Shown here one piece after another: positions 1 through 64,000 of a stretch of DNA of 64,000 nucleotides (the stretch's first letter is position 1; each line of letters starts with the position of its first letter). The translations under genes were made by a program, and so were the position numbers. The stretch spans positions 21,423-85,422 of the forward strand of contig JALONT010000008.1 in assembly GCA_025454795.1 (NCBI GenBank), written 5' to 3'. The notes beneath the pieces are model-generated. The model was not told the origin of the DNA. It saw only the letters and a program-made list of their open reading frames with translations, and did not search any database. The DNA comes from Bacteroidales bacterium. Its GTDB lineage: Bacteria; Bacteroidota; Bacteroidia; Bacteroidales; VadinHA17.

Positions 1-158
1 CAGGATTGCATTCCGATTATCATACACCGGGAGATGTTATCGAAAAGATCGATTTTAATAAATTGGAGATAGTCACAAAAACCATGTTCCGTATTGGCTA
101 TAATATAGCAAACAGGAAGACAAGAATTGTAGTTGATAATCCTTTCAGCAAATGGTGA
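1..158 (+). CDS. C-terminal fragment of an M28-family metallopeptidase (5' end lies outside the window)
   Basis: The frame open from position 3 to TGA at 156-158 translates GLHSDYHTPGDVIEKIDFNKLEIVTKTMFRIGYNIANRKTRIVVDNPFSKW. An H-x-D-Y-H-T-P-x-D segment near the C-terminus is typical of M28 aminopeptidases. The stop overlaps the next ATG (ATGGTGA). Confidence 0.5.
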   Translation, partial: GLHSDYHTPGDVIEKIDFNKLEIVTKTMFRIGYNIANRKTRIVVDNPFSKW

Positions 159-1075
159 AAAAACTTATTACCAGGAAAAAATTCATTGCCTCAGCGATAA
201 CCGGGATTGCAGGCATAAGTCTCATTAACAATTCAGTAAAAGCTGAATCTTTTGAAGCCAGGGCTTTAAGAAGCATCGGCAATACAGGATTAAGTGTTGC
301 TCCTGTCGGCTTAGGAGCAACACGTACAAATGAAGAATCACTGATAAAATATGCCATAAACAAAGGCATAAACTTCATCGAGACCGGTCGTGTATATAGC
401 AATGGGAATAATGAACTTCTTGTCGGAAGTGCCCTTGCAGGAATGCGAAAGAATGTGGTGATCCAGTCCAAAATAAAACTCGAATGGAATGAACTTCCTT
501 CAAAAGGCAAAGGGAAAAAAGGAGCCGACGAGGTAAGAGGAGCTCTCATGTCAAAACTGGAAGCCAGCCTTAAAGCACTCAATACAGATTATATCGACAT
601 ATTGCTTTGTCATGACGCACTTGATGAAAATTTACTTTTCCATCCGGAAACTGTGAGGTTCTTCTCAGATATGAAAAAAGCCGGAACCATAAAGGCTAAT
701 GGGTTTTCAACGCACAATGATTATATGAACCTGCCGGCAAGGAACAACCTGGAAAAATTTTATGATGTCATTATGGTACCCTTTAATCACAAGGGATCTT
801 TCATACACTCAGTCTCCGGAAGGTATTCCGAATGGGACCAGGTAAAACTTATAAGCATCCTTGAGGAAGCATATAATAAAGGTATCGGGGTGATTGCCAT
901 GAAAACCTGTTCCGGAGGAAAATTTTCTCCTTCGCCTGAAACAGAGGAGAGTTACAGGAAGGCTGTTAACTGGGTTCTTCAGAAGAAGTACATTGGCGCT
1001 GCAGCTGTTGCCATGTCAACCTTTGAGCAGGTTGATGAACATATTGGTCTGCTCAATGAGCTGTCAAAAAAGTAA
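152..1075 (+). CDS. aldo/keto reductase family oxidoreductase with an N-terminal Tat-like signal peptide
   Basis: 307-aa ORF with an ATG start. AKR-like segments are GLGATR, INFIETGRVYSNGNNE, DYIDILLCHD and VIAMKTCSGG. The N-terminus TRKKFIASAITGIAGISLINNSVKA resembles a Tat leader. Confidence 0.75.
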   Translation: MVKKLITRKKFIASAITGIAGISLINNSVKAESFEARALRSIGNTGLSVAPVGLGATRTNEESLIKYAINKGINFIETGRVYSNGNNELLVGSALAGMRKNVVIQSKIKLEWNELPSKGKGKKGADEVRGALMSKLEASLKALNTDYIDILLCHDALDENLLFHPETVRFFSDMKKAGTIKANGFSTHNDYMNLPARNNLEKFYDVIMVPFNHKGSFIHSVSGRYSEWDQVKLISILEEAYNKGIGVIAMKTCSGGKFSPSPETEESYRKAVNWVLQKKYIGAAAVAMSTFEQVDEHIGLLNELSKK

Positions 1076-1093
1076 TCCTTGCTTTTAATAAGG

Positions 1094-2896
1094 TTACTTT
1101 TTAACTGTAAAGAAACTTTGAATTGCCTCCTTATATCTTTTGTCAATATCCGGAATGCCATTCCCGTTAGAATCCTTCATCGACGATAAATATTCCATCA
1201 GGGCAAGCCACTCCTTCCCTTCCTGCAAACCTTCTCTGCTTTCGTCAAAATCTATAATGGCATCCTTCATTACAGTAATTGGATTCCCCATTGCATCTTT
1301 CAGTACAACATTAATGAGACCGAAGCTCATTTTTTTAATAATGCTCACATTTTCAAGCATATATGAACTGGCAGCTATCGAATATAGAGTTTTGTTATTT
1401 TTCGAGAAATCTACATTGGCACTAGTTCCATCAGGATGAATAATAGTAATTTTGCTAATCTTTCTCAGTAATCCCTTCTTAGGATCAAATTCGACCCTCA
1501 GACCTGAATAATAACAATAATTTCCCGGCGTAGATTTATATGCAATCTGTAGTACCTCGAGTGCTTTTTTAAGTTCTTTCCCTGTTAAAAAGGCCCTTGC
1601 CAGTGGATACCCTGGCACATTATCATTACCATTTCCCATCGACATGACCCTGAAAACATCAGGAGCAGATTGCAGTCCGGGTACAAATTTATCACGGATA
1701 ACTCCCACAGCAACCATGCTGATATCTGTTCCTGGTTTGACATGGTTGTTTACATATTTGTGAATAGCATCAGCAACCATGGGACCGAGATTACTTCCTT
1801 TAATGTCGCCGAGCTCAACGCACTCAAGGAGAAAATCCGTTTCTGTAACTGTCTTTTCGTAATCCAATCCAAGCGGACTCAGAATTTTCTTTGTTATTTC
1901 TTTTTTCTGATCTTCAACCATCTGGTTTATACCAGGATCGCCTTCAATCCTGTCATTAACCGGAATAAGAGAATATCCATCAACAGTAACAATACCATTA
2001 TTATATGTAAGCGATAATTTGCCAACATACTGCCCATTTACACCGGCCTGAACAACAGGAATACCGTTCACGATTAATGGTTCTTCCAGTTCTGTATGTG
2101 AATGACCGCTGATGATCACATCAATCCCTTTTACCTTTTTTGCCAGGTTAAAATCTTCACCTTTCCATTTCCCGTTCTTATCCTTTTTGACACCTGAATG
2201 AGAAAGACAGATAATCAGGTCGCATTTCTCATCCCGGAGTTCTTTTACAAGTTTCTTTGCTGCCGGTATCTGTTTTGAAAAAGTTACCGGAGGAGCAAAC
2301 GCAGCATTGTCGTCTGCTTCTACCCCCATTAGCGAAAAGAATCCAAACTTAAGGCCACCCTTCTCAAGTATAAACTTTCTCTTTATTGTACCATCTGAAA
2401 AAAGTTGCTCCAGAGAATTGTCTCCCGGATCATTTTTATCGAACTGTGCATTGCTTAAAAGAGTAGCAGGTATTTCACCTCTCTTTTTTGCAGAAGATAC
2501 TATTTCAGATAGTTTTTCAGGTCCATAATCAAATTCATGGTTTCCCAGGCATACGACATCATAACCCATGTCATTCATTAACCCAAGCTGAAATCCCGTT
2601 GTCGTTTCGAGCGCCTGGAAAAGTGTTCCCATAAGGAAATCTCCTGCGTCAAGGACAAGGTTAATATCTTTGTTCTTATCTTTCTCCTCCTTAATTACAG
2701 TGGCGATTCGTGCAAACCCTCCAACGGTATTGTCATCATTCACTGTAAGCGGAGTGTATGATGCTTCAGGCGCATACCCCGTGACCCTGGAATGTATATC
2801 ATTGGTGTGAAGGATCACGATTTTTCTTTCCTGCTGTGCTGCCAGAGGAATAAAGAAAAAGGCTAAAAAGAAAAAAGTAAATGACTTTTTCATCAT
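1094..2896 (-). CDS. bifunctional metallophosphatase / 5'-nucleotidase (UshA-like), secreted
   Basis: 600 aa with a signal peptide. Calcineurin-type motifs are ILHTNDIHSR, DAGDF, GNHEFD and SGHSHT, followed by a C-terminal 5'-nucleotidase-like domain. Confidence 0.85.
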   Translation of the reverse strand: MMKKSFTFFFLAFFFIPLAAQQERKIVILHTNDIHSRVTGYAPEASYTPLTVNDDNTVGGFARIATVIKEEKDKNKDINLVLDAGDFLMGTLFQALETTTGFQLGLMNDMGYDVVCLGNHEFDYGPEKLSEIVSSAKKRGEIPATLLSNAQFDKNDPGDNSLEQLFSDGTIKRKFILEKGGLKFGFFSLMGVEADDNAAFAPPVTFSKQIPAAKKLVKELRDEKCDLIICLSHSGVKKDKNGKWKGEDFNLAKKVKGIDVIISGHSHTELEEPLIVNGIPVVQAGVNGQYVGKLSLTYNNGIVTVDGYSLIPVNDRIEGDPGINQMVEDQKKEITKKILSPLGLDYEKTVTETDFLLECVELGDIKGSNLGPMVADAIHKYVNNHVKPGTDISMVAVGVIRDKFVPGLQSAPDVFRVMSMGNGNDNVPGYPLARAFLTGKELKKALEVLQIAYKSTPGNYCYYSGLRVEFDPKKGLLRKISKITIIHPDGTSANVDFSKNNKTLYSIAASSYMLENVSIIKKMSFGLINVVLKDAMGNPITVMKDAIIDFDESREGLQEGKEWLALMEYLSSMKDSNGNGIPDIDKRYKEAIQSFFTVKK

Positions 2897-2927
2897 ATTA
2901 TCATTTAGAAATATAAAAATACAAAAA

Positions 2928-4217
2928 TTATATTATCTCAGCCACAACGAAGGTACTTCCCCCGATAAAAATCAGATCATCCTTAGAAGCTTTTTCCTGT
3001 GCTGCCTTAAGTGCCATATTTACATCAGGATAGCTATTCCCGACAAGTCCGTACCGGGATGCTTTCAACCGAAGCTCATTCTCATCAAGAGCCCTCAGAA
3101 CAGTGGCTTTTGTGAAATAATAATTTGCCTTTACGGGGAAAAGAGGAAGTACTGAAGTCAGATCCTTATCACTGACAAAACCGATGATTAAATGTAAATT
3201 TGCCGGGGTATATTTCATTATCTGCCGTATTACATATTCAAGTCCTTCCTTGTTATGCCCGGTATCACATATAGTAAGAGGATCAGTGCTTAGTATCTGC
3301 CATCGCCCCTGTAATCCTGTATTTATAACAACTTTTTTTATACCTTCTTTAAGATTCCTTTCAGAAATTTTAAGTGTACCTTTTACACTCTTATAAAATC
3401 CGAACAGTGTCTGAATATTTTTCTGCTGATAATCCCCACCCAGAGGAATTGTACCGGAATACTTCCGGTTGTCCTGCAAATCATTTATCATATAGCGCCG
3501 CCCGCCTTTAATAGACTCAGAATCCTCAAAAAAGCAACTGAAATTCCTGTCGGCAAAAATGATCTCTGATCCTTTTTCTTCAGCCACTGCGGTAAATACT
3601 TTTTTTGTTTCCGGCTGAGTTTCACCAATAACAACCGGAACACCCTTCTTGATTATCCCTGCCTTCTCTGATGCAACTTTTTCCATTGTATCACCAAGAA
3701 TGTCCATATGATCATGTCCGATATTTGTTATTACTGAAATCAGAGGTATGATAATGTTTGTTGAATCGAGCCTCCCTCCGAGGCCGACTTCAATGACAGC
3801 TATATCGACTTTCTCCCTGGCAAAATAATCAAATGCCATTGCAACTGTCATCTCAAAGAATGATGGTTTTAGCGAATCAATTATACTCCTGTGTGACTGA
3901 ACAAAAAGCACCACCTCACTTTCAGGAATCATCTCACCGTTTATCCTGATCCTTTCCCTGAAATCTCTGAGATGCGGTGAAGTATAAAGGCCTGTCCTGT
4001 AACCTGCCTCCTGCAGAACTGATGCGATCATATGAGACACAGATCCTTTTCCGTTTGTCCCGGCAACATGTATAGTTTTAAATTTCAGGTGGGGATGACC
4101 AAAATATTTATCAAGAGCAAGGATATTATCCAGACTATCCTTATAAGCAGCTTTACCAATCCTGTGGTATGCCGGCAACCGGCTATAAAGGAAATGCACA
4201 GTCTCTTTATATGTCAT
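2928..4217 (-). CDS. folC: bifunctional folylpolyglutamate synthase / dihydrofolate synthase
   Basis: Mur-ligase P-loop HVAGTNGKGS, plus DIAVIEVGLGGRLDSTN and GHDH. I chose the start at the ATG of MTYKETVHFLY (4217). The track start at 4232 lies inside the heptamer repeat. Confidence 0.85.
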   Translation of the reverse strand: MTYKETVHFLYSRLPAYHRIGKAAYKDSLDNILALDKYFGHPHLKFKTIHVAGTNGKGSVSHMIASVLQEAGYRTGLYTSPHLRDFRERIRINGEMIPESEVVLFVQSHRSIIDSLKPSFFEMTVAMAFDYFAREKVDIAVIEVGLGGRLDSTNIIIPLISVITNIGHDHMDILGDTMEKVASEKAGIIKKGVPVVIGETQPETKKVFTAVAEEKGSEIIFADRNFSCFFEDSESIKGGRRYMINDLQDNRKYSGTIPLGGDYQQKNIQTLFGFYKSVKGTLKISERNLKEGIKKVVINTGLQGRWQILSTDPLTICDTGHNKEGLEYVIRQIMKYTPANLHLIIGFVSDKDLTSVLPLFPVKANYYFTKATVLRALDENELRLKASRYGLVGNSYPDVNMALKAAQEKASKDDLIFIGGSTFVVAEII

Positions 4218-4222
4218 ATAGG

Positions 4223-4306
4223 CATCAGGCATCAGGCATCAGGCATCAGGCGTCAGGCGTCAGGCATCAGGCGTCAGGCGTCAGGCATCAGGCGACAGGC
4301 GACAGG
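4223..4306. repeat. 12-unit heptanucleotide tandem repeat (CATCAGG/CGTCAGG/CGACAGG) with a 21-bp higher-order period
   Basis: Direct reading gives CATCAGG x4, CGTCAGG x2, CATCAGG, CGTCAGG x2, CATCAGG, CGACAGG x2. The array lies between the divergent folC and the PIN-PhoH gene and starts 6 nt from the folC ATG. Confidence 0.95.
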
Positions 4307-4408
4307 ATTCTTCATCTCTAATCACTACAAACTTCAGGCTCTTTAGTCACTTTCTTTTACAAATTAACATACTTTCAACATGGATACCAATTAATACTAT
4401 AATTTCGT

Positions 4409-4416
4409 TATTTTTG
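4409..4416 (+). promoter_or_regulatory. candidate Bacteroidota -7 promoter box (TATTTTTG) upstream of the PIN-PhoH gene
   Basis: Matches the TAnnTTTG consensus of Bacteroidetes sigma-A promoters, about 60 nt upstream of the ATG at 4475. Confidence 0.3.
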
Positions 4417-4474
4417 CAGAGCAGACGGCAAGTGACACAACTTTGATATTCTGCTGATTTTAAAGTACTTAACC

Positions 4475-5809
4475 ATGGTAAAGAAACATAACAAGAAACT
4501 TTTCATTATTGATACAAATGTCCTCCTTCACGACTATAAATGCATTTATAATTTTGAGGAAAATGACGTTATTATTCCAATAGTGGTACTGGAAGAGCTG
4601 GATAAATTCAAGAGAGGCAACGATATCATCAACTTCCATGCCCGGGAGTTCACCAGGGAGCTTGACAAACTATCCGGCGACATGCTGCTTACTGCCAATA
4701 TTCCCCTTGGTGAAAATCTTGGCAATCTTCACATTGAAACAGGAAGGGACTTTTCGGAAAAGGTAAACCAATCTTTCCCGGAAAGAACTGCTGATCATCG
4801 TATACTGGCAATTTCTGAATATGTACGCACTGCAAACAAGGATAAAACAGTTGTCCTGATAACCAAGGACATCAACTTACGGATGAAAGCCAAATCGCTT
4901 GGCATTATTGCTCAGGACTATGAAAATGACAAGGTCGCAAATATTGACGACCTCTACAAAGGAATAAAGGTGCTTGAGGGTGTCAACCATGATCTCATAA
5001 GCAAACTTTATGAGATACCGGACGGGGTAAGTTCCGACGAATTCAAGCTTGAATCTGATCTGAAAGGACACCAGTTTTTCATAATGAAAAACAACGGATC
5101 CAGTGCTCTTGCTCATTATAATCCTGTAAATAAAATACTTAACAGGGTTATCAAGCAGACTACTTATGGCATCGATCCGCGGAACGCTGAACAAACTTTT
5201 GCACTTGATGCTCTGGCAAATCCTGATATTCAGCTTGTTTCACTTACCGGCAAGGCAGGTACGGGAAAGACATTGCTGGCTCTTGCAGCTGCTCTCGCAC
5301 AGCACAAAAGATATAAGCAGATATTCCTTGCCCGCCCTATCGTTCCTCTTGCCAATCGCGATCTGGGGTTTCTTCCGGGGGATGTAAAGGAGAAAATGGA
5401 TCCCTATATGCAGCCATTATATGATAATCTTACAGTAATAAAGCATAAGTTCAGTCATCAGAGTCCGGAATTCATGCGTATCAACGAAATGGTGAAAGAA
5501 GAAAAACTGGTAATCACACCACTTGCATATATCAGGGGAAGAAGCCTTTCAAGCATTTTCTTTATAGTCGACGAAGCTCAGAATCTTACCCCGCACGAAA
5601 TAAAAACCATAATCACCCGGGCCGGTGAAGGAACAAAAATGGTATTTACCGGCGATATCGAACAGATTGATTCACCATACCTCGACACTGCTTCCAACGG
5701 ATTAAGTTACCTGTCGGACAAAATGAAGAACCAGGATATCTTTGCACATGTTAACCTTGTCAAAGGAGAACGAAGTTTCCTGGCAGAACTGGCAAGCAAA
5801 TTATTGTAA
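4475..5809 (+). CDS. PhoH-like ATPase with N-terminal PIN domain (PhoH2/YlaK type)
   Basis: 444 aa. PIN-like N-terminus (FIIDTNVLLHD, VVLEELD, ITKDINLR), Walker A GKAGTGKT, and the PhoH segment FFIVDEAQNLTPHE. Confidence 0.85.
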   Translation: MVKKHNKKLFIIDTNVLLHDYKCIYNFEENDVIIPIVVLEELDKFKRGNDIINFHAREFTRELDKLSGDMLLTANIPLGENLGNLHIETGRDFSEKVNQSFPERTADHRILAISEYVRTANKDKTVVLITKDINLRMKAKSLGIIAQDYENDKVANIDDLYKGIKVLEGVNHDLISKLYEIPDGVSSDEFKLESDLKGHQFFIMKNNGSSALAHYNPVNKILNRVIKQTTYGIDPRNAEQTFALDALANPDIQLVSLTGKAGTGKTLLALAAALAQHKRYKQIFLARPIVPLANRDLGFLPGDVKEKMDPYMQPLYDNLTVIKHKFSHQSPEFMRINEMVKEEKLVITPLAYIRGRSLSSIFFIVDEAQNLTPHEIKTIITRAGEGTKMVFTGDIEQIDSPYLDTASNGLSYLSDKMKNQDIFAHVNLVKGERSFLAELASKLL

Positions 5810-5833
5810 TAATCTATAAACCAAAAAATCACA

Positions 5834-6517
5834 ATGAAAATCAAATCAATTCAAATAATGGTTCTCCTGGTTTTATTCCTTACAGGAGTCTCTGCAGATT
5901 CATTTACACAGGGAAAAGAGAAAAAGGTAAAGAATTCCAAAAAAGTCAAAACAGAACAAATTAAACTTTTCAACGGTAAAGATCTCAGCAACTGGGCTTT
6001 TCATCTGAAAGACCCCTCTGCAGATCCCGCAAAAGTTTTTATGGTACAGAATGGGGTAATTCATATAACAGGAAGTCCCTTCGGATACATGCGAACAATA
6101 GATACATATTCAGATTATAGCCTGCATGTTGAATGGCGATGGCCTTCAGAAGCAACAAACAGCGGGGTATTTATACATGTACAATTGCCTGATACAATCT
6201 GGCCAAGATGTATTGAATGCCAGCTGGCTGCAGGAAATGCAGGTGATTTTATCTGTGCTAATGGCTCTGATATGAATGAACGCACTGATAAATCAAAAAA
6301 ACCTGTCAAAAAAATGGCTGCCTCCTCAGAAAAGCCGGTTGGTGAATGGAATACTATGGAGGTCATCTGCAAAACAAATAACATTGAAGTAAGTATTAAC
6401 GGAGTCCTTCAGAATAAAGGAACCGGGCTGAGTATCAGTAAAGGACATATCTGTCTCCAGAGTGAAGGAAAAGATATCGAATTCAGAAATGTAGTTCTCA
6501 CTAAACTTAAAAAATGA
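5834..6517 (+). CDS. DUF1080 (3-keto-disaccharide hydrolase-like) domain protein, secreted
   Basis: 227 aa with a signal peptide. LFNGKDLSNW, SDYSLHVEWRW, NSGVF, and a terminal ICLQSEGKDIEFRNV are typical of DUF1080. Confidence 0.75.
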   Translation: MKIKSIQIMVLLVLFLTGVSADSFTQGKEKKVKNSKKVKTEQIKLFNGKDLSNWAFHLKDPSADPAKVFMVQNGVIHITGSPFGYMRTIDTYSDYSLHVEWRWPSEATNSGVFIHVQLPDTIWPRCIECQLAAGNAGDFICANGSDMNERTDKSKKPVKKMAASSEKPVGEWNTMEVICKTNNIEVSINGVLQNKGTGLSISKGHICLQSEGKDIEFRNVVLTKLKK

Positions 6518-6591
6518 GTATTATCCAAAAATGCTATAAGGGTATTTCTTTGCGAAACCTGGTGCCTTAGTGCCTTTGTGGCAAAATATTT

Positions 6592-7896
6592 ATGAACACA
6601 AGAAAGAAGAAAGTAGCATTTCACACACTCGGATGTAAACTAAATTTTGCCGAAACATCAACGATTTCAAGATCATTTCCTGAAGAGCAGTTTGAAAAAG
6701 TCCCTGCCGGCAGGAAAGCAGATGTATATATTATAAATACATGTTCTGTAACAGATGTTGCTGACCGGAAATGCCGCCAGGCCATTAAAAAGTTCATCAA
6801 CCAGTCACCGGATGCTTTTATTGCAGTTGTCGGCTGTTATGCACAGCTTAAACCGCAGGAGATATCAGCAATTCCGGGAGTTGATCTGGTCCTGGGTATT
6901 AATGAAAAATTTAATATTGCCGGATACCTGACTTCACTTGAAAAAAAGAAAAACGGAGAGATCCACTCATGCGAACTCTCCTCTTCTGACAGGTTCAATA
7001 CGTCATTTTCCATTGGAGACAGAACAAGATCTTTCCTTAAGGTTCAGGATGGTTGTGACTATGGTTGTTCCTACTGTACAATTCCAATGGCAAGAGGTAC
7101 CAGCAAAAACCCTGATATTAATACACTTATAAAAGAGGCTGTAAGTATTGCAGCCGGCGGAGTCAGGGAAATTGTCCTGACCGGGGTTAATATCGGGGAC
7201 TTTGGCAAATCCACCGGTGATACATTTTATTCTCTTCTTAAAGAGCTTATAAAAGTCAACGGCATCGAGAGGTACAGGATCTCTTCCATCGAACCCAACC
7301 TTTTAACTGATGAGATAATTGATCTGTCTGCAGGCAATACAAAGATCCTGCCCCATTTTCATATCCCGATCCAGAGCGGCAGCAACAATGTCCTCAGGCT
7401 TATGAGAAGAAGGTACAAGAGGGAGGTATTTGCTGACAGGATAAAGAGGATCCGGGAAGTCTTACCTCTGGCAGGGATCGGTGCTGATGTAATTGTCGGT
7501 TTCCCCGGGGAAATGGCTGCAGATTTTCAGGAGACATACAATTTTCTGGAGAACCTTCCACTTTCCTACCTGCACGTTTTTACCTTCTCGGAACGTCCCG
7601 GGACTATTGCCGCAGAGATGCCGGGTAAAGTAAACCACAATGAAAAAGAGTCAAGGAGTAAAAAGCTTATTGCTCTTTCCGGTTCTAAACACCTTGAATT
7701 TCTTAAACTTAATTCGGGACATACTGCCAGTGTGCTTTTTGAAAGAACAAAGAGCAGCGGAATGATAACAGGTTACACCGGCAACTATATCAGGGTGGAA
7801 TATCTCTGGCAGACCAGCCTCTCCGGTCAGATAAGAAATGTATTTCTGAAGGATATTTCATATGATGGAAGAATGAACATTGAATTACTTGACTGA
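6592..7896 (+). CDS. mtaB: tRNA (N6-threonylcarbamoyladenosine37-C2)-methylthiotransferase
   Basis: 434 aa. The MTTase N-domain (FHTLGCKLN, INTCSV), the radical-SAM cluster CDYGCSYCTIP and a C-terminal TRAM-like segment are present. Confidence 0.85.
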   Translation: MNTRKKKVAFHTLGCKLNFAETSTISRSFPEEQFEKVPAGRKADVYIINTCSVTDVADRKCRQAIKKFINQSPDAFIAVVGCYAQLKPQEISAIPGVDLVLGINEKFNIAGYLTSLEKKKNGEIHSCELSSSDRFNTSFSIGDRTRSFLKVQDGCDYGCSYCTIPMARGTSKNPDINTLIKEAVSIAAGGVREIVLTGVNIGDFGKSTGDTFYSLLKELIKVNGIERYRISSIEPNLLTDEIIDLSAGNTKILPHFHIPIQSGSNNVLRLMRRRYKREVFADRIKRIREVLPLAGIGADVIVGFPGEMAADFQETYNFLENLPLSYLHVFTFSERPGTIAAEMPGKVNHNEKESRSKKLIALSGSKHLEFLKLNSGHTASVLFERTKSSGMITGYTGNYIRVEYLWQTSLSGQIRNVFLKDISYDGRMNIELLD

Positions 7897-7898
7897 AA

Positions 7899-8696
7899 AT
7901 GATTGACTATAAAAAAATCTGCACCGAGGTTGAAGCGGTTGTACGCAGAACGGGAGAATTCATTCTGAAAGAATCAGAAGGATTCGATATCAGCCGGACA
8001 GAAACCAAAGGGCTTCACGATTTGGTAAGCTATGTTGACAAGGGATCTGAAAAGATGCTTGTTGACAGGCTAAGCATAATCCTTCCTGAGGCAGGCTTCC
8101 TTACAGAAGAGGGAACATCCGTAAAAAAAGGTCTCAGATACTGCTGGGTAATTGATCCTCTTGATGGTACCACAAACTTTGTACATGGGGTTCATCCTTT
8201 TGCAATAAGTGTTGCACTTATGGAGGATGATCAGGCTGTAGCAGGAGTGGTTTATGAAGTGGGTGGAAATGAGTCTTTTACTTCGTGGAAAAATGGAGGG
8301 GCCTGGCTTAACGGAAATCAGATCCATGTATCTGGTGCAGATAAGCTATCAGAAAGCCTTGTTGCAACAGGATTCCCTTACAGCAATTTCAGCCATATCG
8401 AAAAGTATATGGATTGCCTGACATATTTCTGCAAAACGACCCATGGAGTAAGGAGGCTTGGATCAGCTGCCATTGATCTTGCATATGTTGCATGCGGCAG
8501 GTTTGAAGCTTTCTATGAATATGGATTGAATCCATGGGATGTCGCCGCAGGAATTCTTCTTGTCCGCGAAGCAGGCGGACGTGTCAGCGACTTTGAGGGG
8601 AATGAGAAAAACCTGGATGGCAGGGAAATAGTTGCTTGCAACAGATTCGTTTTCCCGGAATTTCTGGAAAATGTAACTAAATTTATGCACGGTTAG
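7899..8696 (+). CDS. inositol monophosphatase family protein (SuhB-like)
   Basis: 265 aa with the IMPase motifs WVIDPLDGTTNF, GSAAIDLAYVACGR and WDVAAG. Confidence 0.85.
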   Translation: MIDYKKICTEVEAVVRRTGEFILKESEGFDISRTETKGLHDLVSYVDKGSEKMLVDRLSIILPEAGFLTEEGTSVKKGLRYCWVIDPLDGTTNFVHGVHPFAISVALMEDDQAVAGVVYEVGGNESFTSWKNGGAWLNGNQIHVSGADKLSESLVATGFPYSNFSHIEKYMDCLTYFCKTTHGVRRLGSAAIDLAYVACGRFEAFYEYGLNPWDVAAGILLVREAGGRVSDFEGNEKNLDGREIVACNRFVFPEFLENVTKFMHG

Positions 8697-8709
8697 AAAT
8701 TCTCTGATA

Positions 8710-9594
8710 ATGAAAGTCACCGGATATTATATCTTTTATACATTTATCTGGATAGTTACTCTGCTGCCTCTCAGGGTGTTATACATTTTTTCTGATATCC
8801 TGTTCCTGATTTTATACAGGATCCCCGGTTATCGGAAAAAAACTGTTGCAACAAACCTGAAAAACTCCCTTCCTGAAAAAACTCCTGAAGAACTGCATGT
8901 GATTGAAAAAAAATTCTACCATCATCTCTGCGACCTGTTCATTGAGACATTCAAGCTCACTCATATGAGTGACAGGACACTGATGAAACATTTCCGGGTG
9001 ACAAATACTGAACTTCTCGACAGGCTTCACAGTGAAGGCCGTGATATAATTGCTGCCCTTGGTCATTATGGAAACTGGGAATGGCTGGCCATTCTTCCAC
9101 TGATGACGAAATTTAAGGTTGTCTCTGTTTATAAACCCCTCCAAAACAAACATTTTGACAGGTTTATGATTAACATCCGGTCTAAAAAAGGGATGATGCT
9201 TTCACCAATGAAGTATGTCATCAGGGAGGTTTTAAAAAACAGAAAGAACAATATCAGAACTCTATATGCATTCATAACAGATCAGATACCTTCCAGGGGT
9301 GATATTAATTTCTGGACTAACTTTCTGAACCAGGAGACACCCGTCTATCTTGGCGCCGAAAAGGTCTCTTCAAAATATGATATGGCTATGGTTTTTTTCA
9401 TAATACGAAAGATTAACAGGGGCTATTACGATTTAAATATTGAACTTCTGTTCGAGCATACTGCTGGTCTCCCTGAACACTTCATCACTGAAACGCATGT
9501 TAAAAAACTTGAAGAGGTTATCAGGGCAAATCCCGAATTCTGGATATGGAGCCATCGCAGGTGGAAACACAAAAGAGAACAACAGGATGGTTAA
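8710..9594 (+). CDS. lipid A biosynthesis (LpxL/HtrB-like) lysophospholipid acyltransferase
   Basis: 294 aa. N-terminal TM segment, the HYGNWEW acyltransferase motif, and WIWSHRRWK at the C-terminus. Confidence 0.7.
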   Translation: MKVTGYYIFYTFIWIVTLLPLRVLYIFSDILFLILYRIPGYRKKTVATNLKNSLPEKTPEELHVIEKKFYHHLCDLFIETFKLTHMSDRTLMKHFRVTNTELLDRLHSEGRDIIAALGHYGNWEWLAILPLMTKFKVVSVYKPLQNKHFDRFMINIRSKKGMMLSPMKYVIREVLKNRKNNIRTLYAFITDQIPSRGDINFWTNFLNQETPVYLGAEKVSSKYDMAMVFFIIRKINRGYYDLNIELLFEHTAGLPEHFITETHVKKLEEVIRANPEFWIWSHRRWKHKREQQDG

Positions 9595-10615
9595 AACCGC
9601 AGTCGTCATATTGAACTGGAACGGTATCGGATACCTGAAAATGTTTCTCGATATCGTCAGACGTTATTCATCGGATACAGAAACTGAATTATATGTAGCT
9701 GATAACGGATCAACCGACGGCTCTGCTGAATGGATTGCTGAAAATTTCAAGGATGTGAAGCTGATCAGACTTGAAAAGAACTTCGGATTTGCCGAAGGAT
9801 ATAACCTTGCCCTTGAGAAGATCGAAGCAAAATATTATCTTCTCCTGAACTCAGACATTGAAGTCTCTCCCGGATGGCTGAAACCAATGTTAAGCTTTAT
9901 GGAAAATAATCACGATGCAGCTTCGTGCCAGCCTAAGATCCTCTCGTATCTGCAAAAAGATCATTTCGAATATGCGGGTGCTGCAGGAGGCTTTATCGAC
10001 AGGCTGGGATATCCGCTGTGCAGAGGCAGGATACTGACACATGTTGAAAAAGATGCTGGTCAGTATGATTCACAGTGCGATGTTTTCTGGTCCACAGGAG
10101 CATGCATGATGGTCCGTTCCGACGCCTGGAGAAAGTGCGGTGGTTTCGATCCTGATTTTTTTGCACACATGGAAGAGATAGACCTTTGCTGGCGTTTTCA
10201 CAGAATGGGATACAGGGTTTGTTATATTCCAGGTTCAAAGGTATATCATGTCGGAGGGGGTGCATTACCATATAATTCTCCTTTTAAAACATATCTCAAT
10301 TTTCGCAACAGTCTCTACCTGCTTTACAAGAACCTGCCTGACAGAAACTTCTCCGGAATCATGCTTATGAGGAAAATACTGGATGGGATTGCCGCACTGT
10401 TTTTTCTTATAAAGGGTCAGTTCAGCAGTACCGCAGCGGTATGGAAGGCGCACAGGGATTATTACAAACATCATGATAAGCTCAGGGAAAAAAGAAAATT
10501 GATCGAAAATAGCTGTGAGTATAAATCAACAGAAATGATTTTGAACAAGTTTGTCGTTTTTGAGTTTTATATTAAAAGGAATAAGACTTTTACAAAACTG
10601 AAAACGAATTTCTGA
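9587..10615 (+). CDS. family 2 glycosyltransferase
   Basis: GT-A motifs VVILNWNG, ADNGSTDGS, LLLNSDIE, GACMMVR and EEIDLCWR. The start is taken at the ATG of MVKTAVV, which overlaps the upstream stop (ATGGTTAA). The track start at 9440 is a TTG inside the previous gene. Confidence 0.8.
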   Translation: MVKTAVVILNWNGIGYLKMFLDIVRRYSSDTETELYVADNGSTDGSAEWIAENFKDVKLIRLEKNFGFAEGYNLALEKIEAKYYLLLNSDIEVSPGWLKPMLSFMENNHDAASCQPKILSYLQKDHFEYAGAAGGFIDRLGYPLCRGRILTHVEKDAGQYDSQCDVFWSTGACMMVRSDAWRKCGGFDPDFFAHMEEIDLCWRFHRMGYRVCYIPGSKVYHVGGGALPYNSPFKTYLNFRNSLYLLYKNLPDRNFSGIMLMRKILDGIAALFFLIKGQFSSTAAVWKAHRDYYKHHDKLREKRKLIENSCEYKSTEMILNKFVVFEFYIKRNKTFTKLKTNF

Positions 10616-10620
10616 TCAAA

Positions 10621-11790
10621 ATGAAGAATTACCAGATGATAGTATTCTTATCCATTGTACTGACAATCTACTCTCTTACAAACACTTATATATTTTTCAG
10701 GGGATATTACGCTATAGCGTCATCAAGGGATAGCCGGATACTCTATACCATTTTATTCATTTCACTGGCTCTTACTTTCATTGCCGGTAAGTTCCTTGAA
10801 TACAGGCATTCAACAGTTCTTTCCGATATTCTGAATATAACAGGTGGATTCTGGATGGGATTCATGCTTTATGGATTTTTATTCCTGTTTCTTTCAGACA
10901 TAACCGGACTTTTATTGCGTATTCCCGGGATTATAAACAGCCAGAATATCGTTGAATACAAAAAATGGTCTTTCCTTGTCGCAACAGCACTATCCATCCT
11001 TCTGATCGCCGGTGGTTTTGTCAATGCAATTATTCCTGTGGCAAAGGAATATAACATCAGAATTGACAAACCTGCAGGAGAGATAAGGAGCCTTCGTGTG
11101 GCTGCCGTTTCAGATATACATCTTGGGAGCATAATCCGGAAACGAAGCATTAAAAAATTGTCGGCATTACTCGAAAAAATAAAGCCAGATGTTGTATTTC
11201 TGCTTGGTGATATTGTTGACGGAGAGCTGGGACCTGTTCTGAGAGACGATCTCCTGAAGTATTTTACTGCACCTCATGCCAGGTATGGCCTTTACGCAAT
11301 TACCGGCAATCATGAATTTATCGGAGGTGCAGAAAGGACTATCCCCTATATAGAGAGCAAGGGGATAAGGGTCCTTAAAGATGAAACAATTCTGCTGCCG
11401 GGAGGCATTCAGGTGATCGGACGGCTCGATCGCGACTCTTTCAGATACTTTGCAAAAGAGAGGCTGCCGATAGAGGAGCTTATGAAAGATATTGATCACT
11501 CCAAACCTGTCATTATGCTTGATCACCAGCCATTACGACTTGAAGAATCAGAGAGAAATGGTGTCGACCTGCAGCTTTCGGGTCATACCCATAACGGTCA
11601 GATGTGGCCGCTGAATTATTTGACACGAAAGATCTTTGAATTAAGCTATGGTTACCTTGAGAAAGGAAAAACAAAAATTATTGTTTCATCAGGTTTCGGG
11701 CTCTGGGGTCCCAGGATCAGGTCAGGTAGCCGGTCCGAGGTACTAATGATCAATATTTTATTTGAAGGAAAAAGAGAAGCTTCTGAATAG
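10621..11790 (+). CDS. membrane-anchored metallophosphoesterase
   Basis: 389 aa. Several N-terminal TM helices are followed by the calcineurin-like motifs VSDIHLG, GDIVDG, GNHE and GHTHNGQ. Confidence 0.8.
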   Translation: MKNYQMIVFLSIVLTIYSLTNTYIFFRGYYAIASSRDSRILYTILFISLALTFIAGKFLEYRHSTVLSDILNITGGFWMGFMLYGFLFLFLSDITGLLLRIPGIINSQNIVEYKKWSFLVATALSILLIAGGFVNAIIPVAKEYNIRIDKPAGEIRSLRVAAVSDIHLGSIIRKRSIKKLSALLEKIKPDVVFLLGDIVDGELGPVLRDDLLKYFTAPHARYGLYAITGNHEFIGGAERTIPYIESKGIRVLKDETILLPGGIQVIGRLDRDSFRYFAKERLPIEELMKDIDHSKPVIMLDHQPLRLEESERNGVDLQLSGHTHNGQMWPLNYLTRKIFELSYGYLEKGKTKIIVSSGFGLWGPRIRSGSRSEVLMINILFEGKREASE

Positions 11791-11795
11791 TATTT

Positions 11796-13088
11796 CTACA
11801 GCAGCTCATAAACCTGCTCAAGGGCCATTCCTCTTGATCCTTTTATCAGAATATGGTATCCTTTAACAGGATCATTTTTAAGAAATTCCTTCAGTTTTGA
11901 TGTATCAGGAAATGATTTAAAATCTGACCCTTTTGAGACTCTGGTGAATAAAGGTCCGGCAAGCATAACATTCTTAAATTTATTGTCTTTAAGAACTTTA
12001 ATGATCTTTAAGTGTTCTTCTTTGCTCTTCTCTCCAAGCTCAAGCATATCACCGAGTATACATAACTTTTTATCGGACCTCACAGTACTGAAGGATTCCA
12101 GGGCCATCCTCATACTTTCAGGATTAGCATTATAGGAATCACAAATGAGTAAATTGTTTTTTGATTCTTTCACCTGCGATCTGTTATTGCCGGGGTTATA
12201 CTCCTCTATTGCATTTACTATATCTTCCATTTCCACACCGAGGAAAAGGCCTGTTGCAACGGCAGCTTTTACATTCTCAATGTTATAAGCACCAAAAAGG
12301 TTTGTCCTGATCATATATGTCCTATGGTGATATGATGCCCTAATCATTAGATTCATATCAGATGGTTCAGGGCTGATAATGAGGCCTATACCCGTAGGGT
12401 CGGAATATGGTACAGCCCTGTTCACCATTTTGAATATCTTTTCCGACAGAACACGATCCTTATCATTATAAATAGCAATGCCGTTTACTTTTCTAAGGTG
12501 TTCATATAGCTCTGTCTTTGTCTTCAGCACTCCTTCAAATGTTCCGAAGCTCTCGATATGGGCTGTTCCTATATTAGTAATGATTCCATAGTCAGGTTTT
12601 GCAATGAGGCACAGGATTCTGATTTCGCCGACATGACTTGCCCCTAATTCGACGATCAGCATTTCGGTAACTTCAGGTGCGGAGAGTATTGTCAGAGGGA
12701 CACCAATCTGATTATTAAGGTTTCCGCTTGTGGCATGTACCTTAAATTTTTTCGATAATATGACCGCAAGCAGCTCTTTAGTTGTCGTCTTACCGTTAGT
12801 TCCGGTAATAGCAAGCACTGAGGTCTTCATCTCCCTGCGATAATAAGTAGCCAGAGCCTGAAGCTCAAGAAGGCAATCATCAACCAGGATTGTCTTCTCT
12901 GTTTCAAAAGAGGCATCATCTATAATTGCCCATGAAGCACCTTTTTCGAGTGCCTCGGCAGCGAATTTATTGCCGTTATAATTTTCGCCCCAGAGAGCAA
13001 AAAATATCTGACCTTTTATTACGGTCCGGGAATCGGTGGAGATACCTGAAGATTCCCTGAAGAGTTTATAAAGCAGTTCTGTCTTCAT
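11796..13088 (-). CDS. murF: UDP-N-acetylmuramoyl-tripeptide--D-alanyl-D-alanine ligase
   Basis: 430 aa with the Mur-ligase motifs ITGTNGKTTTKE, NIGTAHIE, DSYNANP and GDMLELG. Confidence 0.85.
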   Translation of the reverse strand: MKTELLYKLFRESSGISTDSRTVIKGQIFFALWGENYNGNKFAAEALEKGASWAIIDDASFETEKTILVDDCLLELQALATYYRREMKTSVLAITGTNGKTTTKELLAVILSKKFKVHATSGNLNNQIGVPLTILSAPEVTEMLIVELGASHVGEIRILCLIAKPDYGIITNIGTAHIESFGTFEGVLKTKTELYEHLRKVNGIAIYNDKDRVLSEKIFKMVNRAVPYSDPTGIGLIISPEPSDMNLMIRASYHHRTYMIRTNLFGAYNIENVKAAVATGLFLGVEMEDIVNAIEEYNPGNNRSQVKESKNNLLICDSYNANPESMRMALESFSTVRSDKKLCILGDMLELGEKSKEEHLKIIKVLKDNKFKNVMLAGPLFTRVSKGSDFKSFPDTSKLKEFLKNDPVKGYHILIKGSRGMALEQVYELL

Positions 13089-13197
13089 CTTTTTAAAAAA
13101 ATGACTTAAAAATCATTCTCGCCTTCTGCTCCCTAAAGGGGATTTTTATAAAAGCCTGTTAATCAACTGTTCTGCATAGTGGAATTTAGGGGCAGGT

Positions 13198-13229
13198 GAT
13201 AAAAATGGGGCTTCAGATAAAGCCCCATT
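13198..13229 (-). terminator. intrinsic terminator downstream of gldJ
   Basis: On the minus strand AAUGGGGCUU-UAUCUG-AAGCCCCAUU forms a 10-bp stem followed by a U-run (UUUAUC), about 20 nt after the gldJ stop. Confidence 0.55.
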
Positions 13230-13251
13230 ATATATTATTACAATCTTTCTT

Positions 13252-14745
13252 TTAGAATCCTGAAGGGCTGCCAACCCTGATCATAGCGCACCTGAATCCA
13301 ATATCGTCACGACAGCTTTCCTGGTCGAGGAATCTCCTTGTTGATGGATTCAGCCAATAGGCTCTGTCTTTCCAGGAACCACCTTTGTATACTCTGGCAT
13401 TATCGTTTATAAGAGTCACAAAATCAGATGTTCCACCCGTTCCCATATCCTGGGCATACATTCTCAGAGAGGCCTGTTTGCCATCATCTGCATTCCAGTC
13501 GTTGGTTATTGCAGATTTAATATCACCATCCCTGTAATTCCTGTAATCGCCTTTCTGATAGTTATATCTGTTAGCAACATCAATATCTTTAACGGTATCA
13601 ATATAAAGTCTTCCAAGGTTGTTCTTTGTAACGACTTTACCGTTTGCATCGCGACGAAGGTCGGTATAAACATTGCCTCTGAAGGGATTGAACTCGTCAA
13701 TATCGTCAGAAGTCAATGGACGGTATACATCCTGAACCCATTCATTTACATTACCTGCCATACAATAAAGACCATAATCATTCGGCCAGTAAGCTTTAAC
13801 ATCGCTTGTAATGCTGGCGTTGTCGTTCAGGCTTCCTGCAACACCCATCATATCGCCTCTGCCGCGTACAAAATTTGCCATCATTTCACCTCGTGATTTG
13901 GGTGATGAGTTTCTGACGTTATGTCCATCCCATGGATAAACTCTTCTTTCATAGATTCTTTCTTCAAAGGTAGTTCCTCTCAGTGCATAAGCTGCAAATT
14001 CCCATTCTGCTTCAGTTGGCAGACGGTAACTTGGGAGCAGCAATCCGTCTTCGAAATTTGTTCTCCTTTCAGTCTGATTGGGATTCAGGCTTTCCCGCAG
14101 CTGGTTAACGACTCCTTCGTACTGACCGGATAAGTAAGCTTCGGTATTAAAGTTATTCTGATTTGCCTGAGCAGGATCGTAATCAAGCTCTCCTTCAGTT
14201 ATAAGAAGCTGTTCATTTACCCTGTCGCTTCTCCATAGGCAATAATCGTTTGCTTTAAGCCAGCTAACGCCTACAACCGGATAATTATTATAGGAAGGAT
14301 GTCTGAAATAATACTGAACATAAGGATCATTGAATCCCATGGGACTTCTCCAGACAAGAGTATCCGGCAGTGCTCTTCTTTGAACTTCAGGGTAATCAGT
14401 ATAAACGCGACGCAGCCAGAACAAATATTCGCGGTAATCTACGTTTCTGACCTCTGTCTCATCCATATAAAATGATGATACAGTAACTGTCCTTGGTTTA
14501 TTGTTCCAGTCAAACAAGACGTCCTGCGTTATCTGCCCCATTGTGAAGCGTCCTCCTTCGATGAGAACCAGACCGGGACCGGTCTGCTGTTCAGCACCAA
14601 GGGTAACCTCAAATCCACCATTATCAGGATTGTTATAATCCCAGCCTGTAGTGGAAGAAACGTTTTCTTTTCCTTTTTTATTGCTACAGGAAATAAGTAA
14701 AAGTGAGGTAAACAAAACAAACAGTAAGGCTCTGAATTTATACAT
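13252..14745 (-). CDS. gldJ: gliding motility / T9SS-associated lipoprotein GldJ (SUMF1/FGE-type domain)
   Basis: Lipoprotein signal MYKFRALLFVLFTSLLLISC. FGE-sulfatase-like segments are GGRFTMG, VSSFYMDETEVRN, RLPTEAEWEFAA, GNVNEWV, GGSW and GFRC. The gene sits next to murF, as in described flavobacterial gldJ loci. The track start at 14781 is a TTG. Confidence 0.8.
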   Translation of the reverse strand: MYKFRALLFVLFTSLLLISCSNKKGKENVSSTTGWDYNNPDNGGFEVTLGAEQQTGPGLVLIEGGRFTMGQITQDVLFDWNNKPRTVTVSSFYMDETEVRNVDYREYLFWLRRVYTDYPEVQRRALPDTLVWRSPMGFNDPYVQYYFRHPSYNNYPVVGVSWLKANDYCLWRSDRVNEQLLITEGELDYDPAQANQNNFNTEAYLSGQYEGVVNQLRESLNPNQTERRTNFEDGLLLPSYRLPTEAEWEFAAYALRGTTFEERIYERRVYPWDGHNVRNSSPKSRGEMMANFVRGRGDMMGVAGSLNDNASITSDVKAYWPNDYGLYCMAGNVNEWVQDVYRPLTSDDIDEFNPFRGNVYTDLRRDANGKVVTKNNLGRLYIDTVKDIDVANRYNYQKGDYRNYRDGDIKSAITNDWNADDGKQASLRMYAQDMGTGGTSDFVTLINDNARVYKGGSWKDRAYWLNPSTRRFLDQESCRDDIGFRCAMIRVGSPSGF

Positions 14746-14778
14746 AACTCCTTTAGTTTTATGGCTTTTAAGAATATC

Positions 14779-14786
14779 CAAATATA
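14779..14786 (-). promoter_or_regulatory. candidate -7 box (TATATTTG on the minus strand) upstream of gldJ
   Basis: Exact TAnnTTTG match about 35 nt upstream of the ATG at 14745. A second identical octamer lies at 14818-14825. Confidence 0.3.
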
Positions 14787-14826
14787 ATAAATATTACAAA
14801 ACTAATTTTTCCGATCTCAAATATAA

Positions 14827-15804
14827 CTACAATTTAGGAAAATTTATTGTTTTGATAGTTTTTCTTTTATCAACATTGTTTAAACTGAAGACAACACCAG
14901 TCTGGTGAAGTAGCGAAAACGGAAGCAGATTATTTCCTGATACAATATTAAAACGATAATTATAGAAAACAACAAAGGTGCCGGCATTAACAGCAAATCC
15001 TGTCTGAATGTCAATATTATTCAGGTTGTCAGTAAATAACAATGAATTGATTGACAGATATTTACTCTCAAATACCGCACCGGCACCAAGGGAGATAAAA
15101 CCTTTCTGCAGCTCTAGTTTTCCTGCGGGTCTTATCTTCAGATTTTTTACAGCGCTTATGTCAAAGTCATGGGCTGCCAGTATTAAAAGAGTCCTGTTTA
15201 GTCTGCTTTCAATCATATCAGTTCTGCTAAGGTCGGTTTCAGTAAGATGACTGACCGAAATACCTCCGAAAAACCTGCCCGAAAAAATCATGAACCCGGT
15301 GCCCAGGTCGAAAATCGTCTTTCCTCCGGAGGTTAATATTTCTCCGGCCGGCAATACAGCACCGCTGAGCGGATCAATCTGATCAGGAAGAACTGCTCCT
15401 CCTGTTCTTAAACCACGATTATAAAATGAAGCTGAAAGCCCGGCACTAAAATAGAGGTCCCGGGATGCACGGAAAATGTAAGCATATGATAATCCCCCTT
15501 TCAGATCATTGAAGATGCCTCCAAGATAATTATCGGAAAGGTAAAAACCTCCTCCCCCATGCAGTGACGGAAAGTAACCGTCATAGGATAAGCAGACAGA
15601 ATGAAGATCAAAACCATTTCCAGGGTAAAGATTCCTGTATGATAAACGGATATTGCCATTACCCTCACTTCCGGTAAGAGCCGGATTGCTGATAAGCGTT
15701 GTCTGGTAATCTGGTCCATAAGCAGGCTCCTGTCCGGAAACAGCTTGCAAACCGGTAATAAGAACCAGTAGAAAACAACACAGATCTCTTGTTTTATTAA
15801 GCAT
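14827..15804 (-). CDS. type IX secretion system membrane protein, PorP/SprF family
   Basis: 325 aa with a signal peptide. The N-terminal YQTTLISNPALTG...RLSYRN pattern and predicted beta-barrel-like alternation fit the family. The gene lies between gldJ and porU. Confidence 0.7.
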   Translation of the reverse strand: MLNKTRDLCCFLLVLITGLQAVSGQEPAYGPDYQTTLISNPALTGSEGNGNIRLSYRNLYPGNGFDLHSVCLSYDGYFPSLHGGGGFYLSDNYLGGIFNDLKGGLSYAYIFRASRDLYFSAGLSASFYNRGLRTGGAVLPDQIDPLSGAVLPAGEILTSGGKTIFDLGTGFMIFSGRFFGGISVSHLTETDLSRTDMIESRLNRTLLILAAHDFDISAVKNLKIRPAGKLELQKGFISLGAGAVFESKYLSINSLLFTDNLNNIDIQTGFAVNAGTFVVFYNYRFNIVSGNNLLPFSLLHQTGVVFSLNNVDKRKTIKTINFPKL

Positions 15805-15894
15805 CCTGCAATATCAACGTAATGAATTCGTTATTATTTTAGTCCTGACTGTTCAAAAAAAATAAAATAGAATAACAAACACAAAGCACATTTT

Positions 15895-15902
15895 TATCTT
15901 TG
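15895..15902 (+). promoter_or_regulatory. candidate -7 box (TATCTTTG) upstream of porU
   Basis: TAnnTTTG match ending 9 nt before the porU ATG. This would give a very short leader. Confidence 0.3.
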
Positions 15903-15910
15903 TCCGGATA

Positions 15911-18900
15911 ATGATCAAAACCTTTTATATATCATTTCTCCTGATTGCCATACAAATTAATCTGTGTGCACAGCAGACCAAAGATAGTTATTCTTCTTCC
16001 TCGGTGCTCTCATCAGGTAAATGGTTCAGGATTGCTGTTCTTCGCGATGGTATATACAGGATCGATTACTCAAAACTAAGGGATCTGGGAATTTCATATC
16101 CAGAGAATCCATGTATTTATGCTAATAATTTCGGGCAATTATCTTATTATAATGATGATCCGAAACCTGACGATCTGAAGGAGGTATCGATTTTCACCTC
16201 AACAGGAAGCGACGGGATCTTCAACGATGGCGATTATATTCTCTTTTATGGGCAGGGGACAGGAAGGTGGAAATTCAATCCTTCAACCGGAGAATACGAT
16301 TATATCCGTCACAATTATTCAGATACAGCATTCTATTTCCTTACTTCATCCCCAACTATGGGTAAAAGGATTTCGGTTGCTTCCGACCCGGAAGGATCAC
16401 CCAATTATTTTTCTTCTGAATCGGATGCGTTGTTCATTCATGAGATTGAAACAGAGAATCTTATTAAGTCAGGAAGGGAATGGTACCAGCCTGTTTCCAC
16501 AATTCAGGGACTTACCATAAATCCTCATTTCACGGACCTGCTGACAAATGAAAAAGTAAAATTCGACATCAGGGTAGCCGGAAGATCACCTGTCAACTCC
16601 ATCTTCAGGTTTTACGAGGGAACTACCCTGCGACAGAATATACAGGTCAGGTCAGTTAGTATTTCAAATTATACTGGTACATATGCCGAAATTACTGATT
16701 CAGCAGGATCAGCATTCCCTGCTTCTTCATCACCGATTTATGAAATTAAGTTCTTCAATAACGGGGAATTTTCAGCAAGGGGATGGGTTGATTTTGTAAG
16801 ACTCCAGGGAAGAAAACGTAATTCATTCGGCAATAAGACGACTTTCATTACTGATGGAAGATCTGCAGTACCGGGCCGGATAACAGAATTTGCCATAAAC
16901 AGTACCGCCGGCAGCCCGCTGATCTGGGATATAACAGATCCTTCTGCTCCGAAAAAGATTCAGTATACCAGGTTCGCTCAGGAGGTAAAATTCAAAGCTT
17001 TAACAGATGACCTCAGGTCGTATGTGATATTCAATGAATCAGCGGCAGATCAACCAATTATAAGATCACTCCCACTTCAAAACCAGGATCTGCACAGCTC
17101 TGATCCTGCTGAGATGGTTATTATTGTACATCCGTTATTCAGAAAATATGCAGAAAAACTTGCTGCAATGCATTTCGAAAACAACGGACTCATCTCATTG
17201 GTTGTGACTCCGGGGGAGATTTACAATGAGTTTTCCGGAGGGATCCCGGACATTGCAGCAATAAGAAATTTCCTCAGGATGAAGTTCATTAAACAATCAG
17301 GTTCCCCGAATCCGCTAAAATATCTGCTTTTATTTGGTGACGGGTCATATGAAAACCGTACACCACCGAACCTTACTCCACCGCTCGGAAACCCTAACTT
17401 CGTGCCTACTTATCAGTCCCAAAACTCAAATATTGTAGTTTCTTCGTTCACATCCGATGATTTTTACGGATTGCTTGAGAATGGTGAAGGAGAAGCGAAA
17501 GGTACCGAAGATATAGGAATAGGAAGACTACCTGTTTCTGACACATCACAGGCAGGAATAATTATCAGAAAGATTGCATCATACCTTGATGTTTCTAATA
17601 CCGGCAACTGGAAAAATGTTGTTTGTTTATCTGCAGATGATGAAGACAGTAACACATATATGTCTGACTCGGAGGGACTTTCCAGGATTCTGGCTGATAG
17701 TGTACCTTATATTAATGTCGACAAAATCTATCTGGATGCTTTCAGACAGGTGACCTCTGTAAATGGACAGTCATATCCTGATGTAACAACGGCAATTAAC
17801 AACCGGATAAACTCGGGTGCCCTTATATTTAATTATGTTGGACATGGAAATGAAAACGGTCTTGCACACGAGAGAGTTGTAAAAACTGAAGATATCAATT
17901 CCTGGGAAAACGGAGCCAGGCTTCCGCTTTTCATTACAGCGACATGCGAATTCAGCAGGTTCGACGACATTGACTTAAATATCATAACCAGGGAAATGTC
18001 TGGTAAAACATCTGCCGGGGAGATGGTCCTTCTGAACAGTGAGGGCGGAGGTATTGCCCTGATGTCGACAACACGTGTTGTATTTGCTCCGCCTAATTAT
18101 TCCCTCAATAAGAGTATTTTTAAGTACGCTTTCACTCGCGATTCTTCAGGCAATGCTTTAAGCCTGGGAGATATTATTAAGCTGGCAAAGATAAATTCGG
18201 GGAGCGGATCTAATAAAAGGAACTTTTCACTGCTTGGTGATCCTGCTGTAAGGCTTGCTTATCCCTGGCACGGCATGGTGGTTACTGATTCCATAAACCA
18301 TATTGAGGTCACTGGCAGACCCGATAGCCTTAAAGCACTTTCAAGAATCACTGTATCAGGACACATCGAGGATATGAAGGGAAATGCAGCAAATGATTTT
18401 AACGGGATCGTATCACCTCTTATTTTCGATAAGGCTTCAGAGATCAAAACCCTTGCAAATGACGGTGGCCTGACAATGAAATTTAACCTCAGAAATAATA
18501 TTCTTTTCAGCGGTAAAACAACAGCTTCGAAAGGTAAATTCAGCTTTACCTTCATTGTACCAAGAGATATTGATTACTCCTTCGGCTCCGGGAAAATCAG
18601 CTATTATGCAAATGATGAGGCAAGTGATATGACAGGGTATTTCTCAGATATCATTGTTGGCGGATTTGCTAAAACGGGTATTGCAGATACTTCCGGACCA
18701 AAAATCAGTCTTTACATGAACGATACACTTTTCAGAAACGGTGGTATTACGGATAAAAATCCCCGCCTGCTGGCAATTATTTCTGACAGGGGAGGTATCA
18801 ACACAACAGGTTCCGGGATAGGTCATGATCTGACAGGTTATCTCGACAATGACAGGAACAGTTCATTCGTTCTCAACAGCTATTTTGAGAATGACTTCGA

Positions 18901-19345
18901 TAACTATATGAAGGGGAAGATTGTATATAACCTCTCCGGTCTTTCCGGAGGGAGCCACACCCTCACTATAAAAGCCTGGGATAACTATAATAACTCTTCA
19001 GAAGAATCGATCCTGTTCCTTGTTGAAACAGACAGGAAATTCATCCTTAACAACCTGATGAACTATCCCAATCCTGTTGTAAATGAGACAAACATAAGTA
19101 TGGAGCATAACAGGCCTGATGAAGAATATGAAGTAACAATCACCATTTTAGATATGAGCGGAAGGATAATCAGGATCCTCAAAGCTTCAGATTATTCGAA
19201 TGGATACAGGCTGGCACCGGTAATCTGGGACGGCAATACTGAAGGCGGAAAAAGAGTGGGCAAGGGTATCTACCCGTACAGGGTAACCGTCATTACAGGC
19301 AAAGGAGAAACAGCTTCCACTTCAGGTCGAATGATCATTTTATAA
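15911..19345 (+). CDS. porU: type IX secretion system sortase PorU (C25 peptidase family)
   Basis: 1144 aa with a signal peptide. A gingipain-like catalytic region (YLLLFGDGSYE, NYVGHGNE, ATCEF) is followed by a T9SS-type C-terminal domain (NYPNPV...GIYPYRV). porV follows immediately. Confidence 0.85.
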   Translation: MIKTFYISFLLIAIQINLCAQQTKDSYSSSSVLSSGKWFRIAVLRDGIYRIDYSKLRDLGISYPENPCIYANNFGQLSYYNDDPKPDDLKEVSIFTSTGSDGIFNDGDYILFYGQGTGRWKFNPSTGEYDYIRHNYSDTAFYFLTSSPTMGKRISVASDPEGSPNYFSSESDALFIHEIETENLIKSGREWYQPVSTIQGLTINPHFTDLLTNEKVKFDIRVAGRSPVNSIFRFYEGTTLRQNIQVRSVSISNYTGTYAEITDSAGSAFPASSSPIYEIKFFNNGEFSARGWVDFVRLQGRKRNSFGNKTTFITDGRSAVPGRITEFAINSTAGSPLIWDITDPSAPKKIQYTRFAQEVKFKALTDDLRSYVIFNESAADQPIIRSLPLQNQDLHSSDPAEMVIIVHPLFRKYAEKLAAMHFENNGLISLVVTPGEIYNEFSGGIPDIAAIRNFLRMKFIKQSGSPNPLKYLLLFGDGSYENRTPPNLTPPLGNPNFVPTYQSQNSNIVVSSFTSDDFYGLLENGEGEAKGTEDIGIGRLPVSDTSQAGIIIRKIASYLDVSNTGNWKNVVCLSADDEDSNTYMSDSEGLSRILADSVPYINVDKIYLDAFRQVTSVNGQSYPDVTTAINNRINSGALIFNYVGHGNENGLAHERVVKTEDINSWENGARLPLFITATCEFSRFDDIDLNIITREMSGKTSAGEMVLLNSEGGGIALMSTTRVVFAPPNYSLNKSIFKYAFTRDSSGNALSLGDIIKLAKINSGSGSNKRNFSLLGDPAVRLAYPWHGMVVTDSINHIEVTGRPDSLKALSRITVSGHIEDMKGNAANDFNGIVSPLIFDKASEIKTLANDGGLTMKFNLRNNILFSGKTTASKGKFSFTFIVPRDIDYSFGSGKISYYANDEASDMTGYFSDIIVGGFAKTGIADTSGPKISLYMNDTLFRNGGITDKNPRLLAIISDRGGINTTGSGIGHDLTGYLDNDRNSSFVLNSYFENDFDNYMKGKIVYNLSGLSGGSHTLTIKAWDNYNNSSEESILFLVETDRKFILNNLMNYPNPVVNETNISMEHNRPDEEYEVTITILDMSGRIIRILKASDYSNGYRLAPVIWDGNTEGGKRVGKGIYPYRVTVITGKGETASTSGRMIIL

Positions 19346-19411
19346 CTAAAGTACAATAACATAGATAAAAAAATGTTTTATATTTGAAGTTTAAGAATAA
19401 ATGGGGGAAGC

Positions 19412-20614
19412 ATGAAAAACAGAACTATAGCAATCTTTTTATTATCAGTACTCTTTTCAGTCGGATCCGGATTATATGCCCAGGAGCTAAATGCTATTCA
19501 GACGGTGGTACCGTTTCTTACAATAGCTCCCGATTCAAGGGCAGGCGCAATGGGAGACGTTGGAGTAGCTACATCACCAGATGTATACAGCATGCACTGG
19601 AACCCTTCCAAATTTGCATTTATTGACGGCAAAGGGGGTGTTGGAATTTCTTATGCTCCATGGCTGAGAGCACTTGTTCCTGATATTAACATTGCTTATC
19701 TCACCGGATATTCAAGAATTGATAAAAAACAGGTACTGAGCGGAAGTCTGATATATTCATCACTGGGAGATGTACAGTTTACTGATGTTTATGGGACTTT
19801 AATGATGAACTTCAAACCCAACGAACTGGCTGTTGATGCTGCATATTCACGTATCCTTACCAAAAATTTTTCCGGGGGAGTAGCCTTCCGTTTCATTTAT
19901 TCAAATCTCGCTGGAGGTTCATTTATCAATGGTGAGTCATCGAAACCCGGTACATCATTTGCTGCTGACATTTCAGGCTTTTATCAGAAGAAAATGTCAC
20001 TCCTGAAAAAAGATTTCCACCTCGGACTCGGCTTTAATCTGTCAAATATCGGATCAAAAATGAGCTACTCCGATTCCCAGACATCCGACTTTATACCTAT
20101 GAACATGCGACTGGGCGCTTCAGGGACTATTAACCTTGACATGTACAACAAAATGACTTTTACAGTCGACATAAATAAATTGCTTGTCCCTACACCTCCT
20201 GTATATTATAATGTAGGGGAGATTACCGAAGGTGGGGATACAATAAAAACAGCACTTAGCGAAATAAAAGCGGGAAAAGATCCCAATGTTGCTATACCTG
20301 TCGCTATATTTCAGTCCTTCTTCGATGCTCCTGATGGTTTTGCTGAAGAACTTAAAGAGCTTACTTACTCATTTGGAGCTGAATACTGGTATAATAACCA
20401 GTTTGCAATCAGAGCAGGATATTTTCATGAAAATGAGATAAAGGGCAACAGAAAATATTTTACTGCTGGTGCAGGATTCAGACTTAGCGGCTTTACTGTC
20501 GATTTTTCCTACCTGATGCCGCTTACACAAAATCATCCGCTTGCCCGCACTCTTAGATTTTCGCTCTCTTTTGACATCAGCGCTTTAAGAACTGCAGGCA
20601 AACCGCGTTCATGA
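19412..20614 (+). CDS. porV: type IX secretion system outer-membrane shuttle protein PorV (LptO)
   Basis: 400 aa with a signal peptide. The N-terminal TVVPFLTIAPDSRAGAMGDVGVATSPD motif is characteristic of PorV. The gene is adjacent to porU. Confidence 0.85.
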   Translation: MKNRTIAIFLLSVLFSVGSGLYAQELNAIQTVVPFLTIAPDSRAGAMGDVGVATSPDVYSMHWNPSKFAFIDGKGGVGISYAPWLRALVPDINIAYLTGYSRIDKKQVLSGSLIYSSLGDVQFTDVYGTLMMNFKPNELAVDAAYSRILTKNFSGGVAFRFIYSNLAGGSFINGESSKPGTSFAADISGFYQKKMSLLKKDFHLGLGFNLSNIGSKMSYSDSQTSDFIPMNMRLGASGTINLDMYNKMTFTVDINKLLVPTPPVYYNVGEITEGGDTIKTALSEIKAGKDPNVAIPVAIFQSFFDAPDGFAEELKELTYSFGAEYWYNNQFAIRAGYFHENEIKGNRKYFTAGAGFRLSGFTVDFSYLMPLTQNHPLARTLRFSLSFDISALRTAGKPRS

Positions 20615-21087
20615 ATCTGAGAATTGGTCAGGGCATCGATTTCCACAGGCTTGAACCAGGTCTGAAATTATGGCTGGGAGGCATTCTGATTCCTTCAGGG
20701 AAGGGGTGCGTAGCTCATTCTGACGGAGATGTGATTCTTCATGCAATTTGTGACGCAATGCTTGGTGCGGCCGGAATTGAAGACATCGGACACCACTTCC
20801 CTGATACCAGTGATGAATTCAAAAATATCGACAGTAAAATACTCCTGAAGAAAACTTTTGATCTTATTAAAAAAGCAGGATTCTTTATTGTTAACGCCGA
20901 CTGCACAGTTTGCCTTGAAAAACCAAAAATTGCTCCATATATTCCTGAAATGAGGAGTCTCATTTCATCCATTCTTGAAACAACTCCTGAAAATATTTCA
21001 ATCAAAGCGACCACTACTGAAAAAATGGGATTTACCGGAAGAGAAGAGGGGGTTGTCGCTATGACAGTGGTACTGTTAGAAAAATAA
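20611..21087 (+). CDS. ispF: 2-C-methyl-D-erythritol 2,4-cyclodiphosphate synthase
   Basis: 158 aa with RIGQGIDFHRL, HSDGDVILHAICDA and KATTTEKMGFTGR. The start overlaps the porV stop (ATGA). Confidence 0.9.
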   Translation: MNLRIGQGIDFHRLEPGLKLWLGGILIPSGKGCVAHSDGDVILHAICDAMLGAAGIEDIGHHFPDTSDEFKNIDSKILLKKTFDLIKKAGFFIVNADCTVCLEKPKIAPYIPEMRSLISSILETTPENISIKATTTEKMGFTGREEGVVAMTVVLLEK

Positions 21088-21100
21088 CTTACCCCTACCC

Positions 21101-21123
21101 TTCCCGCAAACGCGGGACAGGCT
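21101..21123. repeat. GC-rich hairpin module TTCCCGC-AAAC-GCGGGACAGGCT (copy 1 of 3 in the window)
   Basis: Lies between the convergent ispF and hutU. Near-identical copies are at 55159-55181 (same orientation) and 60202-60221 (inverted). Confidence 0.7.
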
Positions 21124-21133
21124 CCGGGATGGG

Positions 21134-23140
21134 CTAAATTGCCTCTTCAATAAGCTTATCATCAGCCATATACGGAACCGTAACTATTAAGCCCGGAGTC
21201 CTTTTCATCTCCCTTTCCAGAGCGAATATTGCACCCTCATTCCGAGCCCAGCTCCTTCTTGCAATACCATTATTAACATCCCAGTGAAGCATCATTCTGA
21301 GCTTTGCCGAAGTATCTTCCGAACCGTCAAGCACCATTCCGAATCCTCCGTTGATTACCTCACCCCATCCCACTCCTCCTCCGTTATGGATCGATACCCA
21401 TGTGGCACCCCGGAAAGAATCTCCGATCACATTCTGTATTGCCATGTCCGCTGTGAATCTTGATCCGTCATAAATATTTGATGTTTCCCTGAAAGGTGAA
21501 TCGGTCCCGGACACATCATGATGATCGCGACCTATGACAACCGGTGCGGTAATTTTCCCTGACGCCACAGCTCTGTTGAAAGCATCAGCAATTGCCACTC
21601 TTCCCTCTGCATCGGCATAAAGTATGCGGGCCTGCGAACCAACGACCAGTTTGTTAACTGCAGCTTCTTTTATCCAGTGAATATTATCGGCCATCTGCTG
21701 CCTGATCTGAAAAGGAGAATCCTTCATCAATTTTTCCAGCACATCTATAGCTATCGAATCGGTAATTGCCAGGTCGGCAGGATCATTTGAACAGCAGACC
21801 CACCTGAACGGACCAAAACCGTAATCAAAACAGAGCGGCCCCATAATATCCTGTACATAAGATTGATATCTGAACTCGCCATCAGGTTTTAGTACATCGG
21901 CACCAGCCCGGGATGCTTCCAGAAGAAATGCATTTCCATAGTCAAAGAAATATGTGCCATTTTGCGTATGTCTGTTTATTGCAGCCACCTGGCGGACAAG
22001 CGATCTCTTCACAAAAGACCTGAATTTTTCAGGATCATCAGAGATCATTCTATTCGACTCCTCAAAACTGAGTTCAACAGGATAATAGCCTCCTGCCCAT
22101 GGATTATGCAGCGAGGTCTGATCTGAGCCAAGTTCAACCATGATTCCTTCCTCTGCAAACTTCTCCCATACCTCTACTATATTGCCTTTATAAGCTATGG
22201 ATACAACCTCCTCCTTTTTCTTAGCTTCCTTCACTCTGACTATCAGATTGCCTATATCAGAAACCACTTCATCAACCCAGCCCTGCAAATGACGGGTTTT
22301 TATTGCCTTAGGATTTACTTCAGCAATAACGGATATGGCACCGGCAATTTTTGCTGCTTTTGGCTGAGCCCCGGACATCCCTCCGAGTCCGGAGGATACA
22401 AACAGTTTTCCACGGAGACTCTCTCCTTTTTTACTGACCATCCTGCCGGCATTGAGGATTGTGATTGTTGTTCCATGAACTATTCCCTGTGGTCCTATGT
22501 ACATATATGATCCTGCAGTCATCTGTCCGTACTGGGAGACACCCAGGGCGTTGAATCGCTCGTAGTGGTCCTGCGATGAGTAATTGGGGATAACCATCCC
22601 GTTTGTGACTACAACTCTTGGAGCATCTTTGTGTGACGGGAAAAGTCCTAACGGATGTCCGGAATAAATAACAAGAGTCTGATCATCTGTCATTTCGGAA
22701 AGATATTTCATCACAAGGCGATATTGAGCCCAGTTCTGAAATACGGCTCCGTTGCCTCCGTATGTTATCAATTCCTGAGGATGCTGCGCTACTGAAAGGT
22801 CTAGATTGTTGGATATCATCAGCATTATTGCTGCTGCTTTGCGTGAACGGTACGGGAAATCATCGATATGGCGAGCTTTGATCTCATAACCGGGTCTGAA
22901 CCTGTACATATAAATCCGTCCGTAATCCCTCAGTTCTCCTGCAAATTCTTTTACAAGTACAGGGTGGAACCTGACCGGGAAATACCTAAGGGCATTTCTC
23001 AGAGCAAGCTTTTTTTCATCTTGCGTCAGGATGTCTTTTCTCTTTGGTGCATGATTCAGGTCCGGATCATAAGGTCTCAGAGGAGGTAATTCATCCGGGA
23101 TTCCTTCGGAGATAAGCTTCTTGAATTCAGAGGTGCGCAT
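21134..23140 (-). CDS. hutU: urocanate hydratase
   Basis: The N-terminus MRTSEFKKLISEGIPDELPPLRPYDPDLNHAPKRKD and conserved GMSGAQ, GSDQTS and HNGGGVGWG segments support the call. The start is taken at the ATG ending at 23140. The track extension to 23239 adds a non-conserved leader. Confidence 0.9.
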   Translation of the reverse strand: MRTSEFKKLISEGIPDELPPLRPYDPDLNHAPKRKDILTQDEKKLALRNALRYFPVRFHPVLVKEFAGELRDYGRIYMYRFRPGYEIKARHIDDFPYRSRKAAAIMLMISNNLDLSVAQHPQELITYGGNGAVFQNWAQYRLVMKYLSEMTDDQTLVIYSGHPLGLFPSHKDAPRVVVTNGMVIPNYSSQDHYERFNALGVSQYGQMTAGSYMYIGPQGIVHGTTITILNAGRMVSKKGESLRGKLFVSSGLGGMSGAQPKAAKIAGAISVIAEVNPKAIKTRHLQGWVDEVVSDIGNLIVRVKEAKKKEEVVSIAYKGNIVEVWEKFAEEGIMVELGSDQTSLHNPWAGGYYPVELSFEESNRMISDDPEKFRSFVKRSLVRQVAAINRHTQNGTYFFDYGNAFLLEASRAGADVLKPDGEFRYQSYVQDIMGPLCFDYGFGPFRWVCCSNDPADLAITDSIAIDVLEKLMKDSPFQIRQQMADNIHWIKEAAVNKLVVGSQARILYADAEGRVAIADAFNRAVASGKITAPVVIGRDHHDVSGTDSPFRETSNIYDGSRFTADMAIQNVIGDSFRGATWVSIHNGGGVGWGEVINGGFGMVLDGSEDTSAKLRMMLHWDVNNGIARRSWARNEGAIFALEREMKRTPGLIVTVPYMADDKLIEEAI

Positions 23141-23241
23141 AATGGGAAACAATTGAATGAAGTAAAGATACTGAATTCCGGAATATTGAAACTTTGCAGA
23201 TTTCATGTTCTCACTTCCCCGACTCTTATATTTGATCACAC

Positions 23242-23302
23242 GTACTCACCCCCCCGCCTCCATACACTGTCGCAAAGAGGGGGGAAACAAGGGGGTGAGT
23301 AC
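23242..23302. repeat. long GC-rich hairpin (12-bp perfect stem GTACTCACCCCC / GGGGGTGAGTAC, 37-nt loop)
   Basis: Read directly from the sequence. It lies about 100 nt upstream of the hutU start and downstream of the terminator of the preceding operon. Confidence 0.7.
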
Positions 23303-23315
23303 ATGCAATTCCAAT

Positions 23316-23345
23316 ATAAAAAAGCCGGTCAATTGAGACCGGCTT
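23316..23345 (-). terminator. intrinsic terminator downstream of the zinc-ribbon gene
   Basis: On the minus strand AAGCCGGUC-UCAAUU-GACCGGCUU is followed by UUUUAUAUU, 21 nt after the stop at 23366. Confidence 0.6.
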
Positions 23346-23365
23346 CCAAAGCTTTTTGAGCACTG

Positions 23366-24130
23366 TCATATCTTGCCCTCCTTAATTATTTCGTCATCAA
23401 CAAGAATACGTCCGCAGTATTCGCAAACGATGATTTTCTTTCTCGATTTGATATCCAGCTGTCTCTGCGGAGGGATCTGGTTGAAGCAACCACCACATGC
23501 ATCACGCTGGACTGGAACAACAGCCAGTCCGTTCCTTGCATTTGAGCGTATCCTTTTATATGCAGTAAGCAGTCTTTCTTCAATTATACCCTGTACCTTG
23601 TCAAGTTTTTTATAAAGACCCTCTTCCTCCTTCTGGGTGTCGGAAATGATTTCATCAAGTTCTGATCTTTTATTGTCGAGATCTGACTTTCTTTCTGATA
23701 AAGTTTCTTCAGATTCACCAATAACAACTTTTTTCTCCTCTATCTGAACATTGAACTCCTTTATTTTCTTATTGTACAGTTCGATCTCAAGATTCTGATA
23801 TTCGATTTCCTTTGAAAGTGAATCAAATTCCCTGTTATTACGGACATTTTTCTGCTGTTCCTCATATTTTTTGATCAAAGCTTCTGCATCAGATATTTCG
23901 TTATGTTTTTTCTGCACAGATTTTTCCAGCGTTGTGACCTCATCGCGGAGATTACCAAGCCTCGTTTCAAGCCCGGCTATATCGTCTTCAAGGTCCTGTA
24001 CCTCCAGTGGTAGCTCACCTCTTAAAGTTTTAATTTTATCTATCTCTGAATCAACCAGCTGCAGGCTATATAAAGCACGTAATCTATCTTCTACCGGAAT
24101 TTCTGATTCGTGTGTCTTATTCTTTTCCAT
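23366..24130 (-). CDS. coiled-coil protein with C-terminal C4 zinc ribbon (COG1579-type, Nif3-associated)
   Basis: 254 aa. A long heptad-rich region is followed by CGGC...CEYCGRIL. The gene starts 1 nt after the Nif3 stop, a conserved pairing in many bacteria. Confidence 0.75.
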   Translation of the reverse strand: MEKNKTHESEIPVEDRLRALYSLQLVDSEIDKIKTLRGELPLEVQDLEDDIAGLETRLGNLRDEVTTLEKSVQKKHNEISDAEALIKKYEEQQKNVRNNREFDSLSKEIEYQNLEIELYNKKIKEFNVQIEEKKVVIGESEETLSERKSDLDNKRSELDEIISDTQKEEEGLYKKLDKVQGIIEERLLTAYKRIRSNARNGLAVVPVQRDACGGCFNQIPPQRQLDIKSRKKIIVCEYCGRILVDDEIIKEGKI

Positions 24131-24131
24131 C

Positions 24132-25226
24132 TTACAAATAGTTTATCGGATTCGTATTTATTTCTGAAAACCGGACTGCAAATGTAGGGAATTTTTTGAT
24201 AATTAAGTCGTATAAAATCTCTGCTGAATATTTTTCGCTTTCATAATGGCCAATATCTGCAATCAATATTCTGTTTCCGGCATCAAAGAAAGTATGATAT
24301 CTTATGTCGGCAGTAACAAAAGCATTAGCAGATATTGCTAGAGCGTCATTTAAAAGCGATGCTCCGGATCCACCGCACACTGCTACTTTAGAAATCTTGT
24401 TGCCTGTCGGTTTTGAAAACCTGATCCCTTTTGCAGAAAATGATGACGAAAGGGATTTCAGAAAGTCTCTCTCTTCCATTGCTTCAGGGAGTTCTCCCAC
24501 ACAGCCCATACCTTCAGCAATATTCTGATTTTCGAGTGCATAAAGATCATAAGCAACCTCTTCATAAGGATGAGCTTCCAGCAAGGCTTTTAGCACCCTC
24601 TCTTTCAGATGAGAAAACAATACAGTTTCAAATCTTATCTCCTTTTCAAAGTGGGTTTTGCCTTTTCCACCGACAAATGGTCTGGTGCCCTCACCTCCCC
24701 TGAAACTTCCTGTTCCCGGTGTCACAAAACCGCACTGATCATAATTTCCGATTACTCCTGCACCTGCACCAAAAAGGGCATCCCGGACCTTGTCAAGACT
24801 AATCTCAGGTATATAGGTAACGAGCTTCAGGAGTCTGTTTTTTAAAGGGACCAGTACCTTTATATTATTAAGCTTCATCTTTTCAGCCATTTTCATGCTT
24901 ACTCCGTTGCTCAGTACATCAAGATTTGTGTGGGCTGAATAGATTGCGATATCCTGTTTTATTGCCTTAAGGAGTATCCGTTCAGTCAAAGTTCTGCCTG
25001 ACAATCGTTTTATCCCATTGAAAATAAGCGGGTGATGCGAAATGATCACATCACATCCTGAATATCCCGCTTCATCAAGTATCTCCTCAGTAACATCAAG
25101 AGTTATTAATGCAGATTTTATCTCCTTCTCAGGCAATCCAACCTGCAAACCCGAGTTGTCATAACTTTCCTGGAAGGTCAGCGGGATTACAGAATCCAGA
25201 TATAAACAAAGCTCCTTTAGTTTCAT
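24132..25226 (-). CDS. Nif3-like dinuclear metal centre protein (GTP cyclohydrolase 1 type 2 family)
   Basis: DNSGLQVG, ISHHPLIF, AIYSAHTNLD and a C-terminal DIGHYESE are present, with a PII-like insert. The start is taken at MKLKELCLYL. The track's upstream 30 codons translate the CTCTGTG repeat. Confidence 0.85.
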   Translation of the reverse strand: MKLKELCLYLDSVIPLTFQESYDNSGLQVGLPEKEIKSALITLDVTEEILDEAGYSGCDVIISHHPLIFNGIKRLSGRTLTERILLKAIKQDIAIYSAHTNLDVLSNGVSMKMAEKMKLNNIKVLVPLKNRLLKLVTYIPEISLDKVRDALFGAGAGVIGNYDQCGFVTPGTGSFRGGEGTRPFVGGKGKTHFEKEIRFETVLFSHLKERVLKALLEAHPYEEVAYDLYALENQNIAEGMGCVGELPEAMEERDFLKSLSSSFSAKGIRFSKPTGNKISKVAVCGGSGASLLNDALAISANAFVTADIRYHTFFDAGNRILIADIGHYESEKYSAEILYDLIIKKFPTFAVRFSEINTNPINYL

Positions 25227-25238
25227 TGTGATTTTCTT

Positions 25239-25332
25239 CCTCTGTGTTCCTCTGTGTCTTCTCTGTGTGACTCTGTGTAACAGAAAAACTAACACAAAGA
25301 TCCACAGAGGATACACAGAGAGCCACAGAGAG
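25239..25332. repeat. palindromic repeat array: 4 x CTCTGTG(T) at about 10-bp spacing, 21-bp spacer, 3 x CACAGAG
   Basis: CCTCTGTGTT CCTCTGTGTCTT CTCTGTGTGA CTCTGTGTAA ... CCACAGAGG ATA CACAGAGAG CCACAGAGAGG. It fills the whole gap between the MerR-family stop (25336) and the Nif3 start (25226). Confidence 0.9.
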
Positions 25333-25335
25333 GTT

Positions 25336-25671
25336 TTAAATATTGTCTCTCAGATCAAGAAGTAAACTTTTAATCCTCGAAAGAGATTCGTTGATCTCAT
25401 ATTTATACTCAATATCCTCCCATTTGCCGGAGAGTTTCTTTCTGACACCGGGAATTGTCATCCCTTCATCCTTAAGCAGATGATGTATGATTTTCAGGTT
25501 TTTAATATCACCAGGAGTGAACATCCTGTTCCCCTTTTTATTCTTCATCGGTTTAAGGATGCTGAACTCATTTTCCCAAAACCTGACGGTTGAGACCGGA
25601 ACATCAAGCATTTCAGCTGCTTCGCCTATTGAATAATAGAGCTTCTCGATTGGTTTTTCCCTGTATGGCAT
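25336..25671 (-). CDS. MerR family transcriptional regulator
   Basis: 111 aa with an N-terminal winged HTH, YSIGEAAEMLDVPVSTVRFWE. Confidence 0.8.
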   Translation of the reverse strand: MPYREKPIEKLYYSIGEAAEMLDVPVSTVRFWENEFSILKPMKNKKGNRMFTPGDIKNLKIIHHLLKDEGMTIPGVRKKLSGKWEDIEYKYEINESLSRIKSLLLDLRDNI

Positions 25672-25676
25672 GGCAA

Positions 25677-26750
25677 TTATTTATAATTTATATCACCGTT
25701 ATCTGAAATTCTTATTACCCCGTTAGGAAAATCAAGTGCTGTAAGATCCTGGATTTTCCTTATCACTCTTTTTTCAGGATCGATCCTGACACCCTCTGTT
25801 TTTGTCTGAAATACGGGAATTATCCTGCCGTATAGAAATTTTCCGTTACAATCTATATTCAGTTTTATTACCGGAGCAATTCCATTAGGTCCCAAGATAT
25901 TGAATTTTCCGTAAGTACAGAAATTCCCCAGGCTGTATCCGATAAAGCGGTCATTATAAACCTCTATCGCTCTTGTAATATGCGGTCCGTGACCGAATAT
26001 CACATCAGCCCCGGCATCGATCATACTGTGAGCAAACTTATAAACATCTCCTCTGTTTTCAGTGTAATACATCTCTTCTGCCTTAGGAACATGCTGAAAA
26101 TCTGCACCTTCTGCTCCCCCGTGGAAAGAAACAATAACTATGTCACATGTATCAGAAAGAAGTCTGACAATCTCTTCTGCTTTAGCAATATCGTTAATAT
26201 CGACGGTACCGGCATTCGGGGCAAAGGCGCAAAAACCATAAATCAGCGAGTCTTTTCTGAAGATTGACCAGGGGTGTTCAATAAGTCCGCCATATCTGAT
26301 CCCCAGGGAATCGAGCAGTTCCTTCGTCCTTTTCCTTGCAGCAAAGCCAAAATCTCCGAAATGGTTATTTGCCAGGCTCAGTATGTCAAATCCTGCAACT
26401 GAAAGGGCACCGGAATAGCGCTCAGGCATCCTGAAAAGATAACATTTTGTTGTGTCCCTGCATCTTTTAACAGGATCGCCGGAATCAAGAAATGATCCCT
26501 CAAGATTTCCAAAAGTGATGTCCGAAGCTGCAAGTGAATCGGCAAGGTCGCCAAGGAGGAATAGAGGATTGTCGCAGGGAGGAAGAAGGGACCCTGCCGG
26601 GAATGTCGATCCAAGCATAATATCTCCCACACCGGTTATTACTATGTTATCCTTAATCAGAACACTATCCGGGGAATCTGAATTTCCGGAAACAGGTATA
26701 AGACAGAATATTAATAAAACTACCGTAATCCGGCCAGGATACCTCTTCAT
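25677..26750 (-). CDS. CapA family (poly-gamma-glutamate synthesis-like) metallophosphatase, secreted
   Basis: GVGDIMLG, LANNH, SFHGGAEG and GHGPH are present. The start is taken at MKRYPGRITVV (ATG). The track start at 26777 is a TTG. Confidence 0.75.
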   Translation of the reverse strand: MKRYPGRITVVLLIFCLIPVSGNSDSPDSVLIKDNIVITGVGDIMLGSTFPAGSLLPPCDNPLFLLGDLADSLAASDITFGNLEGSFLDSGDPVKRCRDTTKCYLFRMPERYSGALSVAGFDILSLANNHFGDFGFAARKRTKELLDSLGIRYGGLIEHPWSIFRKDSLIYGFCAFAPNAGTVDINDIAKAEEIVRLLSDTCDIVIVSFHGGAEGADFQHVPKAEEMYYTENRGDVYKFAHSMIDAGADVIFGHGPHITRAIEVYNDRFIGYSLGNFCTYGKFNILGPNGIAPVIKLNIDCNGKFLYGRIIPVFQTKTEGVRIDPEKRVIRKIQDLTALDFPNGVIRISDNGDINYK

Positions 26751-26769
26751 AACAGAATATATGGAAAGC

Positions 26770-27741
26770 CTAATCAAAGGACTGACCGGTTTTTGAGGCT
26801 ATTTCAATCATTCGTTCATACTCTGCAGCAGTGAGGTCGTTAAAGTAGTAATTCACAGGATCGACATTAGAACCATTAACCTTGATCTCATAATGAAGAT
26901 GAGGAGCCACTGACATCCCGGTGCTGCCGACAAAACCGATCACATCACCTCTCTCCACTTTCTGGCCAACCCTTACATTAAACCTGTCGAGGTGAGCATA
27001 TATTGATGTAAGACCGAAACCATGATCAATGATTATATGGTTACCAAGACCTCTCTTTGATGACTGAACATAAGCAATAGTACCGTTGCCGGTCGCATAA
27101 ACCTCTGTTCCCGAGGGTGCCGTGAAATCCATTCCTGCATGGAATTTAATTATTTTGTAAATAGGATGAACTCTGAGCCCATAGCCTGAAGCCGTTCGTG
27201 TAAGGTCTTTATTAGAGATCGGTATTATAGCAGGAATAGATACGAGCATCTCCTCTTTCCTTTTTGCCAGACCTATCAGCTCCTCAAAGGATTTCGATTG
27301 TATAACAACTCGTTTCCGGATAACATCGAGTCTCCTTGAAGTTTCAATAACAATCCTTGAATTATCGAATCCGTCAAGTTCCTTGTATCTGTTAACACCA
27401 CCTACTCCCCCTTCTCTAAGGGTTGCCGGGATTGGCTCTGCTTCGAATATTGTTCTGTAAAGATTATCATCTGTCTCCTCGAGCTGGCCAATAACCTTTT
27501 CGAGATTACCCATTTCTCTCTGAATAAGTTCGTACTGAAGTGTCAGCTGGTCTATTTCACGATGAAGAGCCTTCTCCTTGGGAGAATCAAAAAAAATTGC
27601 AAAAATCAGGTAATAAACTACCGCTACCAATATGGAACCAACGATATAAGCAAGAGTTCTCATAAGAACTGCCCTGAATCCTAATCTGATCTTGTCAAAG
27701 CTCAGTGACTCCGGATTAAACTTATATCTTGAATTTGGCAT
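26770..27741 (-). CDS. M23 family metallopeptidase with N-terminal TM helix and coiled coil
   Basis: 323 aa with HAGMDF, GNHIIIDHG, GSTGMSVAPHLHYE and a C-terminal LTAAEYERMIE tail. Confidence 0.85.
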   Translation of the reverse strand: MPNSRYKFNPESLSFDKIRLGFRAVLMRTLAYIVGSILVAVVYYLIFAIFFDSPKEKALHREIDQLTLQYELIQREMGNLEKVIGQLEETDDNLYRTIFEAEPIPATLREGGVGGVNRYKELDGFDNSRIVIETSRRLDVIRKRVVIQSKSFEELIGLAKRKEEMLVSIPAIIPISNKDLTRTASGYGLRVHPIYKIIKFHAGMDFTAPSGTEVYATGNGTIAYVQSSKRGLGNHIIIDHGFGLTSIYAHLDRFNVRVGQKVERGDVIGFVGSTGMSVAPHLHYEIKVNGSNVDPVNYYFNDLTAAEYERMIEIASKTGQSFD

Positions 27742-27874
27742 AACGGGACAAAGATAATCAATTCATAAAAATACAAAGAAGGTATCCTGAAAGTGTTTTT
27801 ACCATACCACCAACCGTTAGCTGGCGCTTGACACCCCTTCATTGAATTAAAAGTATGCTTTTTGCGGACTCTGT

Positions 27875-28840
27875 TTATCTGAATTTTGTGCTTGAAGTGA
27901 GCAGCTGGATCATTTCAAAATACTCATCTTCATTCAGGTCGTCATTAAAGAAGTAAAGCGGATTCTGATGGTTTCCATATAAGTCGATCTGGTAATGAAG
28001 ATGCGGACCGGAGGAAGTACCTGAACTGCCGCTCAGCCCAATAATATCGCCACGTTTTACATTCAGTCCGACTGAAACTTTAATTCTGCTCAGATGCCCA
28101 TAGATTGTCTGATATCCATAACCATGGTCAATTTTAACACAATTCCCGAAACCACTGGTGTTCCAGGCTGCTTCAATTACTTTGCCGTTACCTGTTGCGT
28201 ACACTTCCGTACCATATGGTGCACTGAAATCCTGTCCATAATGCCATTGCGGGGTACCCAGCACCGGATGCACTTCTCTGAATTTCAGTCCGTCGCCCCT
28301 TCTGATAGAAACATCAACAGGGCTGATGTATGGAATATACTCCAGAGCTCTCTCCCATTCGTCTTCCTTTTCCCTGATTGCTCTGAATGATTCAGTCTGA
28401 ACCGTTACAATATTCTTAAGTTCCTCTATCCTGATACTTGTTGTTCTCATGATATCGGAATTGAAATAGCCATTAAGGTGGCTGAATCTTTCAACACCTC
28501 CGAATCCGGGTTTCCTTATTGATTCAGGAATGCTGTCCATCTCCAGGATAGGCCGGTAGCGTACCTCATCCGACATTTTTAGGCTGTTAAGTGTCTTGAG
28601 TGAATGGTCGAGCCCCCTGTTTGCCAGAGAATACTGAAACTTCAGGTTTCCTATCTGCTGATTCAGCATTGCTTCTTTAGGAGAACCAAACAGGCTTTCG
28701 AATATGGTAGCATAAATAATTGTAATGGTAACTGTCCCTGCAAACCAGAAAAGAAGGTGTAAAAGCTTCTTCGTCCACGGCAGTCTTACCTGCTTGAATT
28801 GCAGATCATTAAGATCCAAAAAATATTTCCGGTTTCGCAT
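27875..28840 (-). CDS. M23 family metallopeptidase (paralog of the preceding gene)
   Basis: 321 aa with the same architecture: HYGQDF, GNCVKIDHG, GSSGTSSGPHLHYQ and a LNEDEYFEMIQ tail. Confidence 0.85.
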   Translation of the reverse strand: MRNRKYFLDLNDLQFKQVRLPWTKKLLHLLFWFAGTVTITIIYATIFESLFGSPKEAMLNQQIGNLKFQYSLANRGLDHSLKTLNSLKMSDEVRYRPILEMDSIPESIRKPGFGGVERFSHLNGYFNSDIMRTTSIRIEELKNIVTVQTESFRAIREKEDEWERALEYIPYISPVDVSIRRGDGLKFREVHPVLGTPQWHYGQDFSAPYGTEVYATGNGKVIEAAWNTSGFGNCVKIDHGYGYQTIYGHLSRIKVSVGLNVKRGDIIGLSGSSGTSSGPHLHYQIDLYGNHQNPLYFFNDDLNEDEYFEMIQLLTSSTKFR

Positions 28841-28957
28841 CAGCCGGGTTATCTGTTATAATTATATTTTTTTTGCAATCGGCAAATCTAAATCAAATAA
28901 ATTAAATTTACAAGCCAATTTTCAGGTATATTTACATAATACTATGATATTTAACAG

Positions 28958-31588
28958 ATGAAGGCACAGGAACTGAGACAGATATTTTTTGAATTTTTCC
29001 GGTCTAAGGATCATGAGATCGTACAATCGGCGCCGATGATAATTAAAAATGATCCGACTCTTATGTTTACCAATGCCGGGATGAATCAGTTTAAGGATAT
29101 CTTTCTTGGAAACAGCCAGCCTAAAAACGGAAGAGTCGCAAATTCACAGAAATGCCTGAGAGTCTCAGGCAAACATAACGATCTGGAGGAGGTCGGACAC
29201 GACACATACCATCATACCATGTTTGAGATGCTTGGCAACTGGTCGTTCGGTGACTATTTTAAAAAAGAGGCTATTGAATGGGCATGGGAATTTCTTAACG
29301 GGAAACTTGGAATTCCGGAAGAACGTCTTTACGCAACGGTCTTTAAAGGAAGCGATGAAGATAAGGTGCCAAGAGATAATGAGGCTCTGAGCTACTGGCA
29401 GAAATGTTTCCCGAAAAAAGAGAACCATATTCTCGAAGGTTCCGGAAAAGACAACTTCTGGGAGATGGGGGAAACAGGTCCGTGCGGCCCCTGCTCTGAG
29501 ATACATGTCGACATACGGGATGATAGTGAAAGAAGAGAGATACCAGGTCATGAACTTGTAAATAAGGGACATCCCCTGGTTATAGAGATATGGAACCTTG
29601 TATTCATCCAGTATAACCGCAGAGCAGATGGTACTCTTGAGCTTCTCCCTGCAAAACATGTCGATACAGGAATGGGCTTCGAGCGGCTCTGTATGGTTAT
29701 TCAGGGTAAAAAATCAAATTACGATACTGACATCTTCCAATCGGTTATCAGCGAAATATCGAGGATCACCGGTAAAAAATATGGTGTGAATGAGTCATGG
29801 GATATTGCATTACGTGTGATTGCCGACCACCTGAGAGCAGTGGCATTTTCAATTGCAGACGGACAGCTTCCTTCAAACAATAAAGCCGGCTATGTTATCA
29901 GAAGGATCCTCCGCAGGGCTGTCAGATATGGTTATAATAACCTGGAAACGGAAGAACCTTTTATGTATCGGCTTGTTCCGGTTCTGACATCAGCAATGGG
30001 AGACCAGTATCCCGAACTCCTGAAAGCAGAGGACCAGATATCAAAGATTATTTTCGAGGAGGAAACATCTTTTCTGAAAACACTCGGGAAGGGATTGAAA
30101 ATGATAGGTAAAATGATAACCAGACTTAAAAAAGAGGATAAAATTATTCTTCCCGGAAAGGTAGCTTTTGAATTATATGATACATTTGGTTTTCCGGTTG
30201 ATCTTACCCGGCTTATCCTTAAGGAAAACGGGATGCAGCTTGACATGGAAGGATTTGATAATGAGATGAAAGACCAGAAGAACAGATCACGCGAAGATGG
30301 GTCACTCGATGCCGGTGACTGGAAAATTGTCAGGGAATCCGGAGATACTCTGTTTACCGGTTACGAAAAAACTGAAGATAAAGTGCTTATTACCAGATAC
30401 CGCACAGTAAAATTAAAAGGTAAAGAGATATGCCACCTGGTATTCAATAAAACACCATTCTATGCTGAATCCGGCGGACAGGCCGGTGACACAGGGTTTA
30501 TCACTTCAAACAAAGAAAAAACAGAAATAATTGATACTATAAAAGAAAACAATCTTATAATCCATATTGCTAAAAAAGTACCTGGAGATACGAAGGCAGA
30601 TTTTAATGCTGTTGTTAATATTGAAAAACGGTTGATGACTGCAAATAATCATACTGCCACTCATCTGATTCATCATGCATTACGGACTGTTCTTGGCAAC
30701 CATGTGGAGCAGAAAGGATCACTTGTTACACCTGACCGTCTCAGGTTCGACTTCAGTCATTTCAGCAAGATGAGCCGGGAAGAGATCCTGAAGGTGGAAG
30801 AGATTGCAAACCGTCTTGTAAGAGAAAACCACCCTCAGAAAGTGACAGAAAATATTTCACTCAAAAAAGCCAGAGAAATGGGTGCAATGGCACTTTTTGG
30901 TGAGAAATACGGGGAGAGTGTACGTGTAGTTAAGTTCGGAGACTCGGTTGAACTTTGCGGAGGAACACATATCAGCACAACCGGAAGTATCGGGATTATC
31001 AAAATAGTTTCAGAGGGAGCCATCGCTGCCGGGGTCAGAAGACTGGAAGCAGTTACTGCAAGTAAAGCATATGAGTACATTAATGAAAAGCTGGCAGCTG
31101 TTGAAGAAGTTTCGGCTCTACTGAAAACCCCGGGAAACATAACAGAAGGCGTCGAAAAACTGCTTGCCGAGAATAGCATCCTTAAAAAGACCATAGAAAG
31201 ATATCAGGCTCAGGCTGCCAGATCCACCCTTACTGAACTTGAAGACAAAGCAGTAATCATCAAAGATATAAGATTCATCGCAGGAGAGATCGAAACTGAT
31301 TCTGCCGATACTCTGAAAGCTATTGCATTTGAATTAAGAAAAGCTTCAGATGACATTGTTGCAGTTATTGGATCTCCCATTAGCGGGAAAGCAAATATTG
31401 TAGTTATGGTCAGCGACAAACTCATCAGGGAAAAGAATATAAGTGCCGTGAACATAATAAAAGAGATCGCTGCCGAGATCAACGGGGGTGGAGGAGGACA
31501 GCCATTTCTCGCAACTGCCGGGGGTAAGAACCCTGCAGGGATTTCACGTGCGCTGAAGAAAGCTGAAGATTATCTGAGAAAATTATAA
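28958..31588 (+). CDS. alaS: alanine--tRNA ligase
   Basis: 876 aa with FTNAGMNQFK, CLRVSGKHNDLEEVG, the editing-domain HTATHLIHHAL and CGGTH motifs, and a C-terminal DHHA1-like GGGGG segment. Confidence 0.95.
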   Translation: MKAQELRQIFFEFFRSKDHEIVQSAPMIIKNDPTLMFTNAGMNQFKDIFLGNSQPKNGRVANSQKCLRVSGKHNDLEEVGHDTYHHTMFEMLGNWSFGDYFKKEAIEWAWEFLNGKLGIPEERLYATVFKGSDEDKVPRDNEALSYWQKCFPKKENHILEGSGKDNFWEMGETGPCGPCSEIHVDIRDDSERREIPGHELVNKGHPLVIEIWNLVFIQYNRRADGTLELLPAKHVDTGMGFERLCMVIQGKKSNYDTDIFQSVISEISRITGKKYGVNESWDIALRVIADHLRAVAFSIADGQLPSNNKAGYVIRRILRRAVRYGYNNLETEEPFMYRLVPVLTSAMGDQYPELLKAEDQISKIIFEEETSFLKTLGKGLKMIGKMITRLKKEDKIILPGKVAFELYDTFGFPVDLTRLILKENGMQLDMEGFDNEMKDQKNRSREDGSLDAGDWKIVRESGDTLFTGYEKTEDKVLITRYRTVKLKGKEICHLVFNKTPFYAESGGQAGDTGFITSNKEKTEIIDTIKENNLIIHIAKKVPGDTKADFNAVVNIEKRLMTANNHTATHLIHHALRTVLGNHVEQKGSLVTPDRLRFDFSHFSKMSREEILKVEEIANRLVRENHPQKVTENISLKKAREMGAMALFGEKYGESVRVVKFGDSVELCGGTHISTTGSIGIIKIVSEGAIAAGVRRLEAVTASKAYEYINEKLAAVEEVSALLKTPGNITEGVEKLLAENSILKKTIERYQAQAARSTLTELEDKAVIIKDIRFIAGEIETDSADTLKAIAFELRKASDDIVAVIGSPISGKANIVVMVSDKLIREKNISAVNIIKEIAAEINGGGGGQPFLATAGGKNPAGISRALKKAEDYLRKL

Positions 31589-31612
31589 TTTTCTGATCCG
31601 TCAATTACAGTG

Positions 31613-32080
31613 ATGAAATATTCATTATTGAAAATTCTGTTAGTTTTTTTTACCGGGGAATTCCTGTTTATGATTTCATGCACTCAGGAGGCTTGTTTTG
31701 ATGAGACCAATGCCTATTTAAAAGCTTCATTTTACCTGTACAGTACACAAAAACCTCTTGCTCCCGACAGCCTTACATTATATGGAACAGGCAGGGATAC
31801 CAGCAAAATATATAATAAGACTCCATCAACAAAGCAGGCTCTTATTCCTCTCAATTCCTCAGCCGGAAGCTGCTGTTTCATTGTCAGGATCAATGGAGTT
31901 TCCGATACTCTTTCGATCTGGTACACTTCTTACCCTCACCTGCTTTCACAGGAATGCGGTTATACTTATTTTCATACTCTTGATTCAGTTGCAGTTACAA
32001 AGAATATAGTCGATACCCTGACTGTACAGTTATATGCAGTTACAACACTCAATGGAGAAAACATCCGTATATATTATTAG
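31613..32080 (+). CDS. hypothetical small lipoprotein
   Basis: Signal peptide with a lipobox-like FMISC and a Cys-containing roughly 130-aa body. I recognise no catalytic motif. The ATG at 31613 is preferred over the GTG at 31610. Confidence 0.45.
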   Translation: MKYSLLKILLVFFTGEFLFMISCTQEACFDETNAYLKASFYLYSTQKPLAPDSLTLYGTGRDTSKIYNKTPSTKQALIPLNSSAGSCCFIVRINGVSDTLSIWYTSYPHLLSQECGYTYFHTLDSVAVTKNIVDTLTVQLYAVTTLNGENIRIYY

Positions 32081-32777
32081 TATTCTGATATTTCTTTTCA
32101 GCTTGCCGGCAATGGCGCAGAATGAGCCACCCGACAGTGTTGATATCCTTCTTAAGCTGAAAGTTGGGATAGAAGTCGCCGGACCTGCTATCTATTTTAC
32201 AGATAAAAACAATTTAAGCATTGAGGGTTATTTCTCAGCCGACCTGAACGAAAGAAGAGCTTTGTACTTTAGTGGCGGCTATTCAGATTTTAAATACTCT
32301 CAATATAATTACAGCTACATCAGCAAAGGATTTTATGTAAAGGCCGGTGTAGATTTCAACCTCCTGAAACCTGCGACAGGAATGGGAAAATACTGGGCAG
32401 GCATAGGGCTTCATTATGGATTGAGCTCCTTTATTTCTGAAACTCCTTTCCTCAAATATGAGAATTACTGGGGAACGACTTCATCTTCAATTGCCCGGAA
32501 AACAGATTGGGGTCACTACCTCGAAGCATCTCCAGGGTTCAGAGCAGAAATATTCAGGAATTTCAACATCGGATGGTCCATCAGCCTCAGAAAGTTGATC
32601 TATACCGGAACCGGTAAAGATCTGAAGCCGATCTTTATTCCGGGATACGGTTCTGCAAATAAATCATTCAGCACAGGGATCAGCTACTATTTAATGTGGA
32701 GTATCCCTTATAAAAAGATCAGGGTTACAGTAAAAGAGGAGCCTCCTTCAGAGACCGGAGAGCAGGAAGAACCTTGA
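32052..32777 (+). CDS. hypothetical outer-membrane beta-barrel-like protein
   Basis: Signal peptide MEKTSVYIISILIFLFSLPAMAQ, an alternating aromatic/Gly beta-strand pattern, and an acidic C-terminal tail. It overlaps the preceding gene by 29 nt. Confidence 0.45.
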   Translation: MEKTSVYIISILIFLFSLPAMAQNEPPDSVDILLKLKVGIEVAGPAIYFTDKNNLSIEGYFSADLNERRALYFSGGYSDFKYSQYNYSYISKGFYVKAGVDFNLLKPATGMGKYWAGIGLHYGLSSFISETPFLKYENYWGTTSSSIARKTDWGHYLEASPGFRAEIFRNFNIGWSISLRKLIYTGTGKDLKPIFIPGYGSANKSFSTGISYYLMWSIPYKKIRVTVKEEPPSETGEQEEP

Positions 32778-32821
32778 GTAAGAGAGACCGGGATTAACGT
32801 TTCTGTTGGAAACAGGTAAGG

Positions 32822-34273
32822 CTATCTCACCTCCCTCCTGCTGAATGCCCATAATCCCATAAACGTCAGAAATCCATTAAGAAGCAGCAATTCGAATCCG
32901 AATTTGTAGCCGTTGAATAACTGTACCGAATACTTGCTTAGGAAGAAGCAGGCTAACGGTGAAAGAAGAGCTATGAAAGGTGTAAGCTTGTCATTTACCC
33001 CGCGCCTTGTAAATAGCCCGAAGGAGTAAAGTCCAAGGAGAGGGCCGTAAGTATAACCGGCAATTGTAAAAAGCTTGTCAATAACTGCCCTGTCATTCAA
33101 TGTACTGAATATCAGGATGCTTATAAAAAATATTACTGCAATTGAAAGATGCACACCGTACCTGAGGTGTGTTGCAGCCTTGTCAGAAATCACTTTTTGT
33201 TTATCTAACCCCAGGAAGTCAATACTGACAGAGGTAGTAAGAGATGTCAGCGCTCCGTCTGCGCTGGGAAACGCAGCGGATATAAGCCCTATCAGAAAAA
33301 CAATCCCTGCCGCCGGGCCGAGGTAATTGAGGGCTATTGTCGGAAACAGCTCGTCAGAAGAGGCTACTGTCACTCCTTTACTCCTTGCATACAGCAACAG
33401 GAAAGCACCCAGAAAAAGAAATAACAGGTTGACAAACATAAGTATACCGCTGAAAGTAAACATATTCTTCTGTGCCTCACGGATATTTTTACAGCTTAGG
33501 TTTTTTTGCATCATTTCCTGATCAAGTCCCGTCATTGTGATTGTAATAAACATGCCGGAGAAAAATTGCTTTAGAAAATGCCTTTCATGGTGCCAGTCGG
33601 TAATGAACATCCTTGAAATACTACTGTCGGTGATTTGCGAAAAAAGCTTTGTAATTGGTACTCCCAACCCATTGCTTATATATACTATTGAAAGTATAAC
33701 CGCAAGTAACATGAAAGTTGTTTGAAGCATATCAGTCCAGACAATCGTCCGGATTCCTCCTTTAAGTGTATATATAATTATCAGAATAATGAAGATCATG
33801 GCATTCACCCAGAACGGTATATTCCATGCATTAAAGACAAATACCTGTAAAACATTGATAACCAAGAACATTCGTAATGAAGCTCCCAGTGTACGGGATA
33901 TGATAAAAAATCCTGCACCGGTCTTGTACGACCAGAATCCGAATCTCTGTTCCAGATAAGAATAAATTGATGTAAGCTTTAACCTGTAATATAATGGCAG
34001 AAGAACAAGTGCAATGACAAAATAGCCAAAAAGGTACCCCAGCACCACGACCATATAGCTGAACTGTGTATCCTTCACCCAACCCGGTACTGACATGAAG
34101 GTTACTCCTGAAAGCGATGCTCCTATCATACCATATGCTACTACAAACCACGGGGAGATCCTGTTACCGATAAAAAATGACTGACTATCAGCTTTCCTCG
34201 ATGTGAACCATGTTACGGTAAATAATAAAACCGTATATACAAGGAAAATACCAAGGATCAGGGTCGGCGACAT
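32822..34273 (-). CDS. sodium:solute symporter family transporter
   Basis: About 13 predicted TM helices with SSF-like segments (GNRISPW, GASLSGVTFMSVPG, GGIRTIVWTD). The start is taken at MSPTLILG. Confidence 0.75.
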   Translation of the reverse strand: MSPTLILGIFLVYTVLLFTVTWFTSRKADSQSFFIGNRISPWFVVAYGMIGASLSGVTFMSVPGWVKDTQFSYMVVVLGYLFGYFVIALVLLPLYYRLKLTSIYSYLEQRFGFWSYKTGAGFFIISRTLGASLRMFLVINVLQVFVFNAWNIPFWVNAMIFIILIIIYTLKGGIRTIVWTDMLQTTFMLLAVILSIVYISNGLGVPITKLFSQITDSSISRMFITDWHHERHFLKQFFSGMFITITMTGLDQEMMQKNLSCKNIREAQKNMFTFSGILMFVNLLFLFLGAFLLLYARSKGVTVASSDELFPTIALNYLGPAAGIVFLIGLISAAFPSADGALTSLTTSVSIDFLGLDKQKVISDKAATHLRYGVHLSIAVIFFISILIFSTLNDRAVIDKLFTIAGYTYGPLLGLYSFGLFTRRGVNDKLTPFIALLSPLACFFLSKYSVQLFNGYKFGFELLLLNGFLTFMGLWAFSRREVR

Positions 34274-34382
34274 AAATGCATAATTTAAGCTGCAAGGATA
34301 ACAAAAAGAACGGAAGCCAAAAAATTCTCTGCCTTTTAAATAGGAAGCAATAATTGACTTATTTTTGTCTAAAATCATTTAT

Positions 34383-35000
34383 ATGAGCTTTTATGAATAT
34401 CCTTCCCGGCTGCTGGAAAATGCGGTAAACGAATTTTCATCGCTCCCGGGCATAGGAAGAAAAACAGCTTTCAGGCTGGTAATGAACCTGTTAAGAAGAG
34501 ATACCGAAGAGGTAAAAAGGTTTGGAGAGAGTATCATCAGGCTTCATGATGAGATTCATTACTGCAAAGTCTGCCACAATATTTCTGATACAGAGATTTG
34601 CAGCATATGCAACGATGACAAACGCGACAGAACGGTTATCTGTGTCGTTGAAAATATACAGGATGTGATGGCAATCGAAAACACCCGCCAGTACAGGGGT
34701 CTGTACCATGTGCTCGGAGGGATAATTTCACCGATTGACGGAATCGGGCCATCGGAACTGAAGATTGAAAGCCTGGAGGAGAAAATTAAAACCGGAGGCA
34801 TCAGGGAAATAATTTTCGCCCTGAGCACAACTATGGAAGGAGATACGACTAATTACTATCTTTATAAGAAACTCAGTAAATACAATTCTTATATGACAAC
34901 CCTTGCAAGGGGTGTCGCAATAGGGGATGAACTTGAGTACACGGATGAAATAACTCTCGGCAGGGCAATTAACAACAGAAATCCTTATCAGCAAAGCTGA
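34383..35000 (+). CDS. recR: recombination protein RecR
   Basis: [12 protein letters not shown] HhH motif, the zinc finger [16 protein letters not shown], and a Toprim region VICVVE...GGIISP. The ATG at 34383 is preferred over the TTG at 34365. Confidence 0.9.
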
Positions 35001-35041
35001 GAGCAGTAATCCGGTAAGAATTAACCGATAAATAATATTCT

Positions 35042-36622
35042 ATGGACCTTTCAGTAATTATTGTCAGTTACAATGTGAAGCATTTCCTTGAGCAGTGCCT
35101 GCATTCAGTGCATAAAGCTTCCGAAAATATTGACTGTGAAGTATTTGTGGTTGATAATAATTCAGCTGACGGTTCCTGTTCAATGATAAAAAGAGAATTT
35201 CCGCAGGTAAAGCTTATAATGAACCATGACAACAGGGGATTTTCCGCAGCGAACAACCAGGCAATAAAAGAAGCAACCGGAAGGTTCATACTTCTTCTTA
35301 ATCCTGACACAATTGTAGAGGAAGATACATTCAAAAGGTGCATCAGTTTCATGGATGACCATCCTGAGGCAGGTGCAACAGGGGTCAAAATGATTGATGG
35401 CAGGGGAAAGCTGCTGCCTGAATCCAAAAGAGCCCTTCCAACACCCAAAACCGCTTTTTTCAAGATTATAGGGCTCTCGTATATATTCCCCAAATCAAAG
35501 TTCTTCAACAGGTACTATCTCGGACATCTCGATTCAATGAAGACCACAGAGGCTGACATTATTTCCGGTGCCTTCATGTTCCTCCGGAGGGAAGCAGTTA
35601 TAAAAACGGGGCTTCTGGATGAGGATTACTTTATGTACGGAGAAGATATCGACTACAGCTACAGGTTGCTAAAGGCGGGTTATAAAAACTATTATTATCC
35701 GGAGATCAGGATTATTCATTATAAAGGAGAGAGTACAAAAAAAGAGGATCTGAATGTTCTGATCAACTTCTACAACGCTATGATAATCTTTGTCAGAAAA
35801 CATTTTTCCAATGGCAGTATGAAGGCTTTCGTTCTCCTCGTAAAGGGTGCAATCTTTTTCAGAGCCGGACTATCACTTGTAAGACGGTTCTGCAAAAGAG
35901 TTTTTATCCCTCTTACTGACGGGGTACTTATATACTTCATTTACAGGTTGGTCACCTCTGTCTGGGAGACGCATAAATTTGGAGCAGGATACAATTATCC
36001 AGGGATATTTACTGAAGAGATTGTACCTGTCTATACTCTGATCATAATTATTTCAATTGCACTATTTTCAGATTACCGCATCCCTCTAAAAGTATCAGGG
36101 GCAATAAAGGGAGTCGGTGCCGGAACAGCTGTAATCCTGATAACTTATGCCCTGCTTCCTCTTGAACTTAGATTTTCGAGAGCAATTATAATTTTCAGCG
36201 GGCTGATTTCGCTTATTGCCGTTCCGGGATTGAGAGTGCTTTTCTCAATGATTTTCCCGGGGATTATTTTAAATCCATTTGTAAAAGGAAGATCTACTGT
36301 TATAGTTTCTGACCAGGAAGGATATTTAAGAGTAAAAGAGCTTATTTCTGCAAGCGGAAGTAAAAACACCATTGCCGGCAGGGTAAGCACCATGGAAGAT
36401 GACCTGGGAGAAGATGTCCTTGGAAATATTAACCAGATAAAGGAGGTAATACGTATTAACAGGATCAGTGAGATAATATTTACTACACGTGACTTAACTG
36501 CCTCACAGATAATTGAATCGATGCATACTATCTCCCGGTCAAATGTTGTAATCAGAATTTCGCCTGCCGGTGAAAAGCTTATTATCGGAAGCAAATATAC
36601 TTTCCCGAAAAGTATATATTGA
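35042..36622 (+). CDS. family 2 glycosyltransferase fused to a polytopic membrane region and a C-terminal Rossmann-like domain
   Basis: The N-terminal GT-A domain has SVIIVSYN, VDNNSADGS, LLLNPDT, GAFMFLRR and GEDIDYSYR. About 5 TM helices follow. The C-terminal roughly 130 aa (TVIVSDQEGY...ISEIIFTT) resemble the nucleotide-binding N-domain of polyprenyl-phosphate sugar transferases. Confidence 0.7.
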   Translation: MDLSVIIVSYNVKHFLEQCLHSVHKASENIDCEVFVVDNNSADGSCSMIKREFPQVKLIMNHDNRGFSAANNQAIKEATGRFILLLNPDTIVEEDTFKRCISFMDDHPEAGATGVKMIDGRGKLLPESKRALPTPKTAFFKIIGLSYIFPKSKFFNRYYLGHLDSMKTTEADIISGAFMFLRREAVIKTGLLDEDYFMYGEDIDYSYRLLKAGYKNYYYPEIRIIHYKGESTKKEDLNVLINFYNAMIIFVRKHFSNGSMKAFVLLVKGAIFFRAGLSLVRRFCKRVFIPLTDGVLIYFIYRLVTSVWETHKFGAGYNYPGIFTEEIVPVYTLIIIISIALFSDYRIPLKVSGAIKGVGAGTAVILITYALLPLELRFSRAIIIFSGLISLIAVPGLRVLFSMIFPGIILNPFVKGRSTVIVSDQEGYLRVKELISASGSKNTIAGRVSTMEDDLGEDVLGNINQIKEVIRINRISEIIFTTRDLTASQIIESMHTISRSNVVIRISPAGEKLIIGSKYTFPKSIY

Positions 36623-36647
36623 ATATCCGCGTACCATTATAGAACAA

Positions 36648-37106
36648 TTATTCCCTGTCAACTCTGACGTTGATTGCACTTAGCCCTTTTGGACCTTTTT
36701 CAATCTCAAATGTTACTTTGTTGTTCTCTTTTATGGGATCAATAAGACTGTTTATATGTACAAAAATTCTCTGTTGTGTTGTAAGATCAGTAATAAAACC
36801 GTAACCTTTTGAATCGTTAAAGAAGGTGACTATTCCCTTTCGCACTGTTTCGAAGGAGTCTGATTCCTTGTTCTTATGTCCGCTGATATCTATATCTTCA
36901 GCCTTAACTTTAACCCGGAGAGACAAATCTGGCGGTGTTGAGGTGATTTTCCCATATTCATCAACGTATGCGATCATATCATCGAGGTTATTGCCGTCTC
37001 TGCTGCTCTTTTTGCGTTCCAGTTTTTTCTTCTCCTTTTCCTTTCTGATCTTCTCCTTTCTTGTTCTTACCTCTTTTTTGTTCCAGCTTTCCTGCGATCT
37101 GCCCAT
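36648..37106 (-). CDS. cold-shock domain protein with a Lys/Arg/Glu-rich N-terminal extension
   Basis: The C-terminal CSD has GIVTFFNDSKGYGFITD and IFVHINS. The N-terminal roughly 45 aa are KEKIRKEKEKKKLERKK-type low complexity. Confidence 0.8.
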   Translation of the reverse strand: MGRSQESWNKKEVRTRKEKIRKEKEKKKLERKKSSRDGNNLDDMIAYVDEYGKITSTPPDLSLRVKVKAEDIDISGHKNKESDSFETVRKGIVTFFNDSKGYGFITDLTTQQRIFVHINSLIDPIKENNKVTFEIEKGPKGLSAINVRVDRE

Positions 37107-37205
37107 GTTTTTTCTATTTGTTATTAAACGGTTTCAACAATTAAGAACCTCTCCATTTGAATAATCCGGAATTATGCAAAAAATTCTCCTGGCAGGTATC
37201 TCTTG

Positions 37206-37213
37206 CAAAATTA
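37206..37213 (-). promoter_or_regulatory. candidate -7 box (TAATTTTG on the minus strand) for the cold-shock-domain gene
   Basis: TAnnTTTG match about 100 nt upstream of the ATG at 37106. It implies a long 5' leader, as is common for csp genes. Confidence 0.35.
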
Positions 37214-37394
37214 ACTTTAAACCTGGTTGTTCAGCAATTTATTCAGCAAAAATAAGCCCGAAATCATATTTAATTGAAACAATATCCCTTTTAAGGCACT
37301 TTGAATAAGAAAATTTAAACAATTTTTTCCTATAATTGTTAAATAAAATAGTAAAAGAAATATTAACATATTATAGATTTTAAGATAATAGTTT

Positions 37395-38687
37395 ATGGCA
37401 AGATTCAATATTTTACTACCCGCAATGGGAGAAGGAGTGATCGAGGCAACAATAAATAAATGGATGGTCACTGAAGGTGCTGCAGTTAAGGAGGATGATC
37501 CCATTGTTGAAGTAGCTACCGATAAAGTTGATTCTGAAGTGCCTGCTCCTGCTGATGGGGTGATAGTCTCAATCCTTGCCCGTGAGGGTTCTGTTGTAAA
37601 AGTGGGTGAGATTTTAGCTGTCATTGAAGACAACAGGACACCTGATACTAATGAAAAAACACAGATTGAAAAAGAGGTTGAAAGGATACGGGAGACAATT
37701 AATGAATCAAAAAAAGAGAAGAAAGAGGTTGAGAGCATATCTAACGACCTTAAAAGCCGCACCTCTTCCGGAAAGTTCATTTCCCCGCTGGTAAGAAGTA
37801 TTTCCGCACGTGAAGGAATAAGTTATGCTGACCTTGACAAGATAAATGGTACAGGGATGGATGGAAGAATTACGAAAGAAGACATTTTCCGGCTTATTGA
37901 GAAGAAGGCTGCAGAGACTCTAAAGGCAGTAAAGTTTGAAAAGGGAGGGAAGTCAGCAATTACTACAGACCAGGAATCCAGGGGAGATGAGGTAATTGAG
38001 ATGGACAGAGTCCGTAAAATGATTGCCGATCATATGGTCCTTTCAAAGAAAACATCTCCTCATGTAACATCATTTATAGATGCAGATGTGACGAGACTTG
38101 TCAACTGGCGAAATTCAGTAAAAGAAAAATTTCTGGCTGCTGAAGGTCAAAAACTTACGCTTACCCCAATATTTATTGATGCAGCTGCAAGAGCATTATA
38201 TGAATTCCCTATGGTGAATATTTCCGTAGACGGGTACAATATCATAATAAGAAAGAACATTAATATAGGAATGGCCACAGCTCTCCCTGACGGCAATCTG
38301 ATAGTTCCGGTTATAAAGAATGCAAATGAGAAAAGTCTTACCGGGCTTGCAAGGAGTGTCAATGATCTGGCTGAAAGAGCAAGGAGCAATAAACTGAAAC
38401 CTGATGATATTACAGGGGGAACATTCACCTTAACAAACTTCGGAAGTTATAACAACCTGTCCGGAACGCCCATTATCAATCAGCCACAGGCAGCAATCCT
38501 TGGAACCGGTGCTGTCAGGAAAACTCCTGCTGTTGTTGAAACACCGGATGGTGATGCAATTGCAATACGAAATATAATGATACTGTCGTTAAGCTATGAC
38601 CACAGGGTTATTAACGGAGCCCTTGCCGGTAAATTCCTTAACAGGATCAAAGAGATACTTGAAAATTATTCATATGACATAGCATAA
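37395..38687 (+). CDS. 2-oxo acid dehydrogenase E2 component (dihydrolipoamide acyltransferase)
   Basis: Lipoyl domain (VEVATDKVDSEVPAP), peripheral-subunit-binding domain (ISPLVRSISAREGI...GTGMDGRITKED), and a catalytic domain with SYDHRVINGA. Confidence 0.85.
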   Translation: MARFNILLPAMGEGVIEATINKWMVTEGAAVKEDDPIVEVATDKVDSEVPAPADGVIVSILAREGSVVKVGEILAVIEDNRTPDTNEKTQIEKEVERIRETINESKKEKKEVESISNDLKSRTSSGKFISPLVRSISAREGISYADLDKINGTGMDGRITKEDIFRLIEKKAAETLKAVKFEKGGKSAITTDQESRGDEVIEMDRVRKMIADHMVLSKKTSPHVTSFIDADVTRLVNWRNSVKEKFLAAEGQKLTLTPIFIDAAARALYEFPMVNISVDGYNIIIRKNINIGMATALPDGNLIVPVIKNANEKSLTGLARSVNDLAERARSNKLKPDDITGGTFTLTNFGSYNNLSGTPIINQPQAAILGTGAVRKTPAVVETPDGDAIAIRNIMILSLSYDHRVINGALAGKFLNRIKEILENYSYDIA

Positions 38688-38934
38688 TTCCTGTTCATTA
38701 AACACGATCACGCCTGAAATTCATCTATCAAAAATCAGGTTTAGCATATTTTTATCGTCTGTTGATAAAAAAGGAAAGAAAGATTTGATCAATTTTTCTA
38801 ATATTTCCTCTATATTAGTATTTTTATAGACTGAAACATAAAGATATAAAACCACGCTGCCTGTATGATGCCCTTTTGTGCATCAAAAATTTAAAAATGC
38901 GAGGTTTTGCCATTTTATTTATACCTGTTTAAAG

Positions 38935-41796
38935 ATGATGAAAAGGTTTACACTGCTTACTCTTTTGCTTACGTTACTGGTAAGCAGCAGATTATTCCCC
39001 CAGGCAAAAATTGAGAATAAACTGACTTTTTATGATGCTGAAAGCTGGATCCTGTTTGAGGACTATAAAGAAGCTATACCGCTTTACCTGAGGCTGAATA
39101 AATTTTATCCCACTAATTCAAATTTCAAATACAGGATCGGACAATGTTATATCAACATACCGGGAGAAAAGGATAAAGCTATCAGTTTCCTTGAAGATGC
39201 TGTAAAAAATATAAATCCAAAATATAAGGAAGGGAGATATAACGAAACAGGTGCACCTTATGATGCATTATATTATCTTGCCAACGCTTACAGGATCAAT
39301 AACCAGCTGGATAAAGCCCTTGAGACATATGAACTATTCAGGAAGAATATGGATCCTGATATCTATGATTCGACAATCGTGAATCAGCAGATACAATCAT
39401 GCCATAATGCAGAAGATCTGATGGGGAGGCCATTTTATGTTAAAGAAAAGAATCTTGGTAACAATATTAATGAACCCAATTCTGAATATAATCCGGTTAT
39501 CACTGATGATGAGAAAACCATGGTATTCACCAGAAGTCAGGCATTTTATGATGCCATTATGCTTTCCACCAGGACTAATGGTGAATGGGGAGGACTGATC
39601 AATATGAATGAGATTCTCAGAATTGACGTTGAAAGGAAACTCTATCCCACCTCTATATCAAATGATGGGAAGGTTCTTTATATGTACGGCCCTGAAAACT
39701 ATGATGGTGTTATTTTCTCTTCGACTTTCGAAAATGGAACCTGGGGACCGGTGGTCAAACTAAACGATAACATCAATACTAAATACTGGGAATCACATGC
39801 TACCATCTCCCATGATAATCAGAAACTATATTTTACAAGCAACCGTAAAGGAACACTGGGAGGCCTCGACATTTATGTCTCGGAAAGAGACACTGCGGGT
39901 AACTGGGGCCCGCCGGTAAACCTTGGCCCGGAAATCAATACACCTTACAACGAGGAGACGCCTTTCCTGAGTAAAGACGATAAGACGCTCTATTTCAGCT
40001 CAAAAGGCCATTTTAATATTGGGGGTTATGATATATTTTATTCAAACCTGTTGAGTAACGGAAAATGGTCAGTGCCCCTGAATGTTGGATATCCGGTTAA
40101 TTCAACAGACGATGATATTTTCTTTAAGCCTGTAAATCAGGGATACATAGGATACTTTGCCAAATACACTCCTGACGGTTACGGGAATCAGGATATTTAC
40201 AGAATTGAAATATTTTCTGAAAACCACCCGAGAAAATTCCTCGTAAGGGGTATGGTAAAAGTCGCTGACCTCATCGACACATATAATGACAGTGTGAAAA
40301 TCAGCGCGATGAACCTTAAAGATCCCAGCCAGTTAATTGTTGTTTATTCTGATCCCAGGACAGGAGAATATGAGCTCGAGATCCCTCAGGGAGATTATGA
40401 AGTCACATATGAATATCCGTCAAGCGAGAAGGTAAAAAAGAATCTTAACCTGGCTCTTAATAATCCGTCCGACAGCTTTCTGATGCCCGGAACAATCCTT
40501 CCAAAAACTGATTTCGTTGCTGATCTTTTTGTCGAAAGCGATAAGAATATTTCTGTTGCTAAAGGAGATTCTATTCTGTTCCCTCTTAAAATCGAGCCGA
40601 AATCTGTTCTTACTGTTGAACACTGGCTTGGCGACTCACTTTTATATACCGAGCAGTTTACTGTTACCGATTCCTTATTTAATTATAAAATGGTGCCTAA
40701 GCCAGGCGATAACAAGGTGACCTTTAAAATTACCGACAGATTCAGCAATACAACAACTACCGATGTTTTTATAACGAGGGCCAAAGATGTCATATCCCAG
40801 CCTCTTGTACGTCCCGAATATAGAAGGATCATAGCTAAGAAACAGATAGCCGCCCTTACGGAAATGCTTTCTAACAGGGTTGATGGCAAGCTTGAGAGAA
40901 TTATTGAAAATGCTGAAATAGATAAACAGCAGTTTGGCAGGGTGGATGATCTCATTTCTTATTTAAAAGAGGAAGCTGCAAAGAGCAGTATCAGCCCTGA
41001 AGAGGTAGATATGCTGGCACTTAGGGTTGCAGTAATGGATAATGTTCTTACACAGGCTGCAGTCGATCTGATGGCCAGATATGCCGGGGGCGACCTGAAA
41101 AATATACTTGCTGATATTGATATCTATAAGCTCAATCTTAAAACCTGGACCGACCTTCAGGCATATGTAGCTGCCAAAACCGGAGGTAAAATTACTGCGG
41201 AAGATTTAAATAATCTCGCTGCAGACATACTCGCCAATATTGATCCCGGAATTTCTGTCCTGAAAGAAAAAATCCTTGCCTATGGTGAAAAGTCCGGATC
41301 AGGTACTCTGATTAGAAGAGCAGTCACTTCAACAGATGAGAACAAGATCAAAAAGGCCGGAGAATGGCTGCAATCATTCTCCGAAGACGCCGCCCGGAAA
41401 GGATTCACGGATGCTCAATTAGCTGAGATGATTGCTGTTATAAGCACTCTTCCTGACACCCAGGTCAATAATTACATGAAAGATCTGGCAGGATACGCCG
41501 GAGAACCTTTACTCTCATGGCTTAATTCCATTAACCTTATGGAAGAAAAGCTTAAGACACCTGAAAACCTCATACTCTATATCCTCAGAAACAGGGAAAA
41601 AGGCAATGTCCCGGAAACGGAAATATTTAACAGCTTTGCTAATCAGATCACTGCCAACAATATACCTGTTGATACCATCAAATCACCGATGGAAACTAAG
41701 GGAGGAAGATTATGGTACCTGTGGCTGGTACTGGCAGGTCTTGGATTCATCTTCTTCATTATGCTATCCAGGAGGAAGAAGAAAGACAAAGAATAG
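38935..41796 (+). CDS. TPR + PD40 (TolB-type) beta-propeller protein A, with beta-sandwich/Ig-like domains, a long helical domain and a C-terminal TM anchor
   Basis: Signal peptide MMKRFTLLTLLLTLLVSS. TPR-like YRIGQCYINIPGEKDKA...APYDALYYLANAY. PD40 blades (NINTKYWESH, GGLDIYVSE, NTPYNEETPF, TLYFSSKGHFNIGGYDIF). C-terminal LWYLWLVLAGLGFIFFIMLSRRKKKDKE. The track start at 38878 is a GTG. Confidence 0.7.
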   Translation: MMKRFTLLTLLLTLLVSSRLFPQAKIENKLTFYDAESWILFEDYKEAIPLYLRLNKFYPTNSNFKYRIGQCYINIPGEKDKAISFLEDAVKNINPKYKEGRYNETGAPYDALYYLANAYRINNQLDKALETYELFRKNMDPDIYDSTIVNQQIQSCHNAEDLMGRPFYVKEKNLGNNINEPNSEYNPVITDDEKTMVFTRSQAFYDAIMLSTRTNGEWGGLINMNEILRIDVERKLYPTSISNDGKVLYMYGPENYDGVIFSSTFENGTWGPVVKLNDNINTKYWESHATISHDNQKLYFTSNRKGTLGGLDIYVSERDTAGNWGPPVNLGPEINTPYNEETPFLSKDDKTLYFSSKGHFNIGGYDIFYSNLLSNGKWSVPLNVGYPVNSTDDDIFFKPVNQGYIGYFAKYTPDGYGNQDIYRIEIFSENHPRKFLVRGMVKVADLIDTYNDSVKISAMNLKDPSQLIVVYSDPRTGEYELEIPQGDYEVTYEYPSSEKVKKNLNLALNNPSDSFLMPGTILPKTDFVADLFVESDKNISVAKGDSILFPLKIEPKSVLTVEHWLGDSLLYTEQFTVTDSLFNYKMVPKPGDNKVTFKITDRFSNTTTTDVFITRAKDVISQPLVRPEYRRIIAKKQIAALTEMLSNRVDGKLERIIENAEIDKQQFGRVDDLISYLKEEAAKSSISPEEVDMLALRVAVMDNVLTQAAVDLMARYAGGDLKNILADIDIYKLNLKTWTDLQAYVAAKTGGKITAEDLNNLAADILANIDPGISVLKEKILAYGEKSGSGTLIRRAVTSTDENKIKKAGEWLQSFSEDAARKGFTDAQLAEMIAVISTLPDTQVNNYMKDLAGYAGEPLLSWLNSINLMEEKLKTPENLILYILRNREKGNVPETEIFNSFANQITANNIPVDTIKSPMETKGGRLWYLWLVLAGLGFIFFIMLSRRKKKDKE

Positions 41797-41897
41797 GATT
41801 GATGAAGGGGGGTATCTCAGACGGATACCCTCCTTTTTTGTTACACAATGGATTTTTAATTAAAATTTTTCTAAATTTGTTTGCAAAACCAATAGTT

Positions 41898-43172
41898 ATG
41901 CGCAAAAGGATTTCCACTCTTTTTGTACTGTTTGTACTTTTAATTCCTACTCAGGCACAGGAGACGAGACCGCTTCAGGATATTTTCATTGAAGCTGAGT
42001 ATTTTTTTGTCAATGAAGATTTTTCTGATGCTCTGCCTTATTATCTCCATCTCATCGAAAAGGTTCCCGAGAATGCAAATATCTCCTATCGTATCGGTGT
42101 CTGCTACCTGAATATTGACGGAAAGAAGAATCTTTCTGTGGATTACCTGGAGGCTGCATCAAAAAATATTTCAGCCAAACACAAAGAAGGCACCATAAAC
42201 CAGGTAACGGCTCCTTATGACGCTCTTTATGATCTGGGTTGTGCTTATCTTGTAAATTATCAGTTCGATAAAGCAAAAAATGCCTTCAACAGATACTCTG
42301 CCACACTTCTTTCTGACGATCAGGAGAATCTCGATTTCATTAGTCAGTTGATAAAATCGTGCGATACAGCAAAGGAATTCCTCGCCCATCCTGTCTCATT
42401 TACCGAGGAAAACATGGATGCCGTTTTCAATGATGAAAAGTCAAATTTCAATCCAGTCATTTCGGCTGATGGAAAGTCATTTGCATTTATGGCCTCTATG
42501 AAATTCTACGATGCTATAATGTTTTCAAAGATGGTAAACGGTAAATGGAGCACACCAACCAATATAACTCCTGAAATGATGACTGATGGTGATATGTATA
42601 TCTCATGTCTCTCCGCTGAAGGCAGAATTCTGTTCCTTTCGAAAGATGATGACTACAACAGCGATATTTATACAAGCACTTTTGACGGTATCACATGGGG
42701 CAAGCCTTCAAAGCTCAATAAGAACATAAATACCAGATACTGGGAATCACACGGTTATCTTTCCGAGGACGGTAATCAGCTTGTTTTTGCTTCTGACAGG
42801 CCGGGCGGATTCGGCGGTCTTGATCTGTATATCAGCAGAAAATTAAATGGCGACTGGGGTTCGGCCATAAATCTCGGGCCGCAGGTAAATACTCAGTTCA
42901 ATGAAGACAGACCCTTCCTCATTAATAAAGGAAAGACACTATACTTCAGTTCTCAGGGTCACAGGAATATGGGAGGGTATGATCTTTTCAGGTCCGAACT
43001 TCAGCCGAATAACCTGTGGAGTCAGCCTGAAAACCTTGGTTATCCGCTCAATACACCTGATGACAATATCTTCTTTATGCCGGCAGATAATGGCAATTCA
43101 GGTTATATCTCACGATATAGAGAATCAGATGGTTCAGGCAGGGAGGATATTTACAGGATCACCTTTAAATAA
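41898..43172 (+). CDS. TPR + PD40 beta-propeller protein B (minimal paralog, no C-terminal module)
   Basis: Signal peptide MRKRISTLFVLFVLLIPTQAQ and the same TPR and PD40 motifs (YRIGVCYLNIDGKK, NINTRYWESH, GGLDLYIS, NTQFNEDRPF, TLYFSSQGHRNMGGYDLF). The track start at 41712 lies inside gene A. Confidence 0.7.
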   Translation: MRKRISTLFVLFVLLIPTQAQETRPLQDIFIEAEYFFVNEDFSDALPYYLHLIEKVPENANISYRIGVCYLNIDGKKNLSVDYLEAASKNISAKHKEGTINQVTAPYDALYDLGCAYLVNYQFDKAKNAFNRYSATLLSDDQENLDFISQLIKSCDTAKEFLAHPVSFTEENMDAVFNDEKSNFNPVISADGKSFAFMASMKFYDAIMFSKMVNGKWSTPTNITPEMMTDGDMYISCLSAEGRILFLSKDDDYNSDIYTSTFDGITWGKPSKLNKNINTRYWESHGYLSEDGNQLVFASDRPGGFGGLDLYISRKLNGDWGSAINLGPQVNTQFNEDRPFLINKGKTLYFSSQGHRNMGGYDLFRSELQPNNLWSQPENLGYPLNTPDDNIFFMPADNGNSGYISRYRESDGSGREDIYRITFK

Positions 43173-43226
43173 AAATATGACAGTACATTGGGCTCTGCAT
43201 ATAGAAAAATTATTATATTTGTTCAA

Positions 43227-45200
43227 ATGAATAATTTCAGAGTTAAAATACTTCTTGTTAAGTTGCAGCTATTCACTCTGTTAATTTTCTCTTTTGCTGC
43301 CTCAGCTCAGTCTCCTAAAGAGTTGAAAGGAATATTTGAACAGGCTGAGTCATATTACCTCTACGATGAATTTGAACTTGCCAATCAGCTTTATATCCTG
43401 CTTGAAACTCCTGATAATCTTAATATTAAATACAAGATAGGCACCTGCTATCTTAACATTCCTGGTGAAAAGGCAAACTCTATACCCTATCTTGAGGAAG
43501 CTGTGAAAAACTCAAGCTACGGATCTAAGAGCACTTCATTTAATGAAAAAAGAGCTCCTCTTGATGCATATTTTTTCCTTGCCAAAGCCTATTTGATAAA
43601 CAATGAACTCGAGAAAAGTCTCAGTACATTACAGAAATTCAATGAGCTCTCAAGAGGTGCAGATGTAAAGGGAGATATGAAAAACCTTGAATTTATCGAC
43701 CAGCAGATCCAGGCATGTAAAAGAGCCATTGAATTTAAGGCAACTCCTGTTGAGATGACTAAAAAAATGCTTGGAGGAGGTTTTATGCAGGGATCAATGA
43801 ATGAAAATCCAGCAGTAAGCTTCGACGGAAACTCAATAATCTACACTGAGCGCAGAGGAATGGTTAACATAATTATGTACTCCCGGAAAGAAAGAGACAC
43901 CTGGCAGACACCCATTGATATTACATCCATGATCAACGCCGGGGAGGACTGTTCAACAAGCTCACTAAATGCTGACGGAACGGAGATGTATATCTATAAA
44001 AATGACGTTTATGACGGGAATATTTATACATCACAACTTATCAACGGCTCATGGTCCCCTATCAAAAAACTCAATAAAAACATTAACACCAAATTCTATG
44101 AATCCCATGCCTCAGTCTCTTCAGATGGGAAAAGACTCTATTTTACAAGTAACAGGGAGGGAGGATCGGGAAGTCTTGATATTTATGTCTCAGAAAAAGA
44201 CGCATCCGGAGACTGGGGGCCTGCTGTTAACCTTGGTAATACGATCAACACTCCTTTTAACGAGGATACACCCTTCATCACTAAAAATGATTCAGTACTC
44301 TATTTCTGTTCCGAGGGGCACACCTCCATGGGAGGTTTCGATAATTTCAAAAGCCAAAGGCAGGGAGCAGCATGGAAAACTCCGGCAAACCTGGGAGTCC
44401 CTGTAAATACGACCGACGATGACAAATTCTTTCAGCCATTTAATGACGGAAAGAATGCATATTACTCAATGACAACAGATTACAAAAAGAAAGATATCTT
44501 TTTTCTTGGACTGGGCAGCATTGATGTCAACCAGGTATATGAGATCAAGGGGACTTATAGCCTGAGTGATACGACAGTAGCTTTCGATAAAAAATATATC
44601 ATTAATCTTATAAGTAAGAACTCAGGCGACACCTTGGATGTTGGATATCCTAATAAATATACCGGCCGCTACAGTTTTATGGTACCACCAGGAAAGTTTG
44701 AGCTGGATTATAATGGGTTAGGATATTTATCACAGCGGATTGATACAACTATTTTACCGGATAATCCATCACTGGTTATTGTCATAGATGTTTCATTGGA
44801 GAAAGATACAAGTTTTATCCCGGAAGCTCCTCCTGTCGCAATTGTTGAAACACCTCCGGTTGTTTATGATAAGATCAATCTTTCAAATATTCCTGTCGTT
44901 TCTGAAATTGATTCAAGTATCCTCATAAAGAATATGAATGTTAATGACGTTAACGATACTAACATAAAGGATTCTGACATTCTATATTATACCGTTCAGG
45001 TAATGGCACTTTATAACCCTGTTGATGTGAGCTATTTCAAACGTATCTCTGATATGAAGGTAATGTATAATGATGTAGATAAATTTTACAGGTATACAAC
45101 AGGCCGTTGTGCCACACGGGAAGTTGCATCTGCTTTAAGATCGGATTTAATAAGGAAAGGGTATCCCGAAGAAATCTTTATTAAAAAAGTTTCCAGATAA
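43227..45200 (+). CDS. TPR + PD40 beta-propeller protein C with a C-terminal SPOR-like domain
   Basis: Signal peptide, YKIGTCYLNIPGEKA, NINTKFYESH, GSLDIYVSE, NTPFNEDTPF and VLYFCSEGHTSMGGFDNF. The C-terminus YYTVQVMALYNP...FYRYTTGRCATREVASALRSDLIRKGYPEEIFIKK fits the SPOR pattern. Confidence 0.7.
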   Translation: MNNFRVKILLVKLQLFTLLIFSFAASAQSPKELKGIFEQAESYYLYDEFELANQLYILLETPDNLNIKYKIGTCYLNIPGEKANSIPYLEEAVKNSSYGSKSTSFNEKRAPLDAYFFLAKAYLINNELEKSLSTLQKFNELSRGADVKGDMKNLEFIDQQIQACKRAIEFKATPVEMTKKMLGGGFMQGSMNENPAVSFDGNSIIYTERRGMVNIIMYSRKERDTWQTPIDITSMINAGEDCSTSSLNADGTEMYIYKNDVYDGNIYTSQLINGSWSPIKKLNKNINTKFYESHASVSSDGKRLYFTSNREGGSGSLDIYVSEKDASGDWGPAVNLGNTINTPFNEDTPFITKNDSVLYFCSEGHTSMGGFDNFKSQRQGAAWKTPANLGVPVNTTDDDKFFQPFNDGKNAYYSMTTDYKKKDIFFLGLGSIDVNQVYEIKGTYSLSDTTVAFDKKYIINLISKNSGDTLDVGYPNKYTGRYSFMVPPGKFELDYNGLGYLSQRIDTTILPDNPSLVIVIDVSLEKDTSFIPEAPPVAIVETPPVVYDKINLSNIPVVSEIDSSILIKNMNVNDVNDTNIKDSDILYYTVQVMALYNPVDVSYFKRISDMKVMYNDVDKFYRYTTGRCATREVASALRSDLIRKGYPEEIFIKKVSR

Positions 45201-47714
45201 ATGAATCACTTCAGAAAAGAATTTTTTTTCATTACACTGCTTGCCACCTACGTATCATCATCATTTTCGCAGGAATTAACAAAAAAAGAATTTATCAAGG
45301 CAGTTCAGGAAGCTGATATATCTTATTTATATGATAAGGATTATGAAAGAGCGTCCGGTTTATATGAACCTCTTCAGAAAGCCAATCCCGGTAATGCCAA
45401 TCTTGCTGCCAGGCTGGGAATATGTTATCTGAACCTGGATGGTAAAAAACAGGATGCACTGAGGCTTCTCAAAGAAGCTTCAAAAAATGTTGCCGTCGAT
45501 GATAAAGAGTATGTTTTTTATGGAGAAAAGGCTCAGATGGATACATACCTTTATCTTGCCGTGGCATATCAAATGAATGACAGCCTGGAGAAAGCTTTGT
45601 CAATCTATAACGAGGCCAGGAAAAAACTTGGAAAATTCGATGCTCCCCAGGAAGAATACATTGACGTTCAGGTCGGGAGCTGCTACTATGCCCTTGCAAT
45701 GAAAAAGAAACCTCTGACAATAATATCAGAGCTCTTTGCACCATGGCTTAAAGATTATCCCGGAGCATGCAATCCGGTTCTTGCAAAAAATGATTCTGTT
45801 TTTATTTTCACACAAAAAACAGCAGGGAAAACACGTATCCTCTGTTCGTATAAGTCAAATGGCCAGTGGGGTCTTCCTTCTGACATAACCAAACAGATCG
45901 GAGGATTAGACAGGTTCTATTCTAACTCCATCACCGGCGACGGTAAACTGCTGGTCCTGTTCCTGGACGATGGCGGTGACGGAAATCTTTATTTCTGCCA
46001 CAGGAAAGATACTACATGGACGAAAATCAAGAGTCCCGGCAAACCTATAAATACCATTTACTGGGAATCACATGGTTTTATCACTCCCGACGGGAACACG
46101 ATTTATATAGCCACCAACAGACCCGGCGGAATTGGAGATCTCGATATCTGGGTATCTTCCAAACTGCCGGACGGATCCTGGGCCGATGCAGTAAACTGCG
46201 GAGAGGTGATCAATACCTCCGGTAATGAGGATACCCCATTCTTTGATCCTGTTAATAATGCTTTGATCTTCAGCTCCGAAGGACATGTCAGCATGGGAGG
46301 ATACGATGTTTTCAGGTCAACTAAAAGGTATGACAGCTGGACAAACCCCGTTGGAATGCCATACGCCTTTAATACAACCACTCAAAATACATTTTTTATC
46401 CTCAACAACAATGCACCAGGTTTTGTTGCAAGCCGGTTTGACGAAAAAAGCAAGACAAGGAACATTTACGGGCTGGTGGCAATAGATCCAAACGATGAGA
46501 TTACAACTGCTGAAGGAGGAATAACTCTTAAAGACGGAATGGCAGTTGATCCGAAAAAAGCACTTATAAAGCTCACGGATGTCAAAAAGAAAACACCTGC
46601 AAAAGTCATTCCTGTAAAAGATGACGGGACCTACAAATTCGAGATCACACCAGGCGATTATATGCTTCTGGTAAGTCATCCCGGTTATAAGCCGGATACA
46701 ATTAATATGAGTCTGCCGTTGTATTTCCTGAGCAAATATATGGTTGTCAATTCGACACTTATACCAGAGAAAGTGGCTGATGGCAGTTTCCTCTCAATAA
46801 AAAATGTTCTTTTTGCATTCGACAGTTATAAACTTGATGATCAGGCTATATCGGTATTGGAATCACTGAAACCGATTCTTCTGAGCAATCCGGGGCTGAA
46901 AATTGAAGTTGCAGGATATACAGATGCCCTGGGGAGTACGGATTATAACCTGAAACTTTCCGGCAAAAGAGCAAAAGCGGTTATAGACTACCTTGTATCA
47001 ACGGCGATTCCCGCATCTCGCTTAATTCTGAAATCATTCGGTGAATCAAACTTTGCTGCTATCAATTCAAACCATGACGGATCTGATAATCCGGAAGGAA
47101 GAAAATATAACAGGCGTGTTACATTTGGAATTGTTGATCCTAAGACCGGCATTATTCTGAGGCAGGAAACCTATACACCTGAGCATTTGCGAATGGTATC
47201 TGCCATGAAATACAGCATTGTGCTGAAACATTCCACTGAGAGTCTCTCTCCCGGGTTTTTTGATGGACTGAAGCTTAACGGAGTGCTGTTTGTACGCACT
47301 ATCGATTCAGATTCACAGTTTATTTATGCTATCGGGGTGTTCTACAATAAGACAGATGCAATAAATTATCTTGAATACGTAAGGGAAAAAGGATTTACAG
47401 ACGCTTACATCGTCAACCAGTATGAACTGAATAAGGGGATAAACAAACAGGGTAAATTTACTCCGCCTGTTAACCAGCCAGACGGGAAGAAGATCTACAC
47501 AATACAGATAATAGCAACCAGATCACCTGTAAACATGAATCAGTTCAATAAATTTCAGGGGGTCAGGGAAATTATAGGTGAGGATGGATATTACAGGTAT
47601 GTGACCGGTGAGTACACTCAATTTGCAAAAGCAAAAGAGGCGCTCCGGGAATATAAGGAGGCAGGATTCAGTGATGCATTCATAAGAGAGCTTGACCAAC
47701 TCATAATTAAGTAG
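45201..47714 (+). CDS. TPR + PD40 beta-propeller protein D with an OmpA_C-like domain and two SPOR-like domains
   Basis: ARLGICYLNLDGKK, INTIYWESH, GDLDIWVS, NEDTPFF and LIFSSEGHVSMGGYDVF. OmpA_C segment: FAFDSYKLDDQA...IEVAGYTDALGSTDYNLKLSGKRAKAV...NRRVTF. SPOR-like segment: YTIQIIATRSP...YYRYVTGEYTQFAKAKEALREYKEAGFSDAFI. The ATG directly abuts the TAA of gene C. Confidence 0.75.
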   Translation: MNHFRKEFFFITLLATYVSSSFSQELTKKEFIKAVQEADISYLYDKDYERASGLYEPLQKANPGNANLAARLGICYLNLDGKKQDALRLLKEASKNVAVDDKEYVFYGEKAQMDTYLYLAVAYQMNDSLEKALSIYNEARKKLGKFDAPQEEYIDVQVGSCYYALAMKKKPLTIISELFAPWLKDYPGACNPVLAKNDSVFIFTQKTAGKTRILCSYKSNGQWGLPSDITKQIGGLDRFYSNSITGDGKLLVLFLDDGGDGNLYFCHRKDTTWTKIKSPGKPINTIYWESHGFITPDGNTIYIATNRPGGIGDLDIWVSSKLPDGSWADAVNCGEVINTSGNEDTPFFDPVNNALIFSSEGHVSMGGYDVFRSTKRYDSWTNPVGMPYAFNTTTQNTFFILNNNAPGFVASRFDEKSKTRNIYGLVAIDPNDEITTAEGGITLKDGMAVDPKKALIKLTDVKKKTPAKVIPVKDDGTYKFEITPGDYMLLVSHPGYKPDTINMSLPLYFLSKYMVVNSTLIPEKVADGSFLSIKNVLFAFDSYKLDDQAISVLESLKPILLSNPGLKIEVAGYTDALGSTDYNLKLSGKRAKAVIDYLVSTAIPASRLILKSFGESNFAAINSNHDGSDNPEGRKYNRRVTFGIVDPKTGIILRQETYTPEHLRMVSAMKYSIVLKHSTESLSPGFFDGLKLNGVLFVRTIDSDSQFIYAIGVFYNKTDAINYLEYVREKGFTDAYIVNQYELNKGINKQGKFTPPVNQPDGKKIYTIQIIATRSPVNMNQFNKFQGVREIIGEDGYYRYVTGEYTQFAKAKEALREYKEAGFSDAFIRELDQLIIK

Positions 47715-47732
47715 TCACAAAATTCATTTCTT

Positions 47733-48257
47733 ATGAAGTGTGAAAAAATAAAACTCAGAGCTCTGGAGCCCGAAGATCTTGAACTGCTCTATGATTGGGA
47801 GAATAACGATTCATACTGGGTAATCAGCAATACAGTCGCTCCCTTTTCAAAATATACCCTTAAAAGGTATATGGAAAATTCTCACAAGAGTATCTACGAG
47901 ACAGGCCAGCTTCGTCTGATGATTGACATTCTTGATGAGAAGAAAACAATAGGGACTATAGATATTTTTGATTTTGATCCGTTCCACATGAGAGCCGGGA
48001 TCGGGATATTGATTGCAGATGAGGCTCACCGGAGAAAAGGCTATGCATCGATGGCATTGAAATGTCTCACCTCCTACTGCTTTAAGACACTCCTTCTCCA
48101 TCAGCTTTACTGCAACATCCTGGCTAATAACTGCGAAAGTATCGACCTCTTCAAAAAGGTGGGATTTACCCAGGCGGGTATTAAAAAAGATTGGGTAAAA
48201 GCCGCCGATGGTTACCTCGATGAATATATGTTTCAGATGATCAATCCAAAGGAGTGA
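47733..48257 (+). CDS. GNAT family N-acetyltransferase (RimJ/RimL-like)
   Basis: 174 aa with LRALEPEDLELLYDWEN and the acetyl-CoA motif RRKGYASMAL. Confidence 0.8.
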   Translation: MKCEKIKLRALEPEDLELLYDWENNDSYWVISNTVAPFSKYTLKRYMENSHKSIYETGQLRLMIDILDEKKTIGTIDIFDFDPFHMRAGIGILIADEAHRRKGYASMALKCLTSYCFKTLLLHQLYCNILANNCESIDLFKKVGFTQAGIKKDWVKAADGYLDEYMFQMINPKE

Positions 48258-48328
48258 GCTATCAAAGGAACTTTGTGATCATCTGGCAAACTTTGCGCCC
48301 TTTAGTGGCGTTTATTTTTTTGTGCTGT

Positions 48329-49348
48329 TCATTTAATAAAACCGGAAGCCAATAATCCGCATGCTGCAGAAATATCTGCACCACGTGATTTTCTTACTGA
48401 TGCCGAAATGCCAGAGGTCACAAGCTCATGCTTGAAGTGCTGCATTTTTTCTGCTGTTGATGAAGCGTATACATTATTTTTTACCGGATGGTAGGGCAGC
48501 AGGTTAACTCTTATCCCCGAACCTCCCAACATCTTTTTCAATCCTTCAAGATGACGGTCGGAATCATTTACGCTCTCAATCATAACATAAGCGACGCTAA
48601 ATCTTCTTTTCTTCCTTTTGGGATAATTCCGCATCATCTCTAATATTTCTGCTGCGGGATACCTCTTTTCAGCAGGAATAACACCTGCACGCTCCATTGC
48701 AAACGGGGAATAAAGGCTTATTGTCAGGTTGCATTCCGAGGCTTCAAGAAATGATTTTACACCCGGGGTAATACCGACAGTGGATACGGTAACATTTCCT
48801 GGACTGATCGCAAGTCCCCATTCTGCAGTCAGTATTTTACAAGCTTGCAGTACGTTTCCCGGGTTGTCCAACGGTTCACCCATTCCCATGAAAACAACAT
48901 GATTTACATTTGCTGCCTCCGGAATTGATAAAACCTGGTTTATGATATCACCTGCAGTCAGATTGCCATGGTATCCGTACCGGCCCGTAACACAGAACGG
49001 ACACCCCATCCTGCAGCCAGATTGCGTTGAAACACAGACTGTATTTCTCTTATTATCCGGCATATAAACAGTCTCGAAATATTTTCCATCAGGAGAACTG
49101 AAAAGGTATTTAACAGCTTTGTCAGCAGATATTTCAGAAGCTTTAGGGTTATATAATCCGGCTGATGCAATTTCATCAAGAAATTGAATCAGTGCTTTTG
49201 AAATTTTCGGAAGACGAGTAAGTAAAGATATCCTCTTTTTATAAATTGCATTGGCTATGAAAAGAGCATGGCGACGTTCAAATCCTGCCGGTTCGATCAG
49301 AGAGAACATCTCTTCCACTGTCAGTCCGCATAGTATCTTTTTATTCAT
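48329..49348 (-). CDS. rlmN: 23S rRNA/tRNA adenine-C2 methyltransferase, radical SAM (RlmN family)
   Basis: CVSTQSGCRMGCPFCVTG cluster, GMGEPLDN, and a C-terminal SRGADISAACGLL. The start is taken at MNKKILCGLTVEEM. Confidence 0.85.
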   Translation of the reverse strand: MNKKILCGLTVEEMFSLIEPAGFERRHALFIANAIYKKRISLLTRLPKISKALIQFLDEIASAGLYNPKASEISADKAVKYLFSSPDGKYFETVYMPDNKRNTVCVSTQSGCRMGCPFCVTGRYGYHGNLTAGDIINQVLSIPEAANVNHVVFMGMGEPLDNPGNVLQACKILTAEWGLAISPGNVTVSTVGITPGVKSFLEASECNLTISLYSPFAMERAGVIPAEKRYPAAEILEMMRNYPKRKKRRFSVAYVMIESVNDSDRHLEGLKKMLGGSGIRVNLLPYHPVKNNVYASSTAEKMQHFKHELVTSGISASVRKSRGADISAACGLLASGFIK

Positions 49349-49437
49349 AAAAGCAGTATCATGCAAAATTAATCCGATTATCAATATCTTAGCATGTATA
49401 AAAATATTAACAGATCAGAATTAATATCCGGAAAAAG

Positions 49438-50526
49438 TTGGCAAACTGGGATTCATTATACATTTATTATATATCAGGGACCGGCAATGCCCGGATGTCA
49501 TCGCAATGGATAGGTGAAGAAGCTGCAAAAAGAGGACTGAAAACAGTTGTGCAGCAGATTGACAGGCTTGAGAATATTTCCATGCCTTCCGGAAATGATA
49601 AACCTTTGATCGGGTTCGCATTTCCTACCCATGGATTCAATGCCGCGCCGATTATGCTGAAGTTCATAGCCGGATTTCCACCCGGGCTTTGCAGGGAGAT
49701 TTTTCTTTTGAATACAAGAGCTGGCATGAAGCTTTCCAAAATTTTTCTTCCCGGATTAAGCGGACTGGCTCTTTTGCTTCCTGCATTTATGTTATGGCTT
49801 AAAGGATATAAATGCATAGGGTTCAGACCTGTTGATCTTCCGTCAAACTGGATATCACTCCATCCCGGCATAAAAAAGAGTGTCGTAGAATCAATATACT
49901 CTAAAAGGGAACCCCAGGTCAGGAAATTTGCAAACAAAATCCTCTCCGGTGATAAAGTATACCGCGGGATCTTCAGCATCCCTGTCGATCTCCTTGTAAG
50001 TCCCATTGCAGCAGGTTATTACATCGGAGGACGCTTCTTCCTTGCAAAAACATTCATTGCCAACAATAAATGCAATAACTGTGGTATATGCATTAAGGAA
50101 TGTCCCACTTCTTCAATAAGATATGTAAACAACCGCCCTTACTGGAAGCTGACCTGCGAAAGCTGCATGAGATGCATGAATAATTGTCCGCAAAGAGCAA
50201 TTGAAACAGCACATGGCATCGCCACACTCATAATTATACTTGTCTCAGCAGTCAATACATGGATTTTCATGCTTCTGATCGATACTCTGAAGATAAGCCC
50301 GGATGCCTGGTGGTGGAAAATAGGATCCCAGTTTATCAGCATAGCGGTGATGATTACCCTTGCTTCATTGATTTACATTGTAATGCACTATTTAATGGGA
50401 TTCAGACCATTAAGTTACCTGGTGAGATTTACTTCCCTGACTACTTACCCTTTCTGGAGAAGGTACAGGTATCGCCGGGAAAAGAAGGATCCCGGCAAAG
50501 CCGGAAATGATTTAACAACTACATGA
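49438..50526 (+). CDS. EFR1-type ferredoxin: flavodoxin-like N-domain, two 4Fe-4S motifs, C-terminal TM helices
   Basis: YYISGTGNA near the N-terminus, CNNCGICIKECP and CESCMRCMNNCP, then two hydrophobic helices. A TTG start is needed to include the GTGN motif because there is no upstream in-frame ATG. Confidence 0.65.
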   Translation: MANWDSLYIYYISGTGNARMSSQWIGEEAAKRGLKTVVQQIDRLENISMPSGNDKPLIGFAFPTHGFNAAPIMLKFIAGFPPGLCREIFLLNTRAGMKLSKIFLPGLSGLALLLPAFMLWLKGYKCIGFRPVDLPSNWISLHPGIKKSVVESIYSKREPQVRKFANKILSGDKVYRGIFSIPVDLLVSPIAAGYYIGGRFFLAKTFIANNKCNNCGICIKECPTSSIRYVNNRPYWKLTCESCMRCMNNCPQRAIETAHGIATLIIILVSAVNTWIFMLLIDTLKISPDAWWWKIGSQFISIAVMITLASLIYIVMHYLMGFRPLSYLVRFTSLTTYPFWRRYRYRREKKDPGKAGNDLTTT

Positions 50527-50529
50527 CCA

Positions 50530-52638
50530 TTATTCGGTCAGAAAACCGATATTCCTGAGATAAGGTTCTTCAGATGGCTCATGACCGCGGAAGTTAACAT
50601 ACATCTCCATCGGGTCCATGATACCGTTCTTCTCAAGGATATTTTCTCTGAATGATTTAGCTGTAGCTTTATCATAGAGCCCATGCTCCTTAAAGGCTTC
50701 GAATGCGTCATTGTCAAGTACTGCAGCCCATGTATATCCGTAATATCCTGAATCGTATTCGCCTGTGATATGAGAGAAATATGTACTCCTGTACCGGGAG
50801 ACGATCTCAGGGATCAATCCAAGCCTGTCAAAAAATTCTTTTTCAAAACTCTGAATATCAATATTTACCGGAGCCTCAAGAGTATGATAAGCCATGTCAA
50901 GAAGGGAAGCAGCATAAATTTCGGTATTTGAGAATCCCTGGTTGAAGTATCCGCTGTTCCTGAGCTTCTTAACAAGTGATTCCGGTATCAGTTCTCCTGT
51001 CTGGAAGTGCTTTGCATACAGATTAAGGACTTCAGGTTCTGATGCCCAGTGTTCCATCAGTTGTGAAGGGAGTTCAACAAAGTCATACGCAATATAAATC
51101 TCGTTGTATGAATTCCTGTGAAACATCTCGTCAAGGGCATGTCCGAATTCATGATAAAGAGTCGATACTTCTTCCAGTGTAAGTAGTGCAGGCGAACCTT
51201 CACCCGGGCGTGAAAAATTGAATACAGTTGTAACAACAGGAGTGATTTCCTTACCGTTCAGCACCTGGTGGGTCCGGTAGGCCGACTGCCATGCGCCCTG
51301 CTGCTTGCTGTCGCGGGGGAAGAAATCCATATAGAGTACAGCCAGGTGAGATCCGTTAGTATCTTTAACCTCATATGCAACTGCTTCAGGATGTGGAAGC
51401 GGGCAATCAGTAAGAGGTGTGAAAGTAATTCCATAGAGCTTGTTGGCAACTGAAAGCAGCCCCGTCTTTACATTCTCAAGTTCAAAATAAGGTTTCAGCT
51501 CCTCATCGTTGAGATCATATTTTTCTTTCCTGAGCTTTTCAGCATAGTACCACCAGTCAGATGGTTCGAGTTTGAACTTCCCTCCTTCCTTATCAATAAT
51601 CTTCTGCATTTCAGTTACCTCATTCTTAGCTACGGGAATAGCTTTTTCCCACAGCCTGTTCAGAAGGTTAAGAACATTCTCAGGTTCCTTTGCCATGCGG
51701 GGTTCGAGTACAAATTCTGAATGGTTCCTGTAACCCAGGAGTTTTGCCCTCTCAGCCCGCAGTGCAATAATTTCTGCAAGTATCTTATTGTTATCGAACT
51801 CGTTGCCGTTATTTCCGCGGTTGGTATAAGCGTTGAATATCTGGTGGCGCAGCTCCCTGTTTTCAGAATACTGGAGAAACGGGAAAATGCTTGGGCGCTG
51901 AAGGGTGAAAGCCCATTTGCCATCCTGTCCCGCTGCTTTGGCAACCTCTGACGCAGGTTCAATGACTGATTCAGGCAAGCCTGCAAGGCCATCTTTATCG
52001 ACGACCAGCCTGTATAAGTTGTTCTCTCCAAGTACATTCTGGTCAAAAGTTACAGTAAGGACAGACAATTTCTGATTGATCGCCTTAAGTTTAACCTGGT
52101 CCTCCGGACTCAGGTTAGCACCGTTTCTGACAAACTCCCTGTACAGATTGTGGAGGGTGTATTTCTGCTCCGGATTGAGGTTAAATTTCGCCTGGTTATC
52201 CCATACGTACTTTATCTTCTTAAAGAGTTCCGGATTAAGTCTCTGTTCATCCTCATGGGCTGAAAGTCTGGGAGATATCTCAACCTCTATATCCTGCAGT
52301 GAATCATTAGTGTTTGCAGATGCCTGGCAGAGGAAAACGTTTTTGACATTTGTCAGCAGGCTTCCGCTTTTATCAAGGGCTGCAATGGTATTCTCAAATG
52401 ATGGTTCTTCACTGTTTCCGGTAATAGCTTGAATATCTTTTCTTCCGTCGGTAAAACCTTTTTCGAAGGCCTCCATATAATGTTTAGCCATTATTTTTTC
52501 AAATGGCGGAATATTAAATGGAGTATTGTATTCATTGAAGAATGGGTTGGACTTGTCAACCGCGGGTTCATTTTTGCATGAAGGTAAGGTCATCACGGAT
52601 AATGCTGTAATAATGAATAATTTAGTAAGATTTTTCAC
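50530..52638 (-). CDS. dcp: M3 family metallopeptidase (peptidyl-dipeptidase Dcp-like) lipoprotein
   Basis: 702 aa with a lipobox LPSC, the zinc motif HEFGHALD, and downstream EVPSQ-like ELPSQLMEHW. The start is a GTG. Confidence 0.8.
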   Translation of the reverse strand: MKNLTKLFIITALSVMTLPSCKNEPAVDKSNPFFNEYNTPFNIPPFEKIMAKHYMEAFEKGFTDGRKDIQAITGNSEEPSFENTIAALDKSGSLLTNVKNVFLCQASANTNDSLQDIEVEISPRLSAHEDEQRLNPELFKKIKYVWDNQAKFNLNPEQKYTLHNLYREFVRNGANLSPEDQVKLKAINQKLSVLTVTFDQNVLGENNLYRLVVDKDGLAGLPESVIEPASEVAKAAGQDGKWAFTLQRPSIFPFLQYSENRELRHQIFNAYTNRGNNGNEFDNNKILAEIIALRAERAKLLGYRNHSEFVLEPRMAKEPENVLNLLNRLWEKAIPVAKNEVTEMQKIIDKEGGKFKLEPSDWWYYAEKLRKEKYDLNDEELKPYFELENVKTGLLSVANKLYGITFTPLTDCPLPHPEAVAYEVKDTNGSHLAVLYMDFFPRDSKQQGAWQSAYRTHQVLNGKEITPVVTTVFNFSRPGEGSPALLTLEEVSTLYHEFGHALDEMFHRNSYNEIYIAYDFVELPSQLMEHWASEPEVLNLYAKHFQTGELIPESLVKKLRNSGYFNQGFSNTEIYAASLLDMAYHTLEAPVNIDIQSFEKEFFDRLGLIPEIVSRYRSTYFSHITGEYDSGYYGYTWAAVLDNDAFEAFKEHGLYDKATAKSFRENILEKNGIMDPMEMYVNFRGHEPSEEPYLRNIGFLTE

Positions 52639-52835
52639 GTGTATCGGTTTAAGTTAAAGTATGATTAATTATTTTTTAACGAAGGTAGAAATTTTGATTT
52701 TGATTGGCAATGATTAAAATACGATGATTCTTATTGTAAAAATTGTTCATTAATAAGTCTTCTATTTTTTGTCTTTTACATGATATTTGCCGAAATTGTA
52801 AGGTTGAATCTTAATAAACCTTTATACTTAATCAT

Positions 52836-55085
52836 ATGAAAAAATCTTTGGTAACCATTTTAATTTCAGCTTTATTCCTGGCTTCATCTTCATTTCAGGA
52901 TAGCTTAGGACAAGTAGCACTTCCCCATTATGATGGGATGAATTATGCAGTCGGATCCTCGCTTCAGACTCAAACTGGCTGGACGGCTGTTAATTCAGGA
53001 GATGACATTGTTGTAACTGAAGGAAATCTGAATTTTGTAGGATTAACGAATTCAATTGGTAATAAAATTTTATTTAACGGTTCAGGAATAGATGCATCAA
53101 AGTCAATAACATCCCAAACAGCTGGCACAGTTTATTTATCCTTTATAATGAAGGTGACAAATGTGACTGCTGCAACCGAGGTCGTTGGCGGATATTTTGC
53201 CGGATTCGGACAAAATAGTACAACATTTGGCGCAACTATATGGCTGAAAAAAAATGGAGAGAACTTTAATATTGGGATTAATCCAAGAACCACTACCTCT
53301 ATGACAGGGTTTTCATCCGGGACATACTCAATTAATACAGAAATATTTATTGTTGCCTCATACCAATTCAATGGTTCAACAGGAGATGATGTCGCTAAAA
53401 TCTGGATAAATCCTGCACCTTCAACATTCGGAAGTGTTTCAGAACCTGCAGCTGATATAACAGTCACCAATACAGGTGGAACTGATCTGACAGGTATTTC
53501 AACCATCTTTGTACGCCAGGATAGCGATACGGAAACGCCATTCATTCAGATTGATGAGTTCAGAATCAGTATTAACTGGGCGGATGCAACACCTGCTGAT
53601 GTAACAGCCCCTTCTGCATCTTTCAATCCTCTCAACTCTGCAACTGATGTGGCAATTAACACAACACCCACTATCACTTTCGATGAAGCTGTCGTAAAAG
53701 CCGATGGTTCTGAACTTACAGATGGTGATCTGACAGGACCGACAGGACTTGTAACTCTTAAGAAGACGAATGCCTCAGGTGATGATGTTTCTTTCACCGG
53801 CACAATAGATGCTGCCAAAAAAGTTATTACTATTACTCCTTCGGCCCCACTCGACAATTCACAGTTATATTATCTTGCAATAAGTGCTGTTAAAGATGCC
53901 AGTGGAAATCAGTCAACCGCTTCTGAGATCACATTTACAACCATTGCCGCAGCAGCGCCTACTGTTACACTCACAAATCCTGTCGGTGGAGAAACATTCT
54001 ATGCCACTGATCCTGTAACATTCACCTGGACCTCGGAAAATATTACCAACGTCCTGCTGGAAGTATTTGTTCCGCGCGCAAATGAGTGGCAATCCATGGG
54101 AATCCCAATTCCAGCTGTAGCCGGAAAACTTGACTTCGTAATACCATCTGACGCACCTTATGGTACCGAGTATAAGATCCGTATCTCAGATGCAGGTAAT
54201 TCTGCTGTAAATTCAACCAGCGGAAGCTTTACTGTTATTGCTTTTGCTACCAGCCTGACTGAGCTGAGAGCCAATTGTATTCCAAATGATATTGTTAAGC
54301 TTAGCTCTGAAGCTACCGTCACCTTTTTAAGAACTAACCGCTATCAGAAATATATTCAGGATTCCGGTAAAGGATTGCTGATAGATGATGGCGCACATAT
54401 ACTGACCACAACTTTAGCCCCGGGTGACAACATAACCGGACTTGAAGGGAAGCTAGGATTGTATCACGGATTGCTGCAGCTGGTCCCCACCAAAACAACC
54501 GTAACAATTGCATCCAGCGGTAACATAGTGACTCCAACCCAGATGACCATCGCAGATTATAACACCAATTACCTTAACTATGAATCTATGCTGATCAAGC
54601 TGACAAATGTTACTTTCGCTGCCGGCAACGGAACAGCGACATTTGCTGCTGCAACAAACTATATAATCAATGACGGAGCCAATAGCGTGACTTTCAGAAC
54701 ATTCAATGCCGACGAAACCGACATTGACGGTGAAATTATTCCAAATGCCCCCATAAACATGACCTGTATAGCAGGTTTCTATGATGCGACAATTCAGGTC
54801 TATAGTCGTACAAAATCTGATTTCGAGCTTATTACCGCTATTGAAAGAACCTCAGACTTTAAAGCAGAAATTTACCCTGTTCCTGCAGCTGATATGCTTA
54901 AGGTAAGAAACTTAAAGGATATAAAAGCTTACGAAATACTCGATGCAACCGGCAGGACAATAAGCAAATTAAAAGTTGCCGCCGACAGTGAACTAAACAT
55001 TCCTGTCAGCGAACTGAAGCATGGCATATACTATATCCGGTTCAACACTGCCAGCGGCATAGTGGTCAAAAAATTTGTCAAATAA
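52836..55085 (+). CDS. T9SS-secreted multidomain surface protein (LamG-like + SbsA-type Ig + Ig-like + DUF5689/OB-like module + type A C-terminal sorting domain)
   Basis: A signal peptide is present. The Ig-like segment is DVTAPSASFNPLNSATDVAINTTPTITFDE. The OB-like module is YIQDSGKGLLIDDG...LYHGLLQLVP...MLIKLTNVTF. The C-terminus is EIYPVPAADMLKV...GIYYIRFNTASGIVVKKFVK. Confidence 0.65.
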   Translation: MKKSLVTILISALFLASSSFQDSLGQVALPHYDGMNYAVGSSLQTQTGWTAVNSGDDIVVTEGNLNFVGLTNSIGNKILFNGSGIDASKSITSQTAGTVYLSFIMKVTNVTAATEVVGGYFAGFGQNSTTFGATIWLKKNGENFNIGINPRTTTSMTGFSSGTYSINTEIFIVASYQFNGSTGDDVAKIWINPAPSTFGSVSEPAADITVTNTGGTDLTGISTIFVRQDSDTETPFIQIDEFRISINWADATPADVTAPSASFNPLNSATDVAINTTPTITFDEAVVKADGSELTDGDLTGPTGLVTLKKTNASGDDVSFTGTIDAAKKVITITPSAPLDNSQLYYLAISAVKDASGNQSTASEITFTTIAAAAPTVTLTNPVGGETFYATDPVTFTWTSENITNVLLEVFVPRANEWQSMGIPIPAVAGKLDFVIPSDAPYGTEYKIRISDAGNSAVNSTSGSFTVIAFATSLTELRANCIPNDIVKLSSEATVTFLRTNRYQKYIQDSGKGLLIDDGAHILTTTLAPGDNITGLEGKLGLYHGLLQLVPTKTTVTIASSGNIVTPTQMTIADYNTNYLNYESMLIKLTNVTFAAGNGTATFAAATNYIINDGANSVTFRTFNADETDIDGEIIPNAPINMTCIAGFYDATIQVYSRTKSDFELITAIERTSDFKAEIYPVPAADMLKVRNLKDIKAYEILDATGRTISKLKVAADSELNIPVSELKHGIYYIRFNTASGIVVKKFVK

Positions 55086-55107
55086 ACCTGAGTAAATAAC
55101 CTTATTG

Positions 55108-55305
55108 AGAGGCTGCTTCAAAAGCCCACCACCTCCCCCCCGACAATGTCGGGGGTACTTCCCGCCAAAGCGGGACAGGCTCTCCTCTTAAGAGGAGGAG
55201 AAAGGTAATATATTACATATCAGCACTTTCCCCTCCTTTCGAAGGAGGGGTGTCCCGACAGAAGTGTCGGGACTGGGTGGTTAATAAACTCTTGAGGCAG
55301 CCTCT
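55108..55305. repeat. about 200-bp GC-rich multi-hairpin element closed by a 14-nt inverted repeat
   Basis: The outer arms AGAGGCTGCTTCAA (55108-55121) and TTGAGGCAGCCTCT (55292-55305) pair at 13 of 14 positions. Inside are five hairpins: CCCCCGAC-AAT-GTCGGGGG, CCCGC-CAAA-GCGGG, CTCCTCTT/AAGAGGAG, CCCCTCCTT-TCG-AAGGAGGGG and GTCCCGACA-GAAG-TGTCGGGAC. The element is followed by TTTTATTTAAAAAAAA. Confidence 0.75.
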
Positions 55306-55355
55306 TTTATTTAAAAAAAATCACCAAATTTGCACTTCCCGAAAGGAAACAAAAT

Positions 55356-56261
55356 ATGCGGATATCTCGTATAATAATAATTGTACTGCTCTTATTCTTA
55401 TCTGCAGCATCAGGTTGCCGGAAAGTCCCGGAACCGCCGATCCCTGATAATTCTGATGACTTTAAACCCTGTATTCCCTATCCGGGTACTGAAGAGACAC
55501 TCGATATTGTCACTTTTAATGTTGAGACATTCCCTATTAACGGATATACGTCAGTAGTTACAGTAGCTTCACTACTTAATGCTATCGATGCCGATGTATA
55601 TGCATTGCAGGAAATGGCATCAGAATCAGGTTTTAATCAGCTTGTCGGTCTGATGCCCGGATATGCAGGTCTCTTTTACCTGATCAATAATTCGGACTGG
55701 AACCTGGCCTATATTGTTAAAACCCAGGAAGTGACTGTCGACGGAAGCGCCACAAGACTTCTTTTCACCGATTCACAATACTTTCCCCGGCCACCGTTTG
55801 AGATAAAGATACATCATAAGCCCTCCGGTGCAGATCTTTATTTAATTAACAATCACCTTAAATGCTGTGGTGGTTATGAAAATGAAGCCAGCCGAAGGGC
55901 TGCATCCGGAATGCTGAAGAATTATATAGACACTTCAAGACCTGATGATGCTGTTGTGGTGCTGGGCGACCTGAACGACGAAATAACCGGAACAAGTAGT
56001 AGTGACAATCCCTTTCTGAATTTTATTAATGATCCCGGAAATTACCTGTTTTCCGATATGGCTATTGCTGAAGGAAGCATCCTCTGGTGGTCATATCCCT
56101 CATATCCCAGCCATATAGATCACATCCTTGTGACTAACGAATTGTTTTCATCTATAGATACAACAATGGTGTACAAGGCTGCACCCTGCTATTCAGATTA
56201 TTCCATATATATATCCGATCACCGGCCCGTGGGAATAAGACTATCTCCGGCCGGTCGCTGA
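55356..56261 (+). CDS. endonuclease/exonuclease/phosphatase (EEP) family lipoprotein
   Basis: Lipobox LSAASGC. EEP motifs are IVTFNVE, ALQEM, NNHLK, VLGDLND and a terminal SDHRPV. Confidence 0.75.
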   Translation: MRISRIIIIVLLLFLSAASGCRKVPEPPIPDNSDDFKPCIPYPGTEETLDIVTFNVETFPINGYTSVVTVASLLNAIDADVYALQEMASESGFNQLVGLMPGYAGLFYLINNSDWNLAYIVKTQEVTVDGSATRLLFTDSQYFPRPPFEIKIHHKPSGADLYLINNHLKCCGGYENEASRRAASGMLKNYIDTSRPDDAVVVLGDLNDEITGTSSSDNPFLNFINDPGNYLFSDMAIAEGSILWWSYPSYPSHIDHILVTNELFSSIDTTMVYKAAPCYSDYSIYISDHRPVGIRLSPAGR

Positions 56262-57306
56262 AACTCTTTTTCCCCGGATTTTTTACAATCAGTACATACA
56301 CGGGAAAGTGATCGCTGAAACCTCCCTGGAATACCGTTCCTACATAAGTCCGAAGCGGATAACCCTTATATTGTCCGTCTTTCTGAACAAGGAACTGGTT
56401 GTTGAAAACCTGTGCTTTATAGAATTTATAAGATGAATAATCCTTACCTGTAAGTGAAGGGGTAATTATGATCTGATCGAAAAGATTTGTTCCATCACGG
56501 TAATAGAGAGAGCCTATGCCCTTTTTATATAATGGATACATACAGTTAAAAAATTCTCCCTCTTTAAGTTTTCCGGCATCCGGGGCAGCCATCAGGTGTT
56601 TTCGCAGACTCTCGTTCGACGGATCATCATTAAGATCGCCCATGATGAATATTTTTGCATTTGCATCAGCATTAAGCAGACTGTCAGCAAGGTGGCGCGT
56701 CAGAACAGCTGCAGCGTTTCGCCGGGGACGGGTTGTCATTTCACCACCGCTGCGTGAAGGCCAGTGATTCACAATGAAATGCATTGGTTCACCGTCAAAG
56801 ATCCCGGAGACCACAAGCTGATCGCGTGTGAATATCCGTTCATCCTTTTCATTATAGATCCTGAGCTTATTGCTTGTCGATGCGGTAACTCTGAAAAAAC
56901 GGGTACGGTAAAGAAGAGCAACATCCACACCCCTGAGATCGGGAGAATTATAATGCACGATCTGGTACCCTGATCCTTTCAAAAGAGGATGTGCAATAAT
57001 ATCTTCGAGCACTTCCCTGTTTTCAATTTCTGATACCCCAATGACAGCAGGACCTCCTCTCCATCCGTCATCCTCCCCTATCTTCGAAATTGCAAGAGCC
57101 ATATTATTGATCTTATGCAGGTACTTGTCACCAGTCCACCTGTCAAGACCTTGCGGAGTAAATTCCTCATCAAGAACGCCTTCGGTATCAATTGTATCGA
57201 ACAGGTTTTCGAGATTATAAAATGCAATTAATCCTGCTTTATATGATTGCCCGTAAAGCGTTACCAGACTTAAGAATAACAGTATAAATATTAAAAGTTT
57301 TCTCAT
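56152..57306 (-). CDS. endonuclease/exonuclease/phosphatase (EEP) family protein, secreted
   Basis: Signal peptide plus the EEP motifs IAFYNLENLFD, GVSEIEN, VNHWPSR, IMGDLND and FSDHFPV. A 43-codon tail after the domain runs antisense into the 3' end of the previous gene. Confidence 0.7.
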   Translation of the reverse strand: MRKLLIFILLFLSLVTLYGQSYKAGLIAFYNLENLFDTIDTEGVLDEEFTPQGLDRWTGDKYLHKINNMALAISKIGEDDGWRGGPAVIGVSEIENREVLEDIIAHPLLKGSGYQIVHYNSPDLRGVDVALLYRTRFFRVTASTSNKLRIYNEKDERIFTRDQLVVSGIFDGEPMHFIVNHWPSRSGGEMTTRPRRNAAAVLTRHLADSLLNADANAKIFIMGDLNDDPSNESLRKHLMAAPDAGKLKEGEFFNCMYPLYKKGIGSLYYRDGTNLFDQIIITPSLTGKDYSSYKFYKAQVFNNQFLVQKDGQYKGYPLRTYVGTVFQGGFSDHFPVYVLIVKNPGKKSFSDRPEIVLFPRAGDRIYIWNNLNSRVQPCTPLLYL

Positions 57307-57424
57307 TATCCTGCGGCTGAAATGCCAAAGTTAATATTTAAAGTTACCCTTTCAAATATGATGCCGGTAATAAAATTTTCTTATTAATTATAGTATATTT
57401 ACCCATACACTTTTGCACTTATTT

Positions 57425-60142
57425 ATGAAATACAACAAACTGATTCATTTACTATTAGCCCTTATTTTTAATTCAGCATTACTGGTTGCCCAGCAGGGGA
57501 CTGTTAACGGTACAATAATCAGTTCCGACAGAGGTACCGGATTGCCGGGAGCAGAGGTTACTGATGCTTCAGGAAGGGTGCTCACGGTTACCTTAAATGA
57601 CGGGACTTTTTCAGTAACCCTTTCAGAAGGAAAGCATATCCTTTATATTAACCTTGCGGATTTTGACCAGGCAGTAATTGAAGCAGATGTAATACCTGAT
57701 GCTGAAACTGATGCCGGCATTGTTAAACTCAATGCCTCAGCCGGATCAATGCAGGACCTTTTTACGATCAATATCAATGAAGGAGTGGAGGAAGATGGTT
57801 TTGAAACCCAGTCGGTCCAGGGGGTACTAAGCTCAACTGCAGACGTTTTTCTGAGCAATGCCGCATATACATTCGGCCCGGTAATGTTCCGCGTCAGAGG
57901 TTATGATGCCAACTATACCAACGTCAGCCTTAACGGATTCGTGATGAACGACATAGAGTCGGGATCGCCATACTGGTCAAACTGGGGAGGCCTCAATGAT
58001 GTGATGCGCAGCGCAATGGTATCCTCAGGTCCCGAACCCATTGGTTTCCTCTTTGAGCCGGTCGGCGGAGCAACCCGCATAAACACAAAAGCTTCCGAAT
58101 ACAGATCCGGGATAAAAGCAGTTTACTCTCTTTCAAACCGCACATATGGCAACCGGCTGATGGTAACCTATTCGACCGGACTGATGGAGAATAACTGGGC
58201 AATCACCGGCAGCTATTCGAAGAGATGGAGTGAGCGTGGTTACGAAGAGGGTACTTTCTATGATGCAAACTCATTTTTCCTCTCAGTCGAGAAAAAGTTC
58301 AACAGCCGACACAGCCTTAACCTAACTGCTCTCGATGCTATCTATCAACGAGGCGTGGCAGGAGGAACAACACAGGAGGTTTATGACCTGATGGACGACA
58401 ATTATTATAATCCCTACTGGGGTTATCAGAATGGCGAAGTGCGGAATTCAAGGGTGCGAAGCAACAATAAACCGCTCTTTACCCTTGCACATTTCTGGAA
58501 ACCGGCAGGCAAGCTTGATGTTCAGACAACTGTCGGGTACTGGTTTGGCAAGAGCGGTTATACAGCATTGAACTGGTATGACGTTTTTGATCCAAGACCC
58601 GACTATTACAGGAAGCTTCCTTCATATTATACCGACTCTACAGATATGGCACAGCTCACAGAGGCGTGGCAGACAGATCCGGAGGTAAGCCATGTTAACT
58701 GGAACAGCTTCTATTATGCCAACCGGAAGAATATACATACAGTCACAGATGAAAGCGGTATTGCCGGTAATGATGTATCAGGGAACCGGTCAAAATATAT
58801 TGTTGAAGACCGACGGAATGACCTTTCACAGTTCCAGTTCAATACCAGGGCTTCATGGGACCTGAGCGAAAGGATCAATATTACAGGAGGTATGCTTTTA
58901 GATATATTCCGTGGTCATAATTTTAACGTAATCAGGGACCTGCTTGGAGGAGATTACTGGCTTGACGTTGATCAGTTTGCCGAACGGGATTTCCCGGATG
59001 ATCCCGATGCATTACAGAGCGACCTTGAAAATCCAAACAGGACTGTCGTTGAAGGCGATATTTTCGGGAACAATTATTATGCTTTCCAGCGTGGTGCAAC
59101 TCTCTGGGGAACAGGAAGGTACAGCCATAAGCGCTACTTCGTATATGTAAGCGCCGATGCCCGTTATACCTCCATGTGGAGAGAAGGGCTCATGAGAAAA
59201 GGTCTGTTCCCTGATATATCGCTGGGTGAATCCGAAAAACTGAATTACCTGACCTGGGGTGTTAAGGCAGGAGGAGACTACCGTTTAACAGGAAGACATC
59301 TTATAACAATCAATACTCTGGTGGCAACAAACCCGCCCCTGTTTCGTAATTCCTACCTCTCGCCCAGAACACGCAACACTACTACTCCGGGGTTGCAGGA
59401 AGAGACAATATTTTCCGGCGATATAAGCTACGTTCTCAGGTCCCCGGTTGTAAAAGCAAGAATAACAGGGTATTACACTAGGTTCATGAATCAGACCGAA
59501 GTTACAAGCTTCTATCATGATGACTGGAGGACGCTGGTAAATTATGCTATAACAAACATCGATAAGGAGAATTATGGCCTTGAGATCGGAACAGAAGTTA
59601 CAATAACGACGGGGCTTAATATAAATGCAGCTGCCTCACTGGGACAATACCTCTGGGTAAATAATCCGGATATTACCATAACCAAGGATAATAACAGCGA
59701 GGTCCTGAGTACCGAGGAGATGTGGATTAAATACTTCAGGCAGAGCGGAACGCCTCAGACAGCCGTTTCACTGGGCATCGAATATAATTCTTCAAGATTC
59801 TGGTGGGCTGGAATAACGGGAAGCTGGTACGATAATATTTATCTGGACTTTAATCCTGTAACACGTACAAAAGATGAAGCCGGATACTATCCTTACTGGG
59901 ATCTCCAGATCAAGGAATCACCAGGGTACCTGCTTGACATTTTTGTCGGAAAGTCATGGAAGATCAACAATATATACCTTAACCTGAGTGCAAACCTTAG
60001 CAATATACTCAATAATAAAAGCCTGATAACAGGAGGGTTTGAACAGTATCGTTTTGATTCCGGCAATCCCGACCTGTTCGATCCGAAACTATACTATTAT
60101 AATGGGTTCAACTACTTTATTAATTTCAGCATAAGGATGTAA
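57425..60142 (+). CDS. TonB-dependent-receptor-like outer-membrane beta-barrel with N-terminal CarboxypepD_reg-like domain
   Basis: Signal peptide, then GTVNGTIISSDRGTGLPGAEV (carboxypeptidase-regulatory-like), a plug-like FRVRGYDANYTNVSLNGFVMND segment, and about 650 aa with a beta-strand pattern. No SusD-like gene follows. Confidence 0.65.
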   Translation: MKYNKLIHLLLALIFNSALLVAQQGTVNGTIISSDRGTGLPGAEVTDASGRVLTVTLNDGTFSVTLSEGKHILYINLADFDQAVIEADVIPDAETDAGIVKLNASAGSMQDLFTININEGVEEDGFETQSVQGVLSSTADVFLSNAAYTFGPVMFRVRGYDANYTNVSLNGFVMNDIESGSPYWSNWGGLNDVMRSAMVSSGPEPIGFLFEPVGGATRINTKASEYRSGIKAVYSLSNRTYGNRLMVTYSTGLMENNWAITGSYSKRWSERGYEEGTFYDANSFFLSVEKKFNSRHSLNLTALDAIYQRGVAGGTTQEVYDLMDDNYYNPYWGYQNGEVRNSRVRSNNKPLFTLAHFWKPAGKLDVQTTVGYWFGKSGYTALNWYDVFDPRPDYYRKLPSYYTDSTDMAQLTEAWQTDPEVSHVNWNSFYYANRKNIHTVTDESGIAGNDVSGNRSKYIVEDRRNDLSQFQFNTRASWDLSERINITGGMLLDIFRGHNFNVIRDLLGGDYWLDVDQFAERDFPDDPDALQSDLENPNRTVVEGDIFGNNYYAFQRGATLWGTGRYSHKRYFVYVSADARYTSMWREGLMRKGLFPDISLGESEKLNYLTWGVKAGGDYRLTGRHLITINTLVATNPPLFRNSYLSPRTRNTTTPGLQEETIFSGDISYVLRSPVVKARITGYYTRFMNQTEVTSFYHDDWRTLVNYAITNIDKENYGLEIGTEVTITTGLNINAAASLGQYLWVNNPDITITKDNNSEVLSTEEMWIKYFRQSGTPQTAVSLGIEYNSSRFWWAGITGSWYDNIYLDFNPVTRTKDEAGYYPYWDLQIKESPGYLLDIFVGKSWKINNIYLNLSANLSNILNNKSLITGGFEQYRFDSGNPDLFDPKLYYYNGFNYFINFSIRM

Positions 60143-60201
60143 AACCGGCGACCGGCAACGGGCTTGCGGTAACCGGCGAAATAAATCCCCTCCCTGGAGA
60201 C

Positions 60202-60221
60202 CCTGTCCCGCGTCAGCGGGA
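60202..60221. repeat. inverted copy of the TCCCGC-N4-GCGGGACAGG hairpin module
   Basis: CCTGTCCCGC-GTCA-GCGGGA is nested between CCCCTCCC and GGGGTGGG and followed by TTTTTA, just after the receptor gene stop. Confidence 0.6.
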
Positions 60222-60243
60222 GGCTTGGGGTGGGTTTTTACAA

Positions 60244-60299
60244 GATAAAAGATAAAAGATAAAAGATAAAAGATAAAAGATAAAAGACAAAAGACAAAA
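60244..60299. repeat. 8-unit heptanucleotide tandem repeat (GATAAAA x6, GACAAAA x2)
   Basis: Read directly from the sequence. The array ends 8 nt upstream of the ATG at 60308. Confidence 0.95.
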
Positions 60300-60307
60300 T
60301 AATCTTA

Positions 60308-61666
60308 ATGAAGAGTAAAAGATATATTCCCGGACTGTTATTGTTAATTAGCATTTTTGCAGTTTCCTGTGTTGACAATAACGAAAATGATCCCCCTGTA
60401 AGGAAGTTTGTTACAGATACTATTGTTACAGTGCAGCAGGTAAAGGCACTGTACAAGGACCAGCTTGCACTTAATTACAAGTTACGCATCCCGGTTGAAA
60501 TAGTTCATGGCTGGGCATTGAGCGGGATTATAACTGCCAGCGATAAAAAAGACGGTAATCTTTACAAGGAAGCTTTCATTCAGGATGCAACCGGCGGTTT
60601 AAGGTTACTGTTTGAGTCGACAAGCGGCCTGTATATCGGCGACTCGGTTATTGTAAACCTTAAAGGTCTTTACATCGGCGATTATGGCGACTTCTGGCAG
60701 GTTGGAGGAGAACCTTATGTCGATGACAGCGGAAGCATAAGGGTGTCAGGCATGAACATGGACAAGCAGGTACTGAAGCTTTCAATTAATAATCCCACTT
60801 ATCCCGATACTATTACTGTTGCACAGGCAAAGAGTTCAGCTTACCTGGGAAAACTGGTTGCTTTAAAAGGTGTTCAGTTCACAGATGATGCAGTCAACCA
60901 GACTTATGGCGATCTCTCGGGAGAGGCTCCTGCCTCTGCCAACAGGGATCTGATGGATTGTGATAAGAAGAAAATCATCGTTCGTACCTCCGGCTATGCC
61001 TCATTCGCTGATGATACAATTTCCGACATGAATGGAACCATTACCGGTATTGTTACGATTTTTAGTTCTGACTATCAGCTAATTATAAGGGATTTCAAAG
61101 AAGTAAAGCTCACAAATGATAGGTGCTGGCCTGGAATACCAGACCTCGGTACGCCAGTAGAAACAATTTACCTGAATTTTGAAGGATTCCCCAATAATAC
61201 TGATCTAAAGATAACTGGCTGGCAGAATATTGCTCAATATGGCGATCGGGTTTGGAGAAGCATGTACAAAAATGGATTAAACTACTCCCAAGCAACAGGT
61301 TATAATTCAAGCCTTGGTTCCATGGTAGCCTGGCTCATAACAAGGCCTGTTTCGATTTCGACACAGAAAGTACTCTCTTTTCAAACAGCCAAAGAATACT
61401 GGGCGCATAAGGGAAATAATATTCCTTTTCAGGTATTTTATTCAACAGACTATACAGGGAAAAATCTTTTTACGGCGACTTGGATTCCGATTAATGCAAC
61501 AATTGCCGGTTATAATGATGCTGATAATACATTTATAAGTTCAGGAAACATCAATCTCCCGATCCAGAATGGCAAATCGTGTGTAATTGCTTTTAAATAC
61601 ACGGGCAGCGAAACGGAAAGCACCTCCTTCCGCATTGACAATATATCTGTTACAACAGTCAGGTAA
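60308..61666 (+). CDS. DUF5689-type (OB-fold-like) lipoprotein with C-terminal choice-of-anchor-J-like domain
   Basis: Lipobox IFAVSC, then FIQDATGGLRLLF...GDFWQVGG...LVALKGVQFTDD...YQLIIRD, then a C-terminal TGWQNIAQYGDRVWRS...FRIDNISV. Confidence 0.6.
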   Translation: MKSKRYIPGLLLLISIFAVSCVDNNENDPPVRKFVTDTIVTVQQVKALYKDQLALNYKLRIPVEIVHGWALSGIITASDKKDGNLYKEAFIQDATGGLRLLFESTSGLYIGDSVIVNLKGLYIGDYGDFWQVGGEPYVDDSGSIRVSGMNMDKQVLKLSINNPTYPDTITVAQAKSSAYLGKLVALKGVQFTDDAVNQTYGDLSGEAPASANRDLMDCDKKKIIVRTSGYASFADDTISDMNGTITGIVTIFSSDYQLIIRDFKEVKLTNDRCWPGIPDLGTPVETIYLNFEGFPNNTDLKITGWQNIAQYGDRVWRSMYKNGLNYSQATGYNSSLGSMVAWLITRPVSISTQKVLSFQTAKEYWAHKGNNIPFQVFYSTDYTGKNLFTATWIPINATIAGYNDADNTFISSGNINLPIQNGKSCVIAFKYTGSETESTSFRIDNISVTTVR

Positions 61667-61681
61667 TTAGAGATTACAGTT

Positions 61682-62941
61682 ATGAAGATAAAGAATTATA
61701 TAAGCGGATTAGCTCTCTTTACGGCTATGGTTATGGTTTCCTGCGACAGGGAGCCAATGTTTCCGCCTGATCCGGTAGTTGATTATGTTACTATTGCCCA
61801 GCTCAGGAATATGTACAACGACGGAATTGTGACAATTGATACAAACATTTACATCCAGGGTATTATAACGCTGACTCCCGAATTCGGGAATATTCCTGAT
61901 TTTGTCGCATATATCCAGGACACGACCGCAGGAATATGCCTGACAATAACCGGTACAAACGCCCTGACAATGAACTCTGAAGTGAAGATACTCTGCCGGG
62001 GGATATCCTTCACCCTGTACAATGGCTTACTGCAATTCGGCGATATTGACCTTACAGCTAAACAGGTTGAACTTATAAAACTGACAGCTGAGGTACCTGA
62101 ACCTGTAAGTGTAACAATAGACGAGCTTCTGAATGGCGAGCACCAGGCTGAATATGTGTCAGTTACGGGTGTTCAGTTTGATGATCCCGGTACATTCTCT
62201 GGCGGTAAAGACCTTACAGACTGCAATTCAGTTGTTGAAGTTTATACAAGATCAGTTGCAACATTTTCCGGAACAGCTCTTCCTACAGGAAACGGAACTT
62301 TTAAAGGAATAGCTTCTGTTTTCTTTACAACACAACTTTTACTACGCGATCCTTCTGAACTGGATATGACAGGAGATATTTGCGGTGTACCATCGGTAAC
62401 CTACCTCTCACAGGATTTTAACACACTTTCGACAAATAACACAAATGTTACCTCTCTGACTGGATGGAAAACCTATTCTGAGGCAGGAACAAAAACATGG
62501 TTTAGCTACAAGACTAGTACCCTTGGACCATTTATTGAGACCACCGCCTATGGATCAGGTCAGCCATCTGTAATAACCTGGATGATTGCTCCCCAGATAG
62601 ATTTATCACCTGCAACCAACCCTTATATCAGTTTTGAGAGCGCTGACGGATACGATAACGGGGCAACTCTGGAGTTATTTGTTTCCACAGACTATAATGG
62701 TTCAGCTACGCCATGGACCAGCACATGGACAAAACTTAATTTTACATTACCTCCAAGTATTCCCCGAGGCACTTATCCAGCATTCAGTGCTTTTGTCTCA
62801 TCTGGGAAAATTGAATTGTCGGCTTATATTGGAAGTACTTTGTACATTGCATGGGTTTATAAGGGAGCTGATGTAACTCCCGATACAAATGATAAGACAA
62901 CTACCTGGGAAGTTGATAATGTTTTAATAGCAGAAGAATAA
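61682..62941 (+). CDS. DUF5689-type (OB-fold-like) lipoprotein, paralog of the preceding gene
   Basis: Lipobox MVMVSC. Motifs are collinear with the previous protein (YIQDTTAGICLTI, YNGLLQFGD, YVSVTGVQFDD, TQLLLRD, TGWKTYSEAGTKTWFS, WEVDNVLI). Confidence 0.6.
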   Translation: MKIKNYISGLALFTAMVMVSCDREPMFPPDPVVDYVTIAQLRNMYNDGIVTIDTNIYIQGIITLTPEFGNIPDFVAYIQDTTAGICLTITGTNALTMNSEVKILCRGISFTLYNGLLQFGDIDLTAKQVELIKLTAEVPEPVSVTIDELLNGEHQAEYVSVTGVQFDDPGTFSGGKDLTDCNSVVEVYTRSVATFSGTALPTGNGTFKGIASVFFTTQLLLRDPSELDMTGDICGVPSVTYLSQDFNTLSTNNTNVTSLTGWKTYSEAGTKTWFSYKTSTLGPFIETTAYGSGQPSVITWMIAPQIDLSPATNPYISFESADGYDNGATLELFVSTDYNGSATPWTSTWTKLNFTLPPSIPRGTYPAFSAFVSSGKIELSAYIGSTLYIAWVYKGADVTPDTNDKTTTWEVDNVLIAEE

Positions 62942-62944
62942 AGT

Positions 62945-64000
62945 ATGAACAGCAGAAAGACAAAATTTTCAATTCTGCTTTTACTCTCACTGTTCGGATC
63001 AATCATTCTTACAGCTCAACCGGCCGGTTATTATGATTCAGCATCCGGACTTACAGGCACAGCCCTGCAGCAGGCTATTCATGATATTATTAAAAATCAT
63101 ACCTCCAGAACCTATGATAATCTCTGGACCGATTTCCAGGTAACCGACAGGAAAGCCAATGGCAAGGTGTGGGATATGTACTCGGATTTACCATCAGGAA
63201 CTCCGGTGTACGAATTTATATTCATCACTAATCAATGTGGCAACTATGCAAAAGAAGGAGACTGTTACAACAGGGAGCATTCCTTCCCGAAGAGTTGGTT
63301 CGGAGGAGAGAAATATCCCATGTATTCAGATCTTTTTCATCTTTATCCTACTGACGGCTGGGTAAATAATAAGAGAGGAAATTCCCCTTTCGGGATAACT
63401 TCAAGTCCGACATGGACTTCAACCAATGGAAGTAAGGTGGGACCAAGCTCCTATACAGGCTACTCAGAAGATATATTTGAACCGATAAATGAATATAAAG
63501 GTGATTTTGCCAGGTCATATTTTTATATGGCTGTAAGGTATTACGGAGAAGATTCTTCATGGACCGGAAGCGATATGGTCGACGGGTCACAGCTAAAACC
63601 ATGGGCACTTAAAATGCTTATGGAATGGGACATAGCTGATCCCATAAGTACTAAAGAAACGGACCGTAATAATGCTGTTTATTCAATACAGGGTAACAGG
63701 AATCCGTTCATTGATAATCCAGCTTATGCGGCTCTGATCTGGGGAACACAAAGCGGAACGGAGGATGTGGCTAAACTTAAGGAAAGGATCAGGTTGTGGC
63801 CCAATCCGGTAAAAGACCTTGTTAATGTTGAACTGCCTGAAAGATTCCCGGGGCAATACAAGGTTAGTATAGCAGATGCAACCGGCCGGATAATTTATGA
63901 AAAATCAGTTTCTGGAAAACCGGTTACTCTTGATCTCTCAAATATGAGGGATGGTTTATATATAATGATAATCACAGATGACACTGATGTTATTACAACA
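62945..64000 (+). CDS. endonuclease I family extracellular nuclease with T9SS C-terminal sorting domain (3' end outside the window)
   Basis: This ORF is not in the track because it has no stop within the window. My translation from the ATG at 62945 is open for 352 codons. It contains NREHSFPKSWFGG, PMYSDLFHLYPTDGWVNNKRGN, and NRNPFIDNP, followed by LWPNPVKDLVNVEL...DGLYIMIITD (type A CTD). Confidence 0.8.
   Translation, partial: MNSRKTKFSILLLLSLFGSIILTAQPAGYYDSASGLTGTALQQAIHDIIKNHTSRTYDNLWTDFQVTDRKANGKVWDMYSDLPSGTPVYEFIFITNQCGNYAKEGDCYNREHSFPKSWFGGEKYPMYSDLFHLYPTDGWVNNKRGNSPFGITSSPTWTSTNGSKVGPSSYTGYSEDIFEPINEYKGDFARSYFYMAVRYYGEDSSWTGSDMVDGSQLKPWALKMLMEWDIADPISTKETDRNNAVYSIQGNRNPFIDNPAYAALIWGTQSGTEDVAKLKERIRLWPNPVKDLVNVELPERFPGQYKVSIADATGRIIYEKSVSGKPVTLDLSNMRDGLYIMIITDDTDVITT

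What the first reader, a model, noticed from the sequence alone, without database searches (positions are those of the whole stretch)
38935..47714. Four tandem TPR + PD40-propeller paralogs with swapped envelope-anchoring modules: candidate uncharacterised envelope system
Four consecutive same-strand genes are separated by gaps of 101, 54 and 0 nt, with the TAA of the third abutting the ATG of the fourth. All four encode a Sec signal peptide and a roughly 150-aa TPR-like module (YRIGxCYLNIxGxK ... APYDALYxLxxAY). All four also encode TolB-type PD40 blades (NINTKYWESH, GGLDIYVS, NTxFNEDTPF, TLYFSSxGHxxMGGYDIF, NTxDDDxFF). They differ only in what follows. Protein A has a beta-sandwich, an Ig-like domain, a roughly 300-aa helical region and a C-terminal TM helix with a basic tail (SRRKKKDKE), which implies an inner-membrane anchor with a periplasmic body. 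Protein B has nothing further. Protein C has a beta-sandwich and one SPOR-like domain. Protein D has a beta-sandwich, an OmpA_C-like peptidoglycan-binding domain and two SPOR-like domains. One propeller scaffold is therefore addressed to the inner membrane, the free periplasm, denuded (septal) glycan and bulk peptidoglycan. This echoes TolB/Pal logic, but no tolQRA or pal gene is adjacent. I know of no characterised system with this organisation, and single TPR-PD40-OmpA proteins are only annotated generically.
Basis: partly seen in the sequence, partly recalled or inferred. Interest (0 to 1): 0.8.

Follow-up and report, generated by a model that had tools for sequence, protein, structure and literature searches.

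The report
Four PorE-like envelope tether paralogs
An uncultured Bacteroidales bacterium carries four neighbouring copies of a PorE-type periplasmic scaffold protein, each ending in a different anchor (inner membrane, none, septal cell wall, bulk cell wall); the set is conserved across dozens of related species, but it belongs to a protein family already studied in type IX secretion and outer-membrane integrity.

Summary
Four same-strand genes are present: A 38935-41796, B 41898-43172, C 43227-45200 and D 45201-47714. Each encodes a signal peptide, a TPR module and a TolB-like PD40 propeller.

- A has a CRD sandwich, an Ig-like domain, a helical module and a TM anchor.
- B has nothing further.
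- C has CRD and SPOR.
- D has CRD, OmpA_C, a degenerate SPOR and a SPOR.

The order E2-A-B-C-D-GNAT recurs in 41 of 59 complete loci from species-level MAGs. All of these are uncultured Bacteroidales. The other loci show orderly variants, so this is not random domain loss.

PorE is a type IX secretion (T9SS) peptidoglycan anchor that binds PorP. CHU_0125 is a Pal-like outer-membrane integrity protein. The "fused CpoB-TolB-Pal" idea is already published. None of the four proteins is an equivalog, none is a lipoprotein, and no porP-like gene is adjacent.

New here:
- an inner-membrane-anchored member, carrying a helical module of variable copy number with no Pfam or PDB relative;
- SPOR-bearing members;
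- the conserved four-gene set.

A conserved terminator follows A, so A and B-C-D are probably separate transcripts. Function is inferred, not shown.

The parts
38935..41796 (+). Gene A, 953 aa. Layout: SPI signal peptide (aa 1-23), TPR (~25-165), PD40 propeller (~180-440), CRD sandwich (~443-523), second Ig-like beta domain (~545-615), helical module (630-916), TM helix (927-948), basic tail.
   Evidence: ORF. Pfam PD40 2.5e-21 plus TPR hits. The top Foldseek PDB hits are TolB propellers (7mx5, E 6e-7). CRD by hhalign to the D CRD at 94.6%. More than 120 full-length orthologs at 62-80% identity.
40822..41682 (+). Helical module of A, about 17 short helices. No known relative. Its copy number varies among orthologs.
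   Evidence: AF2 pLDDT 88.2, pTM 0.71. Foldseek against PDB: best E 0.69. A PDB profile search finds nothing credible. Pfam gives no consistent family over 35 members. Only 202 representatives among 1.84 billion proteins match at E<=1e-3, nearly all at the C-terminus of A-like proteins, and the long ones match in 5-13 stretches. The 1485-aa A of L050 has 2 full and 3 partial copies.
41713..41793 (+). C-terminal TM helix (LWYLWLVLAGLGFIFFIML) plus cytoplasmic basic tail (SRRKKKDKE). Inferred to be an inner-membrane stop-transfer anchor.
   Evidence: A hydrophobic helix followed by a Lys/Arg-rich tail (usually preceded by LW[YI]LW) is kept in every complete A ortholog, whatever its length (583-1485 aa). 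W927 is invariant and W930 nearly invariant.
41804..41836 (+). Intrinsic-terminator-like hairpin (14-bp stem followed by a T run), 8 nt after the stop codon of A.
   Evidence: A comparable hairpin plus T run, with differing stem sequences, follows A in 41 of 58 loci.
41872..41879 (+). TAAATTTG, a match to the Bacteroidota -7 promoter consensus TAnnTTTG (consensus recalled from my own knowledge), 18 nt upstream of the B start codon.
   Evidence: Sequence. Many loci carry the same ..TAAATTTG.. motif just before B. This is a consensus match only and has not been tested.
41898..43172 (+). Gene B, 424 aa: SPI signal peptide, TPR and PD40 propeller only (no anchor).
   Evidence: Pfam PD40 5.1e-15. 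PorE model 144.6 bits over residues 20-421. Orthologs are 423-427 aa long, 55-74% identical to the window copy, and present in 55 of 59 complete loci.
43227..45200 (+). Gene C, 657 aa: SPI signal peptide, TPR, PD40 propeller, CRD (aa 441-527; 44547-44807), Pro-rich linker, SPOR (aa 571-657; 44937-45197).
   Evidence: Pfam PD40 6.5e-18. CRD by hhalign at 97.9%, E 6e-13. SPOR: 28 of 29 orthologs hit PF05036, and hhalign to the D SPOR gives 98.9%. The invariant Q21 and Y51-R52-Y53 of the segment sit in stretches I read as the SPOR motifs (correspondence to the FtsN/DamX glycan-binding residues is from my own knowledge).
45201..47714 (+). Gene D, 837 aa: SPI signal peptide, TPR, PD40 propeller, CRD (46491-46775), OmpA_C (46809-47078 and beyond), degenerate SPOR (47151-47450), SPOR (47451-47711).
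   Evidence: Pfam OmpA 8e-18, SPOR and CarboxypepD_reg. OmpA_C aligns to the PorE C-terminal domain 6TOP at E 1.6e-15, and the stretch GYTDALGSTDYNLKLSGKRA keeps the D and N aligned with the PorE stretch holding D576/N584 (my residue count), plus the Arg. SPOR evidence.

Best explanation
The locus encodes four anciently duplicated members of the PorE / CHU_0125 superfamily. These are periplasmic proteins whose N-terminal TPR plus TolB-like propeller is a protein-binding head. In PorE the propeller is needed to bind the outer-membrane barrel PorP. The C-terminal modules fix that head to a layer of the envelope.

Shown by sequence and structure prediction:
- All four proteins are exported by Sec and signal peptidase I, and none is lipidated.
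- D carries an OmpA_C domain with the peptidoglycan-binding residues intact, plus a SPOR domain.
- C carries a SPOR domain alone.
- A ends in a conserved transmembrane helix with a basic tail.
- B has no anchor.

Inferred:
- The heads bind an outer-membrane-side partner. Candidates are a PorP/SprF-type barrel or a gliding/T9SS ring lipoprotein, both of which are encoded in this window.
- D ties that partner to bulk peptidoglycan.
- C and D are additionally drawn to amidase-denuded glycan at division sites and new poles.
- A ties the partner across the periplasm to the inner membrane, through a spacer whose length evolves by copy number of the helical module.
- B is a soluble competitor or adaptor.

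The net effect would be tethering of the outer membrane and its machines to wall and inner membrane. This is the role shown for PorE (T9SS anchoring) and suggested for CHU_0125 (Pal-like outer-membrane integrity).
For: Family membership. The best NCBIfam hits for all four proteins are CHU_0125_OmpA and T9SS_PorE (114-180 bits). The A propeller's best PDB fold matches are TolB. CRD is shared by A, C and D. The OmpA_C of D is closest, among structures named as such, to PorE 6TOP, with binding residues kept. SPOR is supported in C and D.

Conservation of each member. The TM anchor of A is kept in all orthologs even though the intervening region varies from 0 to more than 2 helical modules. Each paralog class is conserved across species at 39-79% identity, against 29-43% between classes, and each keeps its position in the cluster. 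ABCD occurs in 41 of 59 loci, B is present in 55 of 59 and C in 56 of 59.

A variant that keeps the theme. The divergent lineage in L080 keeps the same pattern with other modules: an A-type protein, two OmpA_C types and one anchor-less type.

Candidate partners. The organism has T9SS and gliding genes (gldJ, porP/sprF family, porU, porV) in the same window.

Literature:
- The PorE WD40 domain is needed for PorP binding, and OmpA_C peptidoglycan binding is essential (PMC12773672).
- PorE bridges PorP to peptidoglycan (PMC9143113).
- Deleting CHU_0125 impairs outer-membrane integrity (PMC5891637).
Against: - No partner has been identified. No porP/sprF, gldJ, porU or porV homolog lies within 10 kb of the cluster in any of 81 loci, unlike the F. 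johnsoniae operons that combine a porE-like gene, a porP-like gene and a type B cargo gene.
- None of the four proteins reaches the PorE or CHU_0125 equivalog cut-offs, and none is a lipoprotein. How the heads would reach the outer membrane is therefore open.
- A is followed by a conserved terminator, so co-expression of all four is not guaranteed.
- D is missing in 16 of 59 loci, so it is dispensable or replaced there.
- The length of A varies from 583 to 1485 aa in the loci and up to 2108 aa among library hits to its helical module. This argues against a strict periplasm-spanning ruler.
- Nothing here tests binding, localisation or phenotype.
Confidence: 0.55

Rival explanations
1. A T9SS-independent analogue of Tol-Pal. 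The four proteins form a division-site system that pulls and tethers the outer membrane to septal peptidoglycan and the inner membrane, standing in for TolA (A), free TolB (B) and Pal (C, D) in a phylum reported to lack canonical tol-pal.
For: - The propeller is TolB-like by fold.
- The TPR/propeller/OmpA_C combination was proposed to be a fused CpoB-TolB-Pal (PMC12204202).
- SPOR domains in C and D point to denuded septal glycan (SPOR biology is from my own knowledge).
- The CHU_0125 mutant has Pal-like outer-membrane defects.
- A is anchored in the inner membrane, as TolA is.
Against: - No TolQ/TolR-type motor gene is adjacent.
- The TM helix of A has no protonatable or TolA-like SHLS-type residues that I could see (motif recalled from my own knowledge).
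- The TolB N-terminal domain is absent, and TolB model scores are 21 bits against a cut-off of 343.
- The P. gingivalis porE mutant showed no outer-membrane integrity defect (PMC5053529).
- Whether these genomes really lack TolB/Pal could not be checked.
Confidence: 0.25
2. There is no joint system. The four genes are tandem paralogs that stay adjacent through inheritance. Each serves a different partner elsewhere in the genome, as the several PorE-like proteins of F. johnsoniae each serve their own PorP-like/cargo pair.
For: - PorE homologs occur at 2-13 copies per genome in some Bacteroidota (PMC5053529).
- A terminator separates A from B-C-D.
- Members are lost independently in some lineages (ABC, AB, ACD, AC).
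- The unrelated flanking genes (E2, GNAT) are equally syntenic, so the gene order partly reflects a generally conserved neighbourhood.
Against: - C and D overlap or abut in 38 of 43 loci (-1 or -4 nt).
- The B-C gap is a constant ~52 nt, which is typical of co-translated partners.
- The one-of-each-anchor pattern is kept even where the modules are exchanged (L080).
Confidence: 0.15
3. The C-terminal helix and basic tail of A are a cleaved sorting signal (exosortase- or rhombosortase-like), so A is not an inner-membrane protein but is processed and delivered elsewhere.
For: - The layout (conserved motif, hydrophobic helix, Arg/Lys cluster at the extreme C-terminus) resembles PEP-CTERM/GlyGly-CTERM-type signals (my own knowledge).
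- JGI annotated two homologs as an 'LPXTG-motif cell wall-anchored protein'.
Against: - No NCBIfam sorting-signal model hit A at E<=0.1.
- No sortase-like gene is seen in the ±10 kb flanks.
- No other window ORF carrying the same tail was noticed, although the tail motif was not searched for systematically.
- A plain stop-transfer anchor explains the positive-inside tail.
Confidence: 0.05

Closest known systems
PorE (PG1058 / PGN_1296) of Porphyromonas gingivalis, a T9SS component
   Same: - D has the same domain order: TPR, TolB-like propeller, CRD, OmpA_C.
- The OmpA_C of D aligns to the PorE crystal structure 6TOP, with the peptidoglycan-binding Asp and Asn conserved.
- All four proteins have the PorE model among their two best NCBIfam hits.
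- The organism encodes T9SS genes.
   Different: - Scores are 114-176 bits against a cut-off of 600.
- There is no lipoprotein signal.
- A, B and C lack OmpA_C.
- D adds two SPOR-type domains.
- No porP gene is adjacent.
CHU_0125 of Cytophaga hutchinsonii (TPR-PD40-OmpA_C, 'Pal-like' outer-membrane integrity protein)
   Same: It has the same superfamily and architecture as D. Scores to its NCBIfam model are equal to or slightly better than those to PorE (120-180 bits). It is described as having a signal peptide, TPR, PD40 and OmpA_C, and its deletion weakens the outer membrane.
   Different: The window proteins fall far below the equivalog cut-off of 620. CHU_0125 is a single gene with no SPOR and no TM-anchored paralog described.
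PorE-like proteins of Flavobacterium johnsoniae (e.g. Fjoh_3950)
   Same: They are multi-copy PorE homologs, most predicted not to be lipoproteins (per PMC12773672), in a gliding bacterium. They are proposed to fix PorP-like/type B cargo complexes statically to the wall.
   Different: Those genes sit in operons with a porP/sprF-like gene and a type B CTD cargo gene. Here the four paralogs sit together without either. TM-anchored and SPOR-bearing members are not mentioned in the papers I searched and read.
Tol-Pal (TolB, Pal, CpoB, TolA) of Proteobacteria
   Same: The propeller fold is closest to TolB. The set also includes TPR as in CpoB, OmpA_C as in Pal, an inner-membrane-anchored member with a helical periplasmic region as in TolA, and a likely division-site bias through SPOR.
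   Different: - There is no TolB N-terminal domain, and TolB and Pal model scores are far below their cut-offs.
- No TolQR motor gene is adjacent.
- The anchor of A is C-terminal and unrelated to TolA.
- Nothing is a lipoprotein.
SPOR-domain division proteins (FtsN, DamX, DedD, RlpA)
   Same: The C-terminal domains of C and D match PF05036. They keep a Gln and an aromatic-Arg pair that I place, from my own knowledge of FtsN/DamX, at the denuded-glycan-binding positions of the SPOR sheet.
   Different: SPOR is attached here to a PorE-type scaffold rather than to a bitopic membrane protein or RlpA. The first SPOR-like domain of D has lost those residues.

Membership tests
PorE family T9SS protein (NCBIfam NF052230) | Whole-protein score at or above the curated cut-off of 600 bits | tested here: not met
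   A 113.5, B 144.6, C 116.2 and D 176.1 bits. Orthologs and the L080 paralogs score 124-259 bits.
PorE family T9SS protein | Domain order TPR, beta-propeller, CRD, OmpA_C | tested here: met
   Met by D only. A and C stop at CRD, B stops at the propeller, and none of these three has OmpA_C.
PorE family T9SS protein | Outer-membrane lipoprotein (type II signal peptide with a lipobox Cys) | tested here: not met
   All four proteins and their orthologs have signal peptides ending in ..[AS]Q, with no conserved Cys.
PorE family T9SS protein | Peptidoglycan-binding residues of OmpA_C (PorE D576, N584) present | tested here: met
   GYTDALGSTDYNLKLSGKRA of D aligns with HADRKGPDAYNLGLSDRRA of 6TOP. 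The role of these residues is from PMC12773672; placing D576/N584 in that stretch is my own count.
PorE family T9SS protein | Binds PorP and is required for T9SS secretion | not testable with these tools
   This needs pull-downs or genetics. A porP/sprF-family gene exists at 14827-15804, but it is 23 kb away.
F. johnsoniae-type porE-like operon | Adjacent porP/sprF-like gene and type B CTD cargo gene | tested here: not met
   No PorP/SprF homolog lies within 10 kb in any of 81 loci. The flanks are E2 acyltransferase and GNAT.
CHU_0125 family OmpA-like OM integrity protein (NF053607) | Score at or above the curated cut-off of 620 bits | tested here: not met
   A 153.9, B 137.6, C 119.9 and D 180.5 bits.
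TolB (TIGR02800) | Score at or above 343 bits, with the N-terminal TolB alpha/beta domain preceding the propeller | tested here: not met
   B scores 20.8 and C 21.5 bits. A and D have no hit at E<=0.1. No PF04052 hit was found, and a TPR module occupies the N-terminus.
TolB | PD40 beta-propeller fold | tested here: met
   PF07676 is found in all four proteins. The top Foldseek hits for the A model are TolB structures, E 6e-7 to 1e-4 over about 250 aligned columns. The A propeller model is only of moderate confidence (pLDDT 50-84).
Pal (TIGR02802) | Lipoprotein consisting of an OmpA_C domain; cut-off 125 bits | tested here: not met
   D scores 57.6 bits, over its OmpA_C domain only, and it is not a lipoprotein.
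SPOR domain (PF05036) | Score at or above the gathering threshold of 21 bits | tested here: met
   The D C-terminal segment scores 24.2 bits, and 30 of 30 orthologs hit (best 3e-9).
SPOR domain (PF05036) | The same threshold, for the C-terminal segment of C and for the first SPOR-like segment of D | tested here: inconclusive
   C segment: the window copy scores 15 bits, below the cut-off, but 28 of 29 orthologs hit and hhalign to the D SPOR gives 98.9%. First D segment: 3 of 29 orthologs hit and hhalign gives 97.4%, but the conserved Gln and Arg are lost.
Tol-Pal system | tolQ/tolR/tolA motor genes in the same locus | tested here: not met
   No such genes appear in the ±10 kb flanks of the window locus or of related loci.

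The most novel reading that the evidence does not exclude
The four proteins assemble through their shared TPR-propeller heads into a self-contained, motor-less trans-envelope tether. A connects it to the inner membrane, C and D connect it to septal and bulk peptidoglycan, and the heads connect it to an outer-membrane partner. This assembly would do the job of Tol-Pal during division in a Bacteroidales lineage. The newly recognised helical repeat module of A would set the inner-membrane-to-wall distance.
Probability: 0.2. Interest if true: 0.8.

Novelty: new variant of a known kind. Interest (0 to 1): 0.5.

Why it matters
PorE-family proteins are the only proposed counterpart of Tol-Pal in Bacteroidota. 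It is debated whether they serve T9SS specifically or outer-membrane tethering in general.

A conserved set in which the same head is joined to an inner-membrane anchor, to SPOR, to OmpA_C plus SPOR, or to nothing provides natural 'domain-swap' variants. These could be used to ask what the head binds and where in the envelope it has to be held.

The SPOR-bearing members give a concrete, portable test of the division-site idea, because SPOR domains localise in heterologous hosts.

The inner-membrane-anchored member carries a helical module of variable copy number with no Pfam or PDB relative. I did not find this architecture mentioned in the literature I searched and read.

The weakness is that every carrier seen so far is an uncultured MAG.

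Tried and rejected
- **Cultured carriers.** A search with a divergent A ortholog from a MAG labelled Marinilabiliaceae returned only MAG and metagenome proteins. The same was true of the window's own A and of the 80 best GTDB species representatives.
- **A known fold or family for the A helical module.** Nothing was found by PDB profile search, Foldseek on a confident model, or Pfam on the window copy and on 35 orthologs.
- **A porP/sprF-like or T9SS gene next to the cluster.** None was found in any locus.
- **A lipobox.** Its presence would have made these proteins PorE-like lipoproteins. It is absent in all four classes.
- **Additional paralogs in the window.** None. The window has no tRNA genes.
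- **Peptidase reading.** I rejected a peptidase role for the PD40 domains. No catalytic domain follows the propeller in any of the four, and the prolyl-oligopeptidase hits in Foldseek align only to the propeller.
- **Not possible.**
  - Complexes could not be modelled, because no multimer prediction was available.


Full report
**Observation**

The window holds four consecutive + strand genes at the stated positions:
- A, 38935-41796, 953 aa
- B, 41898-43172, 424 aa
- C, 43227-45200, 657 aa
- D, 45201-47714, 837 aa

The gaps are 101, 54 and 0 nt. The genes are clear paralogs. The first 440 residues of A find the other three by tblastn at E 1e-110, 1e-102 and 1e-62, and find nothing else in the 64 kb.

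**Domain map**

- Pfam finds PD40 repeats in all four proteins (E 2.5e-21 to 3.7e-9) and weak TPR hits in all four. In D it also finds OmpA (8e-18), SPOR and a weak CarboxypepD_reg hit.
- The SPOR-like end of C is below threshold in the window copy (15 bits). It is supported by 28 of 29 orthologs and by hhalign to the D SPOR (98.9%, E 2.8e-17).
- The first SPOR-like segment of D is degenerate. Only 3 of 29 orthologs hit SPOR, but hhalign gives 97.4%. Its consensus has lost a Gln and an Arg that are invariant in the C SPOR segment and conserved (Gln invariant) in the terminal SPOR of D. From my own knowledge of FtsN and DamX, I take these to lie on the glycan-binding face.
- The beta-sandwich after the propeller is the same CRD domain in A, C and D (hhalign 94.6% and 97.9%; 11 of 30 A orthologs hit PF13620).
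- The OmpA_C domain of D aligns to the crystal structure of the PorE C-terminal domain (6TOP, E 1.6e-15). It keeps the Asp and Asn that PMC12773672 showed to be needed for PorE function.
- An AlphaFold model of A has moderate confidence (mean pLDDT 68.6). It shows TPR helices, a propeller, two beta domains, about 290 residues of short helices and a terminal helix. Its best PDB fold matches are TolB propellers.
- All four proteins, and their orthologs, have signal-peptidase-I type signal peptides ending in ..[AS]Q. None has a conserved lipobox cysteine.

**What family this is**

The best NCBIfam matches of all four proteins are two curated models:
- NF052230, the PorE family type IX secretion system protein
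- NF053607, the CHU_0125 family OmpA-like outer-membrane integrity protein

Scores are 114-180 bits, far below the equivalog cut-offs of 600 and 620. The proteins therefore belong to the PorE superfamily but are orthologs of neither characterised member.

The literature on this superfamily is substantial:
- PorE (PG1058) is a TPR/propeller/CRD/OmpA_C lipoprotein essential for gingipain secretion. Homologs occur at 2-13 copies in some Bacteroidota, some with terminal extensions (PMC5053529).
- PorE bridges the outer-membrane barrel PorP to peptidoglycan (PMC9143113).
- Its propeller is needed for PorP binding, and its peptidoglycan-binding residues are essential. Gliding bacteria have several PorE homologs, most predicted not to be lipoproteins, of unknown role (PMC12773672).
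- In F. johnsoniae, PorE-like genes sit in operons with porP-like and type B cargo genes (PMC9143113, PMC12618676).
- Deleting CHU_0125 weakens the outer membrane (PMC5891637).
- A 2025 paper explicitly reads PorE as a fused CpoB-TolB-Pal, and possibly a compact Tol-Pal (PMC12204202).

The statement that such proteins are only generically annotated is out of date.

**Conservation**

The exact protein A occurs on a 94-kb JGI metagenome contig. A has more than 120 full-length homologs at 62-80% identity, all from metagenomes or MAGs labelled Bacteroidales.

A scan of one genome per GTDB species returned 80 loci, all uncultured Bacteroidales or Bacteroidia MAGs from fens, peat, soils, lake sediment and digesters. 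I classified every ORF in these loci by BLASTP against segments of the window proteins. Counts for the 59 loci that are complete from A to the downstream GNAT gene:

| Gene order | Loci |
|---|---|
| A-B-C-D | 41 |
| A-B-C | 12 |
| A-B | 2 |
| A-C-D | 2 |
| A-C | 1 |
| Variant (L080) | 1 |

Within-class identity across species is 39-79%, which exceeds between-class identity within a genome (29-43%). Each class also keeps its place and its C-terminal modules. The duplications therefore predate the divergence of these species, and B is a conserved 423-427-aa protein rather than a decaying fragment.

The C-D junction is -1 or -4 nt in 38 of 43 loci, and the B-C gap is about 52 nt.

In the divergent locus L080 the same position holds an A-type protein, two OmpA_C-bearing PorE-like proteins without SPOR, and an anchor-less one. 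The one-of-each-anchor theme thus survives an exchange of modules.

One caveat applies. The unrelated flanking genes (an E2 acyltransferase and a GNAT) are just as syntenic, so part of the conservation reflects a stable neighbourhood.

**Transcription**

A 14-bp GC-rich hairpin followed by a T run lies 8 nt after the stop codon of A (41804-41836). Hairpins of different sequence occupy the same place in 41 of 58 loci. Many loci then carry a TAAATTTG-type box before B (the Bacteroidota -7 consensus is recalled from my own knowledge). A and B-C-D are therefore probably separate transcription units. Source-record gene calls that start B at 41712, overlapping A, are likely wrong.

**What is new**

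Protein A is the unusual member. Every complete ortholog ends in a hydrophobic helix followed by a Lys/Arg-rich tail, usually opening with LW[YI]LW and containing a small-residue GAG-type motif. This holds whether the protein is 583 or 1485 aa long.

Between the Ig-like domain and this anchor lies a helical module that folds confidently on its own (pLDDT 88, pTM 0.71). It has no known relative:
- no PDB fold match (best E 0.69)
- no credible PDB sequence match
- no consistent Pfam match in 35 orthologs

An exhaustive HMM search of 1.84 billion representative proteins finds only 202 hits. Nearly all lie at the C-terminus of A-like proteins, and the long ones (up to 2108 aa) match in 5-13 stretches. 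The 1485-aa ortholog in L050 has two full and three partial copies, and the ~705-aa orthologs have none. The module therefore behaves as a spacer of variable copy number, while the anchor is the constant feature.

A literature search for PorE together with the SPOR domain returned nothing relevant among the papers listed, and I saw no mention of a TM-anchored PorE-like protein in the papers I read.

**Context**

The window also encodes gliding and T9SS genes:
- gldJ, which meets the equivalog cut-off
- a porP/sprF-family protein
- porU
- porV

A cargo gene with a T9SS C-terminal sorting domain is also present. A T9SS-related role is therefore plausible. However, these genes are 19-25 kb away, and no porP/sprF, gldJ, porU or porV homolog lies within 10 kb of the cluster in any locus.

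**Mechanism**

Shown:
- export of all four proteins
- the domain content
- intact peptidoglycan-binding residues in D
- SPOR homology in C and D
- a conserved C-terminal membrane helix in A

Inferred by analogy with PorE and CHU_0125:
- the TPR-propeller heads bind an outer-membrane-side partner
- D ties that partner to peptidoglycan
- C and D are biased to denuded glycan at division sites
- A links it to the inner membrane
- B is a soluble adaptor or competitor

I give this general tether model 0.55. The rivals are:
- a T9SS-independent analogue of Tol-Pal, 0.25
- independent functions of co-located paralogs, 0.15
- the tail of A being a cleaved sorting signal, 0.05

Points against the best model:
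- no partner has been identified
- none of the proteins is a lipoprotein
- a terminator follows A
- D is missing in 16 of 59 loci
- the length of A is very variable

**Verdict**

The locus is a new variant of a known kind: a PorE-family paralog set with alternative anchors. It is a useful lead for the open question of how Bacteroidota tether their outer membrane. It is not a categorically new system, and so far it is confined to uncultured organisms.

Noticed in passing
window 11796-20614: A block of gliding and T9SS genes: murF (-), gldJ (-; TIGR03524 466.6 bits against a cut-off of 458.2), a porP/sprF-family gene (-), porU (+; 1179 bits) and porV (+; 484 bits). This shows that the organism has T9SS and probably gliding machinery.
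   Followed up: partly
window 52836-62941: A T9SS cargo protein (Big_5 + DUF5689 + Por_Secre_tail) is followed by two Exo_endo_phos genes, a 909-aa ORF (57413-60142) with no Pfam or NCBIfam hit, and two more DUF5689 proteins. This may be a secreted-nuclease or surface-protein locus.
   Followed up: no
window 26770-28840 (- strand): Two tandem M23/LytM peptidase paralogs (323 and 321 aa). They score below cut-off against both DD-endopeptidase models (MepM/ShyA) and amidase-activator models (EnvC/NlpD/ActS). They lie about 10 kb upstream of the SPOR-bearing genes. No link was tested.
   Followed up: no
window 41712-41897; L001 12778-14238: Gene callers of the source records start gene B at 41712 (486 aa), overlapping the 3' end of A and running through the terminator hairpin. 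All orthologs support the Met at 41898 (424 aa).
   Followed up: yes
L046 4356-8783, L050 9974-14431; proteins P0121, P0141: Some A orthologs are 1475-2108 aa long because the helical module is tandemly multiplied. Others (~705 aa) lack it entirely, yet keep the C-terminal anchor.
   Followed up: partly
L080 10004-19530: A divergent Bacteroidales MAG has a variant cluster: an A-type protein, two OmpA_C-bearing PorE-like paralogs (664 and 650 aa, no SPOR), an anchor-less 506-aa paralog, and the GNAT gene.
   Followed up: partly
L010 16246-21559: One MAG has two D-type genes in tandem (837 and 879 aa).
   Followed up: no
window 4475-5809: A PIN-PhoH fusion protein (444 aa). This is ordinary, and is noted only for completeness of the window annotation.
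   Followed up: no

Follow-up and report, generated by a model that had tools for sequence, protein, structure and literature searches.

A probable Ddb-type DNA-utilization locus with type IX-secreted components in an uncultured wetland Bacteroidales bacterium

Results

Seven open reading frames, A to G, make up a locus at positions 52836–64021, counted from the first letter of the window, by which we mean the whole 64,000-nt stretch of DNA that was analyzed. The host is an uncultured wetland Bacteroidales bacterium near Prolixibacteraceae, an organism known from metagenomes alone. The gene content and domain families observed by Pfam and NCBIfam profile searches bear out the seven-gene set, with its named domains, that a first-pass annotation of the sequence had noted. 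No linked regulator gene is present at the locus, and the locus was not found in any RNA run. A NupC-type nucleoside transporter is encoded nearby on the opposite strand, with a tRNA-Ser gene in between; in none of the related loci compared does such a gene stand beside the locus.

Gene A (52836–55085, plus strand) encodes a 749-aa surface protein that, by its Pfam and NCBIfam matches, is a cargo of the type IX secretion system (T9SS). It has an SPI signal peptide, Big_5 (3e-13) and Kre9-like Ig domains, the C-terminal part of an OB-like DUF5689 module (2e-10, residues 506–662), and a type A T9SS sorting domain that matches both PF18962 (Por_Secre_tail, 2e-10) and TIGR04183 (4e-10) above their cut-offs. 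The N-terminal domain of ~230 aa (residues 26–255) had no family match in Pfam. By tblastn, A-like genes occur in the closest relatives only; the Chryseobacterium locus (L016) carries an analogous T9SS protein with an ExeM/NucH-N OB module. By analogy with SusE/F, we propose that A might bind DNA, either anchored at the surface or after release. Between A and B, direct reading of the sequence showed a GC-rich hairpin cluster (55108–55305, no strand assigned), which might serve as a terminator or else be a REP-like element.

Gene B (55356–56261, plus strand) encodes a 301-aa candidate lipoprotein nuclease of the EEP family, with a lipobox (...SAASGC) and an Exo_endo_phos match (PF03372, 8e-10). 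The catalytic motifs N-x-E (TFNVET), GDLND and SDHRPV are readable in it. Weak secondary matches are to the catalytic part of ExeM/NucH (1.5e-5) and to xth (6e-5), and a search of the PDB found no sequence relative. On the minus strand, C (56152–57306, 384 aa) combines an SPI signal peptide with an Exo_endo_phos_3 domain (PF19580, 2e-125) and is a candidate periplasmic EEP nuclease. The 3′ end of B shares 110 bp with the stretch that encodes the final ~40 residues of C, a tail that is unconserved in most homologues. C is transcribed divergently from D, and a Bacteroidota-type −7 box, TAACTTTG, stands at 57333–57326, ~20 nt upstream of the C ATG. The EEP proteins are nearest to nuclease families (PF19580, and weakly ExeM/NucH and xth) and not to the sphingomyelinases or inositol phosphatases that the first-pass annotation had named as the assignment that would speak against its reading. 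The last gene, G (62945–64000 in the window, plus strand), extends 21 nt beyond the window end, and its full length of 358 aa was taken from L001. It encodes an endonuclease I (Endonuclease_1, 1.5e-78; PDB relatives are the Vvn/EndA endonucleases I, 1.6e-5) with a type A T9SS sorting domain, again above the cut-offs (PF18962 Por_Secre_tail, 5e-11; TIGR04183, 7e-8).

Gene D (57425–60142, plus strand) encodes a predicted outer-membrane transporter of 905 aa that is, in its architecture, like DdbC of the ddbABCDEF locus considered in the Discussion. The start originally assigned, TTG 57413, was wrong: ATG 57425 gives 905 aa, the length of the homologues, all of which have 903–907 aa and bear the NCBI name TonB-dependent receptor. 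The protein is laid out as a signal peptide, a CarboxypepD_reg-like N-terminal extension (for which all CarboxypepD_reg matches are sub-threshold), a strand with an acidic linker, a plug-like domain and a large β-barrel. The strand, of conserved alternating-hydrophobic character, and the acidic linker that follows it lie between the extension and the plug at approximately residues 112–125, and together they are a candidate TonB box. D has no Pfam TonB_dep_Rec match and its Plug match is weak (E = 0.014; 16.3 bits vs a cut-off of 23.9 bits), therefore the description "TonB-dependent-receptor-like" rests on fold and homologues. Two of these homologues, in L016 and L021, clear the Plug cut-off (36.2 and 26.9 bits). 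We noted that the top PDB matches of the AlphaFold2 model of D (pLDDT 67, pTM 0.66; pLDDT <50 in the plug region) in Foldseek were TonB-dependent transporters throughout, with PqqU the best (1e-22) and Fiu, YncD, FecA, OprC and BtuB further on, at target-normalized TM-scores of 0.65–0.68 over 730–860 aligned columns. The earlier description of the barrel is thus sustained by the fold and by the Plug-passing homologues, although not by D's own Pfam matches, and the possibility it had raised of an unrelated porin family is at odds with a model that folds as a TonB-dependent transporter. D has no NCBIfam match, hence none to a SusC/RagA model.

The spacer between D and E (60143–60299, plus strand) begins with GC-rich hairpins (60143–60241), terminated by GGGUUUUU, and continues as a heptanucleotide array, (GATAAAA)x6 (GACAAAA)x2, with a period of 7 and 8.3 copies, that ends 8 nt before the E start codon. 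Its fold z-score is only −1.05. This element was not found in the short D–E spacers of relatives and is specific to the host lineage; it could attenuate or tune the expression of E and F.

Gene E (60308–61666, plus strand), which starts 165 nt past the end of D, encodes a 452-aa surface lipoprotein that is DdbD-like by its DUF5689 domain and gene position. After the lipobox Cys21 comes a conserved acidic/polar, export-like D-N-N-E motif, and Cys21 and N24/N25 are invariant. The protein comprises a DUF5689 tandem OB-like module (7e-50) and a choice-of-anchor J / DUF5017 jelly-roll domain (choice_anchor_J, 4e-16). E also matches the M949_1556 lipoprotein family (NF052645; 1e-53), at 182.6 bits under the 475-bit cut-off; we take the M949 prefix to denote Riemerella anatipestifer. 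In a model of E (pLDDT 74.5), the Foldseek matches of the OB module were the tandem OB domains AB of Teb1 (1.3e-4) and the HIN domain of IFI16 (1.4e-3), and those of the jelly-roll domain were Eph-LBD and gingipain adhesin jelly-rolls. Homologues of E have weak tRNA_anti-codon OB matches.

Gene F (61682–62941, plus strand) encodes a second lipoprotein of the same composition, 419 aa long, with DUF5689 (6e-29) and choice_anchor_J (3e-12) matches and a lipobox (...VMVSC) followed by DRE. E and F are 29% identical over their full length (2e-39) and are true paralogues. Neither had a SusD-family match; both have DUF5689 and choice-of-anchor J domains instead. The OB-like module of these lipoproteins had been likened to that of ExeM/NucH-type nucleases. 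An OB assignment for E does follow from its fold, but support in sequence for the ExeM/NucH resemblance is weak and confined to A (E = 0.003, to the N-terminal part of the model). ExeM/NucH (NF033681) has an OB-like N-terminal module and an EEP catalytic domain in a single protein, whereas here no protein has the full architecture and the two parts are on separate proteins: residues 505–591 of A match model positions 28–110 and residues 73–208 of B match positions 281–446, both far under the cut-off (16 and 24 bits, respectively, vs 300).

Searching the GTDB species-genome set gave at least 599 matching stretches with a barrel homologue, of which the best 80 loci were examined. All of these 80 carry a Bacteroidota label except one contig of a Competibacteraceae-labelled MAG. 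Among the matches listed, the barrel gene is followed immediately by an E/F-like lipoprotein gene in every related locus (69/69), and a PF19580 nuclease gene lies divergently upstream of it in 58 of 73. The association of DUF5689 lipoprotein, barrel and nuclease, which the first-pass annotation had suggested checking, is by these counts far beyond chance. The C-D-E core is conserved in Flavobacteriales, Chitinophagales, Saprospiraceae and Bacteroidales, again among the matches listed, and cultured relatives that have the locus include Draconibacterium and Saccharicrinis. Two separate DUF5689-type genes are present in 9 of 60 loci, and many others have a single longer gene of this type (560–875 aa); one such lipoprotein that was scanned, of 707 aa, contains two DUF5689 modules. 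In 9 of 43 loci, an endonuclease I is encoded no more than 10 kb from the barrel gene. The 94 flanking proteins from these 43 loci include 20 T9SS sorting domains, 9 endonucleases I and 5 PLD-like domains, and lamin-tail-domain proteins also recur in related loci.

Discussion

Our results support the view that this cluster is an outer-membrane system that binds, cuts and imports outside DNA, and we consider it quite probable that the locus is a DNA-utilization or DNA-uptake locus of the Ddb type in a T9SS-bearing host. That interpretation holds without being novel, since the family was studied experimentally between 2021 and 2025. The first-pass annotation had described a locus with the logic of a polysaccharide utilization locus (PUL) for nucleic-acid capture, degradation and uptake, with OB-fold lipoproteins in the SusD position; this is essentially the published model of ddbABCDEF, and the accompanying remark that no mechanistic description of such a receptor-lipoprotein pair existed is out of date. 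ddbABCDEF is the "DNA-utilization locus" of Bacteroides thetaiotaomicron DFI.1.47, and ddb loci fall into the subtypes Bt1, Bt2, Pv1 and Pv2 (Sharan et al., PNAS 2025, PMC12478041). The nucleases DdbA, DdbB and DdbF degrade DNA in vitro, deletion of the locus abolishes DNA depletion, and the locus is also needed for nucleobase production from DNA (PMC12478041). DdbD, a DUF5689 protein that resembles a HIN/OB DNA-binding domain, was modelled as a lid-like partner of the transporter DdbC (PMC12478041). In the same study, DNA was a poor sole source of carbon, nitrogen or phosphorus for B. thetaiotaomicron (PMC12478041), hence nutrient harvesting, for which the first-pass annotation had suggested phosphorus, nitrogen or nucleotides as the gain, is unestablished even for the type system.

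The two loci are alike in the kinds of parts and in their order. B resembles DdbA as a candidate SPII extracellular nuclease, and C resembles DdbB as an SPI EEP nuclease; catalytic motifs are present in the candidates C, B and G. D corresponds to DdbC in architecture, having the CarboxypepD_reg extension and the TonB-dependent-receptor annotation, and E, like DdbD, is a DUF5689 protein encoded directly downstream of the transporter. F is a second surface protein with an SPII signal and stands where DdbE does. G is predicted from its domains to be a secreted or surface-attached non-specific nuclease in the role of DdbF, the further extracellular nuclease. Both loci have a PUL-like logic without SusC/SusD, and an OB/HIN-like fold in a lipoprotein. 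From these shared families, the C-D-E core appears to be the ddbBCD part of ddbABCDEF, with C as a DdbB-like core component; the likeness to DdbC/DdbD, and to the Riemerella proteins considered below, lies in common Pfam/NCBIfam families and in the same order of genes, not in a direct alignment. The locus differs from ddbABCDEF in that A and G bear sorting domains for the T9SS and not lipoprotein signals (the Ddb paper, PMC12478041, makes no mention of T9SS), in having an extra seventh gene for the T9SS OB-module protein A, in that E and F are true paralogues, and in that the host is an environmental wetland anaerobe and not a gut Bacteroides.

We propose the following mechanism. Extracellular DNA, and possibly RNA, would be caught at the cell surface by the OB-fold modules of E, F and A, and the lipoprotein nuclease B and the T9SS-delivered endonuclease I, G, would cut it extracellularly. 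Fragments would then cross the outer membrane through the plugged barrel D, presumably energized by TonB, on which E, and perhaps F, may sit as a SusD-like lid, E being the proposed DNA-binding lid. In the periplasm, C would degrade the fragments further, and salvage would be completed by later-acting enzymes and by inner-membrane transporters whose genes lie elsewhere. For the size and strandedness of the imported material, and for the physiological purpose of the system in its host organism, we infer rather than observe. The scheme parallels SusC/SusD PULs, which likewise have surface binding proteins, surface hydrolases, a periplasmic hydrolase and a TonB-dependent barrel with its lipoprotein partner encoded directly downstream. 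The locus is nevertheless PUL-like in logic only and not a SusC/SusD PUL: D has no SusC/RagA match, E and F are not SusD-like, its hydrolases are nucleases and not glycoside hydrolases, and it has no linked regulator.

A different fate of the DNA, with an overlapping mechanism, is conceivable. If natural transformation and not catabolism were the main role, D with E (and F) would be a pilus-independent outer-membrane DNA portal of Bacteroidota, from which a ComEA-like protein of the periplasm and ComEC would receive long DNA, with the nucleases merely processing or limiting what comes in. In R. anatipestifer, RA0C_RS04915, a CarboxypepD_reg outer-membrane protein, and RA0C_RS04920, a protein with DUF5689 and DUF5017 / choice-of-anchor J domains, are both essential for natural transformation (Huang et al., 2021, PMC8459023). 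D and E share the domain architectures of this pair, and the C-D-E gene set has the same nuclease-barrel-lipoprotein order, a ddbB-like nuclease gene being adjacent there too. E and the partner protein of the Chryseobacterium locus both match the M949_1556 lipoprotein family, although E stays under its membership cut-off. The tonBA gene of R. anatipestifer is needed for transformation independently of iron, which is also the functional evidence that bears on a TonB dependence of such barrels; the wide spread of the C-D-E core suggests an old general function, and B. thetaiotaomicron used DNA poorly as a nutrient. The Riemerella form, however, is a minimal core, to which the locus here adds three or four accessory genes; this nuclease-rich layout (B, C and G) is unusual, fits the catabolic ddbABCDEF form, and includes an endonuclease I, whose non-specific cutting would destroy transforming DNA. 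DNA-uptake results in gut Bacteroidales with ddb loci are also inconsistent. We regard transformation as a rather unlikely main role.

Remodelling of extracellular DNA in biofilms or on particles, with uptake through D as a secondary activity, seems to us very unlikely to be the main role. This idea draws on the homologous operon BT3560-3563 of B. thetaiotaomicron strain VPI-5482, which encodes a TonB-dependent receptor and nucleases and was identified by screening for biofilms that form in response to bile; the DNase BT3563 degrades matrix eDNA and by itself complemented the phenotype (Béchon et al., PNAS 2022, PMC8851478). Export of A and G by T9SS to the surface or medium would suit such a role. 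Complementation by a DNase alone, however, leaves unexplained the near-universal linkage of transporter, OB-fold lipoprotein and periplasmic nuclease, and in later work both DNA depletion and the production of nucleobases from DNA depended on the ddb locus. We give hardly any credence to a locus unrelated to nucleic acids, in which the EEP proteins would be phosphatases or lipid phosphodiesterases and the barrel would import another phosphorylated compound. The EEP superfamily is broad, the PF03372 match of B (8e-10) is generic and without a solved relative, and D has no characterized ligand; G, on the other hand, is clearly an endonuclease I (1.5e-78, with Vvn/EndA as PDB relatives), C shares domain family and gene position with DdbB, which degrades DNA in vitro, and the secondary matches of B, weak as they are, are to ExeM/NucH and exonuclease III. 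OB/HIN-like folds in the lipoproteins, and the other nuclease families (PLD-like and lamin-tail-domain proteins) that related loci repeatedly bear, also argue against it.

Collectively, our preferred reading, a Ddb-type system for the capture, cutting and import of extracellular DNA, would extend to this wetland Bacteroidales bacterium a scheme already studied in its relatives. What distinguishes this locus from the systems already described is that two of its components are delivered by type IX secretion and that its lipoprotein is duplicated.

A probable Ddb-type locus of nucleases, a barrel and DUF5689 proteins

The seven genes A to G at 52836–64021 probably encode a nucleic-acid capture and uptake system of the kind represented by ddbABCDEF, the DNA-utilization locus of Bacteroides thetaiotaomicron. 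Profile searches across 52836–64000 recovered all seven ORFs and bore out the domain calls that the first-pass annotation had made from sequence alone. Gene A (52836–55085, plus strand) encodes a 749-aa protein with an SPI-type signal peptide, a Big_5 match (3e-13) and Kre9-like Ig domains, followed by DUF5689 (2e-10, residues 506–662, the C-terminal two thirds of the module) and a type A T9SS sorting domain (2e-10). Its N-terminal domain of about 230 aa matched no family in the Pfam search.

Genes B and C encode proteins of the EEP family. B (55356–56261, plus strand; 301 aa) has a lipobox ending in SAASGC and an Exo_endo_phos domain (8e-10), with weak secondary matches to the ExeM/NucH catalytic part and to exonuclease III. 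C (56152–57306, minus strand; 384 aa) carries an SPI signal peptide, and Exo_endo_phos_3 (PF19580, 2e-125) matches it over the full length of the domain. Neither protein found a sequence relative in the PDB. The motifs N-x-E, GDLND and SDH(R/F)PV, which we take to be the catalytic motifs of EEP enzymes, are legible in both. We noted that B and C are convergent and overlap by 110 bp (56152–56261), owing to a C-terminal extension of C of approximately 40 residues. Since most homologues end shortly after the conserved domain (those of the related loci L004, L007, L008, L016 and L021 stop 1–4 residues past it), this extension resembles the product of a recent shift of the stop codon rather than a functional part.

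Downstream of barrel gene D, E (60308–61666; 452 aa) and F (61682–62941; 419 aa) encode lipoproteins in which DUF5689 (7e-50 and 6e-29, respectively) is followed by a choice-of-anchor J/DUF5017 domain. The two proteins are 29% identical end to end (E-value 2e-39) and are paralogues. G begins at 62945 and, according to the source contig, has its stop 21 nt past the window end; its 358-aa product combines Endonuclease I (1.5e-78) with a T9SS sorting domain (5e-11), and the E-H and N...R-G-N residues legible in its sequence are presumably the endonuclease I active-site motifs.

The barrel has the predicted fold of a TonB-dependent transporter

The start of D, placed at TTG 57413 in the first-pass annotation, is instead ATG 57425: the database copy of the same protein and more than 100 of its closest homologues are 903–907 aa long. 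From this start, the protein comprises a CarboxypepD_reg-type N-terminal extension, a plug region and a barrel. Sequence profiles alone were insufficient to classify it. In Pfam, CarboxypepD_reg was sub-threshold, Plug scored 16.3 bits (E 0.014, below the cut-off) and TonB_dep_Rec was absent from the matches; an NCBIfam search returned nothing, and a PDB sequence profile matched carboxypeptidase-D N-domains alone. The predicted fold points to a TonB-dependent transporter. The AlphaFold2 model of D, which is of moderate confidence (pLDDT 67, pTM 0.66) with a poorly predicted plug region, matched only TonB-dependent transporters in the PDB, namely PqqU (E 1e-22), Fiu, YncD, FecA, OprC and BtuB, over 730–860 aligned columns and with TM-scores normalised to the target of 0.65–0.68. 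In addition, homologues from Chryseobacterium (L016, 36.2 bits) and Rikenellaceae (L021, 26.9 bits) exceed the Pfam Plug cut-off. The earlier description of D as a barrel like that of TonB-dependent receptors thus gains from the fold and from these homologues, although the TonB_dep_Rec match itself is missing.

Across 28 diverse homologues of D, a short alternating-hydrophobic strand and then an acidic linker separate the N-terminal extension from the plug. This segment reads LFTININEGVEEDGFE in D and, from its position before the plug, is a candidate TonB box. Among 50%-identity cluster representatives, the D family numbers 2169 members at E ≤ 1e-3 and 772 at E ≤ 1e-30; it is distinct and moderately large. 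Outer-membrane barrels usually have aromatic C-termini; the C-terminal residues of D (60128–60142) and of its close relatives are SIRM, and the wider family ends in an aromatic RF.

The modelled DUF5689 part of E resembles tandem OB-fold DNA binders

Thirty aligned homologues of E all retain the lipobox Cys21 and N24/N25, and nearly all of them retain D23 and E26. By analogy with published lipoprotein export signals, the residues after Cys21 are consistent with a Bacteroidota-type signal for surface export. Structure matches to the model of E (pLDDT 74.5) divide by domain. The C-terminal domain resembles jelly-roll modules, including ephrin-receptor ligand-binding domains, the adhesin domains of gingipain K1/K3 and reelin repeats, and the N-terminal DUF5689 part resembles tandem OB-fold DNA binders, namely Tetrahymena Teb1 AB (E 1.3e-4) and the IFI16 HIN domain (E 1.4e-3). 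Weak matches to tRNA_anti-codon OB came from Rikenellaceae homologues as well. The proposed likeness to the OB-like module of ExeM/NucH-type nucleases found weak support at the sequence level, residues 505–591 of A aligning to model positions 28–110 with an E-value of 0.003. In a Chryseobacterium gleum MAG (L016, 13808–15148), a T9SS cargo gene lies downstream of the DUF5689 lipoprotein gene. Its product, an analogue of A in a distant family, has a CBM_4_9-like N-domain and the ExeM/NucH N-terminal OB-like module (4e-10) without a catalytic domain.

A three-gene core recurs across Bacteroidota

The window is part of a 94-kb JGI metagenome contig, and near-identical sequence is present in wetland metagenomes; none of the RNA runs searched contains the locus. 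The closest homologues of D among the matches listed, at 72–73% identity, belong to uncultured Bacteroidales and to Prolixibacteraceae MAGs. With one genome taken per GTDB species, at least 599 stretches encode a homologue of the barrel. The best 80 of these loci span Bacteroidales, Flavobacteriales, Chitinophagales and Saprospiraceae, and all are labelled Bacteroidota except for one contig in a MAG labelled Competibacteraceae. Carriers of the locus include cultured relatives, namely Draconibacterium orientale (L066) and Saccharicrinis sp. (L058).

We compared eight proteins against these best 80 loci by tblastn, counting for each gene the loci with enough flank. An E/F-like lipoprotein gene starts on the same strand within 1 kb downstream of the barrel gene in all 69 loci, and a C-like PF19580 nuclease gene lies on the opposite strand within 1 kb upstream in 58 of 73, with four more elsewhere in the flank. 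The association of DUF5689 lipoprotein, barrel and nuclease genes in these loci far exceeds chance. An endonuclease I gene is found within 10 kb of the barrel gene in 9/43 loci, and a B-like and an A-like gene near it in 3/43 each; the full A-to-G layout is limited, among the best 80, to the closest relatives (L003–L007 and L010). Among 94 proteins flanking 43 loci, Pfam searches counted 20 T9SS sorting domains, nine endonuclease I, five PLD-like and three lamin-tail domains. E/F-like matches fall within a single gene in 48/60 loci, encoding either about 420–470 aa or a longer form of 560–875 aa, and in two separate genes in 9/60. The one long form scanned (L021, 707 aa) contains two DUF5689 modules.

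The genes upstream of A (Dcp peptidase, EFR1 ferredoxin and RlmN) have housekeeping roles and no relation to the locus. Downstream of G, beyond the window, the source contig carries a tRNA-Ser(CGA) gene, followed by a minus-strand gene for a NupC/CNT-family nucleoside transporter (Nucleos_tra2_C, 5e-73; together at 13076–14547 of contig stretch L001, or about 64757–66228 in window coordinates). This adjacency hints at nucleoside salvage. We nevertheless rejected NupC as a member of the locus because it is on the opposite strand, sits behind the tRNA-Ser gene and neighbours the barrel gene in 0/80 relatives.

Intergenic repeats and candidate regulatory motifs

The 165-bp spacer between D and E is, judging from the sequences compared, lineage-specific; in relatives it measures 15–90 nt (about 200 nt in the related locus L006). 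It consists of GC-rich hairpins (60143–60241), which fold no better than shuffled sequence (z -1.05), and a heptanucleotide array (60242–60299) of six GATAAAA and two GACAAAA units that stops 8 nt before the E start codon and occurs in none of the relatives. The array might modulate translation, or its length might change through strand slippage. Logan contigs are uninformative on its copy number since the assemblies break inside the repeat, and they lend no support to copy-number variation. Several unrelated contigs from wetland runs match the hairpin segment 60178–60245 with about 6 mismatches per 68 nt, which suggests a repeated intergenic element of the same or related genomes. The A–B spacer (55108–55305) likewise holds a GC-rich hairpin cluster, with a long-range inverted repeat on both sides; a 25-nt piece of it (55158–55182) is found again at 21100–21124, a possible sign of a dispersed REP-like element.

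The 9-mer TTTGCACTT occurs at 55329–55337, 27 nt before the ATG of B, and at 57412–57420, 13 nt before that of D, and overlaps a Bacteroidota -7-like box (cAnnTTTG). It may be a promoter or operator motif common to B and D, with weak statistical support: its three matches in the window, against 0.7 expected, were reached in 3/100 shuffles and are weakly unusual. A sigma-70 promoter scan gave nothing above chance, and an Rfam scan returned tRNAs only.

Relation to published systems and proposed mechanism

The locus is real and coherent, with a T9SS flavour, and its concept is already published. In Riemerella anatipestifer, transposon insertions in RA0C_RS04915 (a CarboxypepD_reg outer-membrane protein) or RA0C_RS04920 (DUF5689 + DUF5017, annotated as choice-of-anchor J) abolish natural transformation (Huang et al., 2021, PMC8459023), and a companion paper reported that tonBA is required for transformation independently of iron. 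The ddb locus comprises three nucleases active in vitro (DdbA, DdbB and DdbF), a predicted TonB-dependent transporter (DdbC), a DUF5689 protein with a p202 HIN domain-like fold that AlphaFold3 places on DdbC (DdbD) and a further lipoprotein (DdbE); its deletion abolishes DNA depletion and nucleobase production, and the authors called it PUL-like and related to the Riemerella system (Sharan et al., bioRxiv; PNAS 2025, PMC12478041). The homologous BT3560–3563 operon has been linked to an extracellular DNase on which bile-dependent biofilm relies (Béchon et al., 2022, PMC8851478).

Compared by description, B-C-D-E-F-G match DdbA–F in kind and order, and C-D-E correspond likewise to the Riemerella core. 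The idea of a PUL-like system for capture, degradation and uptake was hence correct and already in print, and the receptor–lipoprotein pair that the first-pass annotation thought mechanistically undescribed is of a kind covered by the Riemerella and ddb papers. The window locus differs in its additional T9SS OB-module protein (A), in a second lipoprotein (F) that is a genuine paralogue of E, and in its host, an environmental anaerobe. Furthermore, T9SS cargo accounts for two of its seven products (A and G); only SPI and SPII routes are described in the PNAS paper, where T9SS goes unmentioned. The ddb papers that we found describe neither the recurrence of T9SS cargo beside the core (20/94 flanking proteins) nor that of two DUF5689-type genes or one long one (560–875 aa).

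Our observations on the host organism comprise gene content, signal types, folds and synteny; DNA binding, lid geometry, TonB dependence, imported size and physiological purpose are what we infer. E, F and A would catch DNA at the cell surface with their OB modules, and B and G would cut it extracellularly; fragments would be imported through D, powered by TonB and with E (perhaps also F) as a lid, and broken down in the periplasm by C, and genes elsewhere in the genome would complete salvage. The Riemerella phenotype raises DNA uptake for natural transformation as the main role, and the biofilm phenotype raises remodelling of matrix DNA. The nuclease-rich layout favours a catabolic form; we rate the former role as improbable here and the latter as highly so.

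To our knowledge, the classical pilus route of DNA uptake is absent from the phylum Bacteroidota. We tentatively propose, as a possibility that we still rate as doubtful, that T9SS-bearing environmental Bacteroidota have rebuilt the Ddb core on the type IX secretion pathway. Protein A, as an OB-fold DNA catcher anchored by the T9SS, and G, as a T9SS nuclease, might then feed a barrel with two distinct DUF5689 lids (E and F), forming a general pilus-independent portal for polymeric DNA that supports nutrition as well as natural transformation in anoxic sediments.

For the window alone, the value of this analysis is a correct annotation of the locus. More broadly, the locus indicates that the outer-membrane DNA system of ddb and Riemerella is not confined to gut Bacteroides or a bird pathogen; a barrel homologue is encoded in at least 599 stretches, the best 80 of which span four groups. 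Its three-gene core is a periplasmic nuclease, a plugged barrel and an OB-fold lipoprotein, often joined in T9SS-bearing lineages by T9SS-exported nucleases and binders, and it is relevant to how extracellular DNA is turned over in wetlands and sediments and to gene transfer within Bacteroidota.
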